Of a stretch of DNA of 64,000 bases, positions 1-64,000 are shown piece by piece. Source of the stretch: an uncultured Candidatus Saccharibacteria bacterium (GTDB lineage Bacteria; Patescibacteriota; Minisyncoccia; Phycocordibacterales; Zambryskibacteraceae); assembly GCA_964357635.1 (NCBI GenBank), contig CAYHLZ010000001.1, forward strand, positions 44,917 through 108,916, in the 5' to 3' direction. Positions within the stretch are counted from its first letter, which is position 1; the number at the start of each line of letters is the position of its first letter. The position numbers and the translations under genes were made by a program. The notes under the pieces are model-generated. The model saw only the letters and a list, made by a program, of their open reading frames with translations, was not told where the DNA came from and ran no database searches.

Positions 1-1157
1 GTGGTACCAAAGATGGCACGATGATTCTCAAAAAAACAGCCTCTGGAATAGAGATGCCACTCTCTAAAAATATTAAAGGCAGATTTCTTGCTACAGATCT
101 TTTGGATGGTGAGTCTGTGTTGTTTAAACGTGGACACCTTATTACCAACTCGGACGCGAAGGTAGTTGATAAAACCTCAATAGAATCTGTTAATGTCCGT
201 TCACCACTTACCTGTAAGTCTACGCGCGGGCTTTGTGTGAAGTGCTACGGCGTGGATCTTGGAAACAATAAGCCAGTTGAGCTTGGAGAAGCGGTGGGTA
301 CTGTGGCCGCTCAAGCTATTGGTGAACCAGGAACACAGCTTACGATGCGTACGTTCCACGCTGGTGGTGTTGCTTCAGCCGGAGGCGACATTACTGCGGG
401 TCTTCCACGTGTTGAAGAAATATTTGAAAAACGCAAACCAAAGAGTCCAGCAGTTATTAGTCATATGGACGGGGTGGTTACCGAGGTTAAAACCCTTGGT
501 CATGATAGGTTGATAGTGGTAACGCCAGAAGTCGGTGAGGTAAAGGCAAAAAAACTTGATAATGAATATACTGTTCAATCCTCCAGAACTCTTTTGGTGA
601 AAGTGGGTCAGTCTGTAAAGAAGGGTGATGTTATGACTGATGGTTCGGTAGACCTAGATGAACTTTTCCGATATGCAGGTAGAGAAAAAACCGAAAAATA
701 CATTATCCATGAGGTTTCAAAACTCTATGAACTTCAGGGTGCTGCCGTATCCCACAAACACATTGAGTTAATCGTGCGCCAAATGTTTGGTCGTCGCAAA
801 ATTAAAGTCTCTGGGGACACTCGCTTTACTCGTGGTGATGTGGTTGAGAACTCAAGATTTATAGAAAATAACAAGCAAATAAAAGAGAAAGACGGAGAGG
901 AAGCAACTGCTGATGCTGTTATTATGGGTATTACTGAAGTCTCGCTCTCCCGTGCTAGTTTCCTTTCGGCTGCATCATTTCAGCATACGCCTCGAGTACT
1001 CATTCAGGCCGCTATTCGAGGCGCAGAAGATACTCTTATCGGTCTGAAAGAGAATGTAATCATTGGTCGTCTTATTCCCGCTGGTACCGGTTTTAAAAAT
1101 GGGTACAAAGAAAAATTAATATGCGAGGCAATGTTGACACAATCAAAGAAAGATTAG
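1..1157 (+). CDS. rpoC: DNA-directed RNA polymerase subunit beta' (C-terminal part; gene continues upstream of window)
   Basis: ORF 21..1157 translation contains trigger-loop/bridge region GEAVGTVAAQAIGEPGTQLTMRTFHAGG and the C-terminal IIGRLIPAGTGF motif typical of RpoC. No upstream start in window, so partial. Confidence 0.9.
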   Translation, partial: GTKDGTMILKKTASGIEMPLSKNIKGRFLATDLLDGESVLFKRGHLITNSDAKVVDKTSIESVNVRSPLTCKSTRGLCVKCYGVDLGNNKPVELGEAVGTVAAQAIGEPGTQLTMRTFHAGGVASAGGDITAGLPRVEEIFEKRKPKSPAVISHMDGVVTEVKTLGHDRLIVVTPEVGEVKAKKLDNEYTVQSSRTLLVKVGQSVKKGDVMTDGSVDLDELFRYAGREKTEKYIIHEVSKLYELQGAAVSHKHIELIVRQMFGRRKIKVSGDTRFTRGDVVENSRFIENNKQIKEKDGEEATADAVIMGITEVSLSRASFLSAASFQHTPRVLIQAAIRGAEDTLIGLKENVIIGRLIPAGTGFKNGYKEKLICEAMLTQSKKD

Positions 1158-2740
1158 ATATCGCCGAAATCATTTCGGGATATGTCAAACTGCAAAAAGC
1201 AGGGAATAGTTTAAAAGCCTGTTGCCCTTTCCATAAGGAAAAAACTCCATCTTTCTTTGTTTCCCCAGTACGCCAAAGTTTTTATTGTTTTGGTTGTGGT
1301 GCTAAGGGTGATATTTTTTCTTTTGTAGAAGCGATGGAGGGTTTGGATTTTCGTGGCGCTCTTAAACTTCTAGCAGAAAAAGCTGGAGTGGAACTTGAAT
1401 ATGTAAGCCAAACTGAATCAAAGACGGAGAAAGACAAGATTTTCAGTGCCCTAGAAAGCGCAACAGAGTTCTTTGAAAAAAAATTAACAGAAAATAAATT
1501 AGCTAGAGAATATCTTAATTCTCGAGGCATAAGTAGTGAGACTGTCCGAGCTTTCCGTATCGGTTACGCTCCGGCCGAGTGGCGTCTACTCTTTGAGCAT
1601 CTTCAAAGCATTGGCCACGATAGAGCGATAATTCTCAAGGCTGGACTCGCTAAAACTAGCGAGGAAAGTACAACTAATACACCTTATGATGTTTTCCGAG
1701 ACCGTGTCGTTTTCCCCATGGCCGATGTGAACGGCAGGGTTATAGCCTTTTCTGGTCGAGCTCTATCCAAAGAAACAGAACCCAAATACCTAAACAGTCC
1801 AGACACCGTACTTTTCACCAAAAGCGAGGTACTCTACGGTCTAGATAAGGCCAAAGACTCTATACGCAAAAAGGACTATACGGTGCTCGTTGAAGGTCAG
1901 ATTGATTTGGTTTTATCCCATCAGGCGGGAGTTACAAATACTGTTGCCTCATCAGGTACCGCCTTTACCCGCATGCACTTGGAACGCCTCAAGCGGTTTT
2001 CTTCTAGGATAATACTTGCGTTTGACGGTGATCTTGCTGGAGAAAAGGCAGCAGAAAGAGCAAGTGAATTGGGTATTTCCTTAGGCATGGAGGTGAAAGT
2101 GGCAAATTTGCCGAGAAATAGTGATCCAGCAGAGGTTATAGAGAAAGATCCTAAAGCATGGAAGGACATCCTTAGAGAGTCCTTGCCGGCAATAGAATTT
2201 TTCTTTAATAAAGTCGCTGAAATGGAGAAGGATCCAAGAAAACTTGGCAAGCAAATTGAGAAAAAGATTTTACCAATGCTCAAGCTTATCGGGAGCTCAA
2301 TTGAGCAGTCACACTTTATTTCAATGCTTGCCAAGCGTACCGGCATAAAGGAGGAAATACTCTGGGAAGATCTAAAGAAAGTAAAAATAGCTGATATTGG
2401 GGCAACCATAAATTCTGTTTCAAGGTCAGAGAGCGTAACAGAAAAAATTCCATCTATTTCTCATAGAGAACAAATAGAAGAACGCTTGGCCGAAATAAAA
2501 CTTTGGCGCAAGGAGTTATCTGGTTCTGGAGAGGAGGCAGATCTTATCAAGAAAGAAGAGATTGAACTTGGAGATAATCTCTCAAGTTTAGTTTTAAGAG
2601 AAAGTTTAAATAAGTTATCTCTTGAGCTTAGAGAGGCAGAGAAAGCAAAAAGCATTAATTTGGTCGAGAATTTAACAGCTAAAATTCAGACAGTACACGG
2701 TCAAATGAGGGCTCTCGAGGAAAAGAAGAAAATATTGTAG
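1121..2740 (+). CDS. dnaG: DNA primase
   Basis: N-terminal zinc-ribbon [11 protein letters not shown]...[15 protein letters not shown] segment [10 protein letters not shown]...[11 protein letters not shown]. Overlaps rpoC stop by 37 nt. Gene order rpoC-dnaG-rpoD. Confidence 0.9.
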
Positions 2741-2801
2741 AATAAAGAACACTTTTGTGACCCTTCGACAAACTCAGGGTCATGGTGAGCTAAGTCGAAC
2801 C

Positions 2802-4025
2802 ATGAAAAAATCAAACAAAAAACACAATAAAAAAAAGACAGTTTCTAAAAAAAGGCGGGCTAAAAGCGCGTCAAAAAAGTCTCACAAAAAGGGTAAAAAA
2901 GTATCTTCGGCAAAAGGTAAGTCAAAACTGAAGTCAAAATTACTAATTAAAAAAAGGGTTAACGATGCTCTCAGGACGGAGCATCTCGTTACTCGTGGCA
3001 AAGAACGCGGTTTTGTTACCTACGACGAAATTTTAAAAGAATTTCCAAACATTGAGACAGATATTGTTTTTCTCGACGAACTTTACGATAAGCTCAACAC
3101 GCTTGGAGTAGATGTTCTTGAGGGTGGAGGATTACTAGAAATGCCAGAAGAAAAAACAGGTAAGCACTACGCCTATTCTAGAGGCGACTCATCTTATGAC
3201 TCAATTCAAATGTATCTTAGAGAAATTGGACAATATCCACTTATTGCGGGCTCAATGGAGAAGGAGTTAGCCAAAAGAATTGAGGCTGGAGATATGGACG
3301 CCAAGAACTTATTAATGAAGGCAAACTTGCGTCTAGTAGTCTCCATTGCCAAGAAATACGCCAACCGTAGCCCCGATCTTACCCTTCTTGATCTTATTCA
3401 AGAAGGAAATCTAGGGCTTCATAAGGCGGTAGAAAAGTTTGATTGGACCAAGGGATTTAAATTTTCAACCTACGCAACTTGGTGGATTAGACAAGCAATC
3501 ACTCGAGCTCTTGCTGACCAGTCTAGAACCATTCGTGTACCAGTGCATATGGTAGAGACTATCGCCAAATATAAACAAGTTGTCCGACGCCTAACCCAAG
3601 ACCTCGGTCGTGAACCCCTACAAGAAGAGATTGCCTTAGAAATGAACCTAGATGTGGAGAAAATATATCATATTGAAAAGATTGACCAATCAACAGTTTC
3701 TCTAGAAAGTCCCGTAGGAGATGACGGAGATGATGGTAAGAGCAAGCTCGGGGATTTTCTTGCCGATGACAAAATTCTTTCTCCGGACCAAGATTCTTCA
3801 AGAAGAATTGTCTCTGACCAAGTAAAAGAAATTTTAGGTGACCTCCCTCCAAAGGAAAGAAAAATTCTTGAAATGCGCCATGGACTTACCGATGGCTACA
3901 CCCACACCCTTGAAGAAGTTGGCAAGGTTTTTGGAGTTACTAGAGAGCGTATTAGACAGATTGAGGCTAAGGCACATGAGAAAATTCGTCAGCACGAGAA
4001 GATAAATAGACTGAGAGGTTACTAA
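2802..4025 (+). CDS. rpoD: RNA polymerase primary sigma factor (sigma-70 family) with lysine-rich N-terminal tail
   Basis: Regions 2-4 recognisable: [40 protein letters not shown] (2.x), [13 protein letters not shown] (3.0), C-terminal [29 protein letters not shown] at 2802 preceded by GGTGAG; alternative in-frame GTG start at 2757. Confidence 0.85.
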
Positions 4026-4040
4026 TAAACCAGAAAAACA

Positions 4041-5546
4041 ATGGTCATATCCAAATCAGAATTCATGCTTTTTCTGAAGCATCCTGCTTGGTTGTGGTTG
4101 AAAAAGTACGACAAAGATAAATTACCAGTGCCAGACGAAGCTCTGCAGGCGCTTTTTGACGAAGGTACTCTATTTGAGAAATATGCTGAAAAACTTTTTC
4201 CAAACGCAGTAAGACTTGGTTACAAAAAAGAAGATGGCGATTTTAGTGGCACCAAGTACTACGCCTTACCAGACCTGACAGCAAAAGAAATAGAGAAGGG
4301 AACTGAAGTGATACTCCAAGGTAGATTAGAGACAAACAATACCACAGCCATATTTGACGTTTTGGAGAGAGTGGATAAAAAGACTTTTGACTTGTATGAA
4401 ATAAAGTCCTCAACGAGTGTAAAACCAGAACACATTCCCGACCTAGCTTTCCAAACCACTGTGCTTGAGAAGTCAGGGTTTTCTGTACGAAACATGTTTG
4501 TTTTACATGTAAATAATAAGTATGTTCGAGATGGCGAAATTGACTCATCACTTATCACTCAAAAGACAGATGTAACCACCGAGGTGCGCGATAGTCTTCC
4601 AGAAACAGAAGAGAATATCCAGAAAGCCTTTAATATTCTTAAGGAAAAGAAAATGCCCGACCTTTCTCCACGTCACCTCAAACAGGTTGGAGGCACGCTG
4701 GAAGAGTGGCTCTCAATTATTCAAGCTGTAAAAGGAGAGTTGCCACATTACAGTATTTATAAACTCTCTGGTCTAGATCCAAAAACACTTGGTTGGCTTG
4801 AGGATAATGGTATTGAGCTACTTCATGACATTCCACTTGATGGTCCACTTACAGAAAAGCAGATGAGACAAGTTTTGGCTATGAAGTCCGGAACCCAACA
4901 CATTAATAGAGAAGAAATTAAAAATTTTATTGACGCCTTAGAGTATCCGCTCTATTTTCTGGATTACGAGACGCTCTCTGGAGTGATACCGGCTTTTGAC
5001 GGTTACCGTCCATACCAGCAAGTGCCGTTTCAATATTCTCTCCATATCTTAGATAAACCAGAAGGAAAATTGACTCACAAAGAATATTTACACATGGAAA
5101 ACAGTGATCCAGTACCAGAACTTCTTCAACATCTCCACAATGATTTTGGCGCTAAGGGTTCTGTAATATCGTGGTATATGACTTTTGAAAAAAGCAGAAA
5201 TACTGAAATGGGTAAGATGCATCCAAAATACGAAAAATTTCTATCGGGAATCAACGAGAGGATGGCTGATCTTATGGTACCTTTTTCTAAAGGTTGGTTT
5301 GTAGATAAAGATTTTTTCGGACGAGCTTCAATAAAGTCGGTTCTACCAGCCCTTCTGCCAGAGTTAAGCTATAAAGAATTAAACATTTCACATGGTGGTC
5401 AAGCCCAACGAGTGTGGATGCAAACTATTTTGGAAGCTAAAAATACGGAGAAAAAGCTCCAAATAATGGATGACCTCAGAAAGTACTGCACCTTAGACAC
5501 TCACGCCATGTACGCGATTCTCAAATATATTGAAGCGAAAGTTTGA
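4041..5546 (+). CDS. DUF2779-like protein: N-terminal PD-(D/E)xK-type nuclease motif plus C-terminal RNase H-like (DEDD-like) domain
   Basis: Motif FDLYEIKSS (D..E-x-K) in N-terminal half. C-terminal YFLDYETLSGVIPAF...YQQVPFQYSLHIL resembles the FLDFET block of DUF2779/3'-5' exonuclease-like folds. Assignment from memory of family signatures. Confidence 0.5.
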   Translation: MVISKSEFMLFLKHPAWLWLKKYDKDKLPVPDEALQALFDEGTLFEKYAEKLFPNAVRLGYKKEDGDFSGTKYYALPDLTAKEIEKGTEVILQGRLETNNTTAIFDVLERVDKKTFDLYEIKSSTSVKPEHIPDLAFQTTVLEKSGFSVRNMFVLHVNNKYVRDGEIDSSLITQKTDVTTEVRDSLPETEENIQKAFNILKEKKMPDLSPRHLKQVGGTLEEWLSIIQAVKGELPHYSIYKLSGLDPKTLGWLEDNGIELLHDIPLDGPLTEKQMRQVLAMKSGTQHINREEIKNFIDALEYPLYFLDYETLSGVIPAFDGYRPYQQVPFQYSLHILDKPEGKLTHKEYLHMENSDPVPELLQHLHNDFGAKGSVISWYMTFEKSRNTEMGKMHPKYEKFLSGINERMADLMVPFSKGWFVDKDFFGRASIKSVLPALLPELSYKELNISHGGQAQRVWMQTILEAKNTEKKLQIMDDLRKYCTLDTHAMYAILKYIEAKV

Positions 5547-5550
5547 AGAG

Positions 5551-6252
5551 TTACCTAAGAAGTGCGTCAATTTTACTTTTTACCATATCAATGGGTTCAG
5601 CTCCATTTATTACTGTTTTCTTACCATCGCGAGTGATAATGACAGAGTAAGGAGTTCCTCGTGCACCTGCTTTTACTGCTTCCTCCACACTCTTTGAGAT
5701 AAATTCAGCATGTCTGCCACTTGAGAGACAGGTATTAAATGCTGATTCATTGAGACCGATAGCTGTGGCAATCTTTGGCAACTCTTTTGCGTCAAGTGAG
5801 TCGTTGGAGTTTGTTGTTAAGAAAAGTTTGTCTATATACTTCCAGAAAGCTTGATTACCGCCGAGCTCATTAGCACATTCTGTGGCTTCTGCTTCTTTAG
5901 GTGCCTTAGCATGTAGTTGGACTATAGGAAAATGTCTGTAAACCCAAGAAACCTTACCGGCGTAGTCACGAACGACCTGCTGCATGGTTTGGTGGAAAAC
6001 CTTACAAAAAGGACATTCAGTATCTGAATATTCAACGATTACTAACTCTGCGCTACTACTGCCCAAGATGTGGTCTTTAGCAGTTACCGGAGCGACATCA
6101 ATTTCAGTTGTAGATGGATTTTCTGCCCTTTGGGTGAGTGTGCCAGTGCTGCTACCTCCAAAGTAAATTGCGGCTGCTATAAAGGCACCAGCTACCACAA
6201 TTGCGAGAGGTACGAGGTGTCTATTGAGAGGGCTTTGTTCCATGTTATCCAT
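5551..6252 (-). CDS. DsbA-family thiol:disulfide oxidoreductase, membrane-anchored
   Basis: N-terminal hydrophobic segment then thioredoxin-fold active site TECPFCKVFH (CxxC). Confidence 0.7.
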   Translation of the reverse strand: MDNMEQSPLNRHLVPLAIVVAGAFIAAAIYFGGSSTGTLTQRAENPSTTEIDVAPVTAKDHILGSSSAELVIVEYSDTECPFCKVFHQTMQQVVRDYAGKVSWVYRHFPIVQLHAKAPKEAEATECANELGGNQAFWKYIDKLFLTTNSNDSLDAKELPKIATAIGLNESAFNTCLSSGRHAEFISKSVEEAVKAGARGTPYSVIITRDGKKTVINGAEPIDMVKSKIDALLR

Positions 6253-6286
6253 AATTTTATTTTATTGTTATGTTTATATTATAGCA

Positions 6287-6862
6287 CTAAAAAGGGAGAG
6301 AGAAAGTAAGTTTGTGGTCCTTTGGTTTCTCCCAACCACTCACATCTAATTTAATCTCATTTAAAGCCCCACCTTCTTTAAAAACAAGTTTTTTATTAGT
6401 GAGCGCATATTCATAAAGTTCTTTGGTAAGTCTAACGTCTTCTATACAGTAAGTGCGTACCCTTTCAACGTCTCCCGCCTTCCACCAGTTTATCGCATCA
6501 GCGCCACCACCTAATTTATTTCTACCAAGAGTACCTTCGGCAAGTTGATCTAAGCGCATTCGGCGTCCATAAGAATCTTTTATTTCTTTCAAGATATCTA
6601 AGCTTCTTATTTTTGTTAAGTCTCCTGGGTAGTATTTGTTAAGTAGCGGGATGTCAAAATGGTCAGAATTGAATCCAATAAGCACATCCGCTCTCTCTAT
6701 AATTGGCCAAAGTTTTTTTAACTCCTCTTCTACATATGAAGAGTAAGAGTCTGTATCTGAATCATAGATAGCCACCAAGGCAATATCCAAGAGCGCGGGA
6801 TCATTTTTCCCTACATCAGAAAAAAAGTTCTTAGTCTCTATGTCAAAAACTATTTTACGCAT
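6287..6862 (-). CDS. RNase H-like DEDD-type 3'-5' exonuclease domain protein
   Basis: Motifs IVFDIETKNF (Exo I), FNSDHFDIPLL (Exo II), YCIEDVRLTKELY (Exo III, DEDDy type). Start overlaps stop of upstream hisS-like gene by 8 nt. Confidence 0.55.
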   Translation of the reverse strand: MRKIVFDIETKNFFSDVGKNDPALLDIALVAIYDSDTDSYSSYVEEELKKLWPIIERADVLIGFNSDHFDIPLLNKYYPGDLTKIRSLDILKEIKDSYGRRMRLDQLAEGTLGRNKLGGGADAINWWKAGDVERVRTYCIEDVRLTKELYEYALTNKKLVFKEGGALNEIKLDVSGWEKPKDHKLTFSLPF

Positions 6863-7619
6863 ATGGACCTAGTTTGTGTGTTTCAAGGAAGTCTCGAATA
6901 GTGACATCTCCCATACCAAAACCAACCGCACTTACTGCCGCCACGTCAAACATTTCCAGAAGATTGTCATATCTTCCACCCCCAGCAATAGCTCGGGTAT
7001 TTTCTTTGTTGGCATCAAATATTTCAAAGACCATTCCCGTGTAGTATGTCTGTCCTCTCGCTAGAGTTGAGTCAAAGACAAAATTAGGGCCTATTTCCTT
7101 GAAGTCATCTATGTTGGCATTGTTGATTCTTACTTCAAAATCTTCGTTTCTGGCTCCAAACCCTTTCATTACAGCGCAAGCAAGCGAAAGAATCTCTTTG
7201 TCTCCTTTTACCCCCTCTACACCCAAAAGGTCGCAATTTAGCTGCCAATGTTCTCGCCTTCTTCCTTTCTGCGGTCGTTCATAACGAAACAAATTTGGTA
7301 TAGAGTACCATCGTAATGGAAATTTTAGACTTTTTCTCCTGGCAGCTACCATACGGGCAAGGGTGGGGGTCATTTCTGGGCGTAATGTAACCGACCTGTC
7401 ACCTCTGTCAGTAAAGGTAAATGTTTGTTCGTTTATTATCTCCGCTCCTGATTTTTCAGAATAAATTTCGGTTGGCTCTAAAATTGAGGCGCCATATTCT
7501 ACGTATCCAAAGCTTTCCGAAACCTTTCTCCACGTGTTGAAGATATGGTTCTGGATAGCCATATCCTCAGGATATAAGTCCCTAACACCCTTGTAGGGTC
7601 CTGTATCAAGTTTTGACAT
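6855..7619 (-). CDS. Histidyl-tRNA synthetase-like minimal catalytic core (no anticodon-binding domain, shortened insertion region)
   Basis: Class II aaRS motif 2 FRYERPQKGRRREHWQ and HisRS motif 3 AIAGGGRYDNLLEMFD present. Protein is only 254 aa and ends right after the catalytic core. Confidence 0.7.
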   Translation of the reverse strand: MSKLDTGPYKGVRDLYPEDMAIQNHIFNTWRKVSESFGYVEYGASILEPTEIYSEKSGAEIINEQTFTFTDRGDRSVTLRPEMTPTLARMVAARRKSLKFPLRWYSIPNLFRYERPQKGRRREHWQLNCDLLGVEGVKGDKEILSLACAVMKGFGARNEDFEVRINNANIDDFKEIGPNFVFDSTLARGQTYYTGMVFEIFDANKENTRAIAGGGRYDNLLEMFDVAAVSAVGFGMGDVTIRDFLETHKLGPYA

Positions 7620-7626
7620 AGAAACA

Positions 7627-9435
7627 TTATACCGCCTTTCTCTGAGCTTTTGAACGTTCCTGCTGTGTCAAAAGAATTTTACGTAGACGCACAGCGGTTG
7701 GAGTGATTTCTATATATTCGTCCTCTCCCATAATCTCCATTGCCCGTTCAATATCAAGTTTGTATGCGGGAGTGAGATAAATACTTTCATCGGAGCCAGA
7801 GGCGCGCATATTGGAGAGTTGTTTTGCTTTTGTTGGGTTGACGTAAAGATCTTCACCCTTAGACGTATTACCTACAACTTGTCCGGCATAAATCTCATCG
7901 GCTGGTTCTATATACAAAACACCTCTATTCTGCAAATTATCAAGCGCAAATGCGAGTGCCTTACCGCTCTCCATAGATATCATTGAACCGCTCTTTTCAT
8001 GTTTCATTTCCCCCGCATACGGTTTGAACGCAATGAATCTGGATGAAAGAATACCAAGACCTTTAGTATCTATGACGAACTGATTACGATAGCCCAAAAG
8101 TCCTCTAGTCGGCGCCTCAAAAATAATACGGGTTTGTCCTTCAGTCGTTTTCATATCAACCATGATGGCTCTGCGCTCTGTTAGTTTTGAAATAACTGTA
8201 CTTGCCATATCTTCTGGCACGTCAACAGTAACTTCTTCAAATGGTTCTAGTCTTACGCCGTTTTCTTCTTTTTCCAAAACGTGAGGTTGTGAGACCTGGA
8301 GCTCAAATCCTTCTCGGCGCATATTTTCAAGGAGAATAGCTATGTGCAATTCACCTCTGCCATAAACTGTTAGAACCTCGCCAGCTGTAAAATTAACCTT
8401 GAGACCAACATTTACCTCAAGTTCTCTCTCTAGTCGCTCACGAATTTGGCGCCCTGTAACAAACTTGCCAACTCGTCCCGCGAAAGGTGAATCGTTAACA
8501 ACAAAGTTAAGAGAAATTGTGGGCTCATCTACAAGAATGGCGGGCATAGCCGGAATATTTTCACTACCCGTGATGGTATCTCCAATATAAATTTCAGGTA
8601 AACCGGCAAGCATACAGATATCTCCAGTGACTGCCTCACTTACTTCTTTTCTGGTTAACCCTTCAAAGGTGTAGAGCTTACTAACTTTACCCGCATAAGT
8701 TTCCCCATTTGGTTTTTTCACATAAACTTTTTGGCCATCCTTTAGGGTGCCTTCATAAATACGTGCGATAGCCAAACGTCCCAAGAAGTTATCGTAAGCT
8801 AAGTTAAAGGGTTGAGCACGAAGATTTTCAGGTTTACTTGTTTCCGCTTCTGTAAAAACTGGTGGCACGTGTTCTAAAATACAATCTAGTAGAGGGGTCA
8901 AATCTTTTGATTCATCAGTTAAGTTTTTCTTGGCGATACCTTCTCGACTTATGGAATAGACAGTGGGGAAGTCAATCTGCTCATTGTTGGCCCCAAGTTC
9001 TATAAAAAGTTCAAGCACTTCTTCATGTACCGCTTCCGGTCTGGCCGCTGGTTTATCAATTTTATTTATTACTACAATCGGTTTGAGGCCAAGCTCTAAA
9101 GATTTTTTCAAAACAAAACGAGTCTGTGGCATTGGACCCTCTTGGGCGTCTACCACTAGGAGCACTGTGTCTATAGAGCGTAAGACTCGTTCCACTTCGG
9201 AGCCGAAATCAGAGTGACCGGGCGTATCAACAATATTGATTTTAGTCTTTTTAAAGAAGACTGAAGTATTTTTTGCATAAATAGTAATACCGCGTTCTAG
9301 TTCAAGAGCGTTTGAGTCCATAGACACACCCTCGCTTGCAACCCCAGTTTGGCGCATAAGCGCATCTGTTAGTGTGGTCTTGCCGTGGTCAACGTGGGCG
9401 ATAATAGCTATGTTCCTTATTTCCATAAGGCGCAA
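7627..9435 (-). CDS. typA: Translational GTPase TypA/BipA
   Basis: G1 AHVDHGKTTL, DTPGHSDF, NKIDK; overall EF-G-like architecture of ~600 aa typical of BipA. Confidence 0.92.
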   Translation of the reverse strand: MRLMEIRNIAIIAHVDHGKTTLTDALMRQTGVASEGVSMDSNALELERGITIYAKNTSVFFKKTKINIVDTPGHSDFGSEVERVLRSIDTVLLVVDAQEGPMPQTRFVLKKSLELGLKPIVVINKIDKPAARPEAVHEEVLELFIELGANNEQIDFPTVYSISREGIAKKNLTDESKDLTPLLDCILEHVPPVFTEAETSKPENLRAQPFNLAYDNFLGRLAIARIYEGTLKDGQKVYVKKPNGETYAGKVSKLYTFEGLTRKEVSEAVTGDICMLAGLPEIYIGDTITGSENIPAMPAILVDEPTISLNFVVNDSPFAGRVGKFVTGRQIRERLERELEVNVGLKVNFTAGEVLTVYGRGELHIAILLENMRREGFELQVSQPHVLEKEENGVRLEPFEEVTVDVPEDMASTVISKLTERRAIMVDMKTTEGQTRIIFEAPTRGLLGYRNQFVIDTKGLGILSSRFIAFKPYAGEMKHEKSGSMISMESGKALAFALDNLQNRGVLYIEPADEIYAGQVVGNTSKGEDLYVNPTKAKQLSNMRASGSDESIYLTPAYKLDIERAMEIMGEDEYIEITPTAVRLRKILLTQQERSKAQRKAV

Positions 9436-9465
9436 TTAAAGCACAAAACTCGGCTTAAAACAAGA

Positions 9466-10020
9466 TTACCTCTCCTGAAACCCCCCATTTCTGTAGGTAA
9501 ATTGTTTGGAGGTTAGGACGGTTGGTTCTGCTGCTAGAGCCTCATCGGACTTACGGTCTAAGTATTTTACGGTTGCAGTGCTTCCGTTTACTGAGATAGA
9601 TTGGGGAGTAACTCTATCACCGATAAAAACAGCTTCTGTGCCACGGTAAGTCACTGGCCCAGAGACAACAGCTGCCAAATATATAAATGTTCCAGAGCCC
9701 GCACCATATCGAGCGAGAAGAAGTAAGGTATCTTCTTTACCGTCAGAGTTTATATCTCCATAAGCAAATTTATCCAACAAAAGAGTTTCTTCCATGACCG
9801 CACTACCAGGAACAACAGCCTCTTCGCTTTGTCCGTCTCTCAAGGTGACGGCTTCTCCGTCAAACGTAAAAGTTGCATTTGACGGATCTCTTCTAACTTC
9901 GCCATCCTCATTTAGCACAGGAACCCCAGTCTTGTTGACAGAGTTACCACGTACTAGGAAATAAACAGCTACCAAAACAACTATCACCAAAATAGCCAAA
10001 TAAAATTTTCTTTTTCTCAT
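9466..10020 (-). CDS. Hypothetical membrane-anchored protein
   Basis: N-terminal TM helix LAILVIVVLVAVYFLV. No recognisable catalytic motif. Confidence 0.4.
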   Translation of the reverse strand: MRKRKFYLAILVIVVLVAVYFLVRGNSVNKTGVPVLNEDGEVRRDPSNATFTFDGEAVTLRDGQSEEAVVPGSAVMEETLLLDKFAYGDINSDGKEDTLLLLARYGAGSGTFIYLAAVVSGPVTYRGTEAVFIGDRVTPQSISVNGSTATVKYLDRKSDEALAAEPTVLTSKQFTYRNGGFQER

Positions 10021-10168
10021 TGATTAAATTCTAACACACTAGAACAAAAAGGAGCCTAAAAATGTCAAATATGTGCTTATGACAAGTTCGGGGATATCCT
10101 GTTGAGTAAGTGTGTATAACAGCATGTTATAATCAAATAGTTATAACTTAATAAGCAATAGGGTAAAT

Positions 10169-10687
10169 ATGAAAACACATTACGGATATAAAAAGGTTTT
10201 ATTTTTAGGAATCTTGGTTATGGGGCTAATGGTGCTCGGTGCTTTGATGGTTTCAGCAAATACTTCTGAAGACTACAACGAACCAGTAAAGGTCAAGACC
10301 GAGGACAGCGTGGTCCACAAAGACAAGTCTTCTGAAGGATCAAGACTCGGACTCTCTATAAACCAATCAGGATCTGTTCAGTTCAGTGGAGCAAAATTTG
10401 TTTCTCTTTCTGGTTCCAGTGTTTCAGTTACAGTCTCTGGACTTCCTTTGACTATCAACACCAACTCAAATACTCAAATTGTGGGAGTTGCAGGTCTTAC
10501 CGATATTGCTTCTAGTGATATCATTTCTGGAAAAGGAACTATTGACTCATCAAACGGAGTTATTACCGCATCACTTCTTAGAGACGAATCCCAATCATCA
10601 GTAAGGATTGCTGATCTTGAGAAACAAATTCAATCTCTTCTTGAGCAGCTTCGTAAACTTCAAGCTCAATTCAACAGTATTAGGTAA
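10169..10687 (+). CDS. Hypothetical secreted protein with C-terminal coiled coil
   Basis: Signal-peptide-like N-terminus, Ser/Thr-rich body, C-terminal heptad-like LEKQIQSLLEQLRKLQAQF. Confidence 0.4.
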   Translation: MKTHYGYKKVLFLGILVMGLMVLGALMVSANTSEDYNEPVKVKTEDSVVHKDKSSEGSRLGLSINQSGSVQFSGAKFVSLSGSSVSVTVSGLPLTINTNSNTQIVGVAGLTDIASSDIISGKGTIDSSNGVITASLLRDESQSSVRIADLEKQIQSLLEQLRKLQAQFNSIR

Positions 10688-10692
10688 AAATA

Positions 10693-11172
10693 TTAAGGGA
10701 GGAGTTCGTAGAGGTAGTCTGCGATAGACTCTGGCTCGTCTGAAGAATCAATATTTAAAAAGGTTACTTCTTTTGGCTCAATCTTGTAAAGATAGAGCTG
10801 ATGCTTTTTAAGTTCATCAAGTCTTTTTATTGGCCAGTTAAGCATAGAATTGTTTTCTGCTTTGTCTTTTATCAAGGCAAGTCCTTTATCGTACTCATTT
10901 CCTTCTGCAAGTATCGCCTTTCCTCTAATAGTTACTGCAATATATTCCGGACCTGAGCCAACAGAGAAGGCAACTCTCTCGTTGTTCATAATGTTCTGCG
11001 ACTTGCGTGTTCCGCTAGTTGTCAGAAAGAAAATGCCGAAATTGGCTCCGGCTGCATAGTAGACCGGAGAAACAAATGGTTGACCTTCTGTGTCTATGGT
11101 TGCCACCACTCCCACATCGTGAGCACGTAAGTACTCAAGGGCGTTTTGTTTTGCAATTTGTTTGGTAAGCAT
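10693..11172 (-). CDS. Pyridoxamine 5'-phosphate oxidase-like FMN-binding protein (general stress protein 26-like)
   Basis: Split-barrel PNPOx-like pattern LRAHDVGVVATIDTEGQPFVSPVYY...FLTTSGTRK. Confidence 0.6.
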   Translation of the reverse strand: MLTKQIAKQNALEYLRAHDVGVVATIDTEGQPFVSPVYYAAGANFGIFFLTTSGTRKSQNIMNNERVAFSVGSGPEYIAVTIRGKAILAEGNEYDKGLALIKDKAENNSMLNWPIKRLDELKKHQLYLYKIEPKEVTFLNIDSSDEPESIADYLYELLP

Positions 11173-11211
11173 AACCCCATACTAGCACTTTAATTTAACA
11201 AGAGTAAGATT

Positions 11212-11577
11212 ATGTGCATGGGACATTACTACGGAGACCATGTGCGTTCTCTTCTGGTCGCGGCAGCGGTACTTATGACTGTCACGACACCCTTTTTTAT
11301 TGACCTGATTCACAAACCGATATTCTTTGCAATTCTCGCGATGCTTGTTTTGGTTATCCTTAGCGGTTTGATAAACCCAAAACAGAGAGGACTTGTAGCC
11401 GTGACGACCATTACCTCAGCAGTTTCCTTTCTTGTTTTTGAATATTATGCGATCACTTCTTTTAAAGAGTTTGGTCTAAAGAATTTATTTTTCTGGGTTA
11501 ACGAGACCATCGCCCTACTTTGTCTTCTGGCAACCTATTTTGGTACCAAAAGTGTGCGTGGTCTGTCACAACAGTAA
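11212..11577 (+). CDS. Small integral membrane protein
   Basis: Three to four hydrophobic helices; no motif. Confidence 0.35.
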   Translation: MCMGHYYGDHVRSLLVAAAVLMTVTTPFFIDLIHKPIFFAILAMLVLVILSGLINPKQRGLVAVTTITSAVSFLVFEYYAITSFKEFGLKNLFFWVNETIALLCLLATYFGTKSVRGLSQQ

Positions 11578-11669
11578 TTGGACCGGTAAAGGGCTGTTAT
11601 AAGTCTTGCTATTTTTGAGAAATATAGTACAGTTGCTCTTTAAGAAGAACTAGAGTTTAAGCTTTAAAT

Positions 11670-12887
11670 ATGCCCACCGCCAATACAGTAGAGAAAGAGC
11701 TTGCTCGTGGAACAGGGCTCTCAATTATCAGTCTTATAGACTGTCTTATTGAGCGCGCGCAAGAAGTTCGCGCATCAGATATTCACATAGACCCACTTGC
11801 TGACAAGGTTCGTGTTAGGTTTCGTATTGATGGAGTGTTGCAAGATGTGTATTCTTTTCCAAAAAGTATTCATGCAGAAATAATTTCTCGCATTAAAGTT
11901 TTGGCACGCCTTCGCACCGACGAACATAGCGCAACGCAGGATGGTCGTCTTCGCCACGACCTTTCTGATAAGAAATTTGTTGATATTCGGGTTTCTATAG
12001 TTCCAACCTATCATGGGGAAAATTCTGTTTTACGCTTACTTTCAGACAAGGCCGAAAATTTTGATCTTCAAAGTCTTGGATTTAGTGAGGCAGATAGAAA
12101 AAAACTTCTTTCCGCTCTTAAAAAGCCGAACGGTATGATTCTTTGCACCGGACCCACTGGATCGGGTAAAACCACTACTCTTTATACAATGATAAAAATA
12201 CTGAATTCTCCTGAAGTTTCTATTATCACCATAGAAGATCCGATTGAATATGCTGTTTCAGATGTTGAACAGATTCAAGTTAATCCAAGAACAGGGCTTA
12301 CTTTCGCCAACGGACTCCGCTCAATCCTTAGACAGGACCCAAATATTATTATGGTTGGAGAGATTAGGGATGCCGAAACTGCCAATATTGCCGTTAACAC
12401 CGCGCTCACGGGGCACCTCTTGCTTTCAACTCTGCACACCAATGATGCTGCCACCACACTTCCAAGGCTTTTGGATATGGGTATAGAAACATATCTCGTC
12501 GCCTCAACGGTAAATATTATTATTGGTCAAAGGCTTGTAAGAAAAATATGTGAACATTGCAGAAAAGAGGCACCAGTTTCAGAAGCCTTGAGGGAAGATC
12601 TAAAAAATCACGATCTATTACGCCTCTTTGATAAAGATAGTGCACTCTATCATGGTGTCGGATGTGGTAATTGTAACAATAGTGGATATGCTGGCAGAAT
12701 TTGTATTAACGAAGTCTTGGTGGCCGACGATGAGATAAGAGAAGCTATTCTTCGTAAAGCCTCGGCTGGAGAACTGAAGAAGATTGCAATTAAAAACGGC
12801 ATGACCACCATGCTTGAAGATGGTTTTAAAAAAGCACAAGTAGGGGAAACTACATTAGAAGAAATTCTTAGAGTAATAAACGAATAA
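11670..12887 (+). CDS. pilB: Type IV pilus assembly ATPase (PilB/GspE family, short form)
   Basis: Walker A GPTGSGKTTT, Asp box IITIEDPIEY, Walker B/His box IIMVGEIRDAETA...LLLSTLHTND, C-terminal tetracysteine CEHC...GCGNC typical of GspE/PilB. Confidence 0.85.
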   Translation: MPTANTVEKELARGTGLSIISLIDCLIERAQEVRASDIHIDPLADKVRVRFRIDGVLQDVYSFPKSIHAEIISRIKVLARLRTDEHSATQDGRLRHDLSDKKFVDIRVSIVPTYHGENSVLRLLSDKAENFDLQSLGFSEADRKKLLSALKKPNGMILCTGPTGSGKTTTLYTMIKILNSPEVSIITIEDPIEYAVSDVEQIQVNPRTGLTFANGLRSILRQDPNIIMVGEIRDAETANIAVNTALTGHLLLSTLHTNDAATTLPRLLDMGIETYLVASTVNIIIGQRLVRKICEHCRKEAPVSEALREDLKNHDLLRLFDKDSALYHGVGCGNCNNSGYAGRICINEVLVADDEIREAILRKASAGELKKIAIKNGMTTMLEDGFKKAQVGETTLEEILRVINE

Positions 12888-13999
12888 TGTCTGATAAGAA
12901 ACCCGAAGAAGAGAGCGGTCTGTTGAAAAACTTTTTAAAAAATTTCGGAGCTGGCAGACTTTCAATAACTGAACAGGCTTTTTTTGCCAAGCGGCTATCT
13001 TTCCTTACCAATGCAGGCATCTCACTTTTGGAGGCACTTCATATGATTCGTGAGCAAACTCTTTCTAAGAGTTACATCAGAGTGTTGGATGCCGTTATTG
13101 TGGATGTTTCAAGTGGTCGTTCACTTTCCGACAGTTTGGGTCGATTTGAAAATGCTTTCGGAGATTTTGCTAGAAGTATTATCTCTGTCGGAGAACAGAC
13201 CGGTGCTTTAAGCGAAAACCTTTCATACCTTGCTGAAGAACTTAAAAAAAGACAACTTTTAAGAAAAAAGATTGTGAGCGCTCTGGTTTACCCAATATTT
13301 ATAACTATTGCCACCATAGGCATTACCAGTCTTTTAATTGTTTTTATATTTCCAAAGATTATGCCAATCTTTTTGAGTCTGAATGTTGAACTACCATTCT
13401 CCACCAAGATTTTAATCCTTGCTTCAACCTTTTTAGGCAACTACGGACTTTGGCTTATCTTGGGAATAATTTTGTTTGTAATTGCTTTGCGAATTGTTTT
13501 TAAAAAGAGTGAAAAGTTTCACTTCTGGTACGACAAGGCATTTATGAAAGCACCGCTTATCGGTCCCATGATTCAGAACTATAACTTGGCGAATATTAGC
13601 CGAACCCTTAGCCTACTTTTAAACGGTGGCATGACTCTATCGGAGGCCTTGCCCATCACTTCCAAGTCAACAGCCAGTCTTGTTTACAAATATGAACTAG
13701 ACAAACTGACCCAAGTGGCCAACAGAGGAGAGAAAATCTCTTCTCACATGAAAAATTATAGAAAACTTTTTCCAGATATTCTTTCTCAAATCATATCGGT
13801 GGGAGAGAGAAGTGGCAATCTCTCGGAGACCTTAAGTTATCTTTCTGATATGTATGAGAGCGAAGTGGAGGAGTCAACAAAAAATCTATCAAACATGATA
13901 GAGCCGGTACTTATGGTGGTGATGGGGATTATGGTTGGATTTGTTGCAATTTCCATAATTACGCCAATATATAGTCTTACCCAAGGGCTTCAGAGGTAG
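12887..13999 (+). CDS. pilC: Type IV pilus inner-membrane platform protein (PilC/GspF family)
   Basis: Duplicated GspF-type domain architecture, three TM segments, immediately downstream of pilB with 1-nt overlap. Confidence 0.85.
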   Translation: MSDKKPEEESGLLKNFLKNFGAGRLSITEQAFFAKRLSFLTNAGISLLEALHMIREQTLSKSYIRVLDAVIVDVSSGRSLSDSLGRFENAFGDFARSIISVGEQTGALSENLSYLAEELKKRQLLRKKIVSALVYPIFITIATIGITSLLIVFIFPKIMPIFLSLNVELPFSTKILILASTFLGNYGLWLILGIILFVIALRIVFKKSEKFHFWYDKAFMKAPLIGPMIQNYNLANISRTLSLLLNGGMTLSEALPITSKSTASLVYKYELDKLTQVANRGEKISSHMKNYRKLFPDILSQIISVGERSGNLSETLSYLSDMYESEVEESTKNLSNMIEPVLMVVMGIMVGFVAISIITPIYSLTQGLQR

Positions 14000-14013
14000 T
14001 TCCAAGCTTAAAA

Positions 14014-14490
14014 ATGTTCTGCGACAACCAAACAAAGAAACAGGCCGGGATGACCCTTATTGAGATTCTGGTTGTTCTTGGTCTCTTATCTCTTGTTGGC
14101 GGATTCTCTATCGTCATGGGGGTGGATAGTTATAGGAGCCAAATTTTCCGTTCCGATCGCGACATTCTTGTGAGTGCTCTACACAGAGCTCGTGCTCTTG
14201 CCATGAGTAACGTCTGTTTCGGTGAATCTTGCACCGATGGCCTTCATCATGGGGTGCGCATTGAACCTGGGCGGTTCATCATTTTTCAAGGGAGAGACTT
14301 TAATAATTCAGATGAGCACAACGAAATTATAGAAATGGCTGGCGGAGCTCAAGTAAGCGGAATCACCGAAGTTGTATTTCATCCGCTTTCGGGCGAGCCG
14401 AGCACCACTGGCGATATTATTATTACCGATTCTATAAGCATTTCCACTACAACCATAGGAGCGGAAGGGCAAATTTTTTGGACTCGCTAA
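14014..14490 (+). CDS. Prepilin-type N-terminal cleavage/methylation domain protein (minor pilin)
   Basis: Class III signal QAG|MTLIEILVVLGLLSL with Glu at +5. Confidence 0.7.
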   Translation: MFCDNQTKKQAGMTLIEILVVLGLLSLVGGFSIVMGVDSYRSQIFRSDRDILVSALHRARALAMSNVCFGESCTDGLHHGVRIEPGRFIIFQGRDFNNSDEHNEIIEMAGGAQVSGITEVVFHPLSGEPSTTGDIIITDSISISTTTIGAEGQIFWTR

Positions 14491-14494
14491 TAAA

Positions 14495-16030
14495 ATGAAC
14501 AAAGGATTTTCCACTCTTGAGATAATAATAGCCATGGGTATCATGGTTGCCGTACTCGCATCCGTAGTTTTGGTATCTTTTGGTAGTCAGATGTCTCTTG
14601 TCGGAAGTGAGACAAGTGGTGAAGCACTTAAACGTGCTCAAGCAACTGTTGAGAGGGTACAAGCGCTTGCTCGTAAGGACTTTAACCTTGTAAATGCAAC
14701 CACCTCTGGAGATGGTTTTTACACCGATACTATTTCGGTTGAATTTATGCCGGATTTTCTGACCAAGCAGGTCACAGTTGGTGTTCTATGGCAAAGTGAG
14801 CGCGGACTGGCTCAAAAAGTGGAATTAAAAACTCTGGTAACTGATTTCTCAAGTTCGGTTGGCGGTTCAACTTGCAATTCCTCTCTTTCTGGTGACTGGG
14901 AGAATCCAAGTATCACCACTTACGCGATGAGTGCTGGTGAGCTTTTGCCGTCAAACATATCTGGCAATTTTCCAGTAACCGACGTTGATGCGTATAGAGG
15001 TCGGCTTTATGTTACTGCAGGCCCAACAAGTGCCCCTGCCGACAAAACTCTTTTTATTTTTGATATCTCCGACAGAAGAAGGGCACCTGTCTATATTGGT
15101 GGTACTGACAATGCGGGAAGTACTAGAAGCGGTCTAAATGCCGTAAAAGTGGCTGGAGACTATGCCTATGTTGCTAACGCCCATGATGCAAACTTTAATT
15201 CCTGTTCTGTTGGTCCGAGTTGTTCTCAACTTCAGATTATTGATGTCAACGCACCATCCGATTCGTGGAATCCGGCAATTGTAAATTTGAAATTTGCCAC
15301 ATCTAGCAGTCCGCGAGTGAATGCCTTCGGTGGCGGTGGTCAAGCGGTTGGCAAAAGTATTTTCTATAAAGACGGATATATTTATCTCGGTTTGTCGAAA
15401 ACAGGGAGCGGCCCAGAGTTTCATGTGGTGGATGTTCATAATCCTACAGCTCCGTTTTGGGTGGGTAGCTGGCCCGCTTCTGGCACAAGCTCGCTTCAGC
15501 CGATAAATGGTATTTTCGTCCGTAATGGTTACGCTTATTTAGCTCACCCCACAGACAGTTCAAATACTTTACGAGAACAACTTACAGTGCTAAATGTAGT
15601 AAACCCTCAAAGTTCAACTAGAGTAAGTGGCTTCCATGCTCCCGATAATGAAGGTAATGGGAAAAGTTTGGCTATTGTCGGTGACACAATGTACCTTGGT
15701 AGAACTGTTACAACTTTTTCGGGCAATCCAGAATTTTACGTACTTGATATATCTAATCCGACAGCCATCCCAACCACCTCAAGAGGCAACCATCTGTTAA
15801 ACAACAGCTCAAATGATCTCATTATTCGAGATTCTCTCGCATTTATTCTGACCAACAATAATATTGAGATTAGAAAAATAGATAACTTTCTAAACATCAC
15901 GCCATACTCGGTTCTTTCTTTGTCGGGGATTGGTGTTGGTAGGGCTCTCGACTGCGAAGGTAATCATATTTATGTAGGTTCGGCAGATTCTTCTGGAAAT
16001 GGTTTTATAAGTGTTGTAACCGCACCATGA
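14495..16030 (+). CDS. Modular type IV pilin with LVIVD-repeat (beta-propeller) module
   Basis: Prepilin signal KG|FSTLEIIIAMGIM. Body has repeated blocks ending in (I/V)(L/V)D(V/I)SNP-type motifs (IFDISDRRRAP, IIDVNAPSD, VVDVHNPTAP, VLNVVNPQSS, VLDISNPTA) matching LVIVD repeats. Confidence 0.6.
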   Translation: MNKGFSTLEIIIAMGIMVAVLASVVLVSFGSQMSLVGSETSGEALKRAQATVERVQALARKDFNLVNATTSGDGFYTDTISVEFMPDFLTKQVTVGVLWQSERGLAQKVELKTLVTDFSSSVGGSTCNSSLSGDWENPSITTYAMSAGELLPSNISGNFPVTDVDAYRGRLYVTAGPTSAPADKTLFIFDISDRRRAPVYIGGTDNAGSTRSGLNAVKVAGDYAYVANAHDANFNSCSVGPSCSQLQIIDVNAPSDSWNPAIVNLKFATSSSPRVNAFGGGGQAVGKSIFYKDGYIYLGLSKTGSGPEFHVVDVHNPTAPFWVGSWPASGTSSLQPINGIFVRNGYAYLAHPTDSSNTLREQLTVLNVVNPQSSTRVSGFHAPDNEGNGKSLAIVGDTMYLGRTVTTFSGNPEFYVLDISNPTAIPTTSRGNHLLNNSSNDLIIRDSLAFILTNNNIEIRKIDNFLNITPYSVLSLSGIGVGRALDCEGNHIYVGSADSSGNGFISVVTAP

Positions 16031-16515
16031 AAAAAAACGGCTTCACTCTCATTGAAACTGTTATTTATCTCGGCCTATTTGCCATTATTATGACCGGCGT
16101 TCTTACTGCAGTCTACAGCGTTAGTCAGACTGGCAGTCGGAATCAAGCAAGAGCGATGATTCAGGAAGAGGGGACATATCTTTTGGGGAAAATTGACTGG
16201 GTTCTCTCGGGTGTTAAAACTATAAATCTCCCAATTGGTTCTGGAGATGTCCTTCAAGTTAACACTTTCAATGGCAATGCTATTGAGGTGGGTCTGTCTG
16301 GCTTAAATATATATTTGTCACGCTTACCTAATTCTCCCGAGATACTTAACAATACAAACGTAGAAATAAGCGAGCTTGAATTTATTCACACCGAAGTTTC
16401 TGGTGATGGCATTAACCCAGAAAGCGTTGAGGTTAATATCATCATAACCACTAGGACACAAGATGGATTTCTTTTTTCTCAGAAGTTTTCTACGGTTAAG
16501 TATTTGCACAAATAA
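16027..16515 (+). CDS. Prepilin-type minor pilin
   Basis: NG|FTLIETVIYLGLFAI class III signal; 4-nt overlap with upstream gene. Confidence 0.7.
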   Translation: MKKNGFTLIETVIYLGLFAIIMTGVLTAVYSVSQTGSRNQARAMIQEEGTYLLGKIDWVLSGVKTINLPIGSGDVLQVNTFNGNAIEVGLSGLNIYLSRLPNSPEILNNTNVEISELEFIHTEVSGDGINPESVEVNIIITTRTQDGFLFSQKFSTVKYLHK

Positions 16516-16518
16516 AAA

Positions 16519-18495
16519 ATGCAAGACCTTTCTCCAATTTTAATAACCGGAAAAGATAGAGGCTTTATTGCCCTCATGTCTGTTTTAATTATATCTGCCG
16601 TTGTTCTCACCATCACTGTCACTGCTGGCGCCTCAAGTTTCTACGCCAGATCAAACATGCTTCAGAACGAATTCAAAAGGCAGTCCCTGTCGCTTGCTGA
16701 AGCATGTATTAACGCGGCACTTCTTAATTTGAAGGAAAATTATAATTATGACCCATCTGACGATCGCGTTCTTGTCGGCGACGATTCTTGTTATATTGAA
16801 AGCGTTTCTTCTCCTGATCAGGAATTTAAGAGGGAGATTAGAACTCGAGCCGAGGTGAACGGTTCATTTAGCAATGTCTTAACTGTCGCCGTCGTTGAGG
16901 ATCCAAACCAACCCCCACTAGCGCCACCGGCAGCTTGTTCACTCTCGGTTAACCCATCTCCCATTAATTCTGGCGCTTCTGCTTGGCTTTCTTGGGCAAC
17001 TTCCACGAATGCCACCTCTCTTTCTATAGACAATGGAATTGGTTCGGTTTCTCCATCTTCAAGTGGAGAAGAACTTGTTAGTCCACAAACAAGCATTACC
17101 TACACTGGCACCGCCGAAGGTCCCGGAGGTGCAAGCACTTGTTCCGTTTCTCTTGAGGTTACGCCACCCCCAGATTGTGCTGATTTAGTTATGATGCTTG
17201 ATCGCACGACGAATTTTTCTTCTTTAGATCTTGCTAATGAGCGATTAGCTACCAAGGGCATACTTGAAATGTATGAAGAGACCAACAGTCCTTATCCCAA
17301 GGTTGGTATTGGTCGTTTTGGGGACGGAAACGACGGGGGAGTTGAGGCCGAGATTACCGTCGCAACACTCTCAACCAGAAATATTGTTCCAACAAGTGTT
17401 GGCACAAATAACACGTGGCTTGTGGCTCCAATTGGTGCAACTAAGACAACAGTAGTTTCTCAAGTGGACAATGATACAAGTTACATCTATTCCTCCATAC
17501 AAAATGCTTCACAAACTTTTGTTTTTCCGGGAGCGAGAGTTCCGACAGACGCGGTAATTGAAGCAGTGGCACTAAGAGTTGTGGCACGAACGATAAGTGG
17601 CGAAGACGCAACAATAAAACTTGTGGCTGAGAATGGCACAGAACTTGACGAAGGAGCACCAGTTGCACTTTCAAGTATCTATAATACTTATCTTCGCCGC
17701 ATGACCACCAATCCATTCACCGGTCTACCGTGGACACTTTCTGATGTAAACAACTGGACCACTAGGTTTGGTGTTGTGAAAACCAGTTCAGAGGGCGTCG
17801 CCAGAGTTACCCACGCGTATCTCGTTGTTGAGTATAGGACTGAGATAGGACAACTCAGCAGTGTCTACGGAGATGACGATATTGGAAACGATGGTGACGG
17901 AGATCTCTACGATGCCGTTGAAGAGGCGACAAACCCCGAGCCGTTTGCTGTTGGATTAAGTCTTGCCGATATTATAAATACCGGAGCTTCGGAGCTTAAC
18001 GGGCCAAGACATAGTAGCGATAGAGGAAAGGTACTTCTTGTGGTCTCAAACGGAGATCCCAATGAGCCGACCATTGGTGCTGTTGAGGCAGCTCTAGATT
18101 CTGCCGATGCCGCAAAACTCGCGGGGGTAGAAATTTTCAGCATTTTCTTTGGTTCTGATCGTTCTGGTCTTTCTGGACAAGAACTTCTCGCCGCTCTTTC
18201 GGGTGGACAAGTATCTTCTGCAGATCTTCCGAGTCATTTCCATTTTGGACCCACACATCAGCCAGGCTCCGATGATAATTTTGAGAACACCCCAGATGGT
18301 TATCTTGCAGAAAATAATGATAGCGATCACTTCTTCATTGCCACTAGCTCTCTAAACTTACTAGGTATTTTTGAGACAGTTGGGAAGGTTGCTTGCCCAG
18401 CGGCCGGCACTCCGCCCCCACCTCCACCGCCCCCACCTCCACCGCCCCCATCACCTGTACCCAACATATCTATTACCTCTTGGGATGAAGTTTAG
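16519..18495 (+). CDS. Large GspK-like pilin-family protein with vWA-like module and C-terminal poly-proline tract
   Basis: N-terminal RG|FIALMSVLIISAVVL (pilin-like hydrophobic segment lacking Glu5, as in GspK-type tip pseudopilins). vWA-like strands DLVMMLDRTTNFS, VLLVVSNGDPNE, EIFSIFFGSD. PPPPPPPPPPPPPPSPVP near C-terminus. Confidence 0.55.
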   Translation: MQDLSPILITGKDRGFIALMSVLIISAVVLTITVTAGASSFYARSNMLQNEFKRQSLSLAEACINAALLNLKENYNYDPSDDRVLVGDDSCYIESVSSPDQEFKREIRTRAEVNGSFSNVLTVAVVEDPNQPPLAPPAACSLSVNPSPINSGASAWLSWATSTNATSLSIDNGIGSVSPSSSGEELVSPQTSITYTGTAEGPGGASTCSVSLEVTPPPDCADLVMMLDRTTNFSSLDLANERLATKGILEMYEETNSPYPKVGIGRFGDGNDGGVEAEITVATLSTRNIVPTSVGTNNTWLVAPIGATKTTVVSQVDNDTSYIYSSIQNASQTFVFPGARVPTDAVIEAVALRVVARTISGEDATIKLVAENGTELDEGAPVALSSIYNTYLRRMTTNPFTGLPWTLSDVNNWTTRFGVVKTSSEGVARVTHAYLVVEYRTEIGQLSSVYGDDDIGNDGDGDLYDAVEEATNPEPFAVGLSLADIINTGASELNGPRHSSDRGKVLLVVSNGDPNEPTIGAVEAALDSADAAKLAGVEIFSIFFGSDRSGLSGQELLAALSGGQVSSADLPSHFHFGPTHQPGSDDNFENTPDGYLAENNDSDHFFIATSSLNLLGIFETVGKVACPAAGTPPPPPPPPPPPPPSPVPNISITSWDEV

Positions 18496-18540
18496 AAGCG
18501 TTGCGAAGGCGACGATTAGGTGATAACCTGATAAATATCT

Positions 18541-19047
18541 GTGAACTATTTTCGCGCTGAGACGAATAGAGGTTTTACTCTGATAGAAATACTTATTGTT
18601 ATAGGAATTATTGCGGTTCTCGCCGCTATTGTCATCGTTGCTATTAATCCAGCCAAGCAGTTTGCTCAAGCCAGAAACACTCAACGCACTTCAAATGTTA
18701 ACGCTATCTTAAACGCCATCGGTCAGCGCATTGCCGACAATAAAGGAGTCTTTGCCGGAACATTTTCTATCGGTGGTACGACTTATGATTGCGGACAAAT
18801 TCCCACTGCCACCACTTCCATCACATCAAGGATGGCATCAAGCACTTCAGACACAACTGGCGATATGGGCTGTCTTGCGCCCACATACTTACCTCAACTA
18901 CCAATTGACCCCGCCGAAACTTCCAGCGCAGATGATACCGGTTATGAAGTACAACTGAACAACAGCGGGAGGGTAACGATTTGCGCCCCGAATGCCGCTT
19001 CTGAAAATTCTATTCCCGATCCCGAACCAATCTGCGTAACACGTTAA
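18541..19047 (+). CDS. Type IV pilin (candidate major pilin)
   Basis: Leader MNYFRAETNRG|FTLIEILIVIGIIAVLAAIVIVAINP; four Cys in C-terminal half for disulfide-bonded D-region. Confidence 0.75.
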   Translation: MNYFRAETNRGFTLIEILIVIGIIAVLAAIVIVAINPAKQFAQARNTQRTSNVNAILNAIGQRIADNKGVFAGTFSIGGTTYDCGQIPTATTSITSRMASSTSDTTGDMGCLAPTYLPQLPIDPAETSSADDTGYEVQLNNSGRVTICAPNAASENSIPDPEPICVTR

Positions 19048-19090
19048 TAAAAAAGAAAGACCCGGAGCAGAAGTACTCCAGGCCTTTTAG

Positions 19091-20065
19091 TCACTTCTCA
19101 AATCGGTAAATCCCGAGGTCAATGACGGTTACGCTTGATGCATTTTTGGCCTTGCCGTCCTTTATGTAGACATCGCGGAAGTACGCGTCAATGTTGTACT
19201 CATTTTCCGACATCTCTGTTATGACGATGTCGACAAGGTACGGATTGACCTGATTGTAGTAGCGAAGAGAGTTTGTGTCACCGTCGTTATGTTCGTGGTA
19301 GTCGCGTGACCATCCACTTGGTCCAGACACAGACTCTACCGCCTCACCGTCTTCGGCAGGGTGGGTGTGTACTCCTCCCACACAAGGAACGTAACCGATA
19401 AGAAGAGGGGTTGCGTAACTGTACCTTAGGTCTCTCGAGTCTTCTCTTTCGTTGGGAAACGACACAAAGCGGTACGAGTTTCCTTCGAAAAAGAATAGAC
19501 CACCCTGTTCATCACTTGAATCTTCGGGAAAAAGTGCGGCCACTTCTTTCATAGCTTTTGTGCTTTCGAAGTAATCAACATACCCTTTGAGCAAAAACAA
19601 GATGTGCTGGTTTTCGACTCTATCCAGTTGCTCCGCTCCCTCTTCGTAGTCTGTGCTGGTTCTTGAGACATGTTTACGTTTAGAAAGCTTCTTCTTGATG
19701 TATTTGCGCACAAACTTCACGCCACGGGCAAAGTCAGAGTTCCGTTCCGCACCTCGCTTTGAGCCGTCCATGAGCTCGTCCTCATGACTAAGAAGTGGTA
19801 TGTAGGTGAGGGGCACCGTACCATCTTCAAACATTCGTTTGAGCGGAATGAGATGATAGAGGTAAACCTCATCGAGGAATTCAGGTCGAGCGCCACCCTC
19901 TAGAAGATAGCGATATTCGGGAAGGTATTGCGGCTCAACAGTTTTACCTTTTTCGGCCCGAAGCTTTTCCAACTCACGTAGCCCGGCTTCTTCCTCGGCA
20001 AGGACGCCCCCGGTGGTCAACATCAATACCAACATAAAGAGAGAGAACAGGTTTTTTATTCTCAC
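19091..20065 (-). CDS. Hypothetical secreted protein
   Basis: Signal peptide MRIKNLFSLFMLVLMLTTGGVLA; conserved-looking GGVHTHP segment, no confident family assignment. Confidence 0.4.
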   Translation of the reverse strand: MRIKNLFSLFMLVLMLTTGGVLAEEEAGLRELEKLRAEKGKTVEPQYLPEYRYLLEGGARPEFLDEVYLYHLIPLKRMFEDGTVPLTYIPLLSHEDELMDGSKRGAERNSDFARGVKFVRKYIKKKLSKRKHVSRTSTDYEEGAEQLDRVENQHILFLLKGYVDYFESTKAMKEVAALFPEDSSDEQGGLFFFEGNSYRFVSFPNEREDSRDLRYSYATPLLIGYVPCVGGVHTHPAEDGEAVESVSGPSGWSRDYHEHNDGDTNSLRYYNQVNPYLVDIVITEMSENEYNIDAYFRDVYIKDGKAKNASSVTVIDLGIYRFEK

Positions 20066-20191
20066 AAGATTCTCCTCGTTTTTAGATGTAGGACTATGTT
20101 TACTATGCTCTCAAAGAGCGAAACTTACCTCGTTATACACCACATGCGTTGAATTGTTAAGTAAACCCAGCCTTATTAATAATTTAATGGC

Positions 20192-20209
20192 TGTAAAGTT
20201 GTCTTTACA
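20192..20209. promoter_or_regulatory. Palindromic operator-like site TGTAAAG-N4-CTTTACA upstream of XRE regulator
   Basis: Perfect 7-bp inverted arms 34 bp upstream of the 20243 start; second copy at 20827..20844. Confidence 0.45.
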
Positions 20210-20242
20210 TTAAGCTTTGTTTTTTCTATACTGAAGAGAGTC

Positions 20243-20449
20243 ATGAGCGAAAAGATTAAAAACGAAGTAAACAGACTTAGGACGGAAGCTGGAGTTACTC
20301 AAGAAGAATTAGCCGGGAAAGTGTGCGTTAGTAGACAAACAATTATTGCCCTTGAGAAAGGGAACTACACACCCTCTGTTTTACTGGCTATTAGGATAGC
20401 AAGCTTTTTCAAGATGCCAGTAGAGAAAATTTTTAAAATATCAATATGA
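20243..20449 (+). CDS. XRE-family helix-turn-helix transcriptional regulator
   Basis: Cro/C1-type HTH TQEELAGKVCVSRQTIIALEKGNYTPSVLLAIRIA. Confidence 0.75.
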   Translation: MSEKIKNEVNRLRTEAGVTQEELAGKVCVSRQTIIALEKGNYTPSVLLAIRIASFFKMPVEKIFKISI

Positions 20450-20808
20450 AAAATAATCTAACACACATCATTCTAGCTATAGTGCTTATAGTTTTACTCG
20501 TCCTACTTTCTGATGCTTTCATGTTTTGGATGCCACCACTTTTTGCGATGCTCATAATCCTAATGGTTGCCGTGGTTATGTGCGTCTGGGCCGGGTTTGT
20601 CATGAAGGAGGGGGCGGGGGACGAACGAGAAAAAATTCATCGCATGGATGCCGGCAGGATTGCTTATCTTTCTGGGAGTGCTGTGCTCACCATAGCATTG
20701 GTAGTTCAAGGCATAAGACATGAAATAGACCCATGGATTACTCTGGCTCTTGGCGTGATGGTGGTGTCCAAGCTTGTTGCACGTATCTATTTTGAAAAAT
20801 ATAGATAA
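20446..20808 (+). CDS. Small membrane protein co-transcribed with XRE regulator
   Basis: 4-nt start/stop overlap with the HTH gene; three TM helices. Confidence 0.45.
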   Translation: MKNNLTHIILAIVLIVLLVLLSDAFMFWMPPLFAMLIILMVAVVMCVWAGFVMKEGAGDEREKIHRMDAGRIAYLSGSAVLTIALVVQGIRHEIDPWITLALGVMVVSKLVARIYFEKYR

Positions 20809-20826
20809 CAGATATCCACAGGCTTA

Positions 20827-20844
20827 TGTAAAGTCTACTTTACA
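20827..20844. promoter_or_regulatory. Second TGTAAAG-N4-CTTTACA palindrome, upstream of thioredoxin-like/DsbD-like genes
   Basis: Identical 7-bp arms as the site at 20192..20209. Confidence 0.45.
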
Positions 20845-20899
20845 TTACATTCTATTTTTTATATAATCAAAATGTTAAGCATTACTAACATAACTAATT

Positions 20900-21373
20900 A
20901 TGAATAACACCAAACCAATTTTTATTATTCTGGCAATCCTTGTTGTTGCGGGCCTTGGTATTTATGGTTTATCAAAACCAGCCACAGAGGAAAAAGATGT
21001 TGCCATGGAAAAAGAAAAGTTGAGTGAGGTAGCAGCAACAGAAGAGCCAGAGACAATAATGAAGAAAGGCTCTTACGAGACATACAGTTCTGAGAAATTG
21101 TCTCTAGCTTCTACCAATAAGGTTGTCTTATTTTTTAGAGCCTCTTGGTGTCCAACGTGTCGAGCTCTTGATTCAGATATCCGCTCCAATCTTGAAAGTA
21201 TTCCCGAGAACCTAATAATCCTTGACGTTGATTACGATAACTCCACCGCCTTAAAACAGAAATATGGGATTACTCGCCAACACACACTAGTTCAGGTAGA
21301 TGCCTCTGGAGTGGCACTTAACAAATGGACTGGTTCGCCCACACTCTTAAATCTTATTTCAAAAGTAAAATAG
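20900..21373 (+). CDS. Membrane-anchored thioredoxin-like protein
   Basis: N-terminal TM then WCPTC active-site motif. Confidence 0.65.
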   Translation: MNNTKPIFIILAILVVAGLGIYGLSKPATEEKDVAMEKEKLSEVAATEEPETIMKKGSYETYSSEKLSLASTNKVVLFFRASWCPTCRALDSDIRSNLESIPENLIILDVDYDNSTALKQKYGITRQHTLVQVDASGVALNKWTGSPTLLNLISKVK

Positions 21374-21374
21374 G

Positions 21375-23156
21375 ATGACGCTTCTTGCCATATCTTTTTT
21401 CGCCGGAATTTTGACGGTTCTTGCGCCTTGTATTCTGCCGCTCTTGCCGGTAGTAGTTGGTTCTTCTGCTTCTGGGAGAAGTAGGAGCACTCCTTACATT
21501 GTGGTTGGCTCACTCGCCATATCTATAATTCTTTTTACCTATCTTCTTAAGGCTTCCACTGCTTTTATTATGGTACCGCCAGAAGTTTGGACCTATCTTT
21601 CCGGTGGCATACTACTACTCTTTGGTTTAACACTCCTTTTTCCGGGTCTCTGGGAAAGATTGCCAGGTATAAACAAACTCTCGGCTGGTTCAAATAAACT
21701 TCTGGGCGAAGGATATCAGAAGAAAAGTTTCTGGGGAGACGTGATAGTAGGAGCATCTCTTGGTCCAATTTTTTCCACTTGTTCGCCGACCTATTTTGTT
21801 ATCCTTGCTTCCGTTTTGCCCGCTAGCTTTCTTCTCGGTACAGCATATCTGCTTTCATACACCCTTGGACTTTCACTCATCCTCCTCTTTATTGCACTTC
21901 TTGGTGAACGCTTCGCTAGTCGTCTTTCGGGATTCTCCGACCCTCAAAGTAAGTTTAAACGAAGCATTGGGGCTCTCTTTATTGTCCTTGGGCTCCTTAT
22001 TGCTCTCGGGTACGAAAAAAAACTTGAAACAGCTATTCTTGATAGTGGCTTTTTAGACATCACTAAGCTTGAAAACAAACTTCTAAACCGCCTTGATATG
22101 CCAGAAGAAAGCTATTTGCCAGATACCGGATCCGAAGTCATTTCGGAAGAACTAGTAGCCTCGAGTCCAGAGACTACCTCGCCCGCAAAACCCGTGCCGA
22201 AAGTGAAAGGTGTTCCATACAAAGAGATAGTGAAGCCGGCTGGGTTTGTTAATACGAATGACCTTCCTATAAAACTTTCTGATTATGTTGGTAAATCGGT
22301 GATTCTTCTTGATGTCATGACCTATTCATGCATCAACTGCCAGAGAACCTTCCCATACCTAGTTTCTTGGTACGAGAAATATAAAGACGACGGGTTTATT
22401 ATCGTCGGTATCCATACACCCGAGTTTGCATTTGAAAAAGACAAAGAAAATGTAGAAAAAGCGATGAAAGAGTTCGGCATCACATTCCCCATAGTCTTGG
22501 ACAATGACTTTGGCACTTGGAACGCTTATGGCAACCGTTACTGGCCGAGGAAATATCTTATTGATATCTACGGCAACATCGTCTACGACCACATTGGCGA
22601 GGGCGCCTATGAGGAAATTGAAATGAAGATAAAGGAGTTACTTAAAGAACGCGTCAAGGTTCTTGGGGAAGGAGAGATGCCGACTAACGGTGAACTTGTT
22701 TCAAAAACTATATCGCCCCAAGTAACCACTTCCCAAAGTCCCGAAACCTACTTTGGCTCGCTTAGAAACGAATATTTACGAAACGGCATGGTTGGTAGAA
22801 CAGGGGAACAGACTCTTACGGTACCGGCACAAATTTCTCTAAACGGACTGTATCTCGGTGGCACTTGGAACTTTAATGGTGAATACGCCAAGTCGGTTAA
22901 AAATTCAAAAGTAGTTTACCGATACAATGCAAAAGAAGTTTATATCGTAGCCAGTGCTGACAGCGCTCTTGAAATGGAGGTCTGGCAAGATGGCAAACTT
23001 GTGACGGCCGAGGCGGGGGCAGACGTAGTCAATGGCACTGTCACGATTAAAGAAAGTAAACTCTACAAACTTATAAAAAACATTACACCCGGCGAACACA
23101 CCCTAGAACTCCGCGCCGAAGACGGAATACTCCTCTTTGCCTTCACTTTCGGTTAA
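21375..23156 (+). CDS. CcdA/DsbD-like transmembrane thiol-disulfide transporter fused to TlpA/redoxin-like domain
   Basis: N-terminal multi-TM region with conserved Cys (LAPCILPLLP, STCSPTYF) typical of CcdA/DsbD. C-terminal thioredoxin-like YSCINC. Begins 2 nt after upstream trx-like gene. Confidence 0.7.
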   Translation: MTLLAISFFAGILTVLAPCILPLLPVVVGSSASGRSRSTPYIVVGSLAISIILFTYLLKASTAFIMVPPEVWTYLSGGILLLFGLTLLFPGLWERLPGINKLSAGSNKLLGEGYQKKSFWGDVIVGASLGPIFSTCSPTYFVILASVLPASFLLGTAYLLSYTLGLSLILLFIALLGERFASRLSGFSDPQSKFKRSIGALFIVLGLLIALGYEKKLETAILDSGFLDITKLENKLLNRLDMPEESYLPDTGSEVISEELVASSPETTSPAKPVPKVKGVPYKEIVKPAGFVNTNDLPIKLSDYVGKSVILLDVMTYSCINCQRTFPYLVSWYEKYKDDGFIIVGIHTPEFAFEKDKENVEKAMKEFGITFPIVLDNDFGTWNAYGNRYWPRKYLIDIYGNIVYDHIGEGAYEEIEMKIKELLKERVKVLGEGEMPTNGELVSKTISPQVTTSQSPETYFGSLRNEYLRNGMVGRTGEQTLTVPAQISLNGLYLGGTWNFNGEYAKSVKNSKVVYRYNAKEVYIVASADSALEMEVWQDGKLVTAEAGADVVNGTVTIKESKLYKLIKNITPGEHTLELRAEDGILLFAFTFG

Positions 23157-23210
23157 TCCAATTTATCTTTAAAGAAAAAACCACTTCACATTTTGACACA
23201 TGAAATGGTT

Positions 23211-23945
23211 TCAAAGTTTTTTCTGTCGCTCCCGCCATTCCGAGATTTGCTTCCTTGATCCCGATAGTACCGTTACCAAGAGTCTCGGCTCTGTGATGTT
23301 GGGCTCGGAGTGGAGCACAGCATCTGCGTCACCGACAAGGTAAATAGTCGCCCCGCCAGCGCCCCCCATCGCTAACGGTTCGACAACTTCCGCAAGCTTC
23401 TTTCTTATGCGCAGGTCTTCTTCGTCAAACTTATCCGGGTTGGATAAATTTTCCATGTAATTTTTACTGGCTTCCTCAATTAACCTGTCTGCCAGTGCCT
23501 CATCTCTTGCTACACCGAAAAGAGTTTGCGGACCCTTCAACGTAGTTGCAAGTTTGTAGCACTTTTTTTCTGAAGCAAAGTACTTGCCATCAGGATGCCA
23601 GCGCGGAACAACAAACTCATTTGCGGGAAGTTGTGCTCGCACCATGGTCCAGACGGCCTCTCCGCCGAAGCCTTGGCACATTTCCTGCGAAAGCCGGAGA
23701 ACGATGCCAGCCACAGAAGAGAGGGTATCGGGGCTGTTATCACCGAGCCCGGCAAGGTGCCTTTCGAGCTGACTCTTGAGTAGCTTTGTGGGTAGTCCGA
23801 AAAAGTCAAACTGGTCCAACCTCCTATCAATAACGAGGTCATTGAGGTGACTTCTCTCACCAGACGGGAGGAACATGTCAATGTTAAGCAGTCTTTCCGA
23901 ATCGAGTTTTCCCAAAGAGTCACGAAGTATTTCCTTAATGAACAC
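23211..23945 (-). CDS. Hypothetical protein
   Basis: Long ORF in GC-rich islet; no motif recognised. Confidence 0.35.
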   Translation of the reverse strand: MFIKEILRDSLGKLDSERLLNIDMFLPSGERSHLNDLVIDRRLDQFDFFGLPTKLLKSQLERHLAGLGDNSPDTLSSVAGIVLRLSQEMCQGFGGEAVWTMVRAQLPANEFVVPRWHPDGKYFASEKKCYKLATTLKGPQTLFGVARDEALADRLIEEASKNYMENLSNPDKFDEEDLRIRKKLAEVVEPLAMGGAGGATIYLVGDADAVLHSEPNITEPRLLVTVLSGSRKQISEWRERQKKL

Positions 23946-24030
23946 GGGTTACTCCTGTGTAGCTTTTCCGCGTGCACATTATAATAAAATTTTCACTCTG
24001 TCAAGTTTTATAAAAAGAAGGACCCACACT

Positions 24031-24534
24031 TCATATGGGTCCCCCAAGGGTCTTTCTGAGTTCCGACAATTCATATTCTATGGTGTGTTCGAGTTCTCCT
24101 TTCGTCGGGTGAATCAGATTGATGTTTGAAACTCCGAGATTGACCTTGAAAAGCGAAAAGCTTGAATCTGGAACAAGAAGCAGAGCATGCTTTGACGTGG
24201 GTGTGAACCCCATGACATTACACGAGTAAAGGACTATCAATCCGTATTCAAAGTCACGCTTGTCAATCCAGGACTGAACGTAGCCAATGCGTCCTCGATC
24301 AGCGTAGAGCCAACTTCCCCTGCCAACACAACCGTGAGCCATGAGGCAGGCAGTACGTGTCTTTCCCACGCTCTTCTTGTAGGTTTCAATGTACTCTTTC
24401 TCAAAAACATCCAGTTCGGAGAGCAAAATATCAGGTTGACGGTAGATTATCTCCTCGTCACCCTCGTACTGACTGTAATGCTCTGCTGATACCCAGATAT
24501 CCATGTTGTGCTGGTCAAACGAAATCTTCCTCAC
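24031..24534 (-). CDS. Hypothetical protein
   Basis: ORF in islet; no motif recognised. Confidence 0.35.
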   Translation of the reverse strand: MRKISFDQHNMDIWVSAEHYSQYEGDEEIIYRQPDILLSELDVFEKEYIETYKKSVGKTRTACLMAHGCVGRGSWLYADRGRIGYVQSWIDKRDFEYGLIVLYSCNVMGFTPTSKHALLLVPDSSFSLFKVNLGVSNINLIHPTKGELEHTIEYELSELRKTLGGPI

Positions 24535-24582
24535 GCTTACCTCCTTTGCCTTGGTACAAACTACTCCTTTGGAAAACTGGAG

Positions 24583-24885
24583 TCAAACTTGTATTTCTAT
24601 AGAAAAACTTACCTTATCTTTGGCAAAGATTCCTTCCTTTTTACGAACAAGAGCTTTGAGGGGTAGGAGATAAGTGTCGGAGCGTTTATCAAAAAAGATT
24701 GATGTTCTCCAACTTGTTTTGCCGAGTGTCACCAAGACTGGGAGCGACCCCCAGCCACGATGTATAGAAGCAAATTGTTTCCTTATAATGGCCGCTTCTT
24801 TTTTCGGCAGATAAATAAAGTGCCAGCCCGCCATACCGGGGTAGAGAAGTACTTCTGACTTCAGTTTGTATGTGTTTGATTTCAT
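24583..24885 (-). CDS. DUF1905-like small protein
   Basis: ~100 aa with GMAGWHFIYLPK pattern resembling the DUF1905 (YdeI N-terminal) family; from memory. Confidence 0.45.
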   Translation of the reverse strand: MKSNTYKLKSEVLLYPGMAGWHFIYLPKKEAAIIRKQFASIHRGWGSLPVLVTLGKTSWRTSIFFDKRSDTYLLPLKALVRKKEGIFAKDKVSFSIEIQV

Positions 24886-24937
24886 CTCATCTATTCTAGC
24901 AAAAAGAAAAAGCCGGAGAGTTAGTCCGGCTTTCAGG

Positions 24938-25660
24938 CTAGGAGCATTTTTTCCTGCTAAGTTTTTTCAGAGCTACACGCTGATATTCCAGAGCAGCTGT
25001 CCTGACATCGTCATTCTGGAAGCGCAGAGGATGCTTGATGAGATAGACTATGCCCTGCTCCCCACATTTATTGATAATCGGGGCAACCAACCAATGACCG
25101 CCGTGGTACAGGAAGTCTCTATTTCGCCAGAGGAAGTCGCCGAAACTCTGAGGCAACCACCCCTCTCCACCTTTCGCATCCTTGGGGTAATATAGGTCGT
25201 CTTTGTACTGGAAATACGACGCCATACCCTCAGAGACAAGGGCTCTCCCAACTAACATGTCAAACTCAAGTTGAGAGTTTTTAGAAACATCTGGCAACAT
25301 TCCATTACCAATCCGCCGACTGATCTGGTCTACCAAGGCGTGCACAAGCTCATGTTTGACCACGAGTTGATCCACTGCCGCTTTCTTGGCGGGTGAGATA
25401 ATGAACGACTGTGTTTCCGGGTAGTACTGGGCGACGAAATCTCCCCGTAACTGTGGCGCGATGTCGTCGGGTATTTTGAAAACTACTAGTGGCTTCCAGT
25501 CTGGATCAAACTTGACCCCATACCTTTTTTCCATAGCTATCGCTTCATTGGCAAATGCCTTTTGCCAGTTGAGTTGGTCTACATCAAACACTTCTTGGCT
25601 GAAGTTTTGTGGTGCCAACAGTGTCAGTACCAGTAACAGTACAAGCCTGGACTTATTCAT
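24938..25660 (-). CDS. Secreted putative zinc metallopeptidase (HExxH)
   Basis: Signal peptide MNKSRLVLLLVLTLLAPQNFS; HELVHALVDQ motif. Confidence 0.4.
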   Translation of the reverse strand: MNKSRLVLLLVLTLLAPQNFSQEVFDVDQLNWQKAFANEAIAMEKRYGVKFDPDWKPLVVFKIPDDIAPQLRGDFVAQYYPETQSFIISPAKKAAVDQLVVKHELVHALVDQISRRIGNGMLPDVSKNSQLEFDMLVGRALVSEGMASYFQYKDDLYYPKDAKGGEGWLPQSFGDFLWRNRDFLYHGGHWLVAPIINKCGEQGIVYLIKHPLRFQNDDVRTAALEYQRVALKKLSRKKCS

Positions 25661-25782
25661 TTCGCTTCCTCTTTTCTATAAGGGTACGTTTCTAGTTGAG
25701 AACGATACTCGGGATATACACAAAATCAAGTTGACAAAGTATCCAGTATATTTACTCTCCGAATGACGCTTTTTATAAAAGA

Positions 25783-25827
25783 AGACCGCCTTTTCCAAAT
25801 TGGATTAGGCGGTTTTTAATGCATCAC
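25783..25827. terminator. Hairpin plus T-run (GACCGCC...GGCGGTTTTT)
   Basis: Seen directly; preceded by TTTTATAAAAG boundary motif. Confidence 0.5.
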
Positions 25828-25958
25828 TCTCTTCGAGGTTTATCTTCGACCACCTCCGGCCACATAGGATATCATCAAGAAAATTCCGATGATTCACGAG
25901 CTTCAAAAGGAGGAGAACCGTATTAGGGTTCTCCTGAGGACTGGTGAGTGAAGGAGGG

Positions 25959-26759
25959 TCACGATACAAACACTTCTACCCTGATGTTTTTACGAAGGAC
26001 GGCGATCATGCGCTGTCTACGTTCAGTGTTTTTTTTCGTGATTCGAAGGGTCGATGTTTTGCCATCGTAGACCTTGTCGACAAAACCCCACCGTTTTGCC
26101 TCGTCGGCCGAGAGCCAACAGTCGATTTTTTTTCTTGTGTTTTCATCGAGCATTTCGCGGATTGCTTTTTCCGAACGTCTGCTGAACATTCCTTGTTCTT
26201 TCAGGCGCGCGACGTAGATACGAAACATCCGCTCGGTTGCCCTGCGTCGCTCGATGTCGACTGTATCCGCCACTTCGTCAAGACCATCGAACGCGTATGT
26301 TCCTCGATGGTACATGTATTGGGCCGGTGGGCGAATGACGAAACGGTCAGCCGCAAGCGGAATCAGGGATGTCATGGAGCGAGCCCATTTCGTTGCCAAT
26401 ACGGTAATCGGGTTTGGTGCATGAAGTATTGCTCCGAACATCTGCATGCCTTCTTCCCAATTGCCACCGCAACTTGCCATTTTGACAAGAATTGGTCGCT
26501 CAGGATCCAGGTTACCGAGGATACTAAGGTTGAGCTCAAAACGATCTGCCATGTTGTGCTCAACCCCCGGCTCATCACCGTTGTCAGAATTGTCGGTATT
26601 ACCTGTTTGTTGCGGGTCTCCGCCAACGTAGATAACAAAGTCATGTCTGTCCAGGCGATAGAGATGAATGTCTTCAGGAAAGAAGTCACCCATCATTGCC
26701 TGCCTGAGATAGGCCTCGTGCCCTTTATGACGGGCCGATTTTTTTGCTCGGGAACGCAT
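25959..26759 (-). CDS. ClpP-like (S14 family) serine peptidase homologue
   Basis: C-terminal LSADEAKRWGFVDKV resembles the ClpP C-terminal helix; central MASCGG and YMYHRG segments as candidate Ser/His positions. In GC-rich islet. Confidence 0.5.
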   Translation of the reverse strand: MRSRAKKSARHKGHEAYLRQAMMGDFFPEDIHLYRLDRHDFVIYVGGDPQQTGNTDNSDNGDEPGVEHNMADRFELNLSILGNLDPERPILVKMASCGGNWEEGMQMFGAILHAPNPITVLATKWARSMTSLIPLAADRFVIRPPAQYMYHRGTYAFDGLDEVADTVDIERRRATERMFRIYVARLKEQGMFSRRSEKAIREMLDENTRKKIDCWLSADEAKRWGFVDKVYDGKTSTLRITKKNTERRQRMIAVLRKNIRVEVFVS

Positions 26760-26959
26760 TACTGAGCCTCCTTTTTTTCAGAAGACCTTGTTTGTCTAGC
26801 GACCGTGTTTCTCGTTGTCATGGTCGGCTCCTTGGTGGTTCTGTAAAAAAGCTTAAAGTCCGTCGTGCATACTACTCCATCAAGAATAAATAAGCAAAAG
26901 AAAAGCCCCCGAGAAATCCCGGGGGCCTTTGAGGTTCGTGAGTTAGAGAAAACTCGTCT

Positions 26960-27409
26960 CTAACTCACGGCGCAGGAGAAGCGCTTCGGTGCCCTGCGAG
27001 GGACTCCAAGCTTCTCCTTGAGGAACCACTTGTGCTGGTCGAGATCATAGTACCCACGAAGGTCCTTCTTGATCTCGCGGATCTTCTGGACGAGCTCCTG
27101 ACCACCCCTTTCGTTCTTGAAGAGGCAGGAGGCGTTTGCGACCTCCTCAATTGCTTCAGGGCACACAAGGAGGATGCCGAGTGCCACCTTGCGGAATTCG
27201 TAAGGCGACGTGGCAGGGATGAGGAGCTCGATGATGGACTGGCGCCAACCCTTCGCCCGTCGCGCCTGCTCTTCATTCAGACGATCGAGGAGTTTCTTGC
27301 GAGGGTCCTCTACCCTTGCAATCTTGTTTGCTCGTCCTCTCTGAACGATCTCTGCGGTGATGAAAGCATCACGGAGCGAGTTAATGCTCATGCCAATTCT
27401 CCAATTCAT
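26960..27409 (-). CDS. Hypothetical protein
   Basis: ORF with 13-bp inverted repeat hairpin overlapping its stop codon (26927..26962). Confidence 0.35.
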   Translation of the reverse strand: MNWRIGMSINSLRDAFITAEIVQRGRANKIARVEDPRKKLLDRLNEEQARRAKGWRQSIIELLIPATSPYEFRKVALGILLVCPEAIEEVANASCLFKNERGGQELVQKIREIKKDLRGYYDLDQHKWFLKEKLGVPRRAPKRFSCAVS

Positions 27410-27511
27410 GTAACGAACACGCGGAACCGCCGCGCACGTTTTATCCTTATCAATTATAGCACGTTCAAATCATTTGTCAAGTATTAACTATATAATAAAC
27501 TTTTACTTAAA

Positions 27512-27727
27512 CTAAGATTCTCTCAAATATTTAAATCGAGAAACCTTCTCACCCTTGACCACAACCTCTTCTTCAAACATAGATCTAGGTCTTGCCCATA
27601 GTTTAGAAATACCATTGTCATACAAGGGTTCGTAAATCACCAAATCTTCAAGCGTCTCACTATGCTTGGCAATACCTATAACCCGATACTCCTTTCCTTT
27701 GTAGTGTTTGTATATTCCCAACTTCAT
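27512..27727 (-). CDS. DUF1653-family small protein
   Basis: YKHYKGKEYRVIGIAKHSETLEDLVIYEPLY matches the DUF1653 signature (from memory). Confidence 0.55.
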   Translation of the reverse strand: MKLGIYKHYKGKEYRVIGIAKHSETLEDLVIYEPLYDNGISKLWARPRSMFEEEVVVKGEKVSRFKYLRES

Positions 27728-27731
27728 TGTT

Positions 27732-27983
27732 TCAACGATGAGGACAACCGGCCCAACAACACGGGCGACGTATTCCAGCCATTAACTCGTCGCGCACCCT
27801 TTCAACATGGTTTCTTCTTGTTTCCGCTTTTTTCACCGAGATAGTCCAGCAGATCCATTCGTTTCTTGCGAGCGGGGTAATATCTTCCCACGCTTTTTTT
27901 GCCTTTGGGTTAGAAGTAAGAGCTTTTCGCAAATCTGCAGGAAGTTTATGTGCCGTACCAAAAGAGGGTTCGTTTTTACTCAT
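27732..27983 (-). CDS. YdeI/OmpD-associated family-like small protein
   Basis: PADLRKALTSNPKAKKAWEDITPLARNEWICWTISVKKAETRRNHVERV resembles PF13376. Confidence 0.45.
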   Translation of the reverse strand: MSKNEPSFGTAHKLPADLRKALTSNPKAKKAWEDITPLARNEWICWTISVKKAETRRNHVERVRDELMAGIRRPCCWAGCPHR

Positions 27984-28987
27984 AGTTAGAGTTTTGTTTG
28001 TTCTGGATTTTTCTTTCTGCTCTTTACGAGAAATACAATACCGGTAATAACCACTACCAGTCCGAGGAGTTGTCCTCCGGGGCTATCGTCGTATCCACCA
28101 TAAACAACCATAAACGCTCCAAACAATATTGCCAAAATTGAATACGCCATTTTTCTTTTATTCATATGAAGATTATACCGTTTATACAAAAGAAAACCGC
28201 CCTTTATCCCGGGGCGGCATCGGTCGACTCACTCACGTCACGAGTGATCAGTACTGCAAACTCCTCTACTTCTTGAGGGGGAATCCCCAGAGTTGAAGCA
28301 GCACGATCCAACTGTTCCTTGAAAGGGCCGTTGAGGAGTAGCCCGTCTCTTCGTAGTTGTTGCTTGAGAAGAAGATAGCCGATCTCACACTTACGCTCTT
28401 TATTCATTGCAGTCCTCGAGTGTAACGTTGGTCCAATACATATATACCAGCTACTCGTGATAAATGCAAAATTATTATTACTTCGTGTAGTACTAAAATA
28501 AAGAAAGAAGCTACTGGCTCCGCGACAGTTTTTATAAAAGGAAGACCGCCCGAAGGAGGTCTTCCTTGGGCGGTCACGTGTGGCGGAAATGTCCTTTTTC
28601 TTTGTACTTTCTTGCTTGTAGAAGAGCTTCTTCCAGTGGTAAGGATGGAACGAAATCAATCACTGTTTCATCCAACCCACATGTTGAAACTAGAACAATC
28701 TGAGAACAGAGGGTATAGGACGCCATGTGAATCTTGACGGCCATGGTAACACCCCCAGCTTGTTTCTTATCGAAAATTTCACGCAGTAGAGCGTTTATCA
28801 GTTCCATCAACATCTCCCATTGAGTTTGGACTTCTAGAGGACGGAAAGGTTCTAATCGCCATGTTTATCTATCTCTCAGCTTATGTCAAGTACGGGCTCC
28901 GCGACCGGTTTTATAAAAATAAACCGCTGTGCCTGATGGACACAACGGTTTTTTAACAGATACGAAGGCCTTACTCACATATCCTTC

Positions 28988-29170
28988 CTAGCGCCTCGGT
29001 CGGGACTGATCACACTTTTCAAGATATTGAGCAAGAGCCTCTCTTGTAATATCTGCTAGTGACTTCTTCTCGCGGAAAGCTATGTTCCGCAACAGGTCAT
29101 GTGTTCGTGACTCTATCGCCACAAACAGTTTAACGGGACATATCAACTTTGTCTTGTTGGCCACAGCCAC
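28988..29170 (-). CDS. Putative ribbon-helix-helix (CopG/Arc-like) DNA-binding protein
   Basis: 60 aa; C-terminal SLADITREALAQYLEK resembles RHH helix pair. Confidence 0.35.
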   Translation of the reverse strand: MAVANKTKLICPVKLFVAIESRTHDLLRNIAFREKKSLADITREALAQYLEKCDQSRPRR

Positions 29171-29397
29171 TCTCCCCTAGTTTATAGATCGTTGCCCGCG
29201 CCACAATAACAAGAAATTATAAGCCTTGTCAATTTGTCTCCGCGACAGGGATCTCTCGGCTTACAGCCGCAGTACACCTTTCGTATTTTCTCATCCTTCA
29301 ACAAATTCAGGACTCGAAAATATATTCAAGGTCTTCTCGCCCTGGACGCAAGCAGGTTCACTGCTTGCTTCGCGTCGCAAAATTGCAAACAATTTTG

Positions 29398-29470
29398 CTC
29401 CGCGACCAGGGCTCGAACCTGGGACATCCTCCTTAACAGGGAGGCGCTCTACCAACTGAGCTATCGCGGA
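29398..29470 (-). tRNA. tRNA-Asn (anticodon GTT)
   Basis: Reverse complement TCCGCGATAGCTCAGTTGGTAGAGCGCCTCCCTGTTAAGGAGGATGTCCCAGGTTCGAGCCCTGGTCGCGGAG; 7-bp acceptor stem, D-loop GG, anticodon loop CUGUUAA, T-loop GGTTCGAGCCC. No encoded CCA. Confidence 0.85.
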
Positions 29471-29736
29471 ATGGATGCTAGAATAATAATGGTAATTTAG
29501 ACATTAATCAATTAAGGATTAAATATGGACCAAAAAAGTTATTATTATGTCACGGGAACCGTTTTCCTTATTATTGCTGTTCTACATTTCTTGAGACTTA
29601 TCTACGGATGGCCAGCCAATATTGGTACTTTTGTGGTGCCGATGTGGTTAAGTTGGGCTGCCCTGGTCTTTGCCGGATATCTCGCATACCAAGGATTAAA
29701 AATAAAAAGATAACCTAAAGATGCTAGAATAGCGCT

Positions 29737-30612
29737 GTGAATTTCAAGAACTTCAAACTAGATACCCAAACAGGTCTCCTTATCGCTATTATTCTGGCGT
29801 TGCCTCTGTCTGGCTATGTGGCTTACCAGTACCGCGCGCTTTATAACGAGTTTGAGTTGGCGAGCACAGCGAATGCAGAACTTTCTGCTGAACTTGAAGC
29901 AATAAAATCGGAGAAAGAACAATTACTTTCTAAAACAGGCGAACAGAAGACAATCATTGATTCTTTTAGCGGTCAGATAGAAAATATTTCTTCCACCGTC
30001 GGCACTCTTGATAAGCTTGCCAAAACAGACAAAGAACTTCTCCAGAAATATTCCAAAGTTTATTTTCTAAACGAACACTACGTTCCAGACGCTCTGACAG
30101 AGATAGAAGACGATTACGCCTTTGAACAGGGTGGTGGCAATCTTCTCATCCACGACAAAGTTTGGCCGTATCTTAAAGAAATAATTCTTGAAGCAAAAGA
30201 AGATGGTATTGATCTCTTGGCCGTCTCGGCCTTTCGTTCTTTTGAGGCCCAAGGCTCACTGAAGTCAGAATATCGCTTTACCTACGGAGCCGGCACTGCC
30301 AACCAATTTTCTGCCGATCAAGGATATTCTGAACATCAGCTTGGCACATCTTTAGACTTCACCACCAAGGCCTTAGGTGCCAATTTCACAAAATTTGGTT
30401 CAAGTACCGGCCTTGAATGGCTTGAAAATAATGCCCACAAATATGGCTTTATCCTTTCTTATCCGGCTGGCAATGGTTACTATACATACGAGCCGTGGCA
30501 CTGGAGATTTGTCGGAGTAGACCTAGCCACCAACCTTCATGAAATGGGCAAGCATTTCTACGACCTTGAACAGCGCGAGATAGACAAATATCTCGTAAAG
30601 CTTTTTGACTAG
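29737..30612 (+). CDS. D-alanyl-D-alanine carboxypeptidase (peptidase M15B/VanY family)
   Basis: SEHQLGTSLDFT zinc-binding His/Asp segment and YEPWHWRFVG C-terminal motif; N-terminal TM plus coiled coil. Confidence 0.75.
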   Translation: MNFKNFKLDTQTGLLIAIILALPLSGYVAYQYRALYNEFELASTANAELSAELEAIKSEKEQLLSKTGEQKTIIDSFSGQIENISSTVGTLDKLAKTDKELLQKYSKVYFLNEHYVPDALTEIEDDYAFEQGGGNLLIHDKVWPYLKEIILEAKEDGIDLLAVSAFRSFEAQGSLKSEYRFTYGAGTANQFSADQGYSEHQLGTSLDFTTKALGANFTKFGSSTGLEWLENNAHKYGFILSYPAGNGYYTYEPWHWRFVGVDLATNLHEMGKHFYDLEQREIDKYLVKLFD

Positions 30613-30637
30613 TTTCTTCTTCTGTTATACTGGAATT

Positions 30638-31066
30638 ATGAAGATAAACATAAAGGCGACGGGGATAGAGCTCACTCCCGCCATCTCAAGTTATGTGGAG
30701 AAAAAGATTTCAGCGATAGAAAAATTTATTGATAAAGCAACGAACGCCACAGCCCTAGTGGAGGTGGGGAAGAGCACACATCACCACAAGAGTGGAGATG
30801 TCTTCCGTGCCGAAGTGCATATTGTTGGTAACGGTCTTGATGTTTATGCCGCATCCGAAACAGGGGACCTGTATGCTGCGATAGACATGGTCAAGGATGA
30901 GGCAGTGCACAACATGTTACAATTGAAGGGTAAACGAGAGACTCTTGCCCGCAAAGGTGCGAGTGTGATGAAAAACATGATCAAGGGTTTCTCCGAGAAT
31001 ACAGCCAAGGGATTTTCTTGGGGCATGGAGCGATTAAAGTTTAAAAATTTTAAGAAAAGACAATGA
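30638..31066 (+). CDS. hpf: Ribosome hibernation promoting factor (RaiA/HPF family)
   Basis: MKINIKATGIELTPAISSYVEKKI...EVHIVGNGLDVYAASETGDLYAAIDMVKD matches YfiA/HPF fold. Confidence 0.8.
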   Translation: MKINIKATGIELTPAISSYVEKKISAIEKFIDKATNATALVEVGKSTHHHKSGDVFRAEVHIVGNGLDVYAASETGDLYAAIDMVKDEAVHNMLQLKGKRETLARKGASVMKNMIKGFSENTAKGFSWGMERLKFKNFKKRQ

Positions 31067-31193
31067 ATTATTTGAAACAAAAAGCGACACCATGGGTTTC
31101 CATCTCTGTTTTGGCTGGAGGATTGTTTACCGCCGTGGTTTTACTTTGGCTCGTTAGGATTGAAGCCGAGCTTCGGGTCACCATTACTAGTGT

Positions 31194-32522
31194 CTAGTTG
31201 CCTCGTAGGAAATCTTGCCAACCCATCTCTCGCTTACCAGCGGGGGTAACGCGGACTGGGACAAACTTACCATCTTTTATCTCGGCATCTTTGACTACTA
31301 ATCTAATTTCTTTCCCACTCTTGTTCCTGAAGAACATGTAGGCCGTTGGCCAAGTACTATACGCCAAGACTTTTCTCAAATTTTTCTCTGCAGATTCGTT
31401 TAGGTCAAGAAGTCCGTCTTCTTTTTTTATTAGTTTGGTAAAACTTACTTTCTTCTCATCCTGTGGTATCTCTTTCACTTCTCCCTCAATCCATTTTGGA
31501 AGTAGAACCCCGAGTATTCTACCGCCAGCACGAGCAAGCTTTTCTTCTACGACAGCATAGTGGTCTGGCCAAGGAGTTATTGGAACTCGTGCCTGCGCCA
31601 ATATTGGTCCGTGGTCCACTTTCTCATCCATTTTAATTATCGTTACCCCCGCTTCTTCTTCTGCAAGAATTGTTTCTTGAATAGGTGAGGCGCCCCGCAA
31701 CTTTGGCAGAAGTGAGGGGTGGACATTGAGCGCACCATATTTTGGAAGAGAGAGAATCTCTTTCGGCAAGATTTTACCGAATGATGCTACCACATAAACA
31801 TCTGCATCTAACTTTTTTAATTTATCTGGAGATGGAATATCTTTTATAGAACTTATATTAAGCACCGGAGAAAGACCAGCCACTTCAAGCTCCTCCAGAA
31901 CATATTTTGAAAATTGAGAACTACCGAAGAAGACAAACTTAACCACCGCTTTTAGCGGGGTCCCGCCAACGGCGGTGACCGCTTTCTTCGGTGGGACATC
32001 TTGGACATTTTCTGCATTATCAATGAAAAGAACGCCATTTAGATGGTCTATCTCGTGCTGGAAAATCTGTGCCAGAAGTTCTGATGCGCCTCGCTCAATA
32101 AGTTTCCCTGTTTCGTTGTAGGCTCTCAAAGTTACTTTATCAGCTCTTTTTACCTGCCCGTAGAGCCAACGTATTGAGAGACAGCCTTCTTCCAACTTCT
32201 CTTTTTTCCTAGAAGTTTTAATTATTTCTGGGTTGATAAATACCAAATCTTTCGTTGTCTGAGGCAGTTTTGGCACTGGTCCGACATTTAAGTTTCTTTT
32301 TTTTGTTAACATCAAAACATCGCCTCGGACGATAAAGAGTCTCAGACTCTCACCAATCTGTGGCGCAGCGAGCGCCACTCCGTCTTCTTCGGCATGGAGC
32401 GATGTGTGCATCTTCTCTAGAAGGCCTTTAATCTTTTTTCCACCAATTTCTTTTAGGGGCACACTCTTAGCCACCTTTCTCAATACAGGCGCATCTTTTT
32501 GTAATATTTCTGTTTTTGTCAT
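31194..32522 (-). CDS. Fused peptide deformylase / methionyl-tRNA formyltransferase
   Basis: N-terminal Def motifs GVALAAPQIG, EGCLSI, HEIDHLNG. C-terminal Fmt motifs VVASFGKILP, NVHPSLLPKLRG, GVTIIKMDEKVDHGPIL plus Fmt C-terminal domain. Confidence 0.8.
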   Translation of the reverse strand: MTKTEILQKDAPVLRKVAKSVPLKEIGGKKIKGLLEKMHTSLHAEEDGVALAAPQIGESLRLFIVRGDVLMLTKKRNLNVGPVPKLPQTTKDLVFINPEIIKTSRKKEKLEEGCLSIRWLYGQVKRADKVTLRAYNETGKLIERGASELLAQIFQHEIDHLNGVLFIDNAENVQDVPPKKAVTAVGGTPLKAVVKFVFFGSSQFSKYVLEELEVAGLSPVLNISSIKDIPSPDKLKKLDADVYVVASFGKILPKEILSLPKYGALNVHPSLLPKLRGASPIQETILAEEEAGVTIIKMDEKVDHGPILAQARVPITPWPDHYAVVEEKLARAGGRILGVLLPKWIEGEVKEIPQDEKKVSFTKLIKKEDGLLDLNESAEKNLRKVLAYSTWPTAYMFFRNKSGKEIRLVVKDAEIKDGKFVPVRVTPAGKREMGWQDFLRGN

Positions 32523-32776
32523 TTGACCTTAAGACTACCGAAGAAACAGCGTGAGAAATTTGCGCTTTGGGAACACTTCTTTAAAAGATATGCCATATCC
32601 TCAACCGAGAGGTGAGAAGTCTTTATGGCTATCACTTTTATAGGGAATTCCTTCATATCCGCCGCCCTTCTTTCTGCATTTATACGTGCATGGAACTCAT
32701 CAAGCATCTTTAGTCTTGGGTGCTTCAAAAGCTCCTTAAGATCATGACTTTTAAGAGCTTCACTAATAGATTTCAT
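32519..32776 (-). CDS. Hypothetical small protein
   Basis: 4-nt overlap with def-fmt start; no motif. Confidence 0.35.
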   Translation of the reverse strand: MKSISEALKSHDLKELLKHPRLKMLDEFHARINAERRAADMKEFPIKVIAIKTSHLSVEDMAYLLKKCSQSANFSRCFFGSLKVK

Positions 32777-32823
32777 GATTTATGGAACTATAGTATCATA
32801 AGTGCTCTCAATAGATTTTCCAT

Positions 32824-33825
32824 ATGGTAAAGAAACTCGGCATAGATCTTGGCACCACAAATATCCTAGTCTTCGTACCAGGTAAGGGTATTGTTTTGAA
32901 CGAACCATCAGTGGTGGCAGTTTCTGAAGATAACAAAATTTTAGCCATCGGCGCCGAGGCCAAAACAATGATTGGTCGCACTCCAGAAAGTATCATTGCT
33001 TACCGACCGATGAAGGACGGAGTCATCGCCGACTACCGCGTGACGGAGGCGATGCTTCGCTACTACATAGACAAGGCGCTTGGGCGTTGGAATTTTTTCA
33101 AACCAGACGTTTTAATCTCCGTGCCAGCAGGGGTCACTTCTACAGAAAGGCGCGCAGTAGTTGAGGCCGCGATAAAAGCTGGTGCCAAGAACGCCTATGT
33201 CGTTAAGGAACCAATCCTTGCTGCCATCGGTGCAGGTATTCCCATTCAAGAAGCAGCAGGACACATGATTGTGGATATCGGTGGCGGGACTACAGACGTA
33301 GCCGTCATCTCTCTTGGTGGTATTGTGGCCTCTACTTCTGTCAAAGTGGCTGGCAACAAGATGGACACTGCCATCACTGACTATATAAAGAAAAATTTTA
33401 ATTTAATAATTGGAGACAAAACAGCGGAGGATATAAAAATTGCCGTGGGCTCTGCTATTCCACTTGAAGAAGAAGTAGCGATCTCTGTGAAGGGAAGAGA
33501 CTCTCTTCTAGGACTCCCACGCACTATTGAAATTAAGACCAACGAAATAGTAAAAGCAATTTCTAAAGAACTGCGTGAGATGGTGCGAGCGGTCAAAGAA
33601 GTTCTTCAAGAGACCCCACCAGAACTTTCTTCTGACATCATAGACCGAGGCATTATCATGACCGGTGGTTCTTCGCAGTTACGCAATTTTCCTGAACTAA
33701 TGTTTCGTCGTACTGGGGTAAAAGCAGTTTTGGCCAAAGATGCCTACTTCTGCGTTGCCAAGGGTACAGGTGTGGCACTAGAACACTTGAATATGTATAA
33801 AAAGTCTATTATCGCCAAGAGATAA
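32824..33825 (+). CDS. mreB: Rod shape-determining protein MreB
   Basis: Actin-fold phosphate 1/2 LGIDLGTTNILVFV, MIVDIGGGTTDVAVI; adenosine motif GIIMTGGSSQL. Confidence 0.9.
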   Translation: MVKKLGIDLGTTNILVFVPGKGIVLNEPSVVAVSEDNKILAIGAEAKTMIGRTPESIIAYRPMKDGVIADYRVTEAMLRYYIDKALGRWNFFKPDVLISVPAGVTSTERRAVVEAAIKAGAKNAYVVKEPILAAIGAGIPIQEAAGHMIVDIGGGTTDVAVISLGGIVASTSVKVAGNKMDTAITDYIKKNFNLIIGDKTAEDIKIAVGSAIPLEEEVAISVKGRDSLLGLPRTIEIKTNEIVKAISKELREMVRAVKEVLQETPPELSSDIIDRGIIMTGGSSQLRNFPELMFRRTGVKAVLAKDAYFCVAKGTGVALEHLNMYKKSIIAKR

Positions 33826-33889
33826 GCCATTTTTTGAGACTCTTTTCACACTATTGACAAAAACTAGTAGTCTGCTATGCTTAATAGTG

Positions 33890-34090
33890 GGCTGTAAAGG
33901 AGGGTGATCCCGCACGGCGACTGCGTTAGAGCACCAAAATGCGCCTGATAAACAGGGGGTGTCCCACGAAAAGTCCGAGTTTCTTAAGACTCGGATTCGT
34001 TAACAAACGAACACGACCGCACCAGCACGCATTATCAAAGCGACGACAACGGGCCCGGGAGAGACTTCTAATCTCCCGGGCTTTTACTAT
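33890..34090 (+). ncRNA. Candidate structured ~200-nt RNA with own promoter and intrinsic terminator (family unassigned)
   Basis: TTGACA (33855-60) +16 nt + TATGCT; GC-rich body with several hairpins in an AT-rich genome; terminator CCCGGGAGA-loop-TCTCCCGGG+CTTTT at 34051..34090 just 20 nt before the tgt start. Confidence 0.35.
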
Positions 34091-34106
34091 TTATATGTTA
34101 ATCTAG

Positions 34107-35309
<1,203 letters not shown>

Positions 35310-35386
35310 AGGTTGCAAACTTTTTGTTCAGTTGATAATATGTTTTTTGGTTTGTAATTGTACCTGTTGAAAAAAAGGGAGAGGGT

Positions 35387-35758
35387 ATGCCTATCTATCG
35401 CAGGAAGAAGCCCGAGAAACAAAATGGGAACGAGATTGTTTCCAAGAGCGAGTGCACCTGGGGCATGATTGTCTGGGTGGGTACCGAAAACCAGACAGTG
35501 GAGCGTCTGGAGCGCGTCTGCACCGGCAATATGTTGGATAATAAGCCGGAACTGGTCACGATGGACGAATTCAGAATCCTCAGGAAACCGAATCTGAGGA
35601 ACAAGCGCCACGAGCGCCGCGAGCGTCGTAAGGGTCGCGAGCCTCGCGAACCCCTGTACTCGAGGACTGGCATTTTCGCAAGCAAGGTCCCCGAGGAGCA
35701 GCATTCTCCGGACGAAGTCACACCTTTTCCTCAGTCCGCCATGGGCGCCACAGCCTAA
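35387..35758 (+). CDS. Hypothetical basic protein in GC-rich islet
   Basis: 123-aa ORF with Arg/Lys-rich segment. Region 35.38-35.81 kb is markedly GC-rich and ends in a strong terminator. Confidence 0.35.
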   Translation: MPIYRRKKPEKQNGNEIVSKSECTWGMIVWVGTENQTVERLERVCTGNMLDNKPELVTMDEFRILRKPNLRNKRHERRERRKGREPREPLYSRTGIFASKVPEEQHSPDEVTPFPQSAMGATA

Positions 35759-35774
35759 ACGCCGGACTCGCCTT

Positions 35775-35808
35775 CGACCCGCACCACCAAGTGGTGCGGG
35801 TTTTTTCT
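35775..35808 (+). terminator. Rho-independent terminator (CCCGCACC-ACCAAGT-GGTGCGGG-TTTTTT)
   Basis: 8-bp perfect stem, 7-nt loop, 6 T. Confidence 0.7.
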
Positions 35809-35838
35809 TTATCATAATCCTGTTATATTGGTGTTTCC

Positions 35839-37857
35839 ATGAATTCTTTCAAAATAAGTAAAGAGTTTGAACCAGCTGGTGACCAACCCAAGGCGATAAA
35901 AGAACTCCTGGATGGTCTTAAGAAAGGTCTGCGTTACCAGACCCTTTTAGGTGTGACGGGCTCTGGTAAAACTTTTACCGCTGCCAATGTGATAGAGCAA
36001 ATTGGCAAACCAACTTTAGTAATTGCCCACAACAAAACTTTGGCGGCCCAGCTGGCGCAAGAGTATAGAGAATTTTTCCCCGACAATGCGGTGCACTACT
36101 TCGTTTCTTACTACGACTACTACCAGCCGGAAGCATACCTGCCAGTAACCGATACTTATATTGAGAAAGAAGCGATGATAAATGAGGAGATTGAACGCCT
36201 GCGCCACGCTTCTACTCAAGCACTCTTAACAAGAAAAGACGTTATCATTGTGGCATCCGTTTCTTGTATATACGGTCTAGGTGACCCAGAAGAATACGAG
36301 AAAGTTAATCTCAAAATTGAGAAGGGGCAAGCGATAACTCGTGCGGACTTCATCCGCTCTCTTATAGATATTCACTATTCTCGTACCAATTCTGATATAA
36401 AGCCTGGCAATTTCCGCGCGTTGGGAAATGTTGTAGAGATTATGCCAGTCTCTGAGCGTCTTATATATAGAATTGAGATTGATGGAAACAAAGTTTCTTC
36501 CATAAAGAGGATAGACGCAGTTTCTCGCGCAATAGTTTCAGAGCCCAAAGTCTTTTTTCTCTTTCCTGCCAAACACTTTATCACTGGGGATGAGGCCCAG
36601 AAGAAGGCGCTTGTAAGTATTAAGAGAGAACTTGAAGAACGCCTGAAAGAACTCAAAAAGTCTGGCAAAATGCTTGAAGCCGAGCGTCTCAAGCGTCGCA
36701 CTAGTTATGACTTGGCGCTTATCCGAGAGGTTGGTTATACCAACGGTATAGAAAATTATTCAAGACACCTCTCTGGCAAGAGTGCTGGCGAAGCACCTTT
36801 CACTCTTCTTGATTACTTTCCGAAGAAGCCCGATGGAACTCCAGATTTTTTGACAATTATAGATGAGTCACACGTCACCATCCCGCAGATAGGTGGTATG
36901 TACGCAGGAGACAAGTCTCGTAAAGACACTTTAGTTGAACATGGTTTCAGACTACCTTCTGCTCGTGACAACAGACCATTGAAATTTGATGAATTTGAAA
37001 AGAGGGTTGGTCAAGTTATTTTCACCTCTGCCACCCCATCAAGATTTGAGAAAGAACACGGAGAGAAAATTGTGGAACAAGTAATTAGGCCCACAGGTCT
37101 TATTGACCCAGAAGTCTCTGTTAAGCCAATTCAGCCCAAAGCCAAGTACAAGGGTCAGATTTATGACTTTATTGAAGAAGCAGAGAAAGCGATTGAAAAG
37201 GGTGGACGGGTTATTGCCACCACTCTAACCAAGAAAATGGCGGAGGACCTATCAGAATTTCTGAAAGAGAAGAAGATTAAGGCAGAATATCTTCACAGCG
37301 AGATAAAAACAATTGAGCGCATTGAGATCTTGACCTCATTTCGCCATGGTAAGTTTGACTGTCTAGTTGGGGTAAATCTTTTGAGAGAGGGTCTAGACTT
37401 GCCAGAAGTGACCTTAATAGGAATCTTGGATGCAGACAAAGAGGGGTTCCTGCGTTCTGAAACATCACTTATCCAGATTATCGGGAGGGCAGCAAGAAAT
37501 GTCTTCGGTAGAGTTATTCTCTATGCTGACACTATCACAGGCTCTATGGAGACAGCTATAAACGAGACCGCCAGACGTCGAAGCATCCAGGTTGCCTACA
37601 ACACCAAGCACGGCATTACACCGAAAACCATTATTAAGAAAATAAAAGATATTACCGATACCCTAGAACGAGAGCATAACAGCGCAGTGAATCTCCTGCT
37701 TGAAACGGACGAAAAAGTTTTTGCCAAGAGTCCGAAGAAGTTGATTAAAGAAAAGAAGAAAGAAATGGAAGAAGCAGTACGAATCTTGGACTTTGAAACA
37801 GCCGCGATTCTTCGCGACGAGATACTGCTTTTGGAAAAGAGGCTTGAGAAGAAATAA
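35839..37857 (+). CDS. uvrB: Excinuclease ABC subunit B
   Basis: Helicase motifs LLGVTGSGKTFT, DESHVT, C-terminal UVR domain ETAAILRDEILLLEKRL. Confidence 0.95.
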   Translation: MNSFKISKEFEPAGDQPKAIKELLDGLKKGLRYQTLLGVTGSGKTFTAANVIEQIGKPTLVIAHNKTLAAQLAQEYREFFPDNAVHYFVSYYDYYQPEAYLPVTDTYIEKEAMINEEIERLRHASTQALLTRKDVIIVASVSCIYGLGDPEEYEKVNLKIEKGQAITRADFIRSLIDIHYSRTNSDIKPGNFRALGNVVEIMPVSERLIYRIEIDGNKVSSIKRIDAVSRAIVSEPKVFFLFPAKHFITGDEAQKKALVSIKRELEERLKELKKSGKMLEAERLKRRTSYDLALIREVGYTNGIENYSRHLSGKSAGEAPFTLLDYFPKKPDGTPDFLTIIDESHVTIPQIGGMYAGDKSRKDTLVEHGFRLPSARDNRPLKFDEFEKRVGQVIFTSATPSRFEKEHGEKIVEQVIRPTGLIDPEVSVKPIQPKAKYKGQIYDFIEEAEKAIEKGGRVIATTLTKKMAEDLSEFLKEKKIKAEYLHSEIKTIERIEILTSFRHGKFDCLVGVNLLREGLDLPEVTLIGILDADKEGFLRSETSLIQIIGRAARNVFGRVILYADTITGSMETAINETARRRSIQVAYNTKHGITPKTIIKKIKDITDTLEREHNSAVNLLLETDEKVFAKSPKKLIKEKKKEMEEAVRILDFETAAILRDEILLLEKRLEKK

Positions 37858-37928
37858 ACAAACCACTGTGTTATACTCATCTTGTTCTATATACCCCCTA
37901 GGCGTCCGCCTCGGGGGGATAAGCTATT

Positions 37929-40490
37929 ATGAAAGATAAAAACAGCGAAAAAATTGTGGTGAAGGGTGCCCGTACCCACAATCTCAAAAACATTACTTTA
38001 GAGATGCCAAGGAATGCCATGGTGGTTTTCACCGGACTTTCTGGTTCTGGTAAGTCTTCGCTTGCCTTTGACACCATCTTTGCCGAGGGACAGAGGCGTT
38101 ACGTAGAAAGTCTTTCAAGTTACGCGCGACAGTTCTTGCGACAAATGCAGAAACCTGATGTTGACGAGATTACAGGTCTTTCTCCCGCTATCTCCATAGA
38201 CCAGAAAAGTCGTTCCAACAACCCACGCTCAACCGTCGCCACTATCACAGAGATTTATGATTACTTGCGTATTCTTTACGCCCGTATTGGCAGACCGCAT
38301 TGTCTAGTTTGTGGCAATGAGATAAAAAAGCTTTCCAACGAAGAGATAAAAACATTTGTGTTAGAAAAAATTACCGAAAAGACCGGCACTTCCAAACAGG
38401 TAGAAATTTTTTCCCCTATAGTGCGTGGTAGAAAGGGGGAGTACTACCAACTTCTCTACGATCTTCTAGGCAGGGGCTATAGCGAAGTGCTTGTGGACGG
38501 TGTTAGAAAGTCGCTTCGCGAAAGAGTTGTTTTAACCAAGACCCAGAAACATGAAATATCTGTCTTGGTAGACTCTATCGGTATCAATGAGTTTAAACTT
38601 GATGAAAAGAATGCTCTAGAGCGCCTGTCAGAAGCGATAGAAAAGGCGATTCTTGAGTCAGACGGACTCTTGGTGGCAAAGTTTAAGGATGAAGAATTCC
38701 TAATGTCTGCAAAATGGGCTTGTCCCAAGGACGGATTCTCGTTTCCAGAAATAGAGCCAAGACTTTTTTCCTTCAACTCTCCATATGGAGCATGCCCCAC
38801 TTGTAACGGTTTGGGTACCAAGTACCTTTTCGGTAGTGAACCGTGTGAGGATTGTCTCGGTAACCGTCTTCGTAAAGAAGCTCTCCATGTCTTGGTGGGG
38901 AACAAAAATATTGTTGAACTCACCGCGCTCTCTATAAAGGATGCTGATGAATTTTTCAAAAAACTGAAACTAACCTTGCGCGAAAAAAATGTCTCAAAAG
39001 TAGTGACAAAAGAAATTGAAACCAGACTCTCGTTTATGCTAGACATCGGTATTGAGTACTTAACTCTTGACCGTCGGGCCCATACTCTCTCGGGCGGGGA
39101 AGCGCAGAGAATCAGACTTGCAAGTCAGCTTGGCTCGGGACTCGTAGGCGCTCTCTATGTGCTAGACGAGCCGACCATTGGCCTACACTCCAGAGACAAT
39201 AATCGTCTTATAAAAACTCTTTTAAATCTTCGCGACCTTGGCAACACCATTATTGTCGTAGAACACGATGAAGAAACTATTTTTGCTTCTGACTATTTGG
39301 TTGATATTGGTCCGGGGGCAGGGGTGCATGGAGGTAAGGTGGTAGCTAGCGGGTATCTTGAGGATCTTCTTTTTGGTTCACCCCGCCACGGCGGGGCAGG
39401 GAAAAATGACAGCAAGTCCCTTACACTTTCATATCTTCGTGGTGAGAAAAAGATTGAAATACCGGAAGAACGCAGAGACAAGGAGAAGGGCAAAATCTCT
39501 ATTCGCGCGGGCAAAATTTTCAACATAAAGCATCTCAATGTAGACATTCCTCTTGGAAGGCTTATCGCAGTTACAGGTGTCTCGGGTTCTGGTAAATCTT
39601 CTTTTATCTATGAGATATTACACAAAAATCTTCAGGCAAGACTTGATAGGCGCTACAGGAATGCCCAAACTTATAACTGCCAATCTTTCAGCGGTTCTGA
39701 ATACTTGGGACGCGCTGTATTGATAGACCAGTCTCCCATTGGTCGCACCCCACGCTCAAACCCAGCAACTTATACTGGCGCCTTCACCTTCATTCGCGAA
39801 CTCTTTGCCGAAACTTCCGAGGCCAGGGCTCGTGGTTGGAAGGCCAATAGATTTTCTTTCAATGTTAAGGGTGGTAGGTGCGAGACTTGTCAGGGTAACG
39901 GTACTATAGAAGTGGAAATGCATTTCCTGCCCACTGTCTATGTTCCTTGTGATGTCTGTGGCAGTAAAAGATTTATGAAAGAGACTCTGGAGGTAAAATA
40001 TAAAAAGAAAAGTATTTTTGATGTGCTTGAGATGACTGTTGAGGAGGCACTCAAATTTTTTGAAGACATTCCGGCGATATATGACAGACTGAAGAGCATG
40101 AACGATGTTGGTTTGGGTTATCTTGCTTTGGGGCAGTCAGCCACCACGCTTTCTGGTGGAGAAGCACAGAGGGTTAAAATTGCTTCAGAACTCTATCGTC
40201 CGCACTTGGAGAAAACTATCTACCTCTTGGATGAGCCAACCATCGGGCTTCACTACGAAGATGTTAAAAAGTTGATTGAGATTCTCCAGAAATTGGTAGA
40301 CAAGGGTAACACGGTAGTGGTTATTGAACACAATCTAGATTTTGTAAAAAGTACCGACTATATCCTAGACATTGGTCCTGATGCAGGAGAGCGTGGTGGC
40401 GAGCTTGTCGCCAAAGGCACTCCAGAAGAGGTTGCCAACAGCGATACTCACACAGGCAAGTATCTCCGCAAAGTTCTGCGTAAGAAATAA
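37929..40490 (+). CDS. uvrA: Excinuclease ABC subunit A
   Basis: Two ABC ATPase modules ([12 protein letters not shown]; [12 protein letters not shown]), two LSGGEAQR signature motifs, zinc fingers. Confidence 0.95.
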
Positions 40491-40491
40491 A

Positions 40492-41688
40492 ATGAAAAAA
40501 TCAGATTTAGGCAAATTTAATCTTCCAGAAAATCCTGGTGTTTATTTTTTCCGAGGTAAAAAAGGGAAAATTCTCTATATCGGCAAGGCAACCAGTCTCA
40601 AGGATAGGGTCAAAAGTTATTTTGCTCGCGACATCTTGATGACGAGAAGTCCTTTGATAGCCAAAATGCTTGAAGAGGCAGAGAAAATCACTTTTACCAA
40701 GACAGATTCAGTTATTGAGGCGCTACTTCTTGAGGCAGGTGAGATAAAGAAGCATCAACCACCATATAATTCTAAAGAAAAAGATGACAAGAGTTACAAC
40801 TATGTTGTTATTACCAAAGAAGCGTTTCCTCGGGTACTTCTCGAGCGAGGACGAAACCTAGAAGCAGATGACCGAAAATTTAAGGCCATCTTTGGTCCAT
40901 TTCCCCATGGCAGTGAATTGAAAGAAGCGTTAAAGATTGTCCGCAAACTTTTTCCATATAGAGATAAATGTAAAATCGGACAACCAAGGCCATGTTTCAA
41001 TGCACAAATCGGTCTCTGTCCCGGAGTCTGTAGCGGAAATATTTCAAAAACAGATTATGGAAAGATTATCCGCCACCTCATCTTGTTTTTTGACGGCAAG
41101 AAAAAGGCGCTTGTAAGCGCTCTTCGTCGTGAGATGAAAATACTTGCCAAGAGTCAGAAGTTTGAATCTGCGGAGATGGTTAAAAGGCAAATCTTTGCTT
41201 TAGAACACATTCAAGACATCGCACTTATAAAGAAAGGAATTTCTAGAGACCAAAATTCTTTCAGAATTGAAGCCTATGATGTCGCCCACACCTCAGGCAC
41301 TGATGTAGTTTCTGTAATGACCGTAGTGGAAGACGGTGAGCTTGCCAAAAATGAGTATAGGAAATTTAAAATCCACACGGATAAAAATGACGATGTGGCA
41401 AATCTTAAGGAGACACTTACGAGAAGGTTTAAACACTTGGAGTGGCGAAGGCCAAACCTCATAGTTGTTGATGGTGGAGCGGGGCAGATAAATGCTGCCA
41501 AGAGAATTATAAAATCTCTAGGGCACGATATCGCTGTTGCTTCAGTAGTTAAAGACGAGAGACACAGGGCTCGAGAGATTCTTGGGGAAAAAGAATACCA
41601 TAGAGAAATACTTCTAGCCAACTCGGAGGCGCATCGCTTCGCCATCGGCTACCACAGGCGTCTACGTGGAAAAAGCTTCAAAATATAA
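40492..41688 (+). CDS. uvrC: Excinuclease ABC subunit C (short form lacking C-terminal HhH)
   Basis: GIY-YIG PGVYFFRGKKGKILYIGKATSLKDRVKSYF, UVR-like segment, RNase H-like endonuclease region IEAYDVAHTSGTD. ~400 aa. Confidence 0.85.
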   Translation: MKKSDLGKFNLPENPGVYFFRGKKGKILYIGKATSLKDRVKSYFARDILMTRSPLIAKMLEEAEKITFTKTDSVIEALLLEAGEIKKHQPPYNSKEKDDKSYNYVVITKEAFPRVLLERGRNLEADDRKFKAIFGPFPHGSELKEALKIVRKLFPYRDKCKIGQPRPCFNAQIGLCPGVCSGNISKTDYGKIIRHLILFFDGKKKALVSALRREMKILAKSQKFESAEMVKRQIFALEHIQDIALIKKGISRDQNSFRIEAYDVAHTSGTDVVSVMTVVEDGELAKNEYRKFKIHTDKNDDVANLKETLTRRFKHLEWRRPNLIVVDGGAGQINAAKRIIKSLGHDIAVASVVKDERHRAREILGEKEYHREILLANSEAHRFAIGYHRRLRGKSFKI

Positions 41689-41700
41689 TATAATTCAGGC

Positions 41701-42672
41701 ATGATTCTTTCCTCAAGAAAGAGAGTAGCAGTGCTTCGCGGAGGCCCGTCTGACGAGTATAACGTTTCTTTAAAAAGCGGTGGTAATGTCCTCTCGCTCT
41801 TAAGAGAATTGTCTGATATTTATGACCCGATAGATATCTTCATTTCCAAGGACGGAGAGTGGCATCGCGAAGGATTGGTGTATGAACCACATCAGGCGCT
41901 CGGGCACGTGGACGTGGTTTGGAACGCACTCCACGGTTCGTATGGTGAAGATGGTCAGGTACAAAGAGTCTTAGAGGGTCTAAAGATTCCTTTTACGGGT
42001 TCGGGAGCATTGAGTTCTGCTTTTGCTATGAACAAGGTTTTGGCCAAAGATTTTTATAAGAAGCATGGCTTGCTCTCGCCTCGCCACGAGCTGGTAGAAA
42101 AAGGGGATAACCACGACCAGCTAATTCATATTTTCCGGAACTATCTTCTGCCAGTCATTATTAAGCCTACGAGTGGCGGTTCTTCAATAGGCATAATGAT
42201 GGCAGAAACTTTCAAAGAACTTGAAAATGCTATTAGAAGTTCACTCAATACTTACAAACAGGTTTTAGTAGAAGAGTTTATCAAGGGCAAGGAGGCGACC
42301 TGTGCTGTAGTAGAAAACTTTGCTGAAGAAAAGCTTTATGCCTTGCCTCCAGTGGAGATAAAGGTTAAGGGTAAAAGTTTCTTTGACTTTGAATCAAAGT
42401 ATTCTGGCAAAACGAAAGAAATCTGTCCTGGCAAATTTACATCAGCAGAGAAAGCGATGATTGAGGACATGTCCAAGAAAGCTCATGAGATCTTGGGACT
42501 AAGGCACTACTCACGTTCGGACTTTATCATTACTCCAAAAGGCAATGTTTATATCCTTGAGACAAACTCACTACCAGGATTGACAGAGGAATCTCTTTTA
42601 CCAAAATCTTTAAAGGCGATCAACTGGCACCCACGTGACTTTGTAGACCACGTACTTAAACTGACAATCTAG
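41701..42672 (+). CDS. ddl: D-alanine--D-alanine ligase
   Basis: VLRGGPSDEYNVSL, ALHGSYGEDGQVQ, ATP-grasp C-terminal half. Confidence 0.85.
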   Translation: MILSSRKRVAVLRGGPSDEYNVSLKSGGNVLSLLRELSDIYDPIDIFISKDGEWHREGLVYEPHQALGHVDVVWNALHGSYGEDGQVQRVLEGLKIPFTGSGALSSAFAMNKVLAKDFYKKHGLLSPRHELVEKGDNHDQLIHIFRNYLLPVIIKPTSGGSSIGIMMAETFKELENAIRSSLNTYKQVLVEEFIKGKEATCAVVENFAEEKLYALPPVEIKVKGKSFFDFESKYSGKTKEICPGKFTSAEKAMIEDMSKKAHEILGLRHYSRSDFIITPKGNVYILETNSLPGLTEESLLPKSLKAINWHPRDFVDHVLKLTI

Positions 42673-42675
42673 CCG

Positions 42676-42948
42676 ATGAGAGAAATAAAATGCATTGTCA
42701 GTGGCATTGTGCAGATTGTGATGTATCGCAGTTTCGCGCGCAGTAAAGCACATGCACTCGGGCTTGTGGGTACAGCTCGCAATCTTCCCGATGGTACGGT
42801 AGAGATCATCGCTCAAGGGGAGAAAGAGAAGTTGGAGAAGTTTATAGTGCATCTCCAAGAAGGTTCAATTTTCTCAAGGGTTGATAATGTTGAAGTTCTC
42901 TGGCGAGAGCCAAGTGCAGATTTTGAGGATTTCCGTATACTACTTTAA
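42676..42948 (+). CDS. acyP: Acylphosphatase
   Basis: VSGIVQIVMYRSF and GTARNLPDGTVEI signature motifs. Confidence 0.8.
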   Translation: MREIKCIVSGIVQIVMYRSFARSKAHALGLVGTARNLPDGTVEIIAQGEKEKLEKFIVHLQEGSIFSRVDNVEVLWREPSADFEDFRILL

Positions 42949-42954
42949 TTCAAT

Positions 42955-43635
42955 ATGAATACAGAAAAGAAACCACAATGCATTGGCATAATCTTAGACG
43001 GTAATCGTCGTTGGGCGAAAAAGAACGGACTGCCCTCGCTTGAAGGACACCGACGCGGGGTGGAGAAGTTGAAAGAGACTGCGCGCCAGGTTCGCGACCG
43101 AGGGATAAAGCATTTAGCAGTTTTTGCTTTTTCAACCGAGAATTGGAATCGGAGTAAAGAGGAGGTGGGCTACCTCTTGAAACTTTTCCGTTCCGCAATG
43201 GATGAATTTTTCGAAGAACTCTCAAAAGAAAATATCAGAGTGAAGTTTGCGGGAGAGCGTGAACGCCTTGACCCCGATACGCAAGCTGCCATGACTCGCA
43301 TGGAAGAGGCAAGTCAAGAAAATACTGGACTAACCTTGTGGGTATGTTTCTCCTACGGCGGGCGTGCCGAGATTGTCGCAGCGGCAAATAATGCCAAAAA
43401 AGAAGGCGAGATTACAGAAGAGTCACTCAATAAAAATCTATGGACCAGAGATATGCCTGACCCAGATATTATTATTCGCACAGGTGGGGAGAAACGTCTC
43501 TCTGGCTTCCTCACTTGGCAGAGTATCTACTCAGAACTTTTCTTAATTAACGAATACTGGCCCGACTTTAGCGAAAAAATCTTGGACTCTGTCCTATCAG
43601 AATTCAGCGAACGCACGAGAAGAATGGGGAAATAA
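42955..43635 (+). CDS. uppS: Undecaprenyl diphosphate synthase (cis-prenyltransferase)
   Basis: IGIILDGNRRWAKK, AFSTENWNR, RTGGEKRLSGF. Confidence 0.9.
   Translation: MNTEKKPQCIGIILDGNRRWAKKNGLPSLEGHRRGVEKLKETARQVRDRGIKHLAVFAFSTENWNRSKEEVGYLLKLFRSAMDEFFEELSKENIRVKFAGERERLDPDTQAAMTRMEEASQENTGLTLWVCFSYGGRAEIVAAANNAKKEGEITEESLNKNLWTRDMPDPDIIIRTGGEKRLSGFLTWQSIYSELFLINEYWPDFSEKILDSVLSEFSERTRRMGK
43566..43635 (+). repeat. Direct repeat copy 1: native 3' end of uppS
   Basis: Aligns at ~85% identity with 44830..44899; both in frame, encoding FSEKILDSV..FSERTRRMGK*. Confidence 0.8.
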
Positions 43636-43678
43636 AAACTGGCCGCCCCTGTTGGGAAGCGGCCAGTAAACGAACACA

Positions 43679-44416
43679 TCAAATCATCTTGAAGGACTGG
43701 TCCTTGGCACCGGTCTTTTCGGCAAGCAACCTCGCCCTTTCCCGAAGTTGGTTTACTTCGGTTTTATTCTTGCTGATACGGTCAAGGAATCGAGCCGAGT
43801 GCCAGAAGATACGTGCTGCTTGCCGAGGCTCTTCCTTCTCGGCTTCCTTGGCGGCATTAATTGCTGCCTGCACCTCCCTTATCACTAAGTTCCGGCGTCT
43901 ACACCTGCCACTAAACCTGCTACCTTCGTGCCAGTAAATATCTGCTCGCCCGACGTGGAGGTGTCCCCGCGTGTGGGCTTCCACCAAGCGCTTGTTGAGC
44001 GCCTCGGTAATACACCTCTTCGCCTCGGCATACTTGAAGTGACTGCGCAGGACGCTCTGGCGAATGTTGCACATGCCTGCTGTCATCTTTCCGTAGCCGC
44101 CCATGAGCTTAACAGCGCGATTTGAGCAGGGAAGCGCGCGTGAGTAGCAAACCACGGCAAGTGGAAGCCATGTGAAGCACCACGCTACGGTTCTCGCCGG
44201 GGCACGCCATCCCGATTGAAACGCTGCCTTGAGTTGCGCAAGCGCCGTGCGGTAAATTGAGTAGTAGGTACTCGAGAGCGCGGAGTAACCCTTCGCCCGC
44301 ACCCACCTGTCCGTTGAACTGAGGTTCAACTCGTTGTCCTTCCGTGATTTGGAAAAGAGCTCAAGCTTGGCGCGAAACGATGTCTCGCTCCAGCTCAGGT
44401 CGCTGATTGATGTCAT
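43679..44416 (-). CDS. Hypothetical protein (islet cargo)
   Basis: 245-aa ORF, GC-rich, no motif. Confidence 0.35.
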   Translation of the reverse strand: MTSISDLSWSETSFRAKLELFSKSRKDNELNLSSTDRWVRAKGYSALSSTYYSIYRTALAQLKAAFQSGWRAPARTVAWCFTWLPLAVVCYSRALPCSNRAVKLMGGYGKMTAGMCNIRQSVLRSHFKYAEAKRCITEALNKRLVEAHTRGHLHVGRADIYWHEGSRFSGRCRRRNLVIREVQAAINAAKEAEKEEPRQAARIFWHSARFLDRISKNKTEVNQLRERARLLAEKTGAKDQSFKMI

Positions 44417-44534
44417 CGCAATCTCCCTTTTTGGGGTGTTTCTAAGCCTATCCCTATAATAACATATATTTTGCCTTTATGCAAGTAAAAGAGCTTTGGG
44501 CATACACCCAAAGCTCTCTGGCTTCGAAACAAGG

Positions 44535-44768
44535 TCAGTGTTCGAGTGGGGCGCAGTCATACGAGTCCCAAGAACCATCGTATGTTCCGCGTACCGAGAT
44601 GGCTCGGCCGTCTTTCGTTCTGCACTCGGCTTCGAACTCAACATCCTGTCCGTTCTGGGACATTTTGAGCTCGAGAAGCTCACCAAGCTCGCCCCTGTTT
44701 GCTGCGGCAAGGGCGCCGGCGACAAACTTCTTCTCATCTTCAGTGAAAGGTTTAATAGGTGTCAACAT
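44535..44768 (-). CDS. Hypothetical small protein (islet cargo)
   Basis: 77-aa ORF, GC-rich. Confidence 0.3.
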   Translation of the reverse strand: MLTPIKPFTEDEKKFVAGALAAANRGELGELLELKMSQNGQDVEFEAECRTKDGRAISVRGTYDGSWDSYDCAPLEH

Positions 44769-44829
44769 GAGCCCTCCTTCATTTCTGGGTGCACTGTAAC
44801 TGTTTGCAGAAAAAAGTCAATTTTTACAG

Positions 44830-44899
44830 GCTTCAGCGAAAAAATACTTGACTCTGTTATCTACGGATTCAGCGAACGCACTAGAAGAATGGGGAAGTA
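44830..44899 (+). repeat. Direct repeat copy 2: diverged duplicate of uppS 3' end (encodes ...FSEKILDSVIYGFSERTRRMGK*)
   Basis: See copy 1. Substitutions are mostly synonymous/conservative, suggesting an element-borne copy from a related genome. Confidence 0.8.
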
Positions 44900-45019
44900 A
44901 TTTGTGGACTACAGTGTAAAATCTTTTTACTAGATAGGGGTATTGACTGAGTCCTTTTTTTGTTGTTGATTGTGTGTAGTGTTGTTGCAACGCGCAGGCA
45001 TGAGTGATATTCTATAGAA

Positions 45020-45370
45020 ATGGAAAAAAATAAAGAATTAGGACAGCTCCTAAAGGAGCTGCGCGAGAAAGCTTTTTACGGAATGGGGCTAAGACGGGTG
45101 GCCGATAAAGTTGGTATTGATTATGCTCACATTTTCCGAATTGAAGTTGGTCAATATATACCTTCAGACGAAAACCTTATTAAACTACTCGATGCTTATA
45201 AGGCAAATCATCAGGAGAAAATGACTGCTTTTAAGTTAGCGCGCCTTACTCCTGGTTTCCATAAAGTTATTGAGCAGGCACGAAAGTACTTGGGAAGTGA
45301 TAAAGCTCTTGCTGGAGCTTTTTTCCGTAAAGAAAAAGGAAATAAGAGAAGCGAAAAAGATGAAAAATAA
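45020..45370 (+). CDS. XRE-family HTH transcriptional regulator
   Basis: HTH GMGLRRVADKVGIDYAHIFRIEVGQYIPS; paired with ImmA/IrrE gene 3 nt downstream. Confidence 0.7.
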   Translation: MEKNKELGQLLKELREKAFYGMGLRRVADKVGIDYAHIFRIEVGQYIPSDENLIKLLDAYKANHQEKMTAFKLARLTPGFHKVIEQARKYLGSDKALAGAFFRKEKGNKRSEKDEK

Positions 45371-45372
45371 AT

Positions 45373-46071
45373 ATGAGGCAATCCGAACCAAATGAATACT
45401 TTCCTTTTTTGACCAACGAGATGGTCGAGGAACAGGCACGAACAGACTTTCTGAAGTATCAGAGAGCAACAGGTCGAGAACTAACCTTTCCTATTTATCC
45501 AGATGAAATCCTTCAAGGGTTGTGGGGTGTTACTGTGGAGTATTTAGATGAGGTTTTTTCATCTGACAATGAGGAGGTACTAGCCTGTTTTATTCCTGAG
45601 AAGCAAGTTGTTTATCTAAACAACTCAATGCGGGGATTAGAGGGTCGTGTTTCTTTCAGTCTTGCTCATGAAGCTGGACACGTGTCTCTTCACAGTTTTC
45701 TCGCAAAAGTTGGATATAAGGAGGCGTTGTGTCGTGGGAAACTATCCGTGGGTGACAAGGAGAAAATGATAGAGAGACAAGCTGATAGGTATGCTTCGGC
45801 GCTTCTTATGCCGAAGAATGTTTTGCTCGTTAAGTTAGGACAACTTGAGCATACTCCAACTGGGGTTTTTGACTTAACCATTTACGGTAAAAAGCTCAGT
45901 GATTTTTTTGGAGTTTCTCATCAAGCACTTGAAAGAAGGCTGGCTGATCTTGGTATCAGTTCCATTGGTGGTTACTATGGTGTTAAAACCAAGAAAGTGT
46001 CAGAAAAGTTCTTTGAAGATATGGAAGCAGAGAGGACAACTTGGTCAGCCCACAAAAAAGGTCGAGTATAA
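45373..46071 (+). CDS. ImmA/IrrE-family metallopeptidase (DUF955)
   Basis: HEAGHVSLH zinc motif and downstream ADRYASALLMPKNVL typical of ImmA/IrrE. Confidence 0.75.
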   Translation: MRQSEPNEYFPFLTNEMVEEQARTDFLKYQRATGRELTFPIYPDEILQGLWGVTVEYLDEVFSSDNEEVLACFIPEKQVVYLNNSMRGLEGRVSFSLAHEAGHVSLHSFLAKVGYKEALCRGKLSVGDKEKMIERQADRYASALLMPKNVLLVKLGQLEHTPTGVFDLTIYGKKLSDFFGVSHQALERRLADLGISSIGGYYGVKTKKVSEKFFEDMEAERTTWSAHKKGRV

Positions 46072-46218
46072 CAAAGAGCGCCCCAGTTGTAGCTGGGACG
46101 CTCTTCGAATACTTGTACCTGTGGTAGTCGCTTTCGAGTAGAAATAACTATTCCAAGCACAAAATTACTAACAAATTAATACTACCACAAGGGGTGTATT
46201 CGGCAAGCAAAAGCACAT

Positions 46219-46683
46219 ATGTCGTTATACATTCTCAGGGCTAAGCCAAATCCTTCCGGTAAGGACAAATATGGTCAGTATGCCCCCAATTCTCAGCAAA
46301 ATGCAGAGTGGATTGATATTCAAAACACTAGCGGTAAGGCTCTGAATATGACCGGTGTAAAAGTCTACGATCACAAGTTTGATGTTTACGGAAGAGATGA
46401 AGGTCGTAGGGAGGTTTACAAGTTTGGTAGTTGGGATATGCCTGTTAATACGGTAGTCCGTATTCATTCGGGTGATCGTGTAGAGATTAGCTCACTACCT
46501 TCCATTGATAGAGATGGTGCTAACTACCACTTTTTCACATGGCAACCTTACGTTTGGAATAACGTATGGGGTGACACTGCAGAAGTGCGTAATTCTACCG
46601 ACCTATTAATCGACAAGGCATCTTACGGACGTAATCCAACTGAGGGCGCAATACTTAAGCGCTACGGAGACCATCTGATCTAA
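46219..46683 (+). CDS. Lamin-tail-domain (LTD)-like protein
   Basis: YILRAKPNPSGKDKYG...AEWIDIQNTSGKALNMTGVKV...VVRIHSG resembles the LTD consensus (NP.G.D...EWIEL.N.s...vdLsGw). Confidence 0.5.
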   Translation: MSLYILRAKPNPSGKDKYGQYAPNSQQNAEWIDIQNTSGKALNMTGVKVYDHKFDVYGRDEGRREVYKFGSWDMPVNTVVRIHSGDRVEISSLPSIDRDGANYHFFTWQPYVWNNVWGDTAEVRNSTDLLIDKASYGRNPTEGAILKRYGDHLI

Positions 46684-46763
46684 AGAAGCTTGTTTATAGT
46701 TCAAAAGACCTCACTTCTGTTGGGGTTTTTTGATTTGTCGTAATCCAACTAAAACTTCAATTT

Positions 46764-46839
46764 TGGTGGACCCTACCGGATTCGAACCGGTGACCTCCTC
46801 ATTGCAAATGAGGCGCTCTACCAACTAAGCTAAGGGCCC
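46764..46839 (-). tRNA. tRNA-Ala (anticodon TGC) with encoded CCA
   Basis: Reverse complement GGGCCCTTAGCTTAGTTGGTAGAGCGCCTCATTTGCAATGAGGAGGTCACCGGTTCGAATCCGGTAGGGTCCACCA; G3:U70 pair, canonical D- and T-loops. Confidence 0.85.
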
Positions 46840-46921
46840 TTCGATGGACTCAGGACAAGCCCAATAAGGCAAAAGTATAGTGGACAAAGACCGAAAAATC
46901 AATTAAAAATAATCAATAAAA

Positions 46922-46995
46922 GGGCCTATAGTATAGTAGTAACACGCGTCCATGGCATGGACGAGTCGCGAGTGCGATTCTCGCTAGGTCCACCA
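46922..46995 (+). tRNA. Atypical tRNA-like element (Ala-like acceptor with G3:U70, anticodon-loop GGC, degenerate D- and T-loops; possible pseudo-tRNA)
   Basis: GGGCCTA...TAGGTCCACCA acceptor with G3:U70; anticodon arm CGTCC-ATGGCAT-GGACG; T-arm GCGAG-TGCGATT-CTCGC lacks TTC; D-arm lacks GG. CCA abuts the ATG of the next ORF. Confidence 0.35.
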
Positions 46996-47456
46996 TGTTT
47001 CAAGAAATTTTTTACATCTTCATAATAGCAATGTCTCCTGTGGTGGAGATTAGCGGAGCGATACCTCTTGCTATTCTCACCTTTGACTTCAGTCCGCTTC
47101 AGGCGTACTCGGTGGCGCTTCTTGGAAACCTCATCCCGCCACTCTTTCTCATACCGTTTCTCGGCAGGGTAGACGCCTTTCTTTCTGCTCGCTCTGAACT
47201 CTGGCAAAGGGTCTTTGGTAAGTTTCTCGCAAGGACTAAGGATAACCACATAAAGAAATTTGAAGTTATGAAGGAGCTTGTCCTATTTGTCCTTCTAGTT
47301 ATTCCAACTCCTCTCACTGGCGTCTGGACTGCCTCACTTCTCTCGCACATCTTTGGTATCTCTCTTAGAAAAGCGTATCCTCTCATCGTCTTCGGCCAGC
47401 TTATAGCGGGAATAGTTGTTATTGGAGCAACTCTTGGAATCAGTGCGATTTTTTAG
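46995..47456 (+). CDS. Small polytopic membrane protein (small multidrug-export-like family?)
   Basis: Four hydrophobic helices; loose resemblance to the Sm_multidrug_ex family; immediately upstream of the TasA-like cluster. Confidence 0.4.
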   Translation: MFQEIFYIFIIAMSPVVEISGAIPLAILTFDFSPLQAYSVALLGNLIPPLFLIPFLGRVDAFLSARSELWQRVFGKFLARTKDNHIKKFEVMKELVLFVLLVIPTPLTGVWTASLLSHIFGISLRKAYPLIVFGQLIAGIVVIGATLGISAIF

Positions 47457-47758
47457 TATATGTTACGACACGGTTTTATTTGGTTTACTAGTTGTTGACA
47501 ATTTAATCTCGGGAGTAAACTGCCTTGATGTTCTACCCTTGTTTCTAAACGAGGTGTGGGACATAACGATTAAGCGGGCTTACCGTCGGTCGCTCCGGCA
47601 CCCCTAGACAGAGGTGTGGTCGCGACGACTCAAGTGCTTATTCTTGATTGGTCGCTAGCGCACCTATGTGGTGCTGCAGTCGACCGAGGGCCTAGCCGCA
47701 CTGTGTTGTAAGACACAGAGTGCTATTAAAAGAAATTAGAAATAATTAATAATAAAAT

Positions 47759-48670
47759 ATGCAAAAAGTTCTTAGTATTCAGAGGATCCTCCTCGCTCTT
47801 GGAATCTTGGTATTCCTCGGAGCCGCTATCGTCGGTGCCACAGGCGCCTTCTTCAGCGACACGGAGACCTCAACAGGTAACACGTTTGCCGCAGGTGAAC
47901 TCGATCTCACGATTGACAACTCAAGCTACGGCTTCGATTACAATGACCCAAACAACCGCGAACCAATAGGCAATTGGGGTTTAAACGCGTCTAACTCATG
48001 GACTCTTCGAAATCTCAATGAATGTGGTCCGCTGGATCAGAATGGTGCCACGACTACTGGCCCATGTCTCTTCTTCAACTTCGACGACTTGAAGCCGGGA
48101 GATTACGGTGAGGATACCATCTCGCTCCATGTGCAGAACGACGCCTACGCATGTATGGCGCTTAAACTCACAGCAACACCTGAAAATGATGTAAATGAGG
48201 CAGAAGCTGAGGGTCTTCCTGTAGATACAACGCTCGGAAGTGATGAGGGTGAACTTCAGAATTATCTCAACTTCGCCTTCTGGCGTGACGACGGAGACAA
48301 TGTCTTCGAATGTACCAGTGTCGGAGAGGACCAAACAACATGTCTCGCCACGGAACAAATTCTCTTCCAAGATTCAGCAACGAATCTTAGCCAAGTTCCA
48401 AACACAATTGCGGACCCCGGGAACGGACAGGTGTTGAAAGCCGACGATACGTACTATGTCGGCAAGTCATGGTGCTTCGGCAAAATGAGTCAAAATCCAG
48501 TTCAGAACAACGGCAATGCCGCTCCTACTGAAACTACCACAGGATTCACCTGCGACGGTGTAGGCAATCACAATGATGCCCAGACAGATGGTATTGTTGT
48601 GAACGTTGAATTCTCTGCGGTACAGGCAAGGAACAATGCAGGCTTCCTTTGCTCACCGCTACTACAATAA
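47759..48670 (+). CDS. TasA/CalY (camelysin)-like secreted protein with SipW-cognate signal region, paralogue 1
   Basis: Signal peptide then ATGAFFSDTETSTGNTFAAGELDLTIDN (compare Bacillus CalY ...FAFFSDKEVSNNTFAAGTLDL). Shared paralogue block FDDLKPGDYGEDTISLHVQNDAYACM. C-terminal FSAVQARNN. Confidence 0.65.
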   Translation: MQKVLSIQRILLALGILVFLGAAIVGATGAFFSDTETSTGNTFAAGELDLTIDNSSYGFDYNDPNNREPIGNWGLNASNSWTLRNLNECGPLDQNGATTTGPCLFFNFDDLKPGDYGEDTISLHVQNDAYACMALKLTATPENDVNEAEAEGLPVDTTLGSDEGELQNYLNFAFWRDDGDNVFECTSVGEDQTTCLATEQILFQDSATNLSQVPNTIADPGNGQVLKADDTYYVGKSWCFGKMSQNPVQNNGNAAPTETTTGFTCDGVGNHNDAQTDGIVVNVEFSAVQARNNAGFLCSPLLQ

Positions 48671-48831
48671 GTTTATCTCTAGCCCTTCGACAAGCTCAGG
48701 GTAAACCAACCCTGACTCGCGAATAGCCGAATCCGCCCCGATACAGCATCGGAGCGGAGGGGCTGTTCATGAGAACAGCGAGCACAATCGGATTAACAGC
48801 GAATCAGACATTATTAAAATTAAAAATATTT

Positions 48832-50064
48832 ATGTTAAGCATATTCTCTAACGTGCGCGTACTCTTCGGCTCGCTCATCATAGTGGGCGCCGTGGCGGCT
48901 CTCGCGACGGGACTCACTGGCGCATTTTTCTCCGACACAGAAACGTCAACCAACAACCGCTTCACCGCAGGCGCCATAGACCTGAAGGTTGATAACGAAT
49001 CTTGGTACAACGGAAATGAGTGTGTGCAGAGCGAAGAAGGTTGGGTCTGGCAGGGTCCTAACCCTTACCCAGTTTCCGGTACGCCATGCACGACCTCATT
49101 CCTACCTTCTGACCTTGACGCTGGCTACCTCTTTTTTGATTTCCTAGACCTTAAACCAGATGACGAAGGTGAAGACACCATCTCTCTTCATGTTCAAAAC
49201 GATGCATGGGCATGTATGGACCTGACACTCACATCAAATGACGACAACTCAACATCAGAGCCAGAGAGTTTGGTAGACCAAGCAGAAGATCCGCTTAACT
49301 TCTGGGACGGCGAGCTTGCGCAAAATCTTCAGTTCCTATGGTGGGCTGACGATGGCGACAATGTTCACGAGGTGGGAGAGAAGGTGCTCTCTGACGGTGT
49401 TGAAACTCTCTACAACCTTGCCACCTCTACTGGCGCCTTCTCGATAGTGCTCGCTGATTCTACGCAGAACGCTTGGGGCCTCCCCGCGGGCACCCCACTT
49501 CCTGCAAACGAAACTGTTTATATTGCCAAAGCATGGTGTCTAGGCACTCTTACCGATGATCCTGTACCAGACAATGGCGGCGTAAACCCCGGAGTTGACC
49601 CTGGCGTAAACTGTGATGGCACACTTCTTAATAACCTCACACAAACAGATGGAGTGGAGCTGACACTTGCCTTCAGCGCAGTACAGGCTAGAAACAACGA
49701 ATCTTTCCGCTGTAACCCGCCAGATACCAGAACCGCAACACTTACCGTCAATAAAGCAACCCTAACCTCAACCGCAGGTATTGAAGTTGGCGACTTTACT
49801 CTCCACATTGTTGGTCCGAATGGAGATCAAGTTGTCTCGGATGAAATTCCAACCGCCGGTCTGCCCGCTGGGTCGTACACGACATATGAAGTTGTCACGG
49901 GTGATGTTTTAGGAAAGACGTTTATTACAACGTTCAGTGGTGTTTGTTCAAATGTTGGAAACAGCATGACATCATTACCATTCGCAGTGAATCCTAATGA
50001 CAACGTTACCTGCGTTATTCTAAACGATGAGGTAGGCGATTTCATTCCTCCTACCTTCAACTAG
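48832..50064 (+). CDS. TasA/CalY-like secreted protein, paralogue 2
   Basis: LTGAFFSDTETSTNNRFTAGAIDLKVDN; FLDLKPDDEGEDTISLHVQNDAWACMDL; FSAVQARNN. Start taken at internal ATG giving a typical signal peptide (ORF track starts 48769). Confidence 0.65.
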   Translation: MLSIFSNVRVLFGSLIIVGAVAALATGLTGAFFSDTETSTNNRFTAGAIDLKVDNESWYNGNECVQSEEGWVWQGPNPYPVSGTPCTTSFLPSDLDAGYLFFDFLDLKPDDEGEDTISLHVQNDAWACMDLTLTSNDDNSTSEPESLVDQAEDPLNFWDGELAQNLQFLWWADDGDNVHEVGEKVLSDGVETLYNLATSTGAFSIVLADSTQNAWGLPAGTPLPANETVYIAKAWCLGTLTDDPVPDNGGVNPGVDPGVNCDGTLLNNLTQTDGVELTLAFSAVQARNNESFRCNPPDTRTATLTVNKATLTSTAGIEVGDFTLHIVGPNGDQVVSDEIPTAGLPAGSYTTYEVVTGDVLGKTFITTFSGVCSNVGNSMTSLPFAVNPNDNVTCVILNDEVGDFIPPTFN

Positions 50065-50123
50065 TTTGCCTTCGTGCTTGTGAGCAGTTTGTTCTTCTTG
50101 GTTTCTGATGACCAGCATAAAAT

Positions 50124-51200
50124 ATGAAAACCCTATCCACGAACCTAGCGATGAGATTAGCGATTATCTTCGCGGTCTCTATGGTGGCTGGCACGGCGTT
50201 TTATGCGCGCGGATTGGAGCCGGGCACTACCTTCGCGCCTGGCAACTTTGACTTCAAGATTGATAGCGAAGCAAGTTACAACGGTAACTTTGTGCCCTCC
50301 GGCACCTGGAGTCTCAAGAATTTGGTACCCGGCGTTGACAGGTTCTTTAACTTCGACGACATCAAACCCGGCGACCAAGGGGAGAACACCATCTCACTCC
50401 ACGCCAACAAAAACGCGTGGATGTGTCTTGACTTCATAAATCTTCAAGAAAACGAGAACGGTATAAACGAACCAGAAAGTGAGCTTGATATCACAGGAAG
50501 TGGTGGGGAACTTGCCGACGGCATGGAATTCTTCTCTTGGAATGACGATGGAGACAACATTTTTGAGCTGGGAGAAAAACCTATCTTTGGAACCTCAACA
50601 CAATCTGCTTCAATCGTTCTTGCTTCCACGACCTATGCCGTGGCTGATGCTTTGGGTGGCCAGGCATGTAAGGCAGACAAGACTTGCTACATCGGCATTT
50701 ACTGGTGTGCTGGAAATCTCGAGGTCAACTTAAATACCGCAGAGATTACTTGTGACCATACGACCCTCGGCAACGAGGCGCAGACCGACATCATGACTGT
50801 TGATGTGCGCTTCCGTGCCTATCCGTCGGAAGAGAACCCCGGGCTTCGCTGCGATGGAAAGAAGATTTCTGGTTGTAGTCCCGGCTACTGGAAGAAATCT
50901 AGCCACTTTGACGAATGGACGGCACCCTACACTCCTAACACTCTTTTCTCTTCTGTCTTTGATAACGCCTTCCCCGGCAAGAACCTGAAGCAGGTCTTGA
51001 CGATAACCGGTGGCGGTCTTAATGCCTTAGGCCGACAGACAGTCGCAGCACTTCTCAATGCGGCAAATCCTGAGGTTGGTTATGCCTACAGCGTCGCGGA
51101 GGTAATATCTATGTTTAACGCTGTCTACCCCGGTGGCGACTACGAGACGCTGAAAAACCTCTTTGAAAAACACAACACTAAGTTTTGTCCTCTGAATTAA
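50124..51200 (+). CDS. TasA/CalY-like secreted protein, paralogue 3 (more divergent)
   Basis: Signal peptide; FDDIKPGDQGENTISLHANKNAWMCLDF block shared with paralogues 1-2. N-terminal motif degenerate (TTFAPGNFDFKIDSE). Confidence 0.6.
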   Translation: MKTLSTNLAMRLAIIFAVSMVAGTAFYARGLEPGTTFAPGNFDFKIDSEASYNGNFVPSGTWSLKNLVPGVDRFFNFDDIKPGDQGENTISLHANKNAWMCLDFINLQENENGINEPESELDITGSGGELADGMEFFSWNDDGDNIFELGEKPIFGTSTQSASIVLASTTYAVADALGGQACKADKTCYIGIYWCAGNLEVNLNTAEITCDHTTLGNEAQTDIMTVDVRFRAYPSEENPGLRCDGKKISGCSPGYWKKSSHFDEWTAPYTPNTLFSSVFDNAFPGKNLKQVLTITGGGLNALGRQTVAALLNAANPEVGYAYSVAEVISMFNAVYPGGDYETLKNLFEKHNTKFCPLN

Positions 51201-51202
51201 TT

Positions 51203-51766
51203 ATGAAAACTCTGCGTAAAACATTTTACGGCCTCTTTATCCTTCTCATAGTTGGAGCAGCAGGACTCTTCCTTGCCACTCTGCTTCCCATTCCAGGGAA
51301 CGTTGAGGTAAAAATTGTGAAATCTGGTTCCATGGAGCCGACGATACCTACAGGCTCTCTCGTCTTCGTCAAACCTAAGGCAGAGTACTCGGTGGGCGAT
51401 ATTATCACCTTCGGTCAAGATACAAAATCAGAAATACCGACGACGCATAGAATAACGGAGGTTCAGGTTGGGGAGGGTGGAACAGTTTTTATGACCAAGG
51501 GTGACGCAAACGAAGAAGGTGACCCACAGCCCGTGCCAGCAAGCGAAGTTATCGGTCTAGTTTGGTTCCACGTGCCTTATGCGGGCTACATCATAGATCT
51601 TGCGAGACAGCCGTGGGGCTTCACTTTCCTTATCGGTATTCCCGCAGCACTCATCATTATGGACGAGGCCTTGCGCATCATTTCGGAGGTGAGGGAGATG
51701 CGTCGTCGAAGACGCGAGGGTACGATCGGACTTGTTAACGAAACAAACAACAATGAAATGCGTTAG
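51203..51766 (+). CDS. SipW-like (ER/archaeal-type, S26B) signal peptidase I
   Basis: N-terminal TM, then VKSGSMEPTIPTGSLVFVK (Ser box), PTTHRITEV (His box), TKGDANEEGD; C-terminal TM. Starts 3 nt after paralogue 3. Confidence 0.75.
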   Translation: MKTLRKTFYGLFILLIVGAAGLFLATLLPIPGNVEVKIVKSGSMEPTIPTGSLVFVKPKAEYSVGDIITFGQDTKSEIPTTHRITEVQVGEGGTVFMTKGDANEEGDPQPVPASEVIGLVWFHVPYAGYIIDLARQPWGFTFLIGIPAALIIMDEALRIISEVREMRRRRREGTIGLVNETNNNEMR

Positions 51767-52706
51767 ACAAAAAATTCTTGTCCGTAGGCATAAATTTGAC
51801 GACGTAGTCTTCGTACATGAAGTTGTCTCCTATATACCTGAACCCAAACTTGGAAGAGGGCGCCTTTTTACACCGAGACGCATGATCACGACGGCCTTAG
51901 CTGCCCTTTTTCTAGTCTTTATCGGAGCAAATTATGGCGAAGTGACAGATACGGGCGCCTTCTTCAGCGACACAGAAACTTCGGCGGGTAACAGGTTTGT
52001 CGCCAGTCTTCTTGACTTTGTTGCAAGTGGTGGAGCCTTGGGCAAGGTCACACCTCAAGGTCCGGCTATAGAAATACCTTTCACAGTGACTCCTGAAGCC
52101 GGCTCGGTTGTTACAAAGTATCGCATTACTATTGAAAACATTGTTGGCACCCTGTCCCTCTGTGACGCACTTTCCGTGACGGTTAAAGACGGAACGCCAT
52201 TTGCATATACAGGACCCATCGCAGGTCTTAATGGTACAGCGGAGAGCTCTGTCTCTATGGTGCTTGAAGCTTCTCTACCCTCCGACCCAGGTGTTTCGCC
52301 CGAAGACGAGTGTACCTTTGATATAGTTGCGCGTGGTTGGAACCAGCTCGTACCAGAGAACACCGGTTATCTTGATGAAGAGCGCGCACAGGTGGTAATA
52401 AACGACCCGCCAGCCGAGACGACCACTGAACCAAGTCCTTCGCCGGACTCAGGACTTCCGGCTCCTGAACTCCTTCAGGAAACTACAGTTGTTATTGAAC
52501 AACCAAGTGATGAAATCTTGCCGGAAGAAATCCCTGTAGAGAAGGAAGTCCCACAGGAGGAGGCTATAACAGAGGGATCAGTAGAGGAGAACTCTAGTAC
52601 GGAAGAGACCACGCCTGAACCTCCGCCTAGTAACGAAATTTTGCCAGAGCCAGAGGTAGTGTCTGAACCGGTCTTAGAAATGCCCCCAGAGCCAGTTGTG
52701 GAATAA
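51732..52706 (+). CDS. SipW-cognate-type secreted protein, paralogue 4, with C-terminal Pro/Glu-rich repeats
   Basis: TGAFFSDTETSAGNRFVASLLDF after a hydrophobic segment; true start probably the internal Met near 51882 (MITTALAALFLVFIG). C-terminal ~110 aa are PE/EV/EP-rich low complexity. Confidence 0.55.
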   Translation: MLTKQTTMKCVRQKILVRRHKFDDVVFVHEVVSYIPEPKLGRGRLFTPRRMITTALAALFLVFIGANYGEVTDTGAFFSDTETSAGNRFVASLLDFVASGGALGKVTPQGPAIEIPFTVTPEAGSVVTKYRITIENIVGTLSLCDALSVTVKDGTPFAYTGPIAGLNGTAESSVSMVLEASLPSDPGVSPEDECTFDIVARGWNQLVPENTGYLDEERAQVVINDPPAETTTEPSPSPDSGLPAPELLQETTVVIEQPSDEILPEEIPVEKEVPQEEAITEGSVEENSSTEETTPEPPPSNEILPEPEVVSEPVLEMPPEPVVE

Positions 52707-52797
52707 CAAAAAGGCTCGTCCACAGGGGGGTTTCTAGAGGGGCTCGAGCGTGCTATAATGGGGAAGTTACATTATTTAACCATTAGAATCATAAAAT

Positions 52798-52956
52798 ATG
52801 GATGAAAAAGTAGTTGGATATTGCGTAAAGTGCAAAACTAAGCGCGAAATGAAGGATGTAAAGAAGGTGGAGATCAAGCCAGGTCGTCCAGCTGCTAAGG
52901 GCACCTGCCCAGTCTGCGGCACCGGTATGTACCGAATCCTTTCTAACAAGAAGAAG
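52798..52956 (+). CDS. Small zinc-ribbon protein (52 aa), not in supplied ORF track
   Basis: MDEKVVGYCVKCKTKREMKDVKKVEIKPGRPAAKGTCPVCGTGMYRILSNKKK*; CxxC...CxxC; AGGA-like RBS context. Confidence 0.4.
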
Positions 52957-52972
52957 TAAGCTACTCTCAAGC

Positions 52973-53590
52973 TTGATGAGTAAGAGAACCAGCCCTCGCC
53001 CTAGAGTCTCTAGAGTGGGGGCTTGTTCGTGGCCAGGTTCTGACCCTCTGATGAGGCTCTACCACGACAGAGAGTGGGGCAAACCCGAGAGGGGCGATGT
53101 CAAAATTTTTCGGGCGATACTTCTAGATACATTTCAGGCTGGGCTTTCTTGGCAGATTATCTTACACAAGAGAAAAAACTTTGCTAGAGCTTTTGATAAT
53201 TTTAATTATGAAAAAATTGCCAAATATGCGCCAGTCAAAAAGGCCAGGCTTCTAAAAGATTCGGGGATTATAAGAAATCGTTTGAAAATAGCGGGAACAA
53301 TAGAAAATGCTAAGGCTTTTATAAAAGTCAGAAATGAATTTGGAACATTTTCTAAGTACATCTGGAGTTTTATTGAAAATAGGCCCATTACAAATAAACA
53401 CAAAGATTCTAGTAACATTGCTTCAAGTACAGAACTTTCTGATAAAATTAGTAAAAATCTAAAATCTCGTGGTTTTAAATTCTGTGGTACTACGGTAACC
53501 TACGCCTTTATGCAAGGTATTGGTATGGTCAATGACCACGTGCAAACCTGTTTCCGCTACCAAGAGTTGAGGAGGTTTGGTAAAAGCTAA
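52973..53590 (+). CDS. tag: DNA-3-methyladenine glycosylase I
   Basis: CSWPGSDPLMRLYHDREWGKP (Tag N-terminal Zn/Cys + YHDxEWG), HhH-GPD-like core. Confidence 0.8.
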   Translation: MMSKRTSPRPRVSRVGACSWPGSDPLMRLYHDREWGKPERGDVKIFRAILLDTFQAGLSWQIILHKRKNFARAFDNFNYEKIAKYAPVKKARLLKDSGIIRNRLKIAGTIENAKAFIKVRNEFGTFSKYIWSFIENRPITNKHKDSSNIASSTELSDKISKNLKSRGFKFCGTTVTYAFMQGIGMVNDHVQTCFRYQELRRFGKS

Positions 53591-53606
53591 ATGTTATAAT
53601 TAAAAA

Positions 53607-54518
53607 ATGACAGAGAAAATTCTTGCGGGTGCGCTATTTTTGGTTTCCGGTTTTCTTGTTTGGCACAACACAGCTTTTTTAAGATTGCCCAAGCCTTGCG
53701 AGGAACCCATTACTTACAACATTGGCTCGTTTGACAATAGATTTAACATAACAGAGAAAGATTTTCTCTCCGCACTGTCTCAAGCAGAAGCGATATGGGA
53801 GAAACCTTTTGGCAAAGAACTTTTTGCCTTTGCTCAAGTGGATGCGACTCTTCCGGTAAATCTTATTTACGATTATCGCCAAGAAACAACAAGCACTTTG
53901 TCTAACTTAGAGGGTGTCTTGGAGCAAAGTGAAGATACTTATAAGGTACTTGAAAGTAAGTACAGCGTACTGAAGTCAGAATATGAAAAAGCAAAGAGTA
54001 TTTATGAAGCCCGTGTTAGGACGTTTAACGAAGCCAATAGAGCCTACGAGAAACAGGTGGATGCTTGGAATAACGGACCAAGAACTTCTAAACAACAGTT
54101 TAACGAATTGGCAAAGGCAAAAGGGGCCCTAGAAGAAGAAACAAGAACAATAAGAAACATGGAAAATTTGTTAAACGGTCGAGTTAAGGAGATTAACGAG
54201 CTTGTCGGCCGTCTCAATTATGCTGCCGAAGCTCTTAACCTCGGAGTAAAGACATATAACACTATTGGTGGTTCTAGAGGAGAGTCATTTACTGGCGGTG
54301 TCTATTACAGCTCCGAGGGTACACAAGGTATAGATATTTATGAATTTAGTAGTCATGAAAAATTGGTAAGAATATTGGCGCATGAACTGGGGCACGCCTT
54401 GGGACTTGAGCACAATGATGACCCTGAAGCCATCATGTTTCATTTAAACAAGGGCGATGCCGAGGCAGTCTCTCCGGCCGACCTTGCAAGTCTTAAAATT
54501 CTTTGTGGGGCAGAATAG
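53607..54518 (+). CDS. Membrane-anchored metzincin-type zinc metalloprotease with coiled-coil linker
   Basis: N-terminal TM; central heptad-rich region; C-terminal HELGHALGLEHNDDPEAIMF (HExxHxxGxxH + Met-turn). Confidence 0.6.
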   Translation: MTEKILAGALFLVSGFLVWHNTAFLRLPKPCEEPITYNIGSFDNRFNITEKDFLSALSQAEAIWEKPFGKELFAFAQVDATLPVNLIYDYRQETTSTLSNLEGVLEQSEDTYKVLESKYSVLKSEYEKAKSIYEARVRTFNEANRAYEKQVDAWNNGPRTSKQQFNELAKAKGALEEETRTIRNMENLLNGRVKEINELVGRLNYAAEALNLGVKTYNTIGGSRGESFTGGVYYSSEGTQGIDIYEFSSHEKLVRILAHELGHALGLEHNDDPEAIMFHLNKGDAEAVSPADLASLKILCGAE

Positions 54519-54629
54519 ATTTTTTTGTTATACTTAACGAATTAGAAATAAATAAAAACATATGGCAAAAGGTAATTACAAAGAAAGAAAAGAAAAGAAG
54601 AAACCAAAAAAGAATAAGAAATAAGAACA

Positions 54630-54863
54630 ATGGGAGCGATTAAAGATTTCTTTCTTAGACAAGCGCTTAAGGCGAAAATGAAGGACATGCCAGAAGCACA
54701 GCGTGATCAAATGCTTGTGCTTATGGAAAAGAATCCTGAATTCTTTAAAAAGATTGGCGAGGAGGTGAAAAAGAGGGTAAAGAGTGGGCAGAGCGAGATG
54801 GCTGCTACTATGGTAGTAATGCGTGAGCATCAGGCAGAATTCCAGAGACTAAACCGACAGTAA
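54630..54863 (+). CDS. Hypothetical small protein
   Basis: 77-aa ORF ending 1 nt before the next gene; no motif. Confidence 0.3.
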   Translation: MGAIKDFFLRQALKAKMKDMPEAQRDQMLVLMEKNPEFFKKIGEEVKKRVKSGQSEMAATMVVMREHQAEFQRLNRQ

Positions 54864-55454
54864 ATGTTTTCCACGAAGATCAAAAAAATTTTTATTTTGC
54901 TCGGCAACCCAGATCCGGATAGCTTCAACTGCACTCTGGCCAACGAGTATCAGAGGGGAGCAGAGCATGCAGGGCACGAAGTGCGCCGTATGAACATCGG
55001 CGACCTTAAGTTTGACCCTATTCTCCGTCACGGTTATCGGCTGAAGCAGGACCTTGAGCCAGACCTCGTTTCTTTTCAAGAGAACGTCCGTTGGTGCGAA
55101 CATTTTGTCATTGTTTACCCATCATGGTGGTCTACTATGCCAGCCCTTCTCAAAGGTCTTATTGACCGCGCCTGGCTCTCTGGATTTGCTTTTAAGTTCT
55201 ACCCGAACGGGAATATGTGGAAGAGACTTCTGAAGGGCAGGAGCGCTTCTATGATTGTCACTTCCGATACGGAACCTCTCGTTCAGCGCATTGTTTTCGG
55301 CGACACGACAAATGAGTTGAGAAAGGGGGTCCTGTGGTTCTCCGGACTCTCTCCCATACGAGTGCATAAATTCGGCTATCTTAAACACTTCGGTCTCTGG
55401 AGGAGGGAGATGGTAAAACGCAAAGTCTACGACCTGGGTCGTAAGGCAAAATAA
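54864..55454 (+). CDS. Flavodoxin-like NAD(P)H dehydrogenase (quinone) family protein
   Basis: IFILLGNPDPDSFNCTLANEY...YPSWWSTMPALLKGLIDRAW matches Flavodoxin_2/KefF-MdaB-like fold. Confidence 0.65.
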   Translation: MFSTKIKKIFILLGNPDPDSFNCTLANEYQRGAEHAGHEVRRMNIGDLKFDPILRHGYRLKQDLEPDLVSFQENVRWCEHFVIVYPSWWSTMPALLKGLIDRAWLSGFAFKFYPNGNMWKRLLKGRSASMIVTSDTEPLVQRIVFGDTTNELRKGVLWFSGLSPIRVHKFGYLKHFGLWRREMVKRKVYDLGRKAK

Positions 55455-55480
55455 AAACCCGCCGAGTGGCGGGTTTTTAT
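55455..55480. terminator. Bidirectional rho-independent terminator (CCCGCC-GAGTG-GCGGG-TTTTT)
   Basis: Between convergent genes. Confidence 0.75.
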
Positions 55481-55498
55481 TCTTTGCACTAATGATAC

Positions 55499-56503
55499 TT
55501 AGTTTGAAGTTGTTGCGCTGAAGACTGGAGTAACGGTTCTATTACCGCTTCCATCTCTAGATTCTGCTGCGAAGTAGTAGAGAGTTGAAGTTGCAAGACC
55601 ACTTACTGTAATTAGGTGGTTTTGTTTTAGAGTGGAATTCTCTACAAAGCTTGTTGTGCTTGCGTTCACATCTAGACCCGAGGAAGTTCCATAGTAGACC
55701 CTTGAGGTCGCATTTTCGTTAGTGTGCCAACCAATGTTTGCGGTTGATGTAGACATTAGAAGTGTCACAGACGAGATTACTGGTGCGGAACTATCTGTAG
55801 AAACTGGTTTGGTGGTAAACGAACTCTCTGTTGAGGTGCTTGTATTACCGTTCCCGTCTTTTGAACGGACTACGAAGTAGTAGGTGGTACTGGCGCTAAG
55901 ACCCTCTATAACTAGTTTGTGTTCCTTAACTTTCTCACTTCTTGTTGTAGAAGCTGTTGAAGAGCTGTTTACATTCACGTTAGCAGAGTTTGACCAGAAG
56001 ACAGTACTATCTGACTTCTCATTAGTATTCCAAGTAATTGTCGCTTTTATCGTATTTGGTTTGGCCAAGAGGTTACTAATAACTGGTGCGGTAACATCAG
56101 TAGACGGAGTGGTGGAAGAAGTGGTGCCGTTGAATTTCTTAGCTATACCGAAGGGCACGAAACAATTCCAGAAGAACTCTCGCTCTTCTGCGCCCCAGTT
56201 ATTGACGAACCCAGGAGCGAAGAGGCGTCCAAAGGCTGTGCGACATAGTTCCTTTCTTTCACTATTTTTTCTGCCCTTTTCTTTTTTCTCACTCTTTCTG
56301 TCCTCGTCTCTATCCTCATCCCCGTCGTCATCTTCGTCGCGATCGTTATCTCGATCGTCGTGTTTTTCTACTCGTTCTGACCGATTGTTCTGTCTATTCT
56401 TTTTCTTACCGTTATCATTATCGGCATAAGAGAATGCTGGCATAAGGCCGAGCATCAAGATAAGCGAGAAAACGGTCATTTTCTTATAAAGCGTGTTTGT
56501 CAT
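55499..56503 (-). CDS. Secreted protein with charged low-complexity N-region and two FN3-like domains
   Basis: Signal peptide; D/E/R/K-rich stretch; two ~90-aa Ser/Thr-rich beta-sandwich-like repeats (…TTYYFVVRSKDGNGN… / …TLYYFAAESRDGSGN…). Confidence 0.45.
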   Translation of the reverse strand: MTNTLYKKMTVFSLILMLGLMPAFSYADNDNGKKKNRQNNRSERVEKHDDRDNDRDEDDDGDEDRDEDRKSEKKEKGRKNSERKELCRTAFGRLFAPGFVNNWGAEEREFFWNCFVPFGIAKKFNGTTSSTTPSTDVTAPVISNLLAKPNTIKATITWNTNEKSDSTVFWSNSANVNVNSSSTASTTRSEKVKEHKLVIEGLSASTTYYFVVRSKDGNGNTSTSTESSFTTKPVSTDSSAPVISSVTLLMSTSTANIGWHTNENATSRVYYGTSSGLDVNASTTSFVENSTLKQNHLITVSGLATSTLYYFAAESRDGSGNRTVTPVFSATTSN

Positions 56504-56660
56504 AACGTATATTGTATTTTTAGGTTAATGTACAAGACACGAGTGCCTTGCTCTTCCGATGACGAATGAAAATATAACTTCTTTCGTAGACATCTTTATC
56601 TTTATATCGTATTGTTTTTAGGCGGGGTTAACCCCGAAAGAGAATGGGCTCATATCCGTC

Positions 56661-57194
56661 ATGTCTATCAGTGATGATAAAAAGCGATTTAGCGATATTT
56701 ACAACAAAGAGTCAGACGCTCTGTTTCGCTTTTGCTTGCTTAGGGTATCAGACAGGGAAAAGGCAATTGATATAACCCAAGAAGCCTTCACTCGTCTCTG
56801 GAGTTCTATCTCTTCAGGTAAGCCAGTTGAGAACCCAAGGGCACTGGTCTTTGTAATAGCGCGTAATCTTATCATTGACTGGTATCGGAGGACAAAATCA
56901 GTATCTCTTGAAGGACTCAATGGTGGCGATGAGGAAAGAGAGTTTGACCCACCAGACGAGAAAGCTACTCTTGAGATAGAAACAAGTGTTGATGCTAAGC
57001 GTGCTTTAGAAATGATTGAATCTCTTGAATCGCAGTACAGAGAAGTAATCTATTTCCGGTTTGTGGAGGATCTCCAGCCTAGAGAGATTGCCGAGATTTT
57101 AGAAATCAACGTAAACACCGTTTCGGTACGCCTAACTCGGGGACTTGAAGCGCTTCGCAAACTCATGGGAATCTCAAGAAATAAATATGAATGA
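56661..57194 (+). CDS. ECF-family RNA polymerase sigma factor
   Basis: Region 2 AIDITQEAFTRLW...IARNLIIDWYRR; region 4 REVIYFRFVEDLQPREIAEILEINVNTVSVRLTRGLEALRK. Confidence 0.8.
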   Translation: MSISDDKKRFSDIYNKESDALFRFCLLRVSDREKAIDITQEAFTRLWSSISSGKPVENPRALVFVIARNLIIDWYRRTKSVSLEGLNGGDEEREFDPPDEKATLEIETSVDAKRALEMIESLESQYREVIYFRFVEDLQPREIAEILEINVNTVSVRLTRGLEALRKLMGISRNKYE

Positions 57195-58095
57195 AGAAAA
57201 TTTTAAAAAAGGAATAAAGGAACTCAAAAATATCCGCATGACGAGTGCGGAGAAGAGGGCTGTGCTTGAAAAAGTCTTCTCTTCACCCGTTGAGTCTCCT
57301 TATATGGAACGTATCCCAGTGTTTGCCGTTGTAACCTCTCATCATGCCAGAATTATTCTTACTGGCTGTTTGGTGGCGGCACTTTCTTTTAGTGGTGTGG
57401 TATATGGCTCTGACAGGTCTCTACCTGGTGACCTTTTGTACCCAGTTAAGACCAACTTCGTCGAGCCAGTACTTGACGCGGTAAACCATTCTCCAGAGAG
57501 AAAAATAGTCTGGGAAGAGGAAAAGATTGATAGGCGCATAGTGGAGGCAGAAAAACTGATAGAAAAGGACGAACTTGATGATGAAAAGCTTGAGAAACTT
57601 GAGAAAAGTATAGAAAAAAGTTCTTTTGCCTTTACCAAAGCAGCAGATAGCGTCGCTTCTTCTACAGGCACCTCCACCTTGTCTAGAAAAAAGAAGGCAG
57701 AGGATTTAAAGCGAGAATTCCGCGGAAGAATAAGTGACCGCAGAGGGGCCTTTGACATAAAAGATGATGAAGAAAAAGTTGAATCTAGTGATGAGGCTTC
57801 TTTTGGAGTAAGGGTTAGAGTAGAAGACGCCGAGAAGATACTTAACGAATTAGACGATGACCGAAATTCTAAAAAAGAAAGGATAAACAGGCTTAAAAAC
57901 GCTGCCATAAAAGTGATAGATGAGGACGATGATAGTGACGAGGACGAAGATAATTCAGACGATGATTTCGTGGATGGAGTAAAGTTACGGGGTGATGGAA
58001 GCGTGGATGACGATAACAGCTCCTCAACTGACGACGACGATGACAACGAGCTGGAGGTAGAAATAGAAGTAGAAACCGAGGACATTAGTATATAA
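57187..58095 (+). CDS. Putative anti-sigma factor: single-pass membrane protein with acidic C-terminus
   Basis: 8-nt overlap with ECF sigma gene; one TM (ARIILTGCLVAALSFSGVVYG); coiled-coil and D/E-rich tail. Confidence 0.45.
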   Translation: MNEENFKKGIKELKNIRMTSAEKRAVLEKVFSSPVESPYMERIPVFAVVTSHHARIILTGCLVAALSFSGVVYGSDRSLPGDLLYPVKTNFVEPVLDAVNHSPERKIVWEEEKIDRRIVEAEKLIEKDELDDEKLEKLEKSIEKSSFAFTKAADSVASSTGTSTLSRKKKAEDLKREFRGRISDRRGAFDIKDDEEKVESSDEASFGVRVRVEDAEKILNELDDDRNSKKERINRLKNAAIKVIDEDDDSDEDEDNSDDDFVDGVKLRGDGSVDDDNSSSTDDDDDNELEVEIEVETEDISI

Positions 58096-58148
58096 AAGAA
58101 AAGAGCAGCCATCCTTGGTTGCTCTTTGAATCTCTTGTGTTCGTAGCA

Positions 58149-58604
58149 CTATCCGGAACCTACCCTTCTCCTCCGCCACAACACTGAAATTACGACGATT
58201 CCAATGGCTAACACGAGTAGGGCCATGACAATCCGCTCGGTAAAGCTAAAACCACCCTCAACGTATGTTCCAGGTATTGACAGGAAGCTCTCCGGCACCG
58301 CTATCGGCGAGTGTTCTCCATCTTTTGATTCGCCGACGATACAGAGGTCGGAAAACTCGAGGTCATCTGTTTTCTTGATATAGCTCTCGACCATCTCGCG
58401 GTCGGCGACGGAGAGCGATTCCGCGTGGAAGCAAAGAGCTCCGGGAACCACCACTCTCGGCTCGTCTGTAGTGTCGGCGGCATGCTCTTCGTCATCTTTG
58501 GTGGGGATAGAAGAGATGGAAACCGGCGGGTTAGGTATGTACTCCGCATTCACGGAAGCTGCCGAGAAAAGAAGCAGAGTGATAAGCAAAATCTTCGTAA
58601 GCAT
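58149..58604 (-). CDS. Hypothetical secreted protein with C-terminal TM anchor and RRRR tail
   Basis: Signal peptide and C-terminal hydrophobic helix followed by basic residues. Confidence 0.3.
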   Translation of the reverse strand: MLTKILLITLLLFSAASVNAEYIPNPPVSISSIPTKDDEEHAADTTDEPRVVVPGALCFHAESLSVADREMVESYIKKTDDLEFSDLCIVGESKDGEHSPIAVPESFLSIPGTYVEGGFSFTERIVMALLVLAIGIVVISVLWRRRRVGSG

Positions 58605-58734
58605 GTAAAGGACTCCCTCTAAGTTAGTTTTGTCTCGAGAATTAACCCGAAACGCCTGGCGCCATTAAATCAGATTTTTAACATTTGTCAATAATATAAA
58701 CATTAAACGTTTTTCTCGTGTTATTATTATTTGG

Positions 58735-60060
58735 ATGCCTCCTGCTAAATCCTTTTTTAAGAACCTCCTGTACTCTTTTATCGTTTTAATTCTTCTTCTC
58801 GGAATTCTTTTTTTATCTAGAAGTTTTATAGAAAAAGTAGTTTCCAACCCGCTAGATTACTTCAAGAGCCCATTATCAGCGACAGACATATATTTCTCGG
58901 CAGTATTTATAGCTCTTATCGTTATCGCTGTTTTATTTTCCTACATTGTTTACTTGTTACTCGGCTACAAGACACGCTTTGATCTTGAAATATGGAGTGC
59001 CACCAAGGATACCGCCCTGTCTAAAGAACAATTTAAAAAACTTTATGAGAGCGCCCCAGTGCCATATATCCTTTTGGACAAAGAAGCAACAATTCATAAC
59101 CCAAACAAGGCTGCCCTTCGGTTCTTTGGCGTTCTTCCAGAGGAGATTGAGGGTAAAAATATCTTTTCCTACATCGCAGGCGAGGACAGGGGACCAGCAG
59201 AAAAAATGTTTCAGTATTACAAGTCCAGCATGCCTATCAATAGAAAAGAAATGGATATGGTGACGAAAAGTGGAGAGGTGCGTTCGGTACAACTCTCTAT
59301 CTTTGAGATGAAGAATCCTGGTAGTTTCTCCACCACAGGTCTCGCCATGATTTTTGATATCACCGAACAGAAGATGCTTGATAAGGCCAAGACCGAATTC
59401 GTCTCACTCGCATCTCACCAGTTGAGAACTCCCTTGGCCACCACAAAGTGGCTTACAGAAATGCTTGTCTCGGGAGATATCGGTGAACTTTCTCCCAAAC
59501 AAAGTGAGTATCTGGACAAATTGCATACTGCCAACGAAGACATGGTGGATCTAGTTGACGTGCTTCTAAATGTTTCAAGAATTGAGATGGGCTCACTCTC
59601 CGTTGATTTGAAGCCGACCAACGTAGAAGAACTAACAGAGAGTATTTTAAACGAATTGGCCTTTCTCGTAGATAAAAAGAAGATACAAGTGAAGAAAGAG
59701 TATAACGGACTTTTGAAAGATATAAAAAGTGACCCAAAGCTTTTGCGAATCGTGATACAAAACTTGGTTTCCAACGCTCTCAAGTACACCCCAATTGGCG
59801 GGACAGTTACAATCTCCTTTGAAGAAAGAGGGAACGAGAAAAGGATCAAGGTTTCTGATACTGGGTTTGGTATACCCAAGAGTCAGCAGTCCAAGATTTT
59901 CACAAAATTGTTCAGAGCAGACAATGTTCGCCAGCTGACTGACAGCCAAGGCACTGGTTTGGGTCTCTATCTGGTAAAATCGGTGGTAGCCTCTATTGGA
60001 GGGAGTATCAACTTTGTATCGGAGGAAAACAAAGGTAGCACGTTTACTATAACGCTATAA
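58735..60060 (+). CDS. Sensor histidine kinase (TM + PAS-like + HisKA + HATPase)
   Basis: Two N-terminal TMs; H-box FVSLASHQLRTPL; N, G1, G2 boxes (NLVSNALKYT, DTGFGIP, GTGLGL). Confidence 0.8.
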   Translation: MPPAKSFFKNLLYSFIVLILLLGILFLSRSFIEKVVSNPLDYFKSPLSATDIYFSAVFIALIVIAVLFSYIVYLLLGYKTRFDLEIWSATKDTALSKEQFKKLYESAPVPYILLDKEATIHNPNKAALRFFGVLPEEIEGKNIFSYIAGEDRGPAEKMFQYYKSSMPINRKEMDMVTKSGEVRSVQLSIFEMKNPGSFSTTGLAMIFDITEQKMLDKAKTEFVSLASHQLRTPLATTKWLTEMLVSGDIGELSPKQSEYLDKLHTANEDMVDLVDVLLNVSRIEMGSLSVDLKPTNVEELTESILNELAFLVDKKKIQVKKEYNGLLKDIKSDPKLLRIVIQNLVSNALKYTPIGGTVTISFEERGNEKRIKVSDTGFGIPKSQQSKIFTKLFRADNVRQLTDSQGTGLGLYLVKSVVASIGGSINFVSEENKGSTFTITL

Positions 60061-60084
60061 ATAAAGTATAATTAATCTACCAAT

Positions 60085-60468
60085 ATGGATAATGAAAAAA
60101 AGAAAATTTTAATAGTTGACGACAATGAGAATCTGGTAACGGTCTTGGTAGACAAATTTAGTAAGTCCGGCTTTGAGACACTTGGAGCTGTTAATGGCGA
60201 AGACGGTCTTAAAAAGGCATTAGAATTTCATCCAGATATAATTTTGCTTGACCTTGTTATGCCAGTGATGGACGGACTTGGGATGTTGAAACAGTTGAGA
60301 GAAGATGTGTGGGGCAAGACTGCTAAGGTCATGATTCTCACTCTTCTTGATGATGCGGGTTATGTGGCAAATGCCATGGATGCAAACGTGCTTGGTTATA
60401 TTGTAAAGACCGATTTGAGTCTAGACGGCATAGTCAAACAAATAAAAACTGTACTGAAGATCATCTAA
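60085..60468 (+). CDS. Single-domain response regulator (CheY-like receiver)
   Basis: ILIVDDNENL, phospho-acceptor DIILLDLVMPVMDG, KVMILT. Confidence 0.8.
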   Translation: MDNEKKKILIVDDNENLVTVLVDKFSKSGFETLGAVNGEDGLKKALEFHPDIILLDLVMPVMDGLGMLKQLREDVWGKTAKVMILTLLDDAGYVANAMDANVLGYIVKTDLSLDGIVKQIKTVLKII

Positions 60469-60583
60469 GGATGTCACTTAAGTAGCAGAGGAAGTATATT
60501 TTTGTGTGTAGTATAATTGTAATGTTGCACAATCTCGTGATGTAAATCACAGAACCGATAGTCATTACTATTAACTTAACAAA

Positions 60584-61000
60584 ATGATAAATAAGAAACT
60601 CATGTTTCTTTGTAGTGTTTTGGTGTGCGCTGTTTTCGCATTTAGTATTGTCGTGTCAAATGTTAGGTCGGCCGCTAGCGTAACCTCATCCGAAATCCTA
60701 AATCCAGTTGGGTTGCTTTGGATAGACATTCTTACAGGTGACGCAACCATGTATCTGGTAGATGCAGATGGCATGACTGAGGATGAGAATTACACTCTCC
60801 CCGATGTTGATCAGCACGACGGAGATATTTTGCTATTTAAGCTAACCGGAGGAGTGTCGGAGTACATCTTCAATATACTCCCAGCAAGTGGGGATAAAAT
60901 TGATGACAACACAAGCATCAATATATCCAGTCCAAGTGATTTTTACATGTTATTGGGTGACTCAGATAATGCCACATGGTGGATTATTGGTCGCAACTAA
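60584..61000 (+). CDS. Hypothetical secreted protein
   Basis: Signal peptide; no motif. Confidence 0.35.
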   Translation: MINKKLMFLCSVLVCAVFAFSIVVSNVRSAASVTSSEILNPVGLLWIDILTGDATMYLVDADGMTEDENYTLPDVDQHDGDILLFKLTGGVSEYIFNILPASGDKIDDNTSINISSPSDFYMLLGDSDNATWWIIGRN

Positions 61001-61244
61001 TAAACAATTCTCTTCTGGTATCGGGCTAGGTATGTGCAACACCAGATCCTTTTAGGGGCTCGGGTATTACCTAGCCCGGTATCGGCAGATAATTCTGAGT
61101 TTTTCTTGTTAAAAATAAGATAAGCAACTTGTATTCTTATCCTTTTAAATCTCTTTTGTAAAGTGGCCACCACTCTCATAAATTCTCACGAGGCAAAAAA
61201 CATATGGACTTTGAAAATGATGCAAGGTAAGTTATTCTGATTCC

Positions 61245-62066
61245 ATGTCCAAACTTCAGATAGGTATTGTTGGTCTGCCAAATGTTGGGAAGTCTACGCT
61301 CTTTAATGCACTTACAAAAAAATCTGTACCAGCAGAGAACTATCCCTTCTGCACCATAGACCCTTCCGTTGGTATTGTGCCTGTACCTGACGAAAGGCTA
61401 GAAAAACTTTCTAAGTTATCAAAATCTAAAAAAACTATTCCAGCGGTGGTAGAATTTGTTGATATTGCTGGACTTGTGAAGGGCGCATCGGAGGGGGAAG
61501 GGCTCGGTAACAAATTTCTTTCCCACATTCGCGAGGTGGATGCCATTATTGAAGTGGTTAGAACCTTTGAGGATTCAGACATTATCCATGTGCACGAAAA
61601 GGTTGATCCAATCTTTGACATTGAGATTATTAATATGGAACTTGAGGCAGCGGGGATAAAGAAGCCAACTCTTTATGTTTTAAATATTTCAGAGGTTTCT
61701 GGGCAGATATCGGCAGAATTCAAGTCAAAAATTCCTGGACCGTATCTAGAAGTTGACCCAATTTTCGGCACAGGGCTTGATAAACTTATCATTGAAGCCT
61801 ACAAACTTCTTGATCTAATCACTTTTCTGACTACAGGAGAAGACGAGACAAGAGCCTGGACAACTCGTCGAGGCTCTACTGCACCAGAGGCAGGCAAGTC
61901 AATACACAGTGATTTTCAAGAAAAATTTATACGCGCAGAAGTAATCCACTACGACAAACTTATGGAAGCAGGTTCCTATGCCTTGGCACGCGAGAAGGGT
62001 TGGCTCCGAACGGAGGGGAAGGAGTACATCGTCCAAGATGGTGATGTCATTGAGTTTTTAATCTGA
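61245..62066 (+). CDS. ychF: Ribosome-binding ATPase YchF (short form)
   Basis: G1 GIVGLPNVGKSTLFNAL, G3, C-terminal TGS domain ending QDGDVIEFLI; shorter than canonical. Confidence 0.85.
   Translation: MSKLQIGIVGLPNVGKSTLFNALTKKSVPAENYPFCTIDPSVGIVPVPDERLEKLSKLSKSKKTIPAVVEFVDIAGLVKGASEGEGLGNKFLSHIREVDAIIEVVRTFEDSDIIHVHEKVDPIFDIEIINMELEAAGIKKPTLYVLNISEVSGQISAEFKSKIPGPYLEVDPIFGTGLDKLIIEAYKLLDLITFLTTGEDETRAWTTRRGSTAPEAGKSIHSDFQEKFIRAEVIHYDKLMEAGSYALAREKGWLRTEGKEYIVQDGDVIEFLI
62036..62064 (+). repeat. Direct repeat A1: 3' end of ychF (AGATGGTGATGTCATTGAGTTTTTAATCT)
   Basis: 27/29 identical to 62663..62691; both encode DGDVIEFLI* in frame. Confidence 0.75.
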
Positions 62067-62494
62067 TGAAAATTATTAAACGAAAAGCGAATCTTATACC
62101 TTATCGTTTTGTAGAAAACCACTTCGAATTCCATTTATCTCATCGCTCAAAAACTGCCAAGCAGTATCCTGACAATTGGAGTTTTTGGGGAGGTGGAATA
62201 GAGGGGGATGAAACACCTGAACAGGCATTGATTCGAGAGGTTCAAGAAGAGCTTAATTGGAAACTAAATAAATTTGAATTTCTTGGAACTTATTATGATT
62301 CAATGCCAAATGAAAAATTTATTTTCTTTACCAAGGTCAGTGATGACTTTGAGAAGCAAATAGAAATCCGCGAAAGTCAGGGTGGAAGATTTTTTACAAG
62401 AGAAAATGTTGAGAAGGACGCAAAAATAATTTCCGAAGATAAAAAACCGCTTTTTGACCTAGCTGATCTTCTTACGAAGATGGTAGTGTCGTAG
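62066..62494 (+). CDS. Nudix hydrolase (cargo of ychF-adjacent islet)
   Basis: Nudix box GGGIEGDETPEQALIREVQEELNW. Confidence 0.65.
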   Translation: MKIIKRKANLIPYRFVENHFEFHLSHRSKTAKQYPDNWSFWGGGIEGDETPEQALIREVQEELNWKLNKFEFLGTYYDSMPNEKFIFFTKVSDDFEKQIEIRESQGGRFFTRENVEKDAKIISEDKKPLFDLADLLTKMVVS

Positions 62495-62504
62495 AGTTTA
62501 AGAT
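62478..62504 (+). repeat. Direct repeat B1: 3' end of Nudix gene (AGATGGTAGTGTCGTAGAGTTTAAGAT)
   Basis: Resembles 62863..62889 (first 11 nt identical, ~80% overall). Confidence 0.5.
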
Positions 62505-62519
62505 TTAGGTAAATAAATT

Positions 62520-62693
62520 ATGAAGAAAAAACAAAAAATCACTAAAAAACCAACAAGATCACTTGAAACCATCGCCCACTTCCGTTGCGGGAATTGCGGT
62601 AAATGGTGGTCTATAGGTGATGCACCAATATTAAGGAAAAAATGGTGGTGTCCATGGTGTGGAAAGATGGTGACGTTATTGAGTTTTTAATCT
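62520..62693 (+). CDS. Small zinc-ribbon protein whose last 9 codons duplicate the YchF C-terminus
   Basis: MKKKQKITKKPTRSLETIAHFRCGNCGKWWSIGDAPILRKKWWCPWCGKDGDVIEFLI*; CxxC...CxxC; 3' end equals repeat A2. Confidence 0.35.
62663..62691 (+). repeat. Direct repeat A2: second copy of ychF 3' end
   Basis: See A1. Confidence 0.75.
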
Positions 62694-62862
62694 AGGCAAT
62701 AAAAAAGGTCGCGATGTCATGGAAACGTATGTTGTCCATGACATCCGACCAGGTGAGTTGCAAGACCAGCACCATCACAGGGTAAACCTGATAGTTTGAT
62801 ATCGGCCGTAGGGTCGGGTATCTAATCCGACCTTTCGCAACTTGTCAAAGTATAACATCTAG

Positions 62863-62889
62863 AGATGGTAGTGCGATAGAGCTTAGGAT
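62863..62889 (+). repeat. Direct repeat B2: second copy of Nudix 3'-end sequence
   Basis: See B1; lies just upstream of the 62901 gene. Confidence 0.5.
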
Positions 62890-62900
62890 ATAATATAAAT

Positions 62901-63818
62901 ATGAATACTAAAACAACAGCCAAAGATTTCCTTTTACACCTTGCCACCGTTGCCCTGCTTTATGCCGGTACGGTTGCACTTCTCAACATTCTTTTCAGGG
63001 TTATAAACACCGCCTTCCCCGAAGTTAATCAGTATGGTTACTACGGCTCGTCTTCTATAAGCTTTCCTGTCGCCACTCTCATTGTAGTCTTTCCACTATT
63101 TCTATTTCTCGCCAATCTCTTACGTAAGGGCTATGCCGAAGACCCATCTCGCAAAGAGTACGCAGTTCGTAAGTGGCTTATCTATATAACTCTTTTTGTC
63201 GCAGGTGCGGTGCTTGCGGGGGATCTCATTACCCTTATCTATCGCTTTCTTGACGGACAAGAACTCACCACTGCTTTTCTTTTGAAAGTCCTTGCTGTCT
63301 TTGTTGTCACCGGCTCAATTTTCGGTTACTACCTAGACGACCTCAAAGACAGACTAAGTGGTTTTAGGAGAACCTTGTGGAGAGTTGTCGCAGTGATTCT
63401 CGTCGTTGGTTCAATAGTCGCCGGCTTCTCTGTTCTCGGTACTCCGCAGAGTCAACGTATGCTCCGATATGATTCGCAAAAACTTTCTGACTTACAGAGC
63501 ATCCAGTCACAAGTACTAAATTATTGGCAACAGAAAGGTGCTGTGCCCGCCTCACTTGAAGAACTCAAGGACCCGCTATCTTATTTTGATATTCCTTTGG
63601 ACCCTGAAAGCAAAGCGAATTACGAATACAAAAAGACTGGAGCACTCTCCTTTGAGCTCTGTGCCGAATTCAACAAAGAAAGCACCAAAGATTCCATGTC
63701 TCGCGTAGCTTATATAGAACTGGTAGGCAAAACTTCAGAAAATTGGCAGCATGGCGCTGGACGGCACTGCTTCTCTCGCACTATTGACCCACAACTCTAT
63801 CCAGTAAGACCTAAGTAA
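62901..63818 (+). CDS. Polytopic membrane protein, unknown function
   Basis: Five to six TM helices followed by a soluble C-terminal domain; no motif recognised. Confidence 0.4.
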   Translation: MNTKTTAKDFLLHLATVALLYAGTVALLNILFRVINTAFPEVNQYGYYGSSSISFPVATLIVVFPLFLFLANLLRKGYAEDPSRKEYAVRKWLIYITLFVAGAVLAGDLITLIYRFLDGQELTTAFLLKVLAVFVVTGSIFGYYLDDLKDRLSGFRRTLWRVVAVILVVGSIVAGFSVLGTPQSQRMLRYDSQKLSDLQSIQSQVLNYWQQKGAVPASLEELKDPLSYFDIPLDPESKANYEYKKTGALSFELCAEFNKESTKDSMSRVAYIELVGKTSENWQHGAGRHCFSRTIDPQLYPVRPK

Positions 63819-63838
63819 TCTTTTGTTATACTAGCCAT

Positions 63839-64000
63839 ATGGCTAGAGAGTACGACCCAAAAGAAATTGAAAGCAAGTGGCAGAAAGAGTGGCAGAAGTC
63901 AGGCATCTATGAAGTCGCAAACTCTTCAAAAAAACCCAAGTATTACGCACTAGTAGAATTTCCTTATCCTTCCGGCGACGGTCTTCATGTCGGGCATGCT
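63839..64000 (+). CDS. leuS: Leucyl-tRNA synthetase (N-terminal fragment; continues beyond window)
   Basis: MAREYDPKEIESKWQKEWQKSGIYEV...KYYALVEFPYPSGDGLHVGHA matches the LeuRS N-terminus with HIGH-type motif HVGH. Confidence 0.75.
   Translation, partial: MAREYDPKEIESKWQKEWQKSGIYEVANSSKKPKYYALVEFPYPSGDGLHVGHA

Follow-up and report, generated by a model that had tools for sequence, protein, structure and literature searches.

Displacement of the uppS 3' end by a two-gene islet with a replacement gene end, and its recurrence at other loci in Patescibacteria

The 3' end of fda in Streptococcus thermophilus is occupied by ICESt1/ICESt3 and by CIMEs through site-specific accretion, and for this fda site an autonomous ICE carrying an integrase is known. 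In E. coli, e14 (and phage 21) integrates into icd, upon which the native gene end is left as the icdC fragment of 163 bp (PMC6379469, PMC13626634). Homology-facilitated illegitimate recombination (HFIR), as two papers describe it for the naturally transformable Acinetobacter, S. pneumoniae and P. stutzeri, combines one homologous anchor with a short microhomology joint on the opposite side (PMC2884548, PMC5361080). Arrays of T6SS effector-immunity genes and the tips of Rhs genes have both been explained by HFIR or displacement models (PMC5361080, PMC2884548, PMC2935791). The locus described here lies in a 64-kb stretch of DNA, analysed as a whole and referred to below as the window. Its host is a groundwater Patescibacterium, and the gene concerned, uppS, is a cell-wall gene. 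The replacement of a gene end seen at this locus is a real event that recurs in these bacteria, and it is of a kind already known elsewhere. The features from uppS to the end of the repeat that follows it are:

42955..43635, plus strand: uppS (undecaprenyl-diphosphate synthase), intact; full-length Pfam PF01255, NCBIfam uppS, C-terminus equal to the family consensus
within 42955..43635, plus strand: at least the last 70 nt of uppS, the incoming (replacement) end
43566..43635, plus strand: proximal repeat copy (70 nt), which serves as the functional 3' end of uppS, its derived changes all synonymous
43638..43667, minus strand: GC-rich hairpin with T-run, intrinsic-terminator-like, for ORF245, directly past the uppS stop
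43679..44416, minus strand: ORF245, cargo gene of 245 aa, all-helical and TPR-like, from a Patescibacteria-specific family
44483..44524, minus strand: inverted repeat with 18-nt arms, a terminator-like hairpin just past the ORF77 stop and before ORF245
44535..44768, minus strand: ORF77, second cargo gene of 77 aa, a small alpha+beta protein
44793..44820, minus strand: sigma-70-like promoter for ORF77 (TTGACT-16-TACAGT), some 10 nt short of the insert's right edge
44831..44900, plus strand: distal copy of the repeat, the displaced native uppS 3' end, a silent remnant

The two copies (43566-43635 and 44831-44900) align over 70 nt without gaps, with 58 of 70 positions identical (83%) and a longest identical run of 15 nt. 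The earlier note on this DNA, made from the letters alone, had reported two 70-bp segments of about 85% identity; the repeat stands, the identity is slightly lower and the distal coordinates had been placed one base too low. An in-frame stop closes both copies, and their translations, FSEKILDSVLSEFSERTRRMGK and FSEKILDSVIYGFSERTRRMGK, are the near-identical peptides exactly as first read. The repeat occurs twice in 64 kb (no third copy was found within the window), whereas a 35-mer of it with at most 3 mismatches is expected 0.00 times in shuffles, and blastn of one flank of the insert against the other gave an E-value of 2e-16. The target gene is intact after the insertion: the UppS protein that ends in the proximal copy covers the Pfam Prenyltransf profile end to end (positions 1-219 of 219, E 9e-76). 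The distal copy, on the other hand, has amino acid replacements at three conserved positions (L>I, S>Y, E>G).

Between the copies lies a segment of 1,195 bp (43636-44830), which is a horizontally acquired two-gene islet consisting of ORF245 and ORF77, each with its own predicted promoter and terminator. The GC-rich segment with two minus-strand ORFs that had been noticed at this position is confirmed (245 aa and 77 aa), its GC content being 0.55-0.60 against about 0.42 in the surroundings. GC3 amounts to 0.66 in ORF245 and 0.58 in ORF77, compared to 0.30-0.47 in the neighbouring genes. The hairpin at 43638..43667 is conserved in the related loci L013, L033 and L084, and an Rfam search of the insert returned no known RNA. 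For ORF245, 42 close homologs and 258 representative clusters were found; its AF2 model (pLDDT 96) is all-helical and TPR-like, with only weak, generic TPR matches in the PDB, and members of its family usually share an operon with genes for a PP2C phosphatase and an epimerase. Homologs of ORF77 occur only beside the ORF245 homologs of L013 and L014, and its predicted structure is a moderate alpha+beta model w/o significant structural match. Neither ORF has a usable match in Pfam, PHROG, NCBIfam or PADLOC. A viral origin of the ORF245 family was considered and rejected, as the family was not found in IMG/VR. Likewise, the idea that ORF245 is a hidden recombinase was discarded in view of its TPR-like fold and of the usual placement of its family in operons with the PP2C phosphatase and epimerase. 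The base composition cannot serve as proof of recent transfer either: ORF245 homologs are richer in GC3 than their hosts in all four genomes tested (one such homolog overlaps murC by 4 nt), and since GC-richness is a trait of the family in every host examined, it is weak evidence for a recent arrival.

The earlier note had called for a search for empty-site alleles in relatives, and such sites are found in L034/L035, L036/L037, L012 and L082. In L037/L036, uppS is followed, after a gap of 2 nt, by tRNA-Ala(tgc), tRNA-Ala(ggc) and an Sm_multidrug_ex gene, an order shared with the window; in L034, uppS abuts a gene other than tRNA-Ala. With the empty sites of L034/L035, L036/L037 and L012, the insertion that had been proposed at the uppS 3' end is genuine. 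No empty site turned up in a close relative of the window organism. A homolog of ORF245 is convergent on uppS in four lineages (the window, L084, L013 and L033). L084 holds both the closest homolog of ORF245 (71% aa) and the closest UppS at the protein level (80% aa); at the nucleotide level, the uppS genes of L084 and L037 are about equally close to that of the window (75-76%), a level at which sliding identity is uninformative and gave no left boundary for the donor tract within the window uppS.

The proximal copy, the distal copy and the ortholog in L037 all lie equally far from one another (58-59/70), which bears out the suggestion that the two copies come from non-identical genomes. Once polarised, 4-5 changes fall on the proximal copy, all of them synonymous, and six on the distal copy (3 synonymous, 3 non-synonymous). 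The bias towards synonymous differences was set aside as proof of xenology, being too weak alone; the equidistance to L037 is the better argument. The linkage of uppS and ORF245 exists in four lineages, but the window remnant is as close to the functional ends as these are to each other, and the remnant therefore postdates the linkage, in agreement with import from a relative where uppS and ORF245 were neighbours beforehand. The proximal end is a foreign replacement end that arrived with the insert.

The region beyond the distal copy preserves traces of the old arrangement:

44899..44909, plus strand: AATTTGTGGAC, junction relic, left from the ancestral arrangement in which the uppS stop met the 3' end of tRNA-Ala(tgc)
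44910..46763, plus strand: second, separate insertion between the relic and tRNA-Ala(tgc)
45020-45370, plus strand: XRE/CapH-like gene in the second insertion
45373-46071, plus strand: M78/CapP-like peptidase in the second insertion
46219-46683, plus strand: LTD-domain ORF in the second insertion
46764-46839: intact tRNA-Ala(tgc)

The alignment of the distal copy to the L037 uppS end extends beyond the stop, such that the copy plus 9 nt matches the L037 uppS/tRNA-Ala junction; the junction relic recurs as AATTTTGGTGGAC at 46759-46771. This shows that the distal copy is the displaced native end, which keeps the first bases of the old uppS/tRNA-Ala junction. It had indeed been proposed that the insert brings a replacement gene end and that the displaced end survives downstream, and both parts are borne out. 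The resemblance to e14 in icd is clear, i.e. the 3' end of a housekeeping gene is hit, a slightly different replacement end is supplied and the native end becomes a downstream pseudogene fragment. However, e14 is a prophage of 15 kb that encodes an integrase and excises upon SOS induction, whereas the window insert measures 1.2 kb and is w/o recombinase. The locus also resembles Rhs, CDI and T6SS effector-immunity loci, where a new 3' end anchored in the gene body comes with downstream genes, the old end is shunted and arrays of orphan ends arise (PMC2935791, PMC5361080). In those loci, which encode polymorphic toxins, the new end alters function and selection retains the immunity genes; uppS, in contrast, encodes a housekeeping enzyme, its new end is functionally equivalent and the unrelated cargo is the selected part.

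The best filled/empty pair is L013 (filled) and L034 (empty). Within the initial ~375 aligned nt of uppS these two diverge by ~3%, and they are 88% identical in the flank beyond the insert, but from about 140 nt before the stop their divergence rises to 16-26%, from which it follows that the replaced tract begins well upstream of the 70-nt repeat of the window, the homology-anchored tract thus having a left boundary that is not fixed. The proximal uppS end of L013 differs by about 35% from that of L034, an empty relative with 94% identity, and it is therefore foreign and not a copy of the native end. The right joint of L013 lies at a microhomology of 4-7 nt (agtt/gacaaag), deletes the uppS end of the recipient plus 28 nt, and cuts ORF77 at codon 15, by which ORF77 is fused to a promoter in the flank; the joint was thus made regardless of gene boundaries. 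An upstream start at ~140 nt combined with a microhomology joint that truncates the cargo is the signature of HFIR, unlike that of a fixed crossover, and L013 shows exactly the anchor and the microhomology joint. The difference between the two loci could also have come about by import of a foreign end in L034 instead, or by integration followed by later deletion. Laboratory HFIR is usually described as producing insertion-deletions, whereas several of the present events leave a short duplication of the end of the anchor.

Homology-anchored (HFIR-like) import from a related genome, with displacement of the 3' end, is the explanation favoured here, with about an even chance of being correct, and it is preferred over site-specific integration in trans, itself possible but the less probable of the two; the tract start ~140 nt before the stop and the ORF77-truncating microhomology joint in the L013/L034 pair are what tips the balance. 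Under HFIR-like import, DNA would have been taken up from a Patescibacterium related to the host, with uppS and ORF245 already adjacent and convergent. The conserved body of uppS, the last gene of the conserved block uvrA-uvrC-ddl-acyP-uppS, would have served as the anchor for homologous recombination, and on the non-homologous side an illegitimate or short-homology joint would have formed 70 nt inside the uppS of the recipient. The last 70 nt of the recipient gene would then have been kept and shunted downstream, to decay as a silent remnant, and such a 3'-end displacement would not require a dedicated recombinase. The enzymology was presumably that of a RecA-type anchor plus an illegitimate joint, and the route of entry presumably transformation.

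Displacement of gene ends is not confined to this locus, and is shown to recur in other genes and genomes. In the same window, 17 kb away, ychF is followed by three displaced ends in series (R1-R3), in repeat units of 30 nt, and three consecutive displaced ends imply that the process is general here. The uppS gene of L080 has two remnants (R1/R2), and L028 and L061 have one each. A silent old end and serial arrays, both expected from HFIR, are thus present (window uppS, ychF R1-R3, L080 R1/R2). A scan for displaced ends over 434 genes gave 4 downstream matches, versus 1 in the upstream control. The length of the remnant differs between lineages (70 nt in the window, about 21-25 nt in L033, about 30 nt in L080), and the cassettes measure 155-430 bp at ychF and 262 bp in L080. 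Within arrays (ychF R1-R3, L080 uppS R1/R2), the left boundary is identical to the base. These identical boundaries count against HFIR-like import in that they need an extra assumption, namely that remnants act as short homology arms: a remnant behind the cargo may provide a short right-hand homology in later transfers, which would explain the arrays of constant boundary at ychF in the window and at uppS in L080.

Patescibacteria (CPR) genomes are tiny. Accessory-gene gain in these bacteria is poorly documented, and the uppS locus, the ychF array and similar cases on other CPR contigs constitute a concrete and recurrent route for it, in which new genes join at the edge of a conserved gene with a replacement end while the old end remains as a datable scar. 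Such scars are easily searched for and give the polarity of the event (native versus incoming); they could be used to gauge gene flow in uncultivated lineages, and to discriminate between uptake with anchored recombination and an undiscovered recombinase.

Site-specific integration, the reading originally put forward in the earlier note, accounts for the constant boundaries directly, and is the most serious rival, although behind HFIR-like import in probability. Here the islet would be a non-autonomous (CIME/IMEX-like) or decayed element with an attP resembling the final ~70 nt of uppS; a Campbell-type insertion would have been catalysed by a recombinase of the tyrosine or serine type whose gene lies elsewhere or has been lost, and reuse of the site would have given arrays (accretion). 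Direct repeats of the target 3' end, an intact target gene and empty-site alleles are all present, and this combination, with its presence/absence polymorphism, is the classical signature, as for e14 in icd (PMC6379469, PMC13626634). Remnant starts at the same base within arrays (ychF R1-R3, L080 R1/R2) are what such integration predicts. Furthermore, the left edge of the window repeat falls on the block of the uppS end that is most conserved (CTTCAGCGAAAAAAT), the adjacent XRE/M78 pair is typical of integrative elements, and the ORF245 homolog of L017 sits in a 3-kb islet bounded by a duplicated tRNA-Ile 3' half, the usual footprint of an integrase. The similarity to ICESt1 and the CIMEs extends to the 3' end of a protein gene as target, small recombinase-less islands between att repeats and arrays formed by reuse of the site; unlike for ICESt1/ICESt3, no autonomous integrase-bearing partner was found here.

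What is absent is a recombinase in or beside the element. The insert has none, as the earlier note had stated and as family searches (no match for either ORF) and the TPR-like fold of ORF245 confirm, and none was found among the 20 other window ORFs tested, at about 12 uppS loci of the clade, or among the families common to 2 or more of the 139 ORF245 neighbour-family representatives; in the loci examined, no integrase or transposase adjoins the accessory genes. It is difficult to regard cassettes of 155-430 bp (ychF) or 262 bp (L080) as decayed elements, and with an identical target and related cargo the boundary varies from lineage to lineage (70 versus 21-25 nt). Together with the L013 tract, which starts ~140 nt before the stop and ends in a cargo-truncating microhomology joint, the missing recombinase and the variable remnant lengths leave an att/integrase element without specific support.

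A wider form of the same idea is a Patescibacteria cassette system, in which a trans-acting site-specific recombinase would insert recombinase-less units at fixed 3'-end positions of housekeeping genes (uppS, ychF and others); this is doubtful, and ranks below site-specific integration as such. If true, each unit would bring a replacement gene end, and arrays would grow like those of an integron w/o a fixed platform. Units of this kind range from 155 bp to 1.2 kb, with cargo such as ORF245/ORF77, NUDIX, a Fic toxin pair and small peptides. The likeness to integron cassette arrays lies in the small, often single-gene cassettes in series with a recurring short sequence between them, and, if the displacement reading holds, the newest cassette would be next to the anchor gene, as in an integron. 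Membership of the integrons was nevertheless rejected: intI and attI are lacking, what recurs between the cassettes is simply the end of the neighbouring housekeeping gene, and the upstream genes are uvrA, uvrC, ddl, acyP, uppS, or ychF.

Insertion of a circular intermediate in Campbell fashion, by general homologous recombination through a short uppS-like segment, would give the same topology (the homologous segment repeated on either side of the cargo) without a dedicated recombinase, and has been put forward for displacement of Rhs C-terminal tips (PMC2935791). It is nonetheless improbable, as 70 nt at 83% identity with a longest run of 15 nt is a very poor RecA substrate and the 30-nt units of ychF are worse; moreover, the origin of the circle is left unexplained and the truncating joint of L013 unaccounted for. 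A local origin, i.e. a long transposon-type target-site duplication or an intragenomic duplication of the uppS end with subsequent divergence, would agree with direct-orientation copies that bound the insert exactly, but is very unlikely. The insert has no terminal inverted repeats and no transposase, and 70 nt far exceeds known target-site duplications, on which grounds, together with the foreign proximal end of L013, a transposon was rejected. That same L013 end (~35% unlike that of the 94%-identical L034) and the window copies, whose distance from each other equals that of either to the L037 ortholog, contradict a local duplication as well. An assembly artefact (a chimeric join or collapsed repeat), conceivable for a metagenome-assembled genome and named in the earlier note as a possible refutation, has a negligible probability, as the repeat structure is base-for-base identical in ENA ERZ1292625 (the NCBI MAG), ENA ERZ1292619 and Logan ERR3858121, three independent assemblies from different samples (Hainich H41 metagenomes) and pipelines that therefore exclude a collapsed repeat, and as homologous filled loci occur in other studies (L013, L033, L084).

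Repeats also flank the ORF245 homologs of L015, L051, L073 and L038. These were considered as att sites and not counted as such, being of the GC-rich hairpin type; they are possibly dispersed elements.

The last 70 nt of uppS (43566-43635) are present again, ungapped and 58/70 identical (blastn E 2e-16), at 44831-44900, i.e. one base to the right of where the earlier note had put this distal copy, while its position for the proximal copy holds. A third copy was not found in the window, and none is expected by chance. A stop codon terminates both copies, which, as had been claimed, encode in-frame peptides (FSEKILDSVLSEFSERTRRMGK and FSEKILDSVIYGFSERTRRMGK, each followed by the stop). The 1,195 bp between them are indeed GC-rich (0.55-0.60, versus ~0.42 outside), with two minus-strand genes whose GC3 lies above that of the neighbouring genes (0.30-0.47):

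42955-43635, plus strand: uppS, full length (PF01255 profile 1-219/219, E 9e-76, Pfam; also NCBIfam)
43667-43638, minus strand: terminator of ORF245, 12-bp stem, directly after the uppS stop
43679-44416, minus strand: ORF245, GC3 0.66
44483-44524: hairpin downstream of ORF77
44535-44768, minus strand: ORF77, GC3 0.58
44820-44793, minus strand: predicted promoter TTGACT-16-TACAGT upstream of ORF77, ~10 nt inside the insert's right edge

The Patescibacteria MAG comes from Hainich groundwater, and because the identical structure occurs in three assemblies from different samples, an assembly artefact (such as the collapsed repeat considered earlier) is ruled out.

In relatives with UppS 75-80% identical, the uvrA-uvrC-ddl-acyP-uppS block is syntenic, while the content after uppS varies. 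In two related loci (L036 and L037), tRNA-Ala(tgc), tRNA-Ala(ggc) and a Sm_multidrug_ex gene follow 2 nt after uppS, the same order as in the window at 46764-47456. The distal copy and the next 9 nt align with the uppS end of L037 and the first bases of its tRNA-Ala(tgc); the distal copy is therefore the native uppS end in its original context. A homolog of ORF245, convergent on uppS and with the same hairpin, is found in four lineages, i.e. the window, L084 (UppS 80% and ORF245 71% identical to those of the window), L013/L014 and L033. For L013 a near-isogenic empty counterpart exists (L034/L035), with uppS 94% and the flank beyond the insert 88% identical. The last part of uppS is nevertheless ~35% different, and the C-termini differ (ILAEYVTRPRRMGK versus ILTEYSERHRRMGR). 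The gene end in the filled allele is thereby shown directly to be foreign, which also excludes target-site duplication. Both the empty sites and the replacement gene end anticipated from the window are therefore found among relatives. In L033, a 21-25-nt uppS remnant follows a disrupted ORF245 homolog, and is itself followed by a flank homologous to that of L034.

The region downstream of uppS is a rearrangement hot spot. In another related locus (L012 5683-6457) the tRNA-Ala(tgc)/tRNA-Ala(ggc)/Sm_multidrug_ex block has the opposite orientation to that in the window and L037, and an additional tRNA-Ala(cgc) directly follows uppS. The window has a second insertion at 44899-46771, with XRE (PADLOC capH-like), M78 peptidase (capP-like) and LTD-domain ORFs, bounded by AATTTGTGGAC (44899-44909) and AATTTTGGTGGAC (46759-46771, the tRNA-Ala 3' end); L036/L037, where uppS abuts tRNA-Ala(tgc), are without it.

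The two copies and the L037 ortholog are all equally distant from one another (58-59/70 identical), so that the copies are not recent duplicates of each other, in support of the earlier suggestion of non-identical source genomes. Polarising the 12 differences between the copies with five outgroups assigned 4-5 changes to the proximal copy, all synonymous, and six to the distal one, where three are non-synonymous and alter conserved residues, among them a Glu that is otherwise invariant. The proximal end has thus been under selection throughout, while the distal end was selected until fairly recently and is now decaying. Among the compared lineages, ORF245 is most similar to that of L084, whose UppS is also closest at the protein level; at the nucleotide level, uppS of L084 and of L037 are about equally close to that of the window. 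The uppS-ORF245 linkage itself is old, and since a neutral remnant could not persist that long, the window lineage probably acquired the islet and its uppS end from a relative in which the linkage already existed.

Other displaced gene ends were sought, as the earlier note had proposed, by comparing the last 30 nt of each of the 66 window genes with the sequence downstream of it for in-register copies, with upstream controls. Only uppS and ychF were positive, and none of the controls:

61245-62066: ychF, C-terminus ...QDGDVIEFLI
62066-62494: NUDIX gene
62476-62508: copy of the ychF end (last ~30 nt)
62520-62690: 56-aa zinc-ribbon ORF
62664-62695: copy of the ychF end, 93% identical to the functional end
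62862-62893: copy of the ychF end

All three copies start at AGATGGT and end in a stop codon, and a ~165-nt segment, also between ychF ends, has a minus-strand promoter-like site and a hairpin; displaced gene ends form an array over 61245-62900. The 434 genes of the fetched loci gave four downstream matches versus one upstream control, in addition to the two window loci. Behind uppS of another Patescibacterium (L080 795-1795) lie two cassettes: the first is 262 bp long and contains a small hydrophobic ORF as well as a promoter on the minus strand, and the second comprises a 55-aa ORF with a Fic/Doc toxin gene. Each is followed by a ~30-nt uppS-end remnant, and both remnants share their left boundary. 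Two further gene-end remnants lie behind an insert: in L028 (10422-12395), ~27 nt from the end of a sugar transferase gene recur beyond a convergent methyltransferase gene, and in L061 (1979-3508) a second copy of a ~70-nt gene end, identical at 57 nt, occurs ~1 kb downstream.

As to mechanism, the uppS genes of L013 and L034 differ by ~3% in the initial 375 aligned nt, and their divergence reaches 16-26% from a point ~140 nt ahead of the stop codon, which lies well to the 5' side of the repeat boundary in the window. At the opposite junction in L013, ORF77 breaks off at codon 15, and a microhomology of 4-7 nt joins it to the flank promoter; the recipient has lost its own uppS end together with 28 nt of the flank. 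A single homologous anchor combined with a microhomology joint is, according to PMC2884548 and PMC5361080, the hallmark of homology-facilitated illegitimate recombination (HFIR), and the same idea has been proposed for the '3'-end displacement' of Rhs and T6SS (PMC2935791). An HFIR-like, anchored recombination has about an even chance of having made the insertion. The uppS body would be the homologous anchor and a microhomology joint would close the opposite side; in the window this joint would lie 70 nt inside the recipient's uppS, so that the outcome would be a duplication and not a deletion. Remnants vary in length from lineage to lineage (70 nt in the window, 21-25 nt in L033, ~30 nt in L080), as expected for non-specific joints. 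As the last gene of a conserved block beside a variable region, uppS would be the natural anchor, which would explain why the site is hit repeatedly with different cargo, as also in L080. The constant boundary within a lineage takes an added assumption, namely that the donor remnant would pair with the recipient's functional end as a short homology arm on the right.

That same boundary, i.e. remnants of one array beginning at exactly the same base, is the best support for the leading rival, a site-specific recombinase acting in trans or a decayed element, which would resemble e14/icd (PMC6379469, PMC13626634) and seems possible but clearly less probable. Against it, a recombinase was found neither in the insert (as already remarked) nor in 20 other window ORFs, about a dozen uppS loci of the clade, or the families common to at least two of the 139 neighbour-family representatives of ORF245 homologs. 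The accretion of recombinase-less islands at fda of S. thermophilus would be another parallel to this rival. Of the integrative element first proposed, the insertion with a replacement end stands, while the site-specific part has less support than HFIR, which the anchor and microhomology joint of L013 fit. A Campbell-type homologous insertion of a circle is improbable. Local duplication or artefact deserves hardly any credence, given the equidistance of the copies and L037 and the agreement of the three assemblies.

Gene ends that are replaced, with the old end displaced, are already known from e14/icd, ICE/CIME at fda, and Rhs, CDI and T6SS arrays. Unlike those, the units here are tiny and without a recombinase, the genes affected encode housekeeping enzymes, to which the new end brings no change of function, and the setting is the Patescibacteria, where the pattern recurs. 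Displaced ends are scars that can be searched for to trace gene flow in uncultivated bacteria with few mobile elements, and the locus poses a clear choice between two alternatives, anchored illegitimate recombination or a recombinase yet to be discovered.

The ORF245 family is Patescibacteria-specific (42 close homologs; 258 clusters at 50% identity) and absent from IMG/VR. The very confident AlphaFold model of ORF245 (pLDDT 96) is entirely helical and matches only generic TPR proteins; this predicted fold is not that of a recombinase. In other loci the gene is usually the first of a short operon that includes a PP2C phosphatase (19 loci) and an NAD-epimerase (10 loci), sometimes with an APH-type kinase next. 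The homologs exceed host GC3 in each of the four genomes tested, also in the case of one that shares 4 nt with murC, so that the GC contrast characterises the family and does not prove that the insert arrived recently. ORF77 has homologs only adjoining the ORF245 genes of L013/L014, and its predicted fold gave no significant structural match. In L017 (1991-5264), an apparently truncated ORF245 homolog and a fragmented APH-like gene occupy a ~3-kb islet bounded by tRNA-Ile on one side and on the other by a repeat of its 3' half (broken in the T-loop by ~72 nt), with murD-murC next. In several genomes, GC-rich hairpin-bearing repeats of 50-114 nt flank ORF245-family operons (L015 5549-5620/7458-7535; L051 6361-6474/8172-8285; also L073 and L038); they may be dispersed REP-like elements. 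In L015, stem and flank are inverted between copies and the loop is direct.

Elsewhere in the window, a GC-rich intergenic stretch between the Sm_multidrug_ex gene and an M73-like ORF (47470-47750) is a structured element (-109 kcal/mol, z = -6.3 versus shuffles), with no Rfam match at gathering score or E <= 1. It is followed by a GC-richer run (47759-52706; 0.49-0.50) of paralogous ORFs with repeated internal segments in common, two of which have weak N-terminal Peptidase_M73 (camelysin-like) matches; they look like a family of secreted or surface proteins. Finally, a 44-nt motif (20192-20235 and 20827-20870), in which a hairpin TGTAAAG...CTTTACA precedes a TATACT/TATAAT-like box, lies upstream of two consecutive small genes and is probably a shared operator/promoter.

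Follow-up and report, generated by a model that had tools for sequence, protein, structure and literature searches.

The stretch of DNA analysed here (the window: 64,000 nucleotides, or 64 kb, from an uncultured, ultra-small Candidatus Saccharibacteria bacterium of groundwater) contains five ORFs on its + strand from which sequence comparison and structural modelling predict a cassette of three TasA-like subunits, a SipW-type signal peptidase and a TapA-like starter protein. The first protein, P1 (47759-48670, 303 aa), consists of a TasA-like core domain only, P2 (48832-50064, 410 aa) joins such a core to a C-terminal domain, and P3 (50124-51200, 358 aa) has the core with a variant N-terminus. 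They are followed by an S26B signal peptidase (51203-51766, 187 aa) and the TapA-like P4 (51753-52706, 317 aa), and preceded by an intergenic 5' leader of 302 nt (47457-47758, also + strand) that is predicted to be strongly structured. Public gene calls start P2 at 48769. For P4 we prefer the ATG at 51753, which is also the public gene call, over the TTG at 51732 chosen by an earlier interpretation made without database searches (hereafter the sequence-only reading), and with this start the P4 gene overlaps that of the peptidase by 14 nt. The same reading had set a spacing of 3 nt between P3 and the peptidase and had begun the interval at 46995; the peptidase actually starts 2 nt past the P3 stop, and position 46995 falls in an unrelated small multidrug-export gene (PF06695), no homologue of which was found near the cassette in the other genomes. 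The cassette had also been placed beside a type IV pilus locus and DsbA/DsbD genes. Those genes (T2SSE/T2SSF at 11670-13999, a DsbD-like fusion at 21375-23156 and a DsbA-like gene at 5551-6252) lie 24-41 kb off, with TGT, UvrABC, Ddl, UppS, MreB and other housekeeping genes between, and for this reason we rejected them as context for the cassette.

How are the four proteins related to one another and to TasA? They had been taken for four paralogues on one strand, and they do share a strand and P1-P3 are paralogous (P2 and P3 are 46% and 41% identical to P1), but the body of P4 is different and predicted to be Ig-like, and its 25% identity to P1 is owed mostly to an N-terminal motif. The block (F/L)(D/L)D(L/I)KP(G/D)D.GE(D/N)TISLH..N.A(Y/W).C was found in P1-P3 as described, FSAVQARNN in P1 and P2, and the paired cysteines proved to be eight Cys in each of P1, P2 and P3 and two in mature P4. 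TIGR04088 recovered the anticipated SipW-cognate signal in P1 and P2 (25.7 and 22.4 bits, cut-off 19), with no match to P3 and none reported for P4 despite a motif evident by eye. PF12389, a profile of 196 positions, matched the N-terminus only, at 27.6 bits in P1 (positions 15-50) and 23.0 bits in P2 (positions 14-51). The TasA equivalog profile NF046066 gave 14.3 bits against a cut-off of 450, a profile of the P1 family found nothing at E<=10 among all PDB sequences, hhalign of that profile with mature TasA aligned only 21 C-terminal columns (E=0.09), and BLASTP of P1 with TasA aligned the N-terminal 25 residues only; homology of the mature domain to TasA is therefore argued from the comparison of folds alone. 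As foreseen, that comparison led to TasA: the AF2 model of P1 (pLDDT 81) has a predicted jelly-roll/beta-sandwich fold resembling TasA, its best structural matches, of moderate strength, were the TasA fibre (8aur), AbpA (7ueg) and Saci_0406 (7pnb), and the TasA fibre was both the top Foldseek match (E=1.5e-4, probability 1.0) and the only one below 1e-3. The core of P1 is larger than TasA and has its eight Cys where TasA has none. A protein identical to P1 carries the name 'TasA family protein' at NCBI. Separately, TLP-1b, a pond-water environmental fibril, appeared as a weak Foldseek match (E=0.015). Because it is encoded first and consists of the core only, P1 is a candidate for the major fibre subunit.

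The other two subunits differ from P1 at their ends. The C-terminal 110 aa of P2 (49732-50064) form a prealbumin-like (SpaA_2-like) domain with a weak, full-length match to PF19403 that is below cut-off (E=0.019), and homologous domains in related loci carry PF19403/PF24514. P3 had no HMM match, and its C-terminal domain of 113 aa (50859-51200), which is present in nine loci, belongs to no Pfam family when checked in P3 and six orthologues. Its N-terminal segment is shorter and variant (AFYARGLEPGTTFAPG); a protein with ..R-G-x-E-P-G-x-T-F-A-T recurs in related loci, one to a locus, and its gene invariably sits immediately before that of the peptidase. We had considered that P3 might be without a donor strand and membrane-anchored, but after inspection of its orthologues we softened this to a variant strand, because a cleavage site remains plausible and there is still a segment, if a shorter one, of the form aromatic-Arg-Gly-x-Glu-Pro.

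The motif (A/T)GAFFSDTETS(T/A)(G/N)N(T/R)F, situated after a hydrophobic segment, occurs exactly three times in a six-frame translation of the 64-kb window, namely and as claimed in P1 (TGAFFSDTETSTGNTFAAGELDL, 47843-47908), P2 (48916-48984) and P4 (GAFFSDTETS, 51951-52019) only, and P3 has a degenerate version, GTAFYARGLEPGTTFAPGNFDF. In P1 it would comprise a SipW cleavage box (T-G-A↓F, the arrow marking the predicted cut) and then the donor strand. By BLASTP, mature TasA, the sequence of which we confirmed against 8aur_A, pairs its residues 2-25 with residues 32-56 of P1 (40% identity), and this segment of TasA is its experimentally defined donor strand and linker (PMC9674648). Residues 28-45 of P1 have a pLDDT below 50 and are disordered in the monomer model; the motif region falls below 50 in the models of both P1 and P4, the cores of which are confident. 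Furthermore, a conserved T-x-(A/S)↓(F/Y) box obeys the -3/-1 rule in P1, P2, P4 and TasA. We conclude that the motif combines a predicted cleavage box with a putative donor strand at the N-terminus of the mature protein. Its earlier description as a SipW-cognate signal region agrees with the TIGR04088 match but needs amending in that the bulk would reside in the mature protein, as a donor strand. The neighbouring peptidase would be expected to cleave P1-P4 at the conserved box.

That peptidase had been assigned to the S26B/SipW type. It exceeds the cut-off of the archaeal/ER-type profile TIGR02228 (107.5 bits against 51.85) and stays below those of the bacterial-type TIGR02227 (23.9 against 47) and of PF10502 (20.3 against 22.9), in agreement with the assignment; the SipW Bacillus equivalog, NF046067, is its best-scoring family, but the 111.5 bits obtained are below the cut-off of 190, and we therefore regard it as a SipW-like protein and not as a SipW orthologue. 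The SGSMEP, THRI and GDAN boxes reported for it are all present, and SGSMEP, TTHRI and KGDANE are conserved in the six family members inspected (the window protein and five relatives). The second box has His, not Lys, and family knowledge suggests that the Ser, His and GDxN boxes are catalytic. The protein has membrane segments at both its N- and C-terminus and is the sole signal-peptidase relative found in the 64-kb window.

P4 runs from a 44-aa basic cytoplasmic N-region through a membrane segment, the GAFFSDTETS motif and a predicted Ig-like beta-sandwich to an acidic tail, the Pro/Glu character of which had been recognised (99 aa, about 52410-52706). Its mature N-terminus, TGAFFSDTETSAGNRF, copies the donor strand of P1, TGAFFSDTETSTGNTF, and T.SYF.D.E.S..N...A..LDF is kept among 37 aligned relatives of the P4 type. 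The body is Ig-like in a predicted model that was built on an alignment of 11 sequences because database searches found few relatives (4 and 12). Comparison of the P4 and P1 families by hhalign gave a probability of 92.8%, a signal that comes from the N-terminal motif, and we did not accept it as evidence for a TasA-like body. Sequence and model together indicate that P4 is TapA-like and no paralogue of the mature TasA-like domain, the N-terminal motif being all they have in common, and it is the predicted Ig-like sandwich with the acidic Pro/Glu tail that would give it the architecture of TapA. TapA has a long pre-sequence, a strand-copying N-terminus (its AFHDI corresponds to AFNDI in TasA), a complete Ig fold and an acidic disordered tail, and in B. 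subtilis the tapA and sipW genes overlap (Roske et al., 2023); P4 shares the pre-sequence, the strand-copying N-terminus and the overlap with the peptidase gene, and is predicted to resemble TapA in its Ig fold and acidic tail as well.

The family extends well past this genome. Searches returned 2170 database relatives at E<=1e-3, which argues against chance. At least 360 species genomes encode relatives, the best 80 being almost all labelled Patescibacteria. Most loci, and nearly every one with enough flank, have the order paralogues, peptidase, P4-type gene. None of the three refuting outcomes named by the sequence-only reading (no resemblance to TasA past the signal region, a peptidase of another type, absence from related genomes) was observed. 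Of the 81 distinct loci analysed, 66 keep the linkage to the peptidase, and contig ends cut off most of the remaining 15. All 66 have one to five TasA-like genes upstream on the same strand, and 40 have a P4-type domain directly after the peptidase or fused to it: in 32 loci it has its own gene downstream, and in eight it is joined with the peptidase in one ORF, such fusions occurring in at least eight species.

The leader is predicted to contain a hairpin of ~120 nt, a second small hairpin and three GGTCGC boxes, and RNA from 47500-47760 has an MFE of -104.9 kcal/mol (z=-7.3 against 200 dinucleotide shuffles). It has no match in Rfam even at E<=10, and Rfam identified only tRNAs in nine related loci. 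In two related loci, L034 and L129, the first TasA-like gene is preceded by leader-like sequence. A scan of metagenomes with a 17-base leader pattern returned 76 stretches, one of them a true relative (L129, on another Hainich groundwater contig); the others are probable chance matches, as they have neither leader similarity nor a TasA-like motif. Leaders of related loci are enriched in DnaA-box-like motifs, but the window is not, with 16 matches against 14.4 expected and none of them near the operon. Many related loci have a conserved leader motif without an Rfam entry.

What, then, does the cassette make? What we established are the family signatures, the resemblance in fold, the type of the peptidase, the gene order kept between loci and the correspondence of the motif to the donor strand of TasA. 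We think it probable that the cassette encodes an extracellular fibre system of the TasA/TapA/SipW type, for which the following course of polymerisation, cleavage and subunit roles is proposed. P1, P2, P3 and P4 would be exported by Sec via their N-terminal membrane segment, and the co-encoded S26B peptidase would cut at T-x-(A/S)↓(F/Y) to leave FFSDTETS..N.F as the new N-terminus. This segment, unstructured in the monomer, would serve as a donor beta-strand for the following subunit, slotting into its jelly-roll sandwich in the way known from TasA and archaeal bundling pili, and produce a non-covalent, bead-like fibre. The TasA fibres of Bacillus had been described as amyloid-like, but they are donor-strand-exchange polymers and not amyloid (PMC9674648). 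P1 would provide the bulk of the fibre, and P2, with the same core, might use its prealbumin-like domain for adhesion or decoration. P4 would act as the TapA analogue, able to start a fibre but not to accept a strand, because it combines the same donor strand with an Ig-like domain that is complete, and P3, because its N-terminal segment is altered and contains proline, could be a specialised end or adaptor subunit. A role in attaching to host cells or surfaces is plausible.

A bolder version of this proposal is a Patescibacteria-specific, ordered multi-subunit donor-strand fibre under the control of an RNA leader, with P4 as initiator, P1 as shaft, P2 bearing the adhesin and P3 as terminator, adaptor or anchor; we regard this extension as tentative and, as a whole, unlikely. 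Fused P4 proteins would then be single polypeptides with their own signal peptidase, freed by self-processing, the leader would be a previously undescribed structured RNA that controls or stabilises expression, and ultra-small episymbionts would have in the fibre a second organelle, besides type IV pili, that links them to hosts or surfaces. About as improbable, in our judgement, is that the proteins do not polymerise at all and are SipW-processed monomers, secreted or on the surface, that serve as adhesins or as envelope or matrix components, the motif being a recognition and cleavage element only. Such monomers would suit the confinement of detectable sequence similarity with TasA to the N-terminal motif, the merely moderate fold matches, the adhesin-type prealbumin-like domain of P2 and the long, variable C-terminal extensions of many relatives.

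The remaining explanations we consider very improbable. Camelysin-type (MEROPS M73) metalloproteases for nutrient scavenging or host attack are suggested by the name of the matched Pfam family, Peptidase_M73, and by one relative annotated 'M73 family metallopeptidase'. However, TasA, the member of the family that has been characterised, has a structural role in fibres (PMC9674648), the PF12389 match spans the signal/donor-strand region only (profile positions 14-51 of 196), neither HExxH nor a reversed zinc motif is present in any of the proteins, and their His number only 2-4 apiece. SpaA-like domains (PF19403/PF24514) in P2-type relatives would fit a covalent Gram-positive pilus of the sortase type, but an LPxTG-like sorting signal is absent from P1-P4 and LPxTG from all proteins, and no sortase appears in the precomputed Pfam labels of the genes around the cassette, either on the window's contig or in locus L004, or in Pfam scans of the window. 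Similarly, the JGI product name of several relatives, 'predicted ribosomally synthesized peptide with SipW-like signal peptide', suggests RiPP precursors, yet no modification enzymes lie within the cassette, and the proteins, 300-400 aa long and with domains modelled confidently, are no short precursor peptides.

Patescibacteria form a large part of bacterial diversity and of the communities in groundwater, and their way of life is believed to be attachment to other cells. To our knowledge, a part in attachment has so far been demonstrated by experiment for only one kind of their surface filaments, type IV pili, and we know of almost no RNA regulation in the group. The fibre system that we favour points to a second, chaperone-free filament system, based on donor-strand exchange and with genes in hundreds of species, and with its five defined proteins it is a concrete candidate among the surface filaments in cryo-ET of Patescibacteria cells. 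In the conserved leader motif, the loci also hold a candidate for a new cis-acting RNA. To work on TasA they offer a natural experiment in the form of several subunit paralogues with differing N-terminal strands and a TapA-like partner beyond Firmicutes, and the peptidase-substrate fusions bear on the cooperation of SipW and TapA. The sequence-only reading had called the system unrecognised, which is true of the cassette as such, but the NCBI name already refers to TasA, and the 2022 TasA census placed Patescibacteria among the phyla with PF12389 homologues (Wang et al., 2022); assignment to the TasA family and to a SipW-type peptidase is within reach of standard annotation.

Comparison with known systems brings out what sets the cassette apart. 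The B. subtilis operon has the order tapA-sipW-tasA with one TasA subunit, in a Firmicute, whereas here, in a Patescibacterium, three diverged subunit paralogues precede the peptidase and then the putative initiator, which in at least eight related species forms one protein with the peptidase; the mature domain is also larger than that of TasA, contains eight Cys as well as an invariant DDGDN loop, and goes unrecognised by TasA profiles past the N-terminus. Bacillus cereus, with sipW-tasA/calY, is presumably similar in that several TasA-like paralogues share one SipW, and we take the CalY N-terminus to be the closest to the motif AFFSD.E.S..N.F.AG.LDL, computed support for which consists of the TIGR04088 and PF12389 matches only. 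Unlike the present cassette, B. cereus has no TapA-like Ig protein, although one camelysin was suggested to fill that role (Roske et al., 2023), and at the sequence level the mature domains cannot be aligned. The archaeal loci of AbpA/AbpB (Pyrobaculum calidifontis) and of the Saci_0406 threads (Sulfolobus acidocaldarius) are without a dedicated peptidase, unlike here, and their subunits are smaller (180 aa), N-glycosylated and without the AFFSD motif. Finally, chaperone-usher pili (Pap/Fim) use the donor-strand principle with several subunit paralogues per operon, the order of which is set by differing N-terminal extensions and which include specialised initiator and terminator subunits, and it is from analogy with these pili that we propose the roles of P3 and P4.

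Five co-directional, closely packed genes occupy positions 47759-52706 of the window in our ORF reading, all on the + strand: P1 (47759-48670, 303 aa), P2 (48832-50064, 410 aa) and P3 (50124-51200, 358 aa), which encode TasA-like proteins, a SipW-type signal peptidase (51203-51766, 187 aa), and P4, a TapA-like protein whose start is best placed at the ATG of 51753 (317 aa), giving a 14-nt overlap with the peptidase gene. The sequence-only reading had begun this cassette at 46995. That start is not upheld: ORF 46995-47456 encodes a small multidrug-export protein (PF06695), and because no homolog was seen close to the cassette in other genomes we place it outside the system. The motif-bearing secreted genes and internal block of that reading were, however, re-found in the window. 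Across the entire window, (A/T)GAFFSDTETS..N.F is found three times, only in P1, P2 and P4, with a degenerate form in P3. P1-P3 have a common core (41-46% identity) in which the LKPGD.GEDTISLH block is accompanied by an invariant DDGDN loop and by four cysteines invariant across the family, out of eight cysteines in each of the three proteins. Proteins identical to those of the cassette are found on Hainich groundwater contigs from the 0.1-µm fraction.

What kind of proteins are P1-P3? The proposed SipW-cognate signal region holds, as P1 (25.7 bits) and P2 (22.4 bits) both score above the TIGR04088 cut-off. Pfam Peptidase_M73 is also passed, covering only profile positions 15-50 (P1) and 14-51 (P2) of 196, and the TasA equivalog model fails (14 bits, cut-off 450). 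Judged by sequence, the mature domains form a separate family. The AlphaFold model of P1 (59-sequence alignment; pLDDT 81, pTM 0.75) had just one Foldseek match in the PDB under E=1e-3, namely 8aur_A, the TasA fibre solved by cryo-EM, and its top three structural matches (8aur, AbpA 7ueg and Saci_0406 7pnb), with moderate scores, are all chaperone-free donor-strand filament subunits. A likeness to TasA/camelysin past the signal region is supported by fold but not by sequence, since neither profile comparison with PDB sequences nor hhalign against TasA supported a TasA link of the mature domain. Because the structural scores are moderate and sequence methods give no confirmation, we place P1-P3 by predicted fold in the TasA-like superfamily as a distinct family.

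BLASTP aligned P1 residues 32-56 to mature TasA residues 2-25 at 40% identity, using a TasA sequence checked against 8aur_A. Cryo-EM and a deletion mutant place the TasA donor strand at residues 28-38, followed by a linker (PMC9674648). Since the aligned TasA residues are donor strand and linker, the "SipW-cognate" motif would represent a predicted cleavage box and then a putative donor strand. P1, P2 and P4 have the predicted box T-x-A↓F, and most P4 relatives have T-x-S↓Y; the corresponding box in TasA is T-W-A↓A. Purified camelysin has the N-terminus FFSDKE, which would suit the same cut. In both monomer models (P1 and P4) low confidence is confined to the motif region, as would be expected for a strand that is ordered in the polymer only.

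We consider it less likely that P1-P4 act instead as monomers that do not polymerise. That they are proteases, as an M73 match might suggest, is very unlikely, given that the zinc motif is absent from all four proteins and the match is limited to the strand region. Sortase pili or RiPP precursors are likewise very unlikely: LPxTG is absent from P1-P4 and no sortase was detected among the labelled genes around the cassette (window contig and locus L004), while modification enzymes for RiPPs are absent from the cassette, and protein size and fold do not suit such precursors. We prefer the TasA-like reading.

The archaeal/ER (S26B) type assigned to the peptidase from sequence proved correct: it has the SGSMEP, THRI and GDAN boxes, passes TIGR02228 (107.5, cut-off 51.85) and fails the bacterial LepB-type model. 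Its best score is to the Bacillus SipW equivalog, yet this lies under that model's cut-off.

The cassette also recurs in related genomes, as had been anticipated. When each species was represented by a single genome, at least 360 genomes encoded a relative; nearly all of the best 80 carry a Patescibacteria label, chiefly of Paceibacteria/Parcubacteria lineages, with a few Microgenomates. With clustering at 50% identity, an exhaustive profile search returned 896 clusters at E<=1e-30, rising to 1968 at E<=1e-10. In all 66 loci with a peptidase, one to five TasA-like genes lie upstream of it on the same strand, and a separate P4-type gene follows it in 32. The genes flanking the cassette vary from genome to genome, and therefore the cassette is a conserved unit. 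In eight of the 66 loci P4 is fused in frame with the peptidase (L010, 7039-8820; L013, 14067-15770; L014, 11970-14165; L041, 11457-12845; L047, 10750-12318; also L032, L045 and L065), and 15 further peptidase ORFs exceed 300 aa and bear an unassigned extension. The fusions run from the peptidase through a second membrane segment, a basic cytoplasmic linker with a conserved (M/F)DDV(F/V) motif, a third membrane segment and a cleavage box to the Ig domain, a predicted topology that appears sensible for a peptidase joined to its presumed substrate.

Where it can be recognised, the gene that immediately precedes the peptidase has FFSDTETS..N swapped for a shorter aromatic-x-R-G-x-E-P-G-x-T-F-A-T. 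In each of the 10 loci with the strict pattern (looser variants give more) this P3 class is present as one copy, and its place is always just before the peptidase. Because N-terminal extensions set subunit order in chaperone-usher systems, we propose by analogy that P3 may be an end or adaptor subunit. The C-terminal 113 aa of P3 (50859-51200) constitute a domain starting CSPGYWKKSSHFDEW, which is C-terminal on a TasA-like paralog in nine loci and has no match in Pfam or NCBIfam.

The 302-nt leader of P1 (47457-47758) is predicted to fold into very strong structure (MFE -104.9 kcal/mol; z=-7.3 vs shuffles); it has three GGTCGC boxes and no Rfam match, and could be a regulatory or mRNA-stabilising 5' UTR. 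For the 300 nt that precede the first TasA-like gene, the median z across 75 related loci was about -3.6, with 45 loci at <=-2.5, whereas random windows from the same loci had a median of -0.85 (12% at <=-2.5). Seventeen leaders align as a motif of ~120 nt, a long A/U-flanked hairpin (GAGCYG...CRGCUCUUUUU) and then a GGUCGR box, and a covariance model (R1) built from them and searched in 1.09 Mb found six additional full-length copies (E<=1.4e-5), each directly upstream of a TasA-like gene, and nothing comparable away from such gene starts. The structural alignment has 24 rows, four of them antisense copies of the same hairpins; 93% of the hairpin is paired and 14 of 20 pairs have compensatory changes in this alignment, which was fitted to the structure. 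The motif occurs in L005, L007, L009, L018, L020-L022, L024, L026, L027, L032, L036, L040, L042, L045 (5017-5148), L047, L053, L064, L065, L070, L071, L074 and L078. It is absent from the window, whose leader is a different variant that only L034 and L129 share. Because it is terminator-like yet specific to this operon, the R1 hairpin may be an attenuator or a new cis-regulatory RNA. Separately, DnaA-box-like sequences (TTWTNCACA, TTGTGCACA) are ~16-fold enriched in related leaders (1.47 vs 0.09 per kb elsewhere), occurring in 33 of 77, mostly at a distance of 250-375 nt before the first TasA-like gene (e.g., in L015, L052 and L064); these may be transcription factor sites. The window has no such enrichment (16 observed vs 14.4 expected).

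The suggestion that the cassette adjoins a type IV pilus locus and DsbA/DsbD machinery is not borne out. The pilus genes T2SSE/T2SSF lie at 11670-13999, a DsbA-like gene at 5551-6252 and a DsbD-like fusion at 21375-23156, all 24-41 kb from the cassette and separated from it by housekeeping genes. They provide no neighborhood signal, although they show the genome to be capable of oxidising exported cysteines, consistent with the conserved Cys. Just upstream of the cassette, 46219-46683 encodes a stand-alone Lamin Tail Domain (LTD) protein (PF00932, 34.0 bits, under the 34.3 cut-off); an LTD-like stretch (NEFLPNPD...GEWVELYN) is visible by eye after the P4 domain of the L014 fusion (11970-14165), and the P4 relative P0131 carries PF00932, which makes LTD a possible recurrent partner. 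The tRNA-Ala genes TGC (-) and GGC (+) lie divergently at 46764-46995, just ahead of the cassette region; the second ends on the first base of the ORF starting at 46995. An Xre-type HTH gene is paired with a Peptidase_M78 (ImmA/IrrE-like) gene at 45020-46071. Downstream are an M10 metallopeptidase of matrixin-like type that begins with a hydrophobic segment (53607-54518), an FN3/purple-acid-phosphatase-N repeat protein whose N-terminal region is highly charged (55499-56503, -) and an ECF-type sigma factor with a DUF5667 protein after it (56661-58095); these three may serve other envelope or secreted functions, and were not seen beside the cassette in L004, the one other locus with gene labels. 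Farther away, a 442-aa ORF (31194-32522, -) with peptide deformylase (PF01327) and methionyl-tRNA formyltransferase (PF00551, PF02911) domains looks like a Def-Fmt fusion. The cumulative GC skew has its minimum at ~28000-33000, with the predominant gene strand changing from - to + near 29.7 kb; this region could be a replication origin, and no DnaA box cluster was seen there.

Is the system "unrecognised", as was claimed? The family assignment is already public: the NCBI entry for P1 reads "MAG: TasA family protein [Patescibacteria group bacterium]", a name from PGAP, and Patescibacteria are listed among phyla with PF12389 homologs (Wang et al. 2022). In the literature searched, we found no paper pairing SipW with any name of the phylum, and as far as can be told the cassette of five genes, its TapA-like partner (including the fusion with the peptidase), the enlarged Cys-rich core and the variant-strand paralog (P3) are undescribed.

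P4 had been counted as a fourth paralog, which we reject, as its profile link to P1 stems from the motif and its body differs, being modelled (pLDDT 82-95) as an Ig-like sandwich. Its structural matches form a flat list of CLIPPER, PapD-like and macroglobulin domains and chaperone-usher pilins, and its C-terminal tail of 99 aa is 25% Glu and 21% Pro. At the level of predicted architecture only, P4 appears to match all five features described for TapA: a long pre-sequence, a mature N-terminus near-identical to the strand of TasA, a full Ig fold unable to accept a strand, an acidic, disordered C-terminus, and a gene arrangement in which the tapA stop overlaps the sipW start (Roske et al. 2023).

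Follow-up and report, generated by a model that had tools for sequence, protein, structure and literature searches.

Probable remnants of mobile elements that entered the 3' end of ychF again and again in a groundwater bacterium

In the 64-kb stretch of DNA analysed here (the window), ychF is followed by three small inserts bordered by copies of its own last ten codons. This islet most likely consists of the leftovers of mobile elements that entered the same spot repeatedly. Four copies of the gene end lie in series, the site is empty in the closest relative, similar copies recur at the ychF loci of other genomes, and a version of the site is carried by phages. The process is of a known kind; the lineage and the target gene are new.

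A single repeat family downstream of ychF

The host is a tiny groundwater bacterium. From the end of ychF onward there is a single family of 32-nt repeats with four direct copies (R1 to R4), each of which encodes a YchF-type C-terminus and a stop codon in register. The features of the locus are as follows.

61245..62066, + strand: ychF, short form, 273 aa, the target gene (TIGR00092, E=1e-101)
62035..62066, + strand: R1, the functional ychF end, …QDGDVIEFLI, stop TGA
62066..62494, + strand: Nudix hydrolase gene, 142 aa (PF00293, E=6e-14)
62477..62508, + strand: R2, displaced copy of the ychF end, DGSVVEFKI, stop TAG
62520..62690, + strand: zinc-ribbon protein gene, 56 aa, stop TAA at 62688-62690
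62664..62695, + strand: R3, displaced copy of the ychF end, DGDVIEFLI, stop TAG
62696..62861, + strand: X, non-coding insert with two strong hairpins
62705..62750, + strand: hairpin 1, an arm, 13-nt spacer and inverted arm (repeat search and fold)
62812..62832, + strand: hairpin 2, GGTCGG-N9-CCGACC (fold)
62862..62893, + strand: R4, relic DGSAIELRI, stop TAA
62901..63818, + strand: gene for a DUF5671 membrane protein, conserved on the downstream side of ychF (PF18920, E=1e-20)

The ychF gene is intact, as its product matches the Pfam families YchF-GTPase_C and MMR_HSR1 and the former match reaches the last residues. Upstream of the islet lie ychF, a 138-aa ORF, a response regulator and a histidine kinase. 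R1 and R3 are identical at 28/32 positions, and apart from the stop codon all changes are synonymous. The nucleotide differences between them are T-C and C-T. R2 is identical to R1 at 22/32 positions and to R4 at 24/32, which bears out an earlier observation that the motif ending the Nudix gene recurs before the next gene. The first-pass annotation had also described a 27/29 recurrence of the last 29 nt of ychF. This recurrence is real, with its true position at 62665-62693, 2 nt from the 62663-62691 originally given. The same annotation treated the two pairs as separate duplications in an interleaved A-B-A-B order. All four copies instead fall in one family, in agreement with their matrix scores, and a more fitting description is a single site present four times in two subtypes. 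A matrix trained on functional ychF ends only gives R2 28.0, R3 37.5 and R4 18.7, the highest score in 1.1 Mb of control sequence being 3.1. No inverted partner is present beside R1, R2 or R4.

Chance similarity or an assembly artefact has next to no probability as an explanation. The region is identical in the window's assembly and two others, the repeats are thus reproducible, and none of 100 shuffles gave a second match to the last 29 nt of ychF. No further 32-mer with ≤10 mismatches to any R copy occurs in the window (128 kb over both strands), and relics of this type recur in other genomes.

R4 is probably the oldest relic. Over its left 19 nt it matches without a difference the relic at the end of a Nudix gene in another locus (L161). 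On the right it finishes with …GATATAAta, similar to the native ychF end plus spacer in the closest relative (L001), and this right end contains TATAAT, 9 nt 5' of the DUF5671 ATG.

The ATG of the Nudix gene overlaps the ychF stop codon by one base (TGATG, at 62066), and its last 6 codons (KMVVS and the stop) come from R2 in the +1 frame. Nudix orthologues elsewhere terminate in TKMVVS/R/P, and an R2-type relic also lies at the 3' ends of Nudix genes in L161, L165 and L172. Hence the similarity of R2 and R4, the weaker of the two pairs in the first-pass annotation, is not chance. The Nudix gene had been regarded as cargo inserted behind ychF, which holds only in part. It is not simply a fresh arrival, as the ychF-TGATG-Nudix pair is old and its arrangement is conserved in another clade. 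Blocks of relic, Nudix gene and relic are also present away from ychF in two loci (L167, L170).

The zinc-ribbon ORF terminates inside R3, again in the +1 frame, as …CGKMVTLLSF. The residues (K)MVTLLSF and the stop are read from R3, while the core of the family stops at CPWCG. A word-indexed search for relatives was null and raised the possibility of a spurious ORF. This was rejected because a full phmmer search found 464 relatives at E≤1e-3, with homology up to about residue 49-50, and the gene is considered real. One homologue (L177) lies in an unrelated context without relics. The ORF had been listed as 58 aa with DGDVIEFLI as its tail. It is 56 aa long, and that peptide belongs to a different frame, closed by a stop at 62618-62620 until that point and not continuous with the CxxC ORF.

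Both hairpins noted previously are present in X, and a 207-nt hairpin stretch folds at z = -5.7. The rising arm of hairpin 1, AAGGTCGCGATGTCATGGA, reproduces the left half of the repeat once more, as a partial fifth copy (79%). Rfam returned nothing meaningful for X or the small hairpin inserts. X bears no similarity to Nudix or phage loci, and its derivation from a decayed Nudix copy was rejected after local DNA alignment did not exceed shuffles and tblastn was null. A further hairpin at the R1 border, ACATC…GATGT, is not conserved among other ychF genes. The idea that the hairpins are kept at other islet borders fails, since other islets have unrelated hairpins.

The ychF junction in relatives and a phage-borne site

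The empty site is found in the closest relative (L001), the YchF of which is 87% identical. Here the ychF-DUF5671 junction is uninterrupted, and the ychF stop codon is followed by 21 nt and the DUF5671 start. Synteny of ychF and DUF5671 is seen in at least 25 loci across Paceibacteria, with the gap ranging from 21 nt to ~3 kb. Among about 54 CPR-type loci there are 14 stop-ended ychF-end relics within 1.5 kb downstream of the gene, where 0.69 are expected, and about 12 of these loci bear relics. More than two copies occur only in the window. The inserts are mutually unrelated, consisting of a DUF6881 gene, a 310-nt stretch or hairpins. The starts of the relics coincide within about 2 nt in the window and four other loci (L044, L056, L167, L170), with unrelated DNA adjoining. 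Duplication lengths at ychF loci are about 15, 22, 32 and 48 nt. Several loci show the gene end followed by an inverted copy and then a direct copy, and the inverted copy of L160 has two possible pairing partners, the gene end and the relic.

No long donor tract was found in ychF, and the window's YchF resembles that of L001 right up to the end. Since, in addition, all changes between R1 and R3 are synonymous, the junction is placed at the stop codon. A literature search for ychF as an integration target gave a single match, the unrelated case of a prophage lying upstream of ychF in pneumococcus.

Tailed-phage contigs (L178-L181) with portal, terminase and replication genes carry a mimic of the ychF end, AAGATGGGGATGTTATGGAGTTTAAGATATAA. 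The mimic shares the start AAGATGG with the chromosomal relics and is flanked by non-ychF DNA upstream and phage genes downstream. It sits in a 44-bp near-palindrome (16-nt / 12-nt / 16-nt) adjoined by a strong divergent promoter. It is of the EFKI type and lies 100 nt from the contig end, whereas the ychF end of the window genome is EFLI. Viral contigs gave no match when searched for EFL-type ychF ends or for uppS ends. The site-carrying phage's own integrase is absent from its contig. A related phage has a tyrosine integrase (PF00589) at the matching place, and neither that phage's integrase nor its early genes were found in the ychF loci or the window. Comparison of the inserts with the site-carrying phage group gave chance 14-mers only, and tblastx was null. 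Among about 65 ORFs of the window, Pfam detected none that would encode an integrase, a resolvase or a transposase, and no recombinase was found in the ychF loci.

Together, the empty site, the hypervariable interval, the relics elsewhere and the phage-borne site fit the sequential insertion at the ychF 3' end that had been proposed at the outset. A theme common to the ychF, uppS and tRNA-Asn loci of the window had also been suggested. This is plausible, as the uppS end has a 70-nt duplication around a 1.2-kb G+C-rich insert and copies of the tRNA-Asn 3' end border small cassettes. The tRNA-Asn array consists of single-gene units of 160-380 nt, several with a terminal hairpin.

Proposed integration and rival explanations

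The ychF 3' end probably serves as an attachment site. The islet would then be a stack of remnants that have no integrase, comprising the Nudix gene, the zinc-ribbon gene and a hairpin scar. The chromosomal site would be the final ~30 nt of ychF, beginning at AAGATGG and closing with the stop codon, and its users would be temperate phages as well as other integrative elements of Paceibacteria. An arriving element would bring its own imitation of the ychF end, so that ychF stays intact and the earlier end is displaced downstream as a relic. Repeated integration followed by near-total loss of element DNA would leave the order ychF-R1, Nudix-R2, zinc ribbon-R3, hairpin scar X-R4 and DUF5671. The remaining genes would run into the next relic, which would supply their final codons and stop. 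The recombinase may have acted in trans or been lost. As none was found in the window, we infer the enzyme. The succession of insertions is likewise a reconstruction, as is a crossover close to the middle of the site.

Several observations sit uneasily with this attachment site. Units of 187-442 nt are very small for remnants keeping both borders. R2 is less similar to R1 than R3 is, and this lack of a steady fall with distance means that composite insertion or exchange between sites would be needed. Simple integration does not explain the relic-Nudix-relic blocks away from ychF. The lack of a recombinase in the window and ychF loci, the dissimilarity of the inserts to the phage group and the EFKI type of the phage site also count against it.

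A rather unlikely alternative requires no dedicated recombinase. DNA taken up from relatives would enter through homology-facilitated illegitimate recombination, or forks stalled at hairpins would switch template. Such routes would insert DNA with a short direct duplication, at times with inverted copies, and the relics would later serve as portable homology. The lack of a local recombinase agrees with this, as do the variable duplication lengths at ychF and the 70 nt at uppS. The order of gene end, inverted copy and direct copy is that expected from fold-back template switching, and R4 seems to combine a Nudix-end relic with a native end. The window also encodes a type IV pilus ATPase and platform protein, which may serve in DNA uptake, as such systems can. 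However, one left border is common to several unrelated inserts, the phage site with that same border is symmetric and of recombinase type, and ychF lacks a donor tract. The units could instead belong to an integron-like platform in which one R and one ORF form a mobile cassette, moving as small circles by means of a recombinase encoded elsewhere, entering next to ychF and being expressed by read-through from it. Every unit is one small gene or scar with exact R borders, the Nudix start overlaps the ychF stop, the ORFs terminate in the following R, the tRNA-Asn array has similar single-gene units, and the Nudix unit and relics are found at other places. This explanation is nonetheless doubtful, as no integrase was found beside the units, paired core sites of the attC type are missing from the R copies, the window alone of about 54 loci has more than two copies, the zinc-ribbon homologue in L177 is relic-free in its unrelated context, and circular forms have not been observed.

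It is very unlikely that the relics persist mainly for their function, with the last 30 nt of ychF also controlling the gene that follows, from its 5' side (as promoter, coupling region, or an arm of a terminator or antiterminator). A gene that arrives at this place would then retain a copy. This would explain their persistence rather than their origin and is compatible with the other readings. Most copies (R1, R2, R4, and those of L160 and L060) lie 0-25 nt 5' of a start codon, and relocated Nudix genes retain the upstream relic. The ychF end of L001 forms TGATATAAT 25 nt 5' of the DUF5671 start, R4 retains TATAAT, and the alternative pairing of the L160 inverted copy would suit such a role. 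On the other hand, no gene follows R3, a promoter scan found nothing at R2-R4, and the relics of L044, L056 and L165 are 175-260 nt or more from the next start.

Other candidates were rejected. An integron was discarded on the basis that no intI adjoins the array, no PF00589 match is present in the window and the repeats reproduce the ychF end in direct orientation. A diversity-generating retroelement was dismissed since the scanned ORFs contain no RT and the R1/R3 differences are not adenine-specific. A dif/Xer-type site was dropped on comparison by eye.

A broader and fairly unlikely generalisation is that the 3' ends of some conserved genes of these streamlined bacteria (ychF, uppS, tRNA-Asn) are landing pads for miniature single-gene cassettes with target-end imitations. 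These would be moved by recombinases encoded elsewhere, for example by phages, with relics co-opted as the C-termini and stops of the cargo. If true, this would amount to integron-like gene shuffling without an integron.

Comparison with known integration systems

To our knowledge, very little is known of gene exchange in CPR/Patescibacteria because their genomes show few recognisable mobile elements. Taken with the related loci and the mimic on phages, the islet suggests that integration in Paceibacteria has a hot spot at the ychF 3' end that is used recurrently, where small accessory genes (Nudix hydrolase, zinc-ribbon, DUF6881 protein) enter and persist. The same evidence further suggests that leftover site copies turn into coding sequence of the captured genes. 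Relics of the ychF end offer a concrete marker with which earlier integrations can be mapped and CPR phages tied to their hosts, although the underlying principle was established before in other bacteria.

In E. coli, the prophages e14 and phage 21 insert in the 3' part of icd and supply a replacement end. As in the ychF islet, the element brings a near-synonymous gene end and the displaced pseudo-end keeps its frame. These are single large prophages with an integrase and a duplication of about 165 nt, whereas the ychF islet consists of three tiny remnants in series with a duplication of 32 nt. Integron arrays resemble the islet in having small, mostly single-gene units in one orientation at a fixed site, with upstream expression. 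The islet differs from them in having no adjoining intI, in repeats that copy a gene end rather than attC hairpins, and in units whose independent movement is hypothetical. In Streptococcus thermophilus, ICESt1/ICESt3-related elements accrete at the 3' end of fda.

Tandem accretion of decayed elements at a gene 3' end is documented (PMC5704250; 10.1101/2020.12.28.424599). The tycheposons of Prochlorococcus likewise reuse one site in a streamlined genome, with partial target copies between elements, older elements pushed inward and degenerate remnants (10.1101/2020.12.28.424599). Unlike the ychF islet, they target tRNA genes, are kilobases long and encode tyrosine recombinases (10.1101/2020.12.28.424599), and only the tRNA-Asn array of the window resembles them directly. 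CIMEs, cis-mobilizable elements that move in cis after accretion with a functional element, differ from the islet in that its units are only 187-442 nt with at most one gene, its host is a CPR bacterium and its target is ychF. In addition, no integrase-bearing parent element was found in the window, and the mobility of its units is putative. In both, direct repeats of the target end surround integrase-less remnants, and in CIMEs, as proposed for the islet, newcomers enter at the gene-end site and push older ones outward, and composites can move together (PMC5704250). Like a CIME, each unit of the ychF islet is bordered by R copies and free of recombinase.

The ychF islet and its repeat family

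The source genome is of the Patescibacteria, Paceibacteria type, and the nearest ychF loci come from MAGs of such organisms. The islet behind ychF is arranged as follows.

Features of the ychF islet (R1-R4, direct 32-nt copies of the ychF end, with their ychF-frame peptides; asterisk, stop)
61245-62066: ychF, short form, 273 aa
62035-62066: R1, DGDVIEFLI*, stop TGA
62066-62494: Nudix hydrolase gene, its ATG overlapping the ychF stop (TGATG)
62477-62508: R2, DGSVVEFKI*, stop TAG
62520-62690: CxxC…CxxC (zinc-ribbon) ORF, 56 aa
62664-62695: R3, DGDVIEFLI*, stop TAG
~170 nt between the CxxC…CxxC ORF and the DUF5671 gene: non-coding DNA, including insert X (62696-62861)
62862-62893: R4, DGSAIELRI*, stop TAA
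62901-63818: DUF5671 membrane protein gene, leuS next downstream

The first-pass annotation described two interleaved duplications, of the ychF end and of the Nudix end. The repeat search instead returned one family of four direct copies, at 62035, 62477, 62664, and 62862. Identities over 32-mers running through the stop codon are highest for R1-R3 (28/32), followed by R2-R4 (24/32), R1-R2 and R2-R3 (22/32 each), R1-R4 (20/32), and R3-R4 (19/32), and no further 32-mer within 10 mismatches of any copy occurs on either strand of the window. In the ychF frame all four encode a YchF-type C-terminus with the stop in register. On a weight matrix trained on functional ychF ends from other genomes R2, R3, and R4 score 28.0, 37.5, and 18.7, against a control maximum of 3.1 (1.1 Mb of reverse strand). 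The supposed two duplications are therefore a single site in two subtypes. The ending encoded by R1 and R3, EFLI, is that of the clade to which the window belongs; R2 encodes EFKI, typical of the clade with a 365-aa ychF and a Nudix gene. R4 resembles a hybrid whose left half is of the Nudix type and whose right half is native; its left 19 nt are identical to the relic (displaced ychF end) of locus L161. The short YchF form of the window clade (61245-62066) is ~90 residues shorter than the 365-aa form of neighbouring Paceibacteria (L161, L165, L044), and its NCBIfam match is split into two stretches.

The repeats and hairpins of the earlier description are real. The islet region is identical in a Logan and an ENA assembly (0 mismatches over 3.6 kb), and the two hairpins behind R3 were found again, the fold of 62694-62900 reaching -71.9 kcal/mol (z = -5.7). 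The left half of the repeat recurs a fifth time, in part, as the rising arm of hairpin 1 (repeat family D2). The frame assignment was wrong: the zinc-ribbon ORF, said to end in DGDVIEFLI*, is offset from that peptide by one frame (+1) and terminates as …WCPWCGKMVTLLSF*.

Passengers and relics at ychF ends

Locus L001, whose YchF is 87% identical, presents an empty site in which 21 nt separate the ychF stop from the DUF5671 orthologue; two other close relatives, L002 and L081, are also without Nudix. At least 25 loci keep the ychF…DUF5671 synteny, the gap ranging from 21 nt to ~3 kb. Within 1.5 kb downstream of ychF, 14 relics with a terminal stop were found in 12 of ~54 CPR-type loci, where 0.69 are expected from the reverse-strand rate. 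The inserts at different loci show no kinship among them. They include a DUF6881 gene whose ORF takes its end from the relic, read in the +1 frame (L044, …QKMAS*), a 310-nt stretch (L056), a 94-nt perfect hairpin with a 48-nt duplication (L095, 3728-3821), and inserts of 25-90 nt at several other loci. In L095 (3728-3821) and L102 (1609-1680), related long hairpins (GCCCCGTA…CGGGG) occupy precisely the interval from ychF stop to relic. The L095 duplication encodes the same peptide except for one T/A change, the remaining differences being synonymous.

A small element just past the ychF stop recurs in six Paceibacteria loci (L160 5090-5210, L060 2095-2215, L005, L153, L151, and L159) and has no Rfam match. 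It runs from the gene end through a short loop, an inverted gene-end copy, an (A/G)AT(C/T)CTGA(G/A) motif, a small hairpin, and a direct relic with stop to the next gene. The inverted copy co-varies with its own genome's gene end; in L160 the stem is ~21-25 bp and uninterrupted, and the gene end and the relic are alternative pairing partners of the copy. Integration could have left the element as a scar, or it could serve as a terminator/antiterminator switch.

The window's Nudix ORF takes its last codons from R2, read in the +1 frame (…TKMVVS*), and its nearest orthologues terminate in TKMVVS, TKMVVR, or TKMVVP. Nudix follows the 365-aa ychF in L161, L162, L165/L166, and L172-L174 with the same one-base stop/ATG overlap (TGATG; TAATG in L162), and ends in the same relic in all of these except L162, which keeps only a short trace. 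Translated in the ychF frame, the L165 relic gives DGSAIEFKI*. In L167 and L170/L171 the gene stands behind non-ychF genes (a HIT-like gene; DsbA-VKOR) with a decayed ychF-end relic at both front and back, the front one starting GAAGAYGG 0-6 nt from the preceding gene's stop. Nudix is therefore a long-standing passenger of the ychF-end site and a secondary arrival in the window's lineage.

The 56-aa zinc-ribbon ORF is, judged by its homologues, a genuine gene. A full phmmer search of 1.84 billion representatives gave 464 matches at E<=1e-3. The relatives are 50-70 aa long and have a common hHFxCGxCxKWWSIGDAP…CPWCG followed by variable tails, and homology of the ORF to this family ends at the start of R3. 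Its KKWWCPWCG codons (AAAATGGTGGTGTCCATGG, 62639-62657) are 74% like the left half of the repeat, which is probably coincidence; they could have been a source of microhomology at the R3 junction.

A phage-borne site and other loci in the window

A degenerate ychF-end pattern matched two IMG/VR contigs, one phage, where we estimate a chance expectation of ~0.03 in the collection. The contigs encode a portal protein, large terminase, O-like replication protein, RusA-like resolvase, Sak4-like protein, and methyltransferases. The site lies ~100 nt from the contig end (…caaattcgt/AAGATGGGGATGTTATGGAGTTTAAGATATAA/caaccccatctt…), with non-ychF DNA upstream and phage early genes downstream. It has the same left border as the window (AAGATGG), forms a near-palindrome (16-nt arms, 94% complementary, 12-nt spacer), and adjoins a strong divergent promoter-like site. 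The early genes are common to related phages, one of which (L186) carries a tyrosine integrase (PF00589, E=1.5e-17) at the matching place, beside host genes; the contig of the L180 phage contains no integrase. We read the L180 site as a putative attP imitating a ychF end, one that fits EFKI-type hosts and not the window genome. Both contigs (IMGVR_UViG_3300027923_001678, L180, 1-260; 3300027913_000597) break at the same point, 100 nt past the site, inside an ORF starting MGNGAYWWVALDN… downstream of a near-consensus promoter. This ORF may be an integrase gene, and the common break may reflect a mixture of integrated and free phage forms in the sample.

A scan of every ORF end in the window found 3'-end duplications only at uppS (2/30 mismatches) and ychF (4/30). 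The last 70 nt of uppS (43566-43635) recur 1265 nt downstream at 44831-44900 with 83% identity, reading frame and stop kept (FSEKILDSVIYGFSERTRRMGK*). The 1.2-kb insert between them (43636-44830; G+C ~50% vs. ~42% nearby) opens with a hairpin; its two ORFs, of 245 and 77 aa on the minus strand, both lack a Pfam match. Behind it, at 45020-46071, are an XRE-type HTH gene and an ImmA/IrrE-like peptidase gene. Downstream of the tRNA-Asn gene (29397-29470; region 28512-29470, minus strand), copies of its 3' end (CTCCGCGAC) number at least three and lie near 29237, 28897, and 28518. These copies delimit units measuring 160-380 nt with one small ORF apiece, and several of the units close with a hairpin and T-run. 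This array is a classical integrase signature; no integrase was found near it. More single small genes (DUF1653, OmdA) lie beyond. Together, the uppS and tRNA-Asn copies support the earlier proposal of a recurrent process across the window. Elsewhere in the window, 47759-52706 holds four adjacent paralogous genes with common repeated segments (repeat families D1 and D2), G+C raised to ~49%, weak camelysin (M73) N-terminal matches in two, and a signal-peptidase-like S24 gene among them. Divergent tRNA-Ala genes (TGC and GGC) lie 82 nt apart at 46764-46995.

Proposed accretion at the ychF end and its alternatives

The earlier interpretation, nested or sequential insertions behind ychF, is partly supported. 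An integrating element would supply a new gene end and displace the old one, and repeated integration with decay would build the stack behind ychF. R1 and R3 are close to identical, both being of native type, and the unit between them, a composite Nudix-R2-zinc ribbon, is probably the latest arrival; X-R4 would be older. The hybrid look of R4, together with the centre of dyad symmetry in the phage site, may point to a crossover near GAG/TTT. The hairpins that adjoin relics at many loci could represent terminators brought in by elements and left behind as scars.

Several points stand against integrase-style accretion, namely the unusually small units, a duplication length that differs between loci, and the relic-flanked Nudix blocks away from ychF. 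Also against it, neither the ~65 window ORFs nor the ychF loci yielded a recombinase, and no insert resembles the phage group in sequence. Recombinase-free insertion, homology-facilitated or by template switching, is a serious rival, as is a true cassette platform. Relics may also persist through start-proximal signals that they carry, in line with the TATAAT retained in R4 and the TGATATAAT formed by the L001 ychF end.

We interpret the islet as att-site accretion with decayed elements, a known process, here in CPR bacteria and with ychF as the target. Its pattern agrees with a published model in three steps, in which integration is followed by decay to a remnant lacking an integrase and then by accretion at the site that contains the gene's end (PMC5704250), and with the tycheposon arrays described as 'pushing inward' (10.1101/2020.12.28.424599). 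Less ordinary features are gene tails co-opted from relics, a ychF-end mimic on a phage, and a possible cassette-like system.
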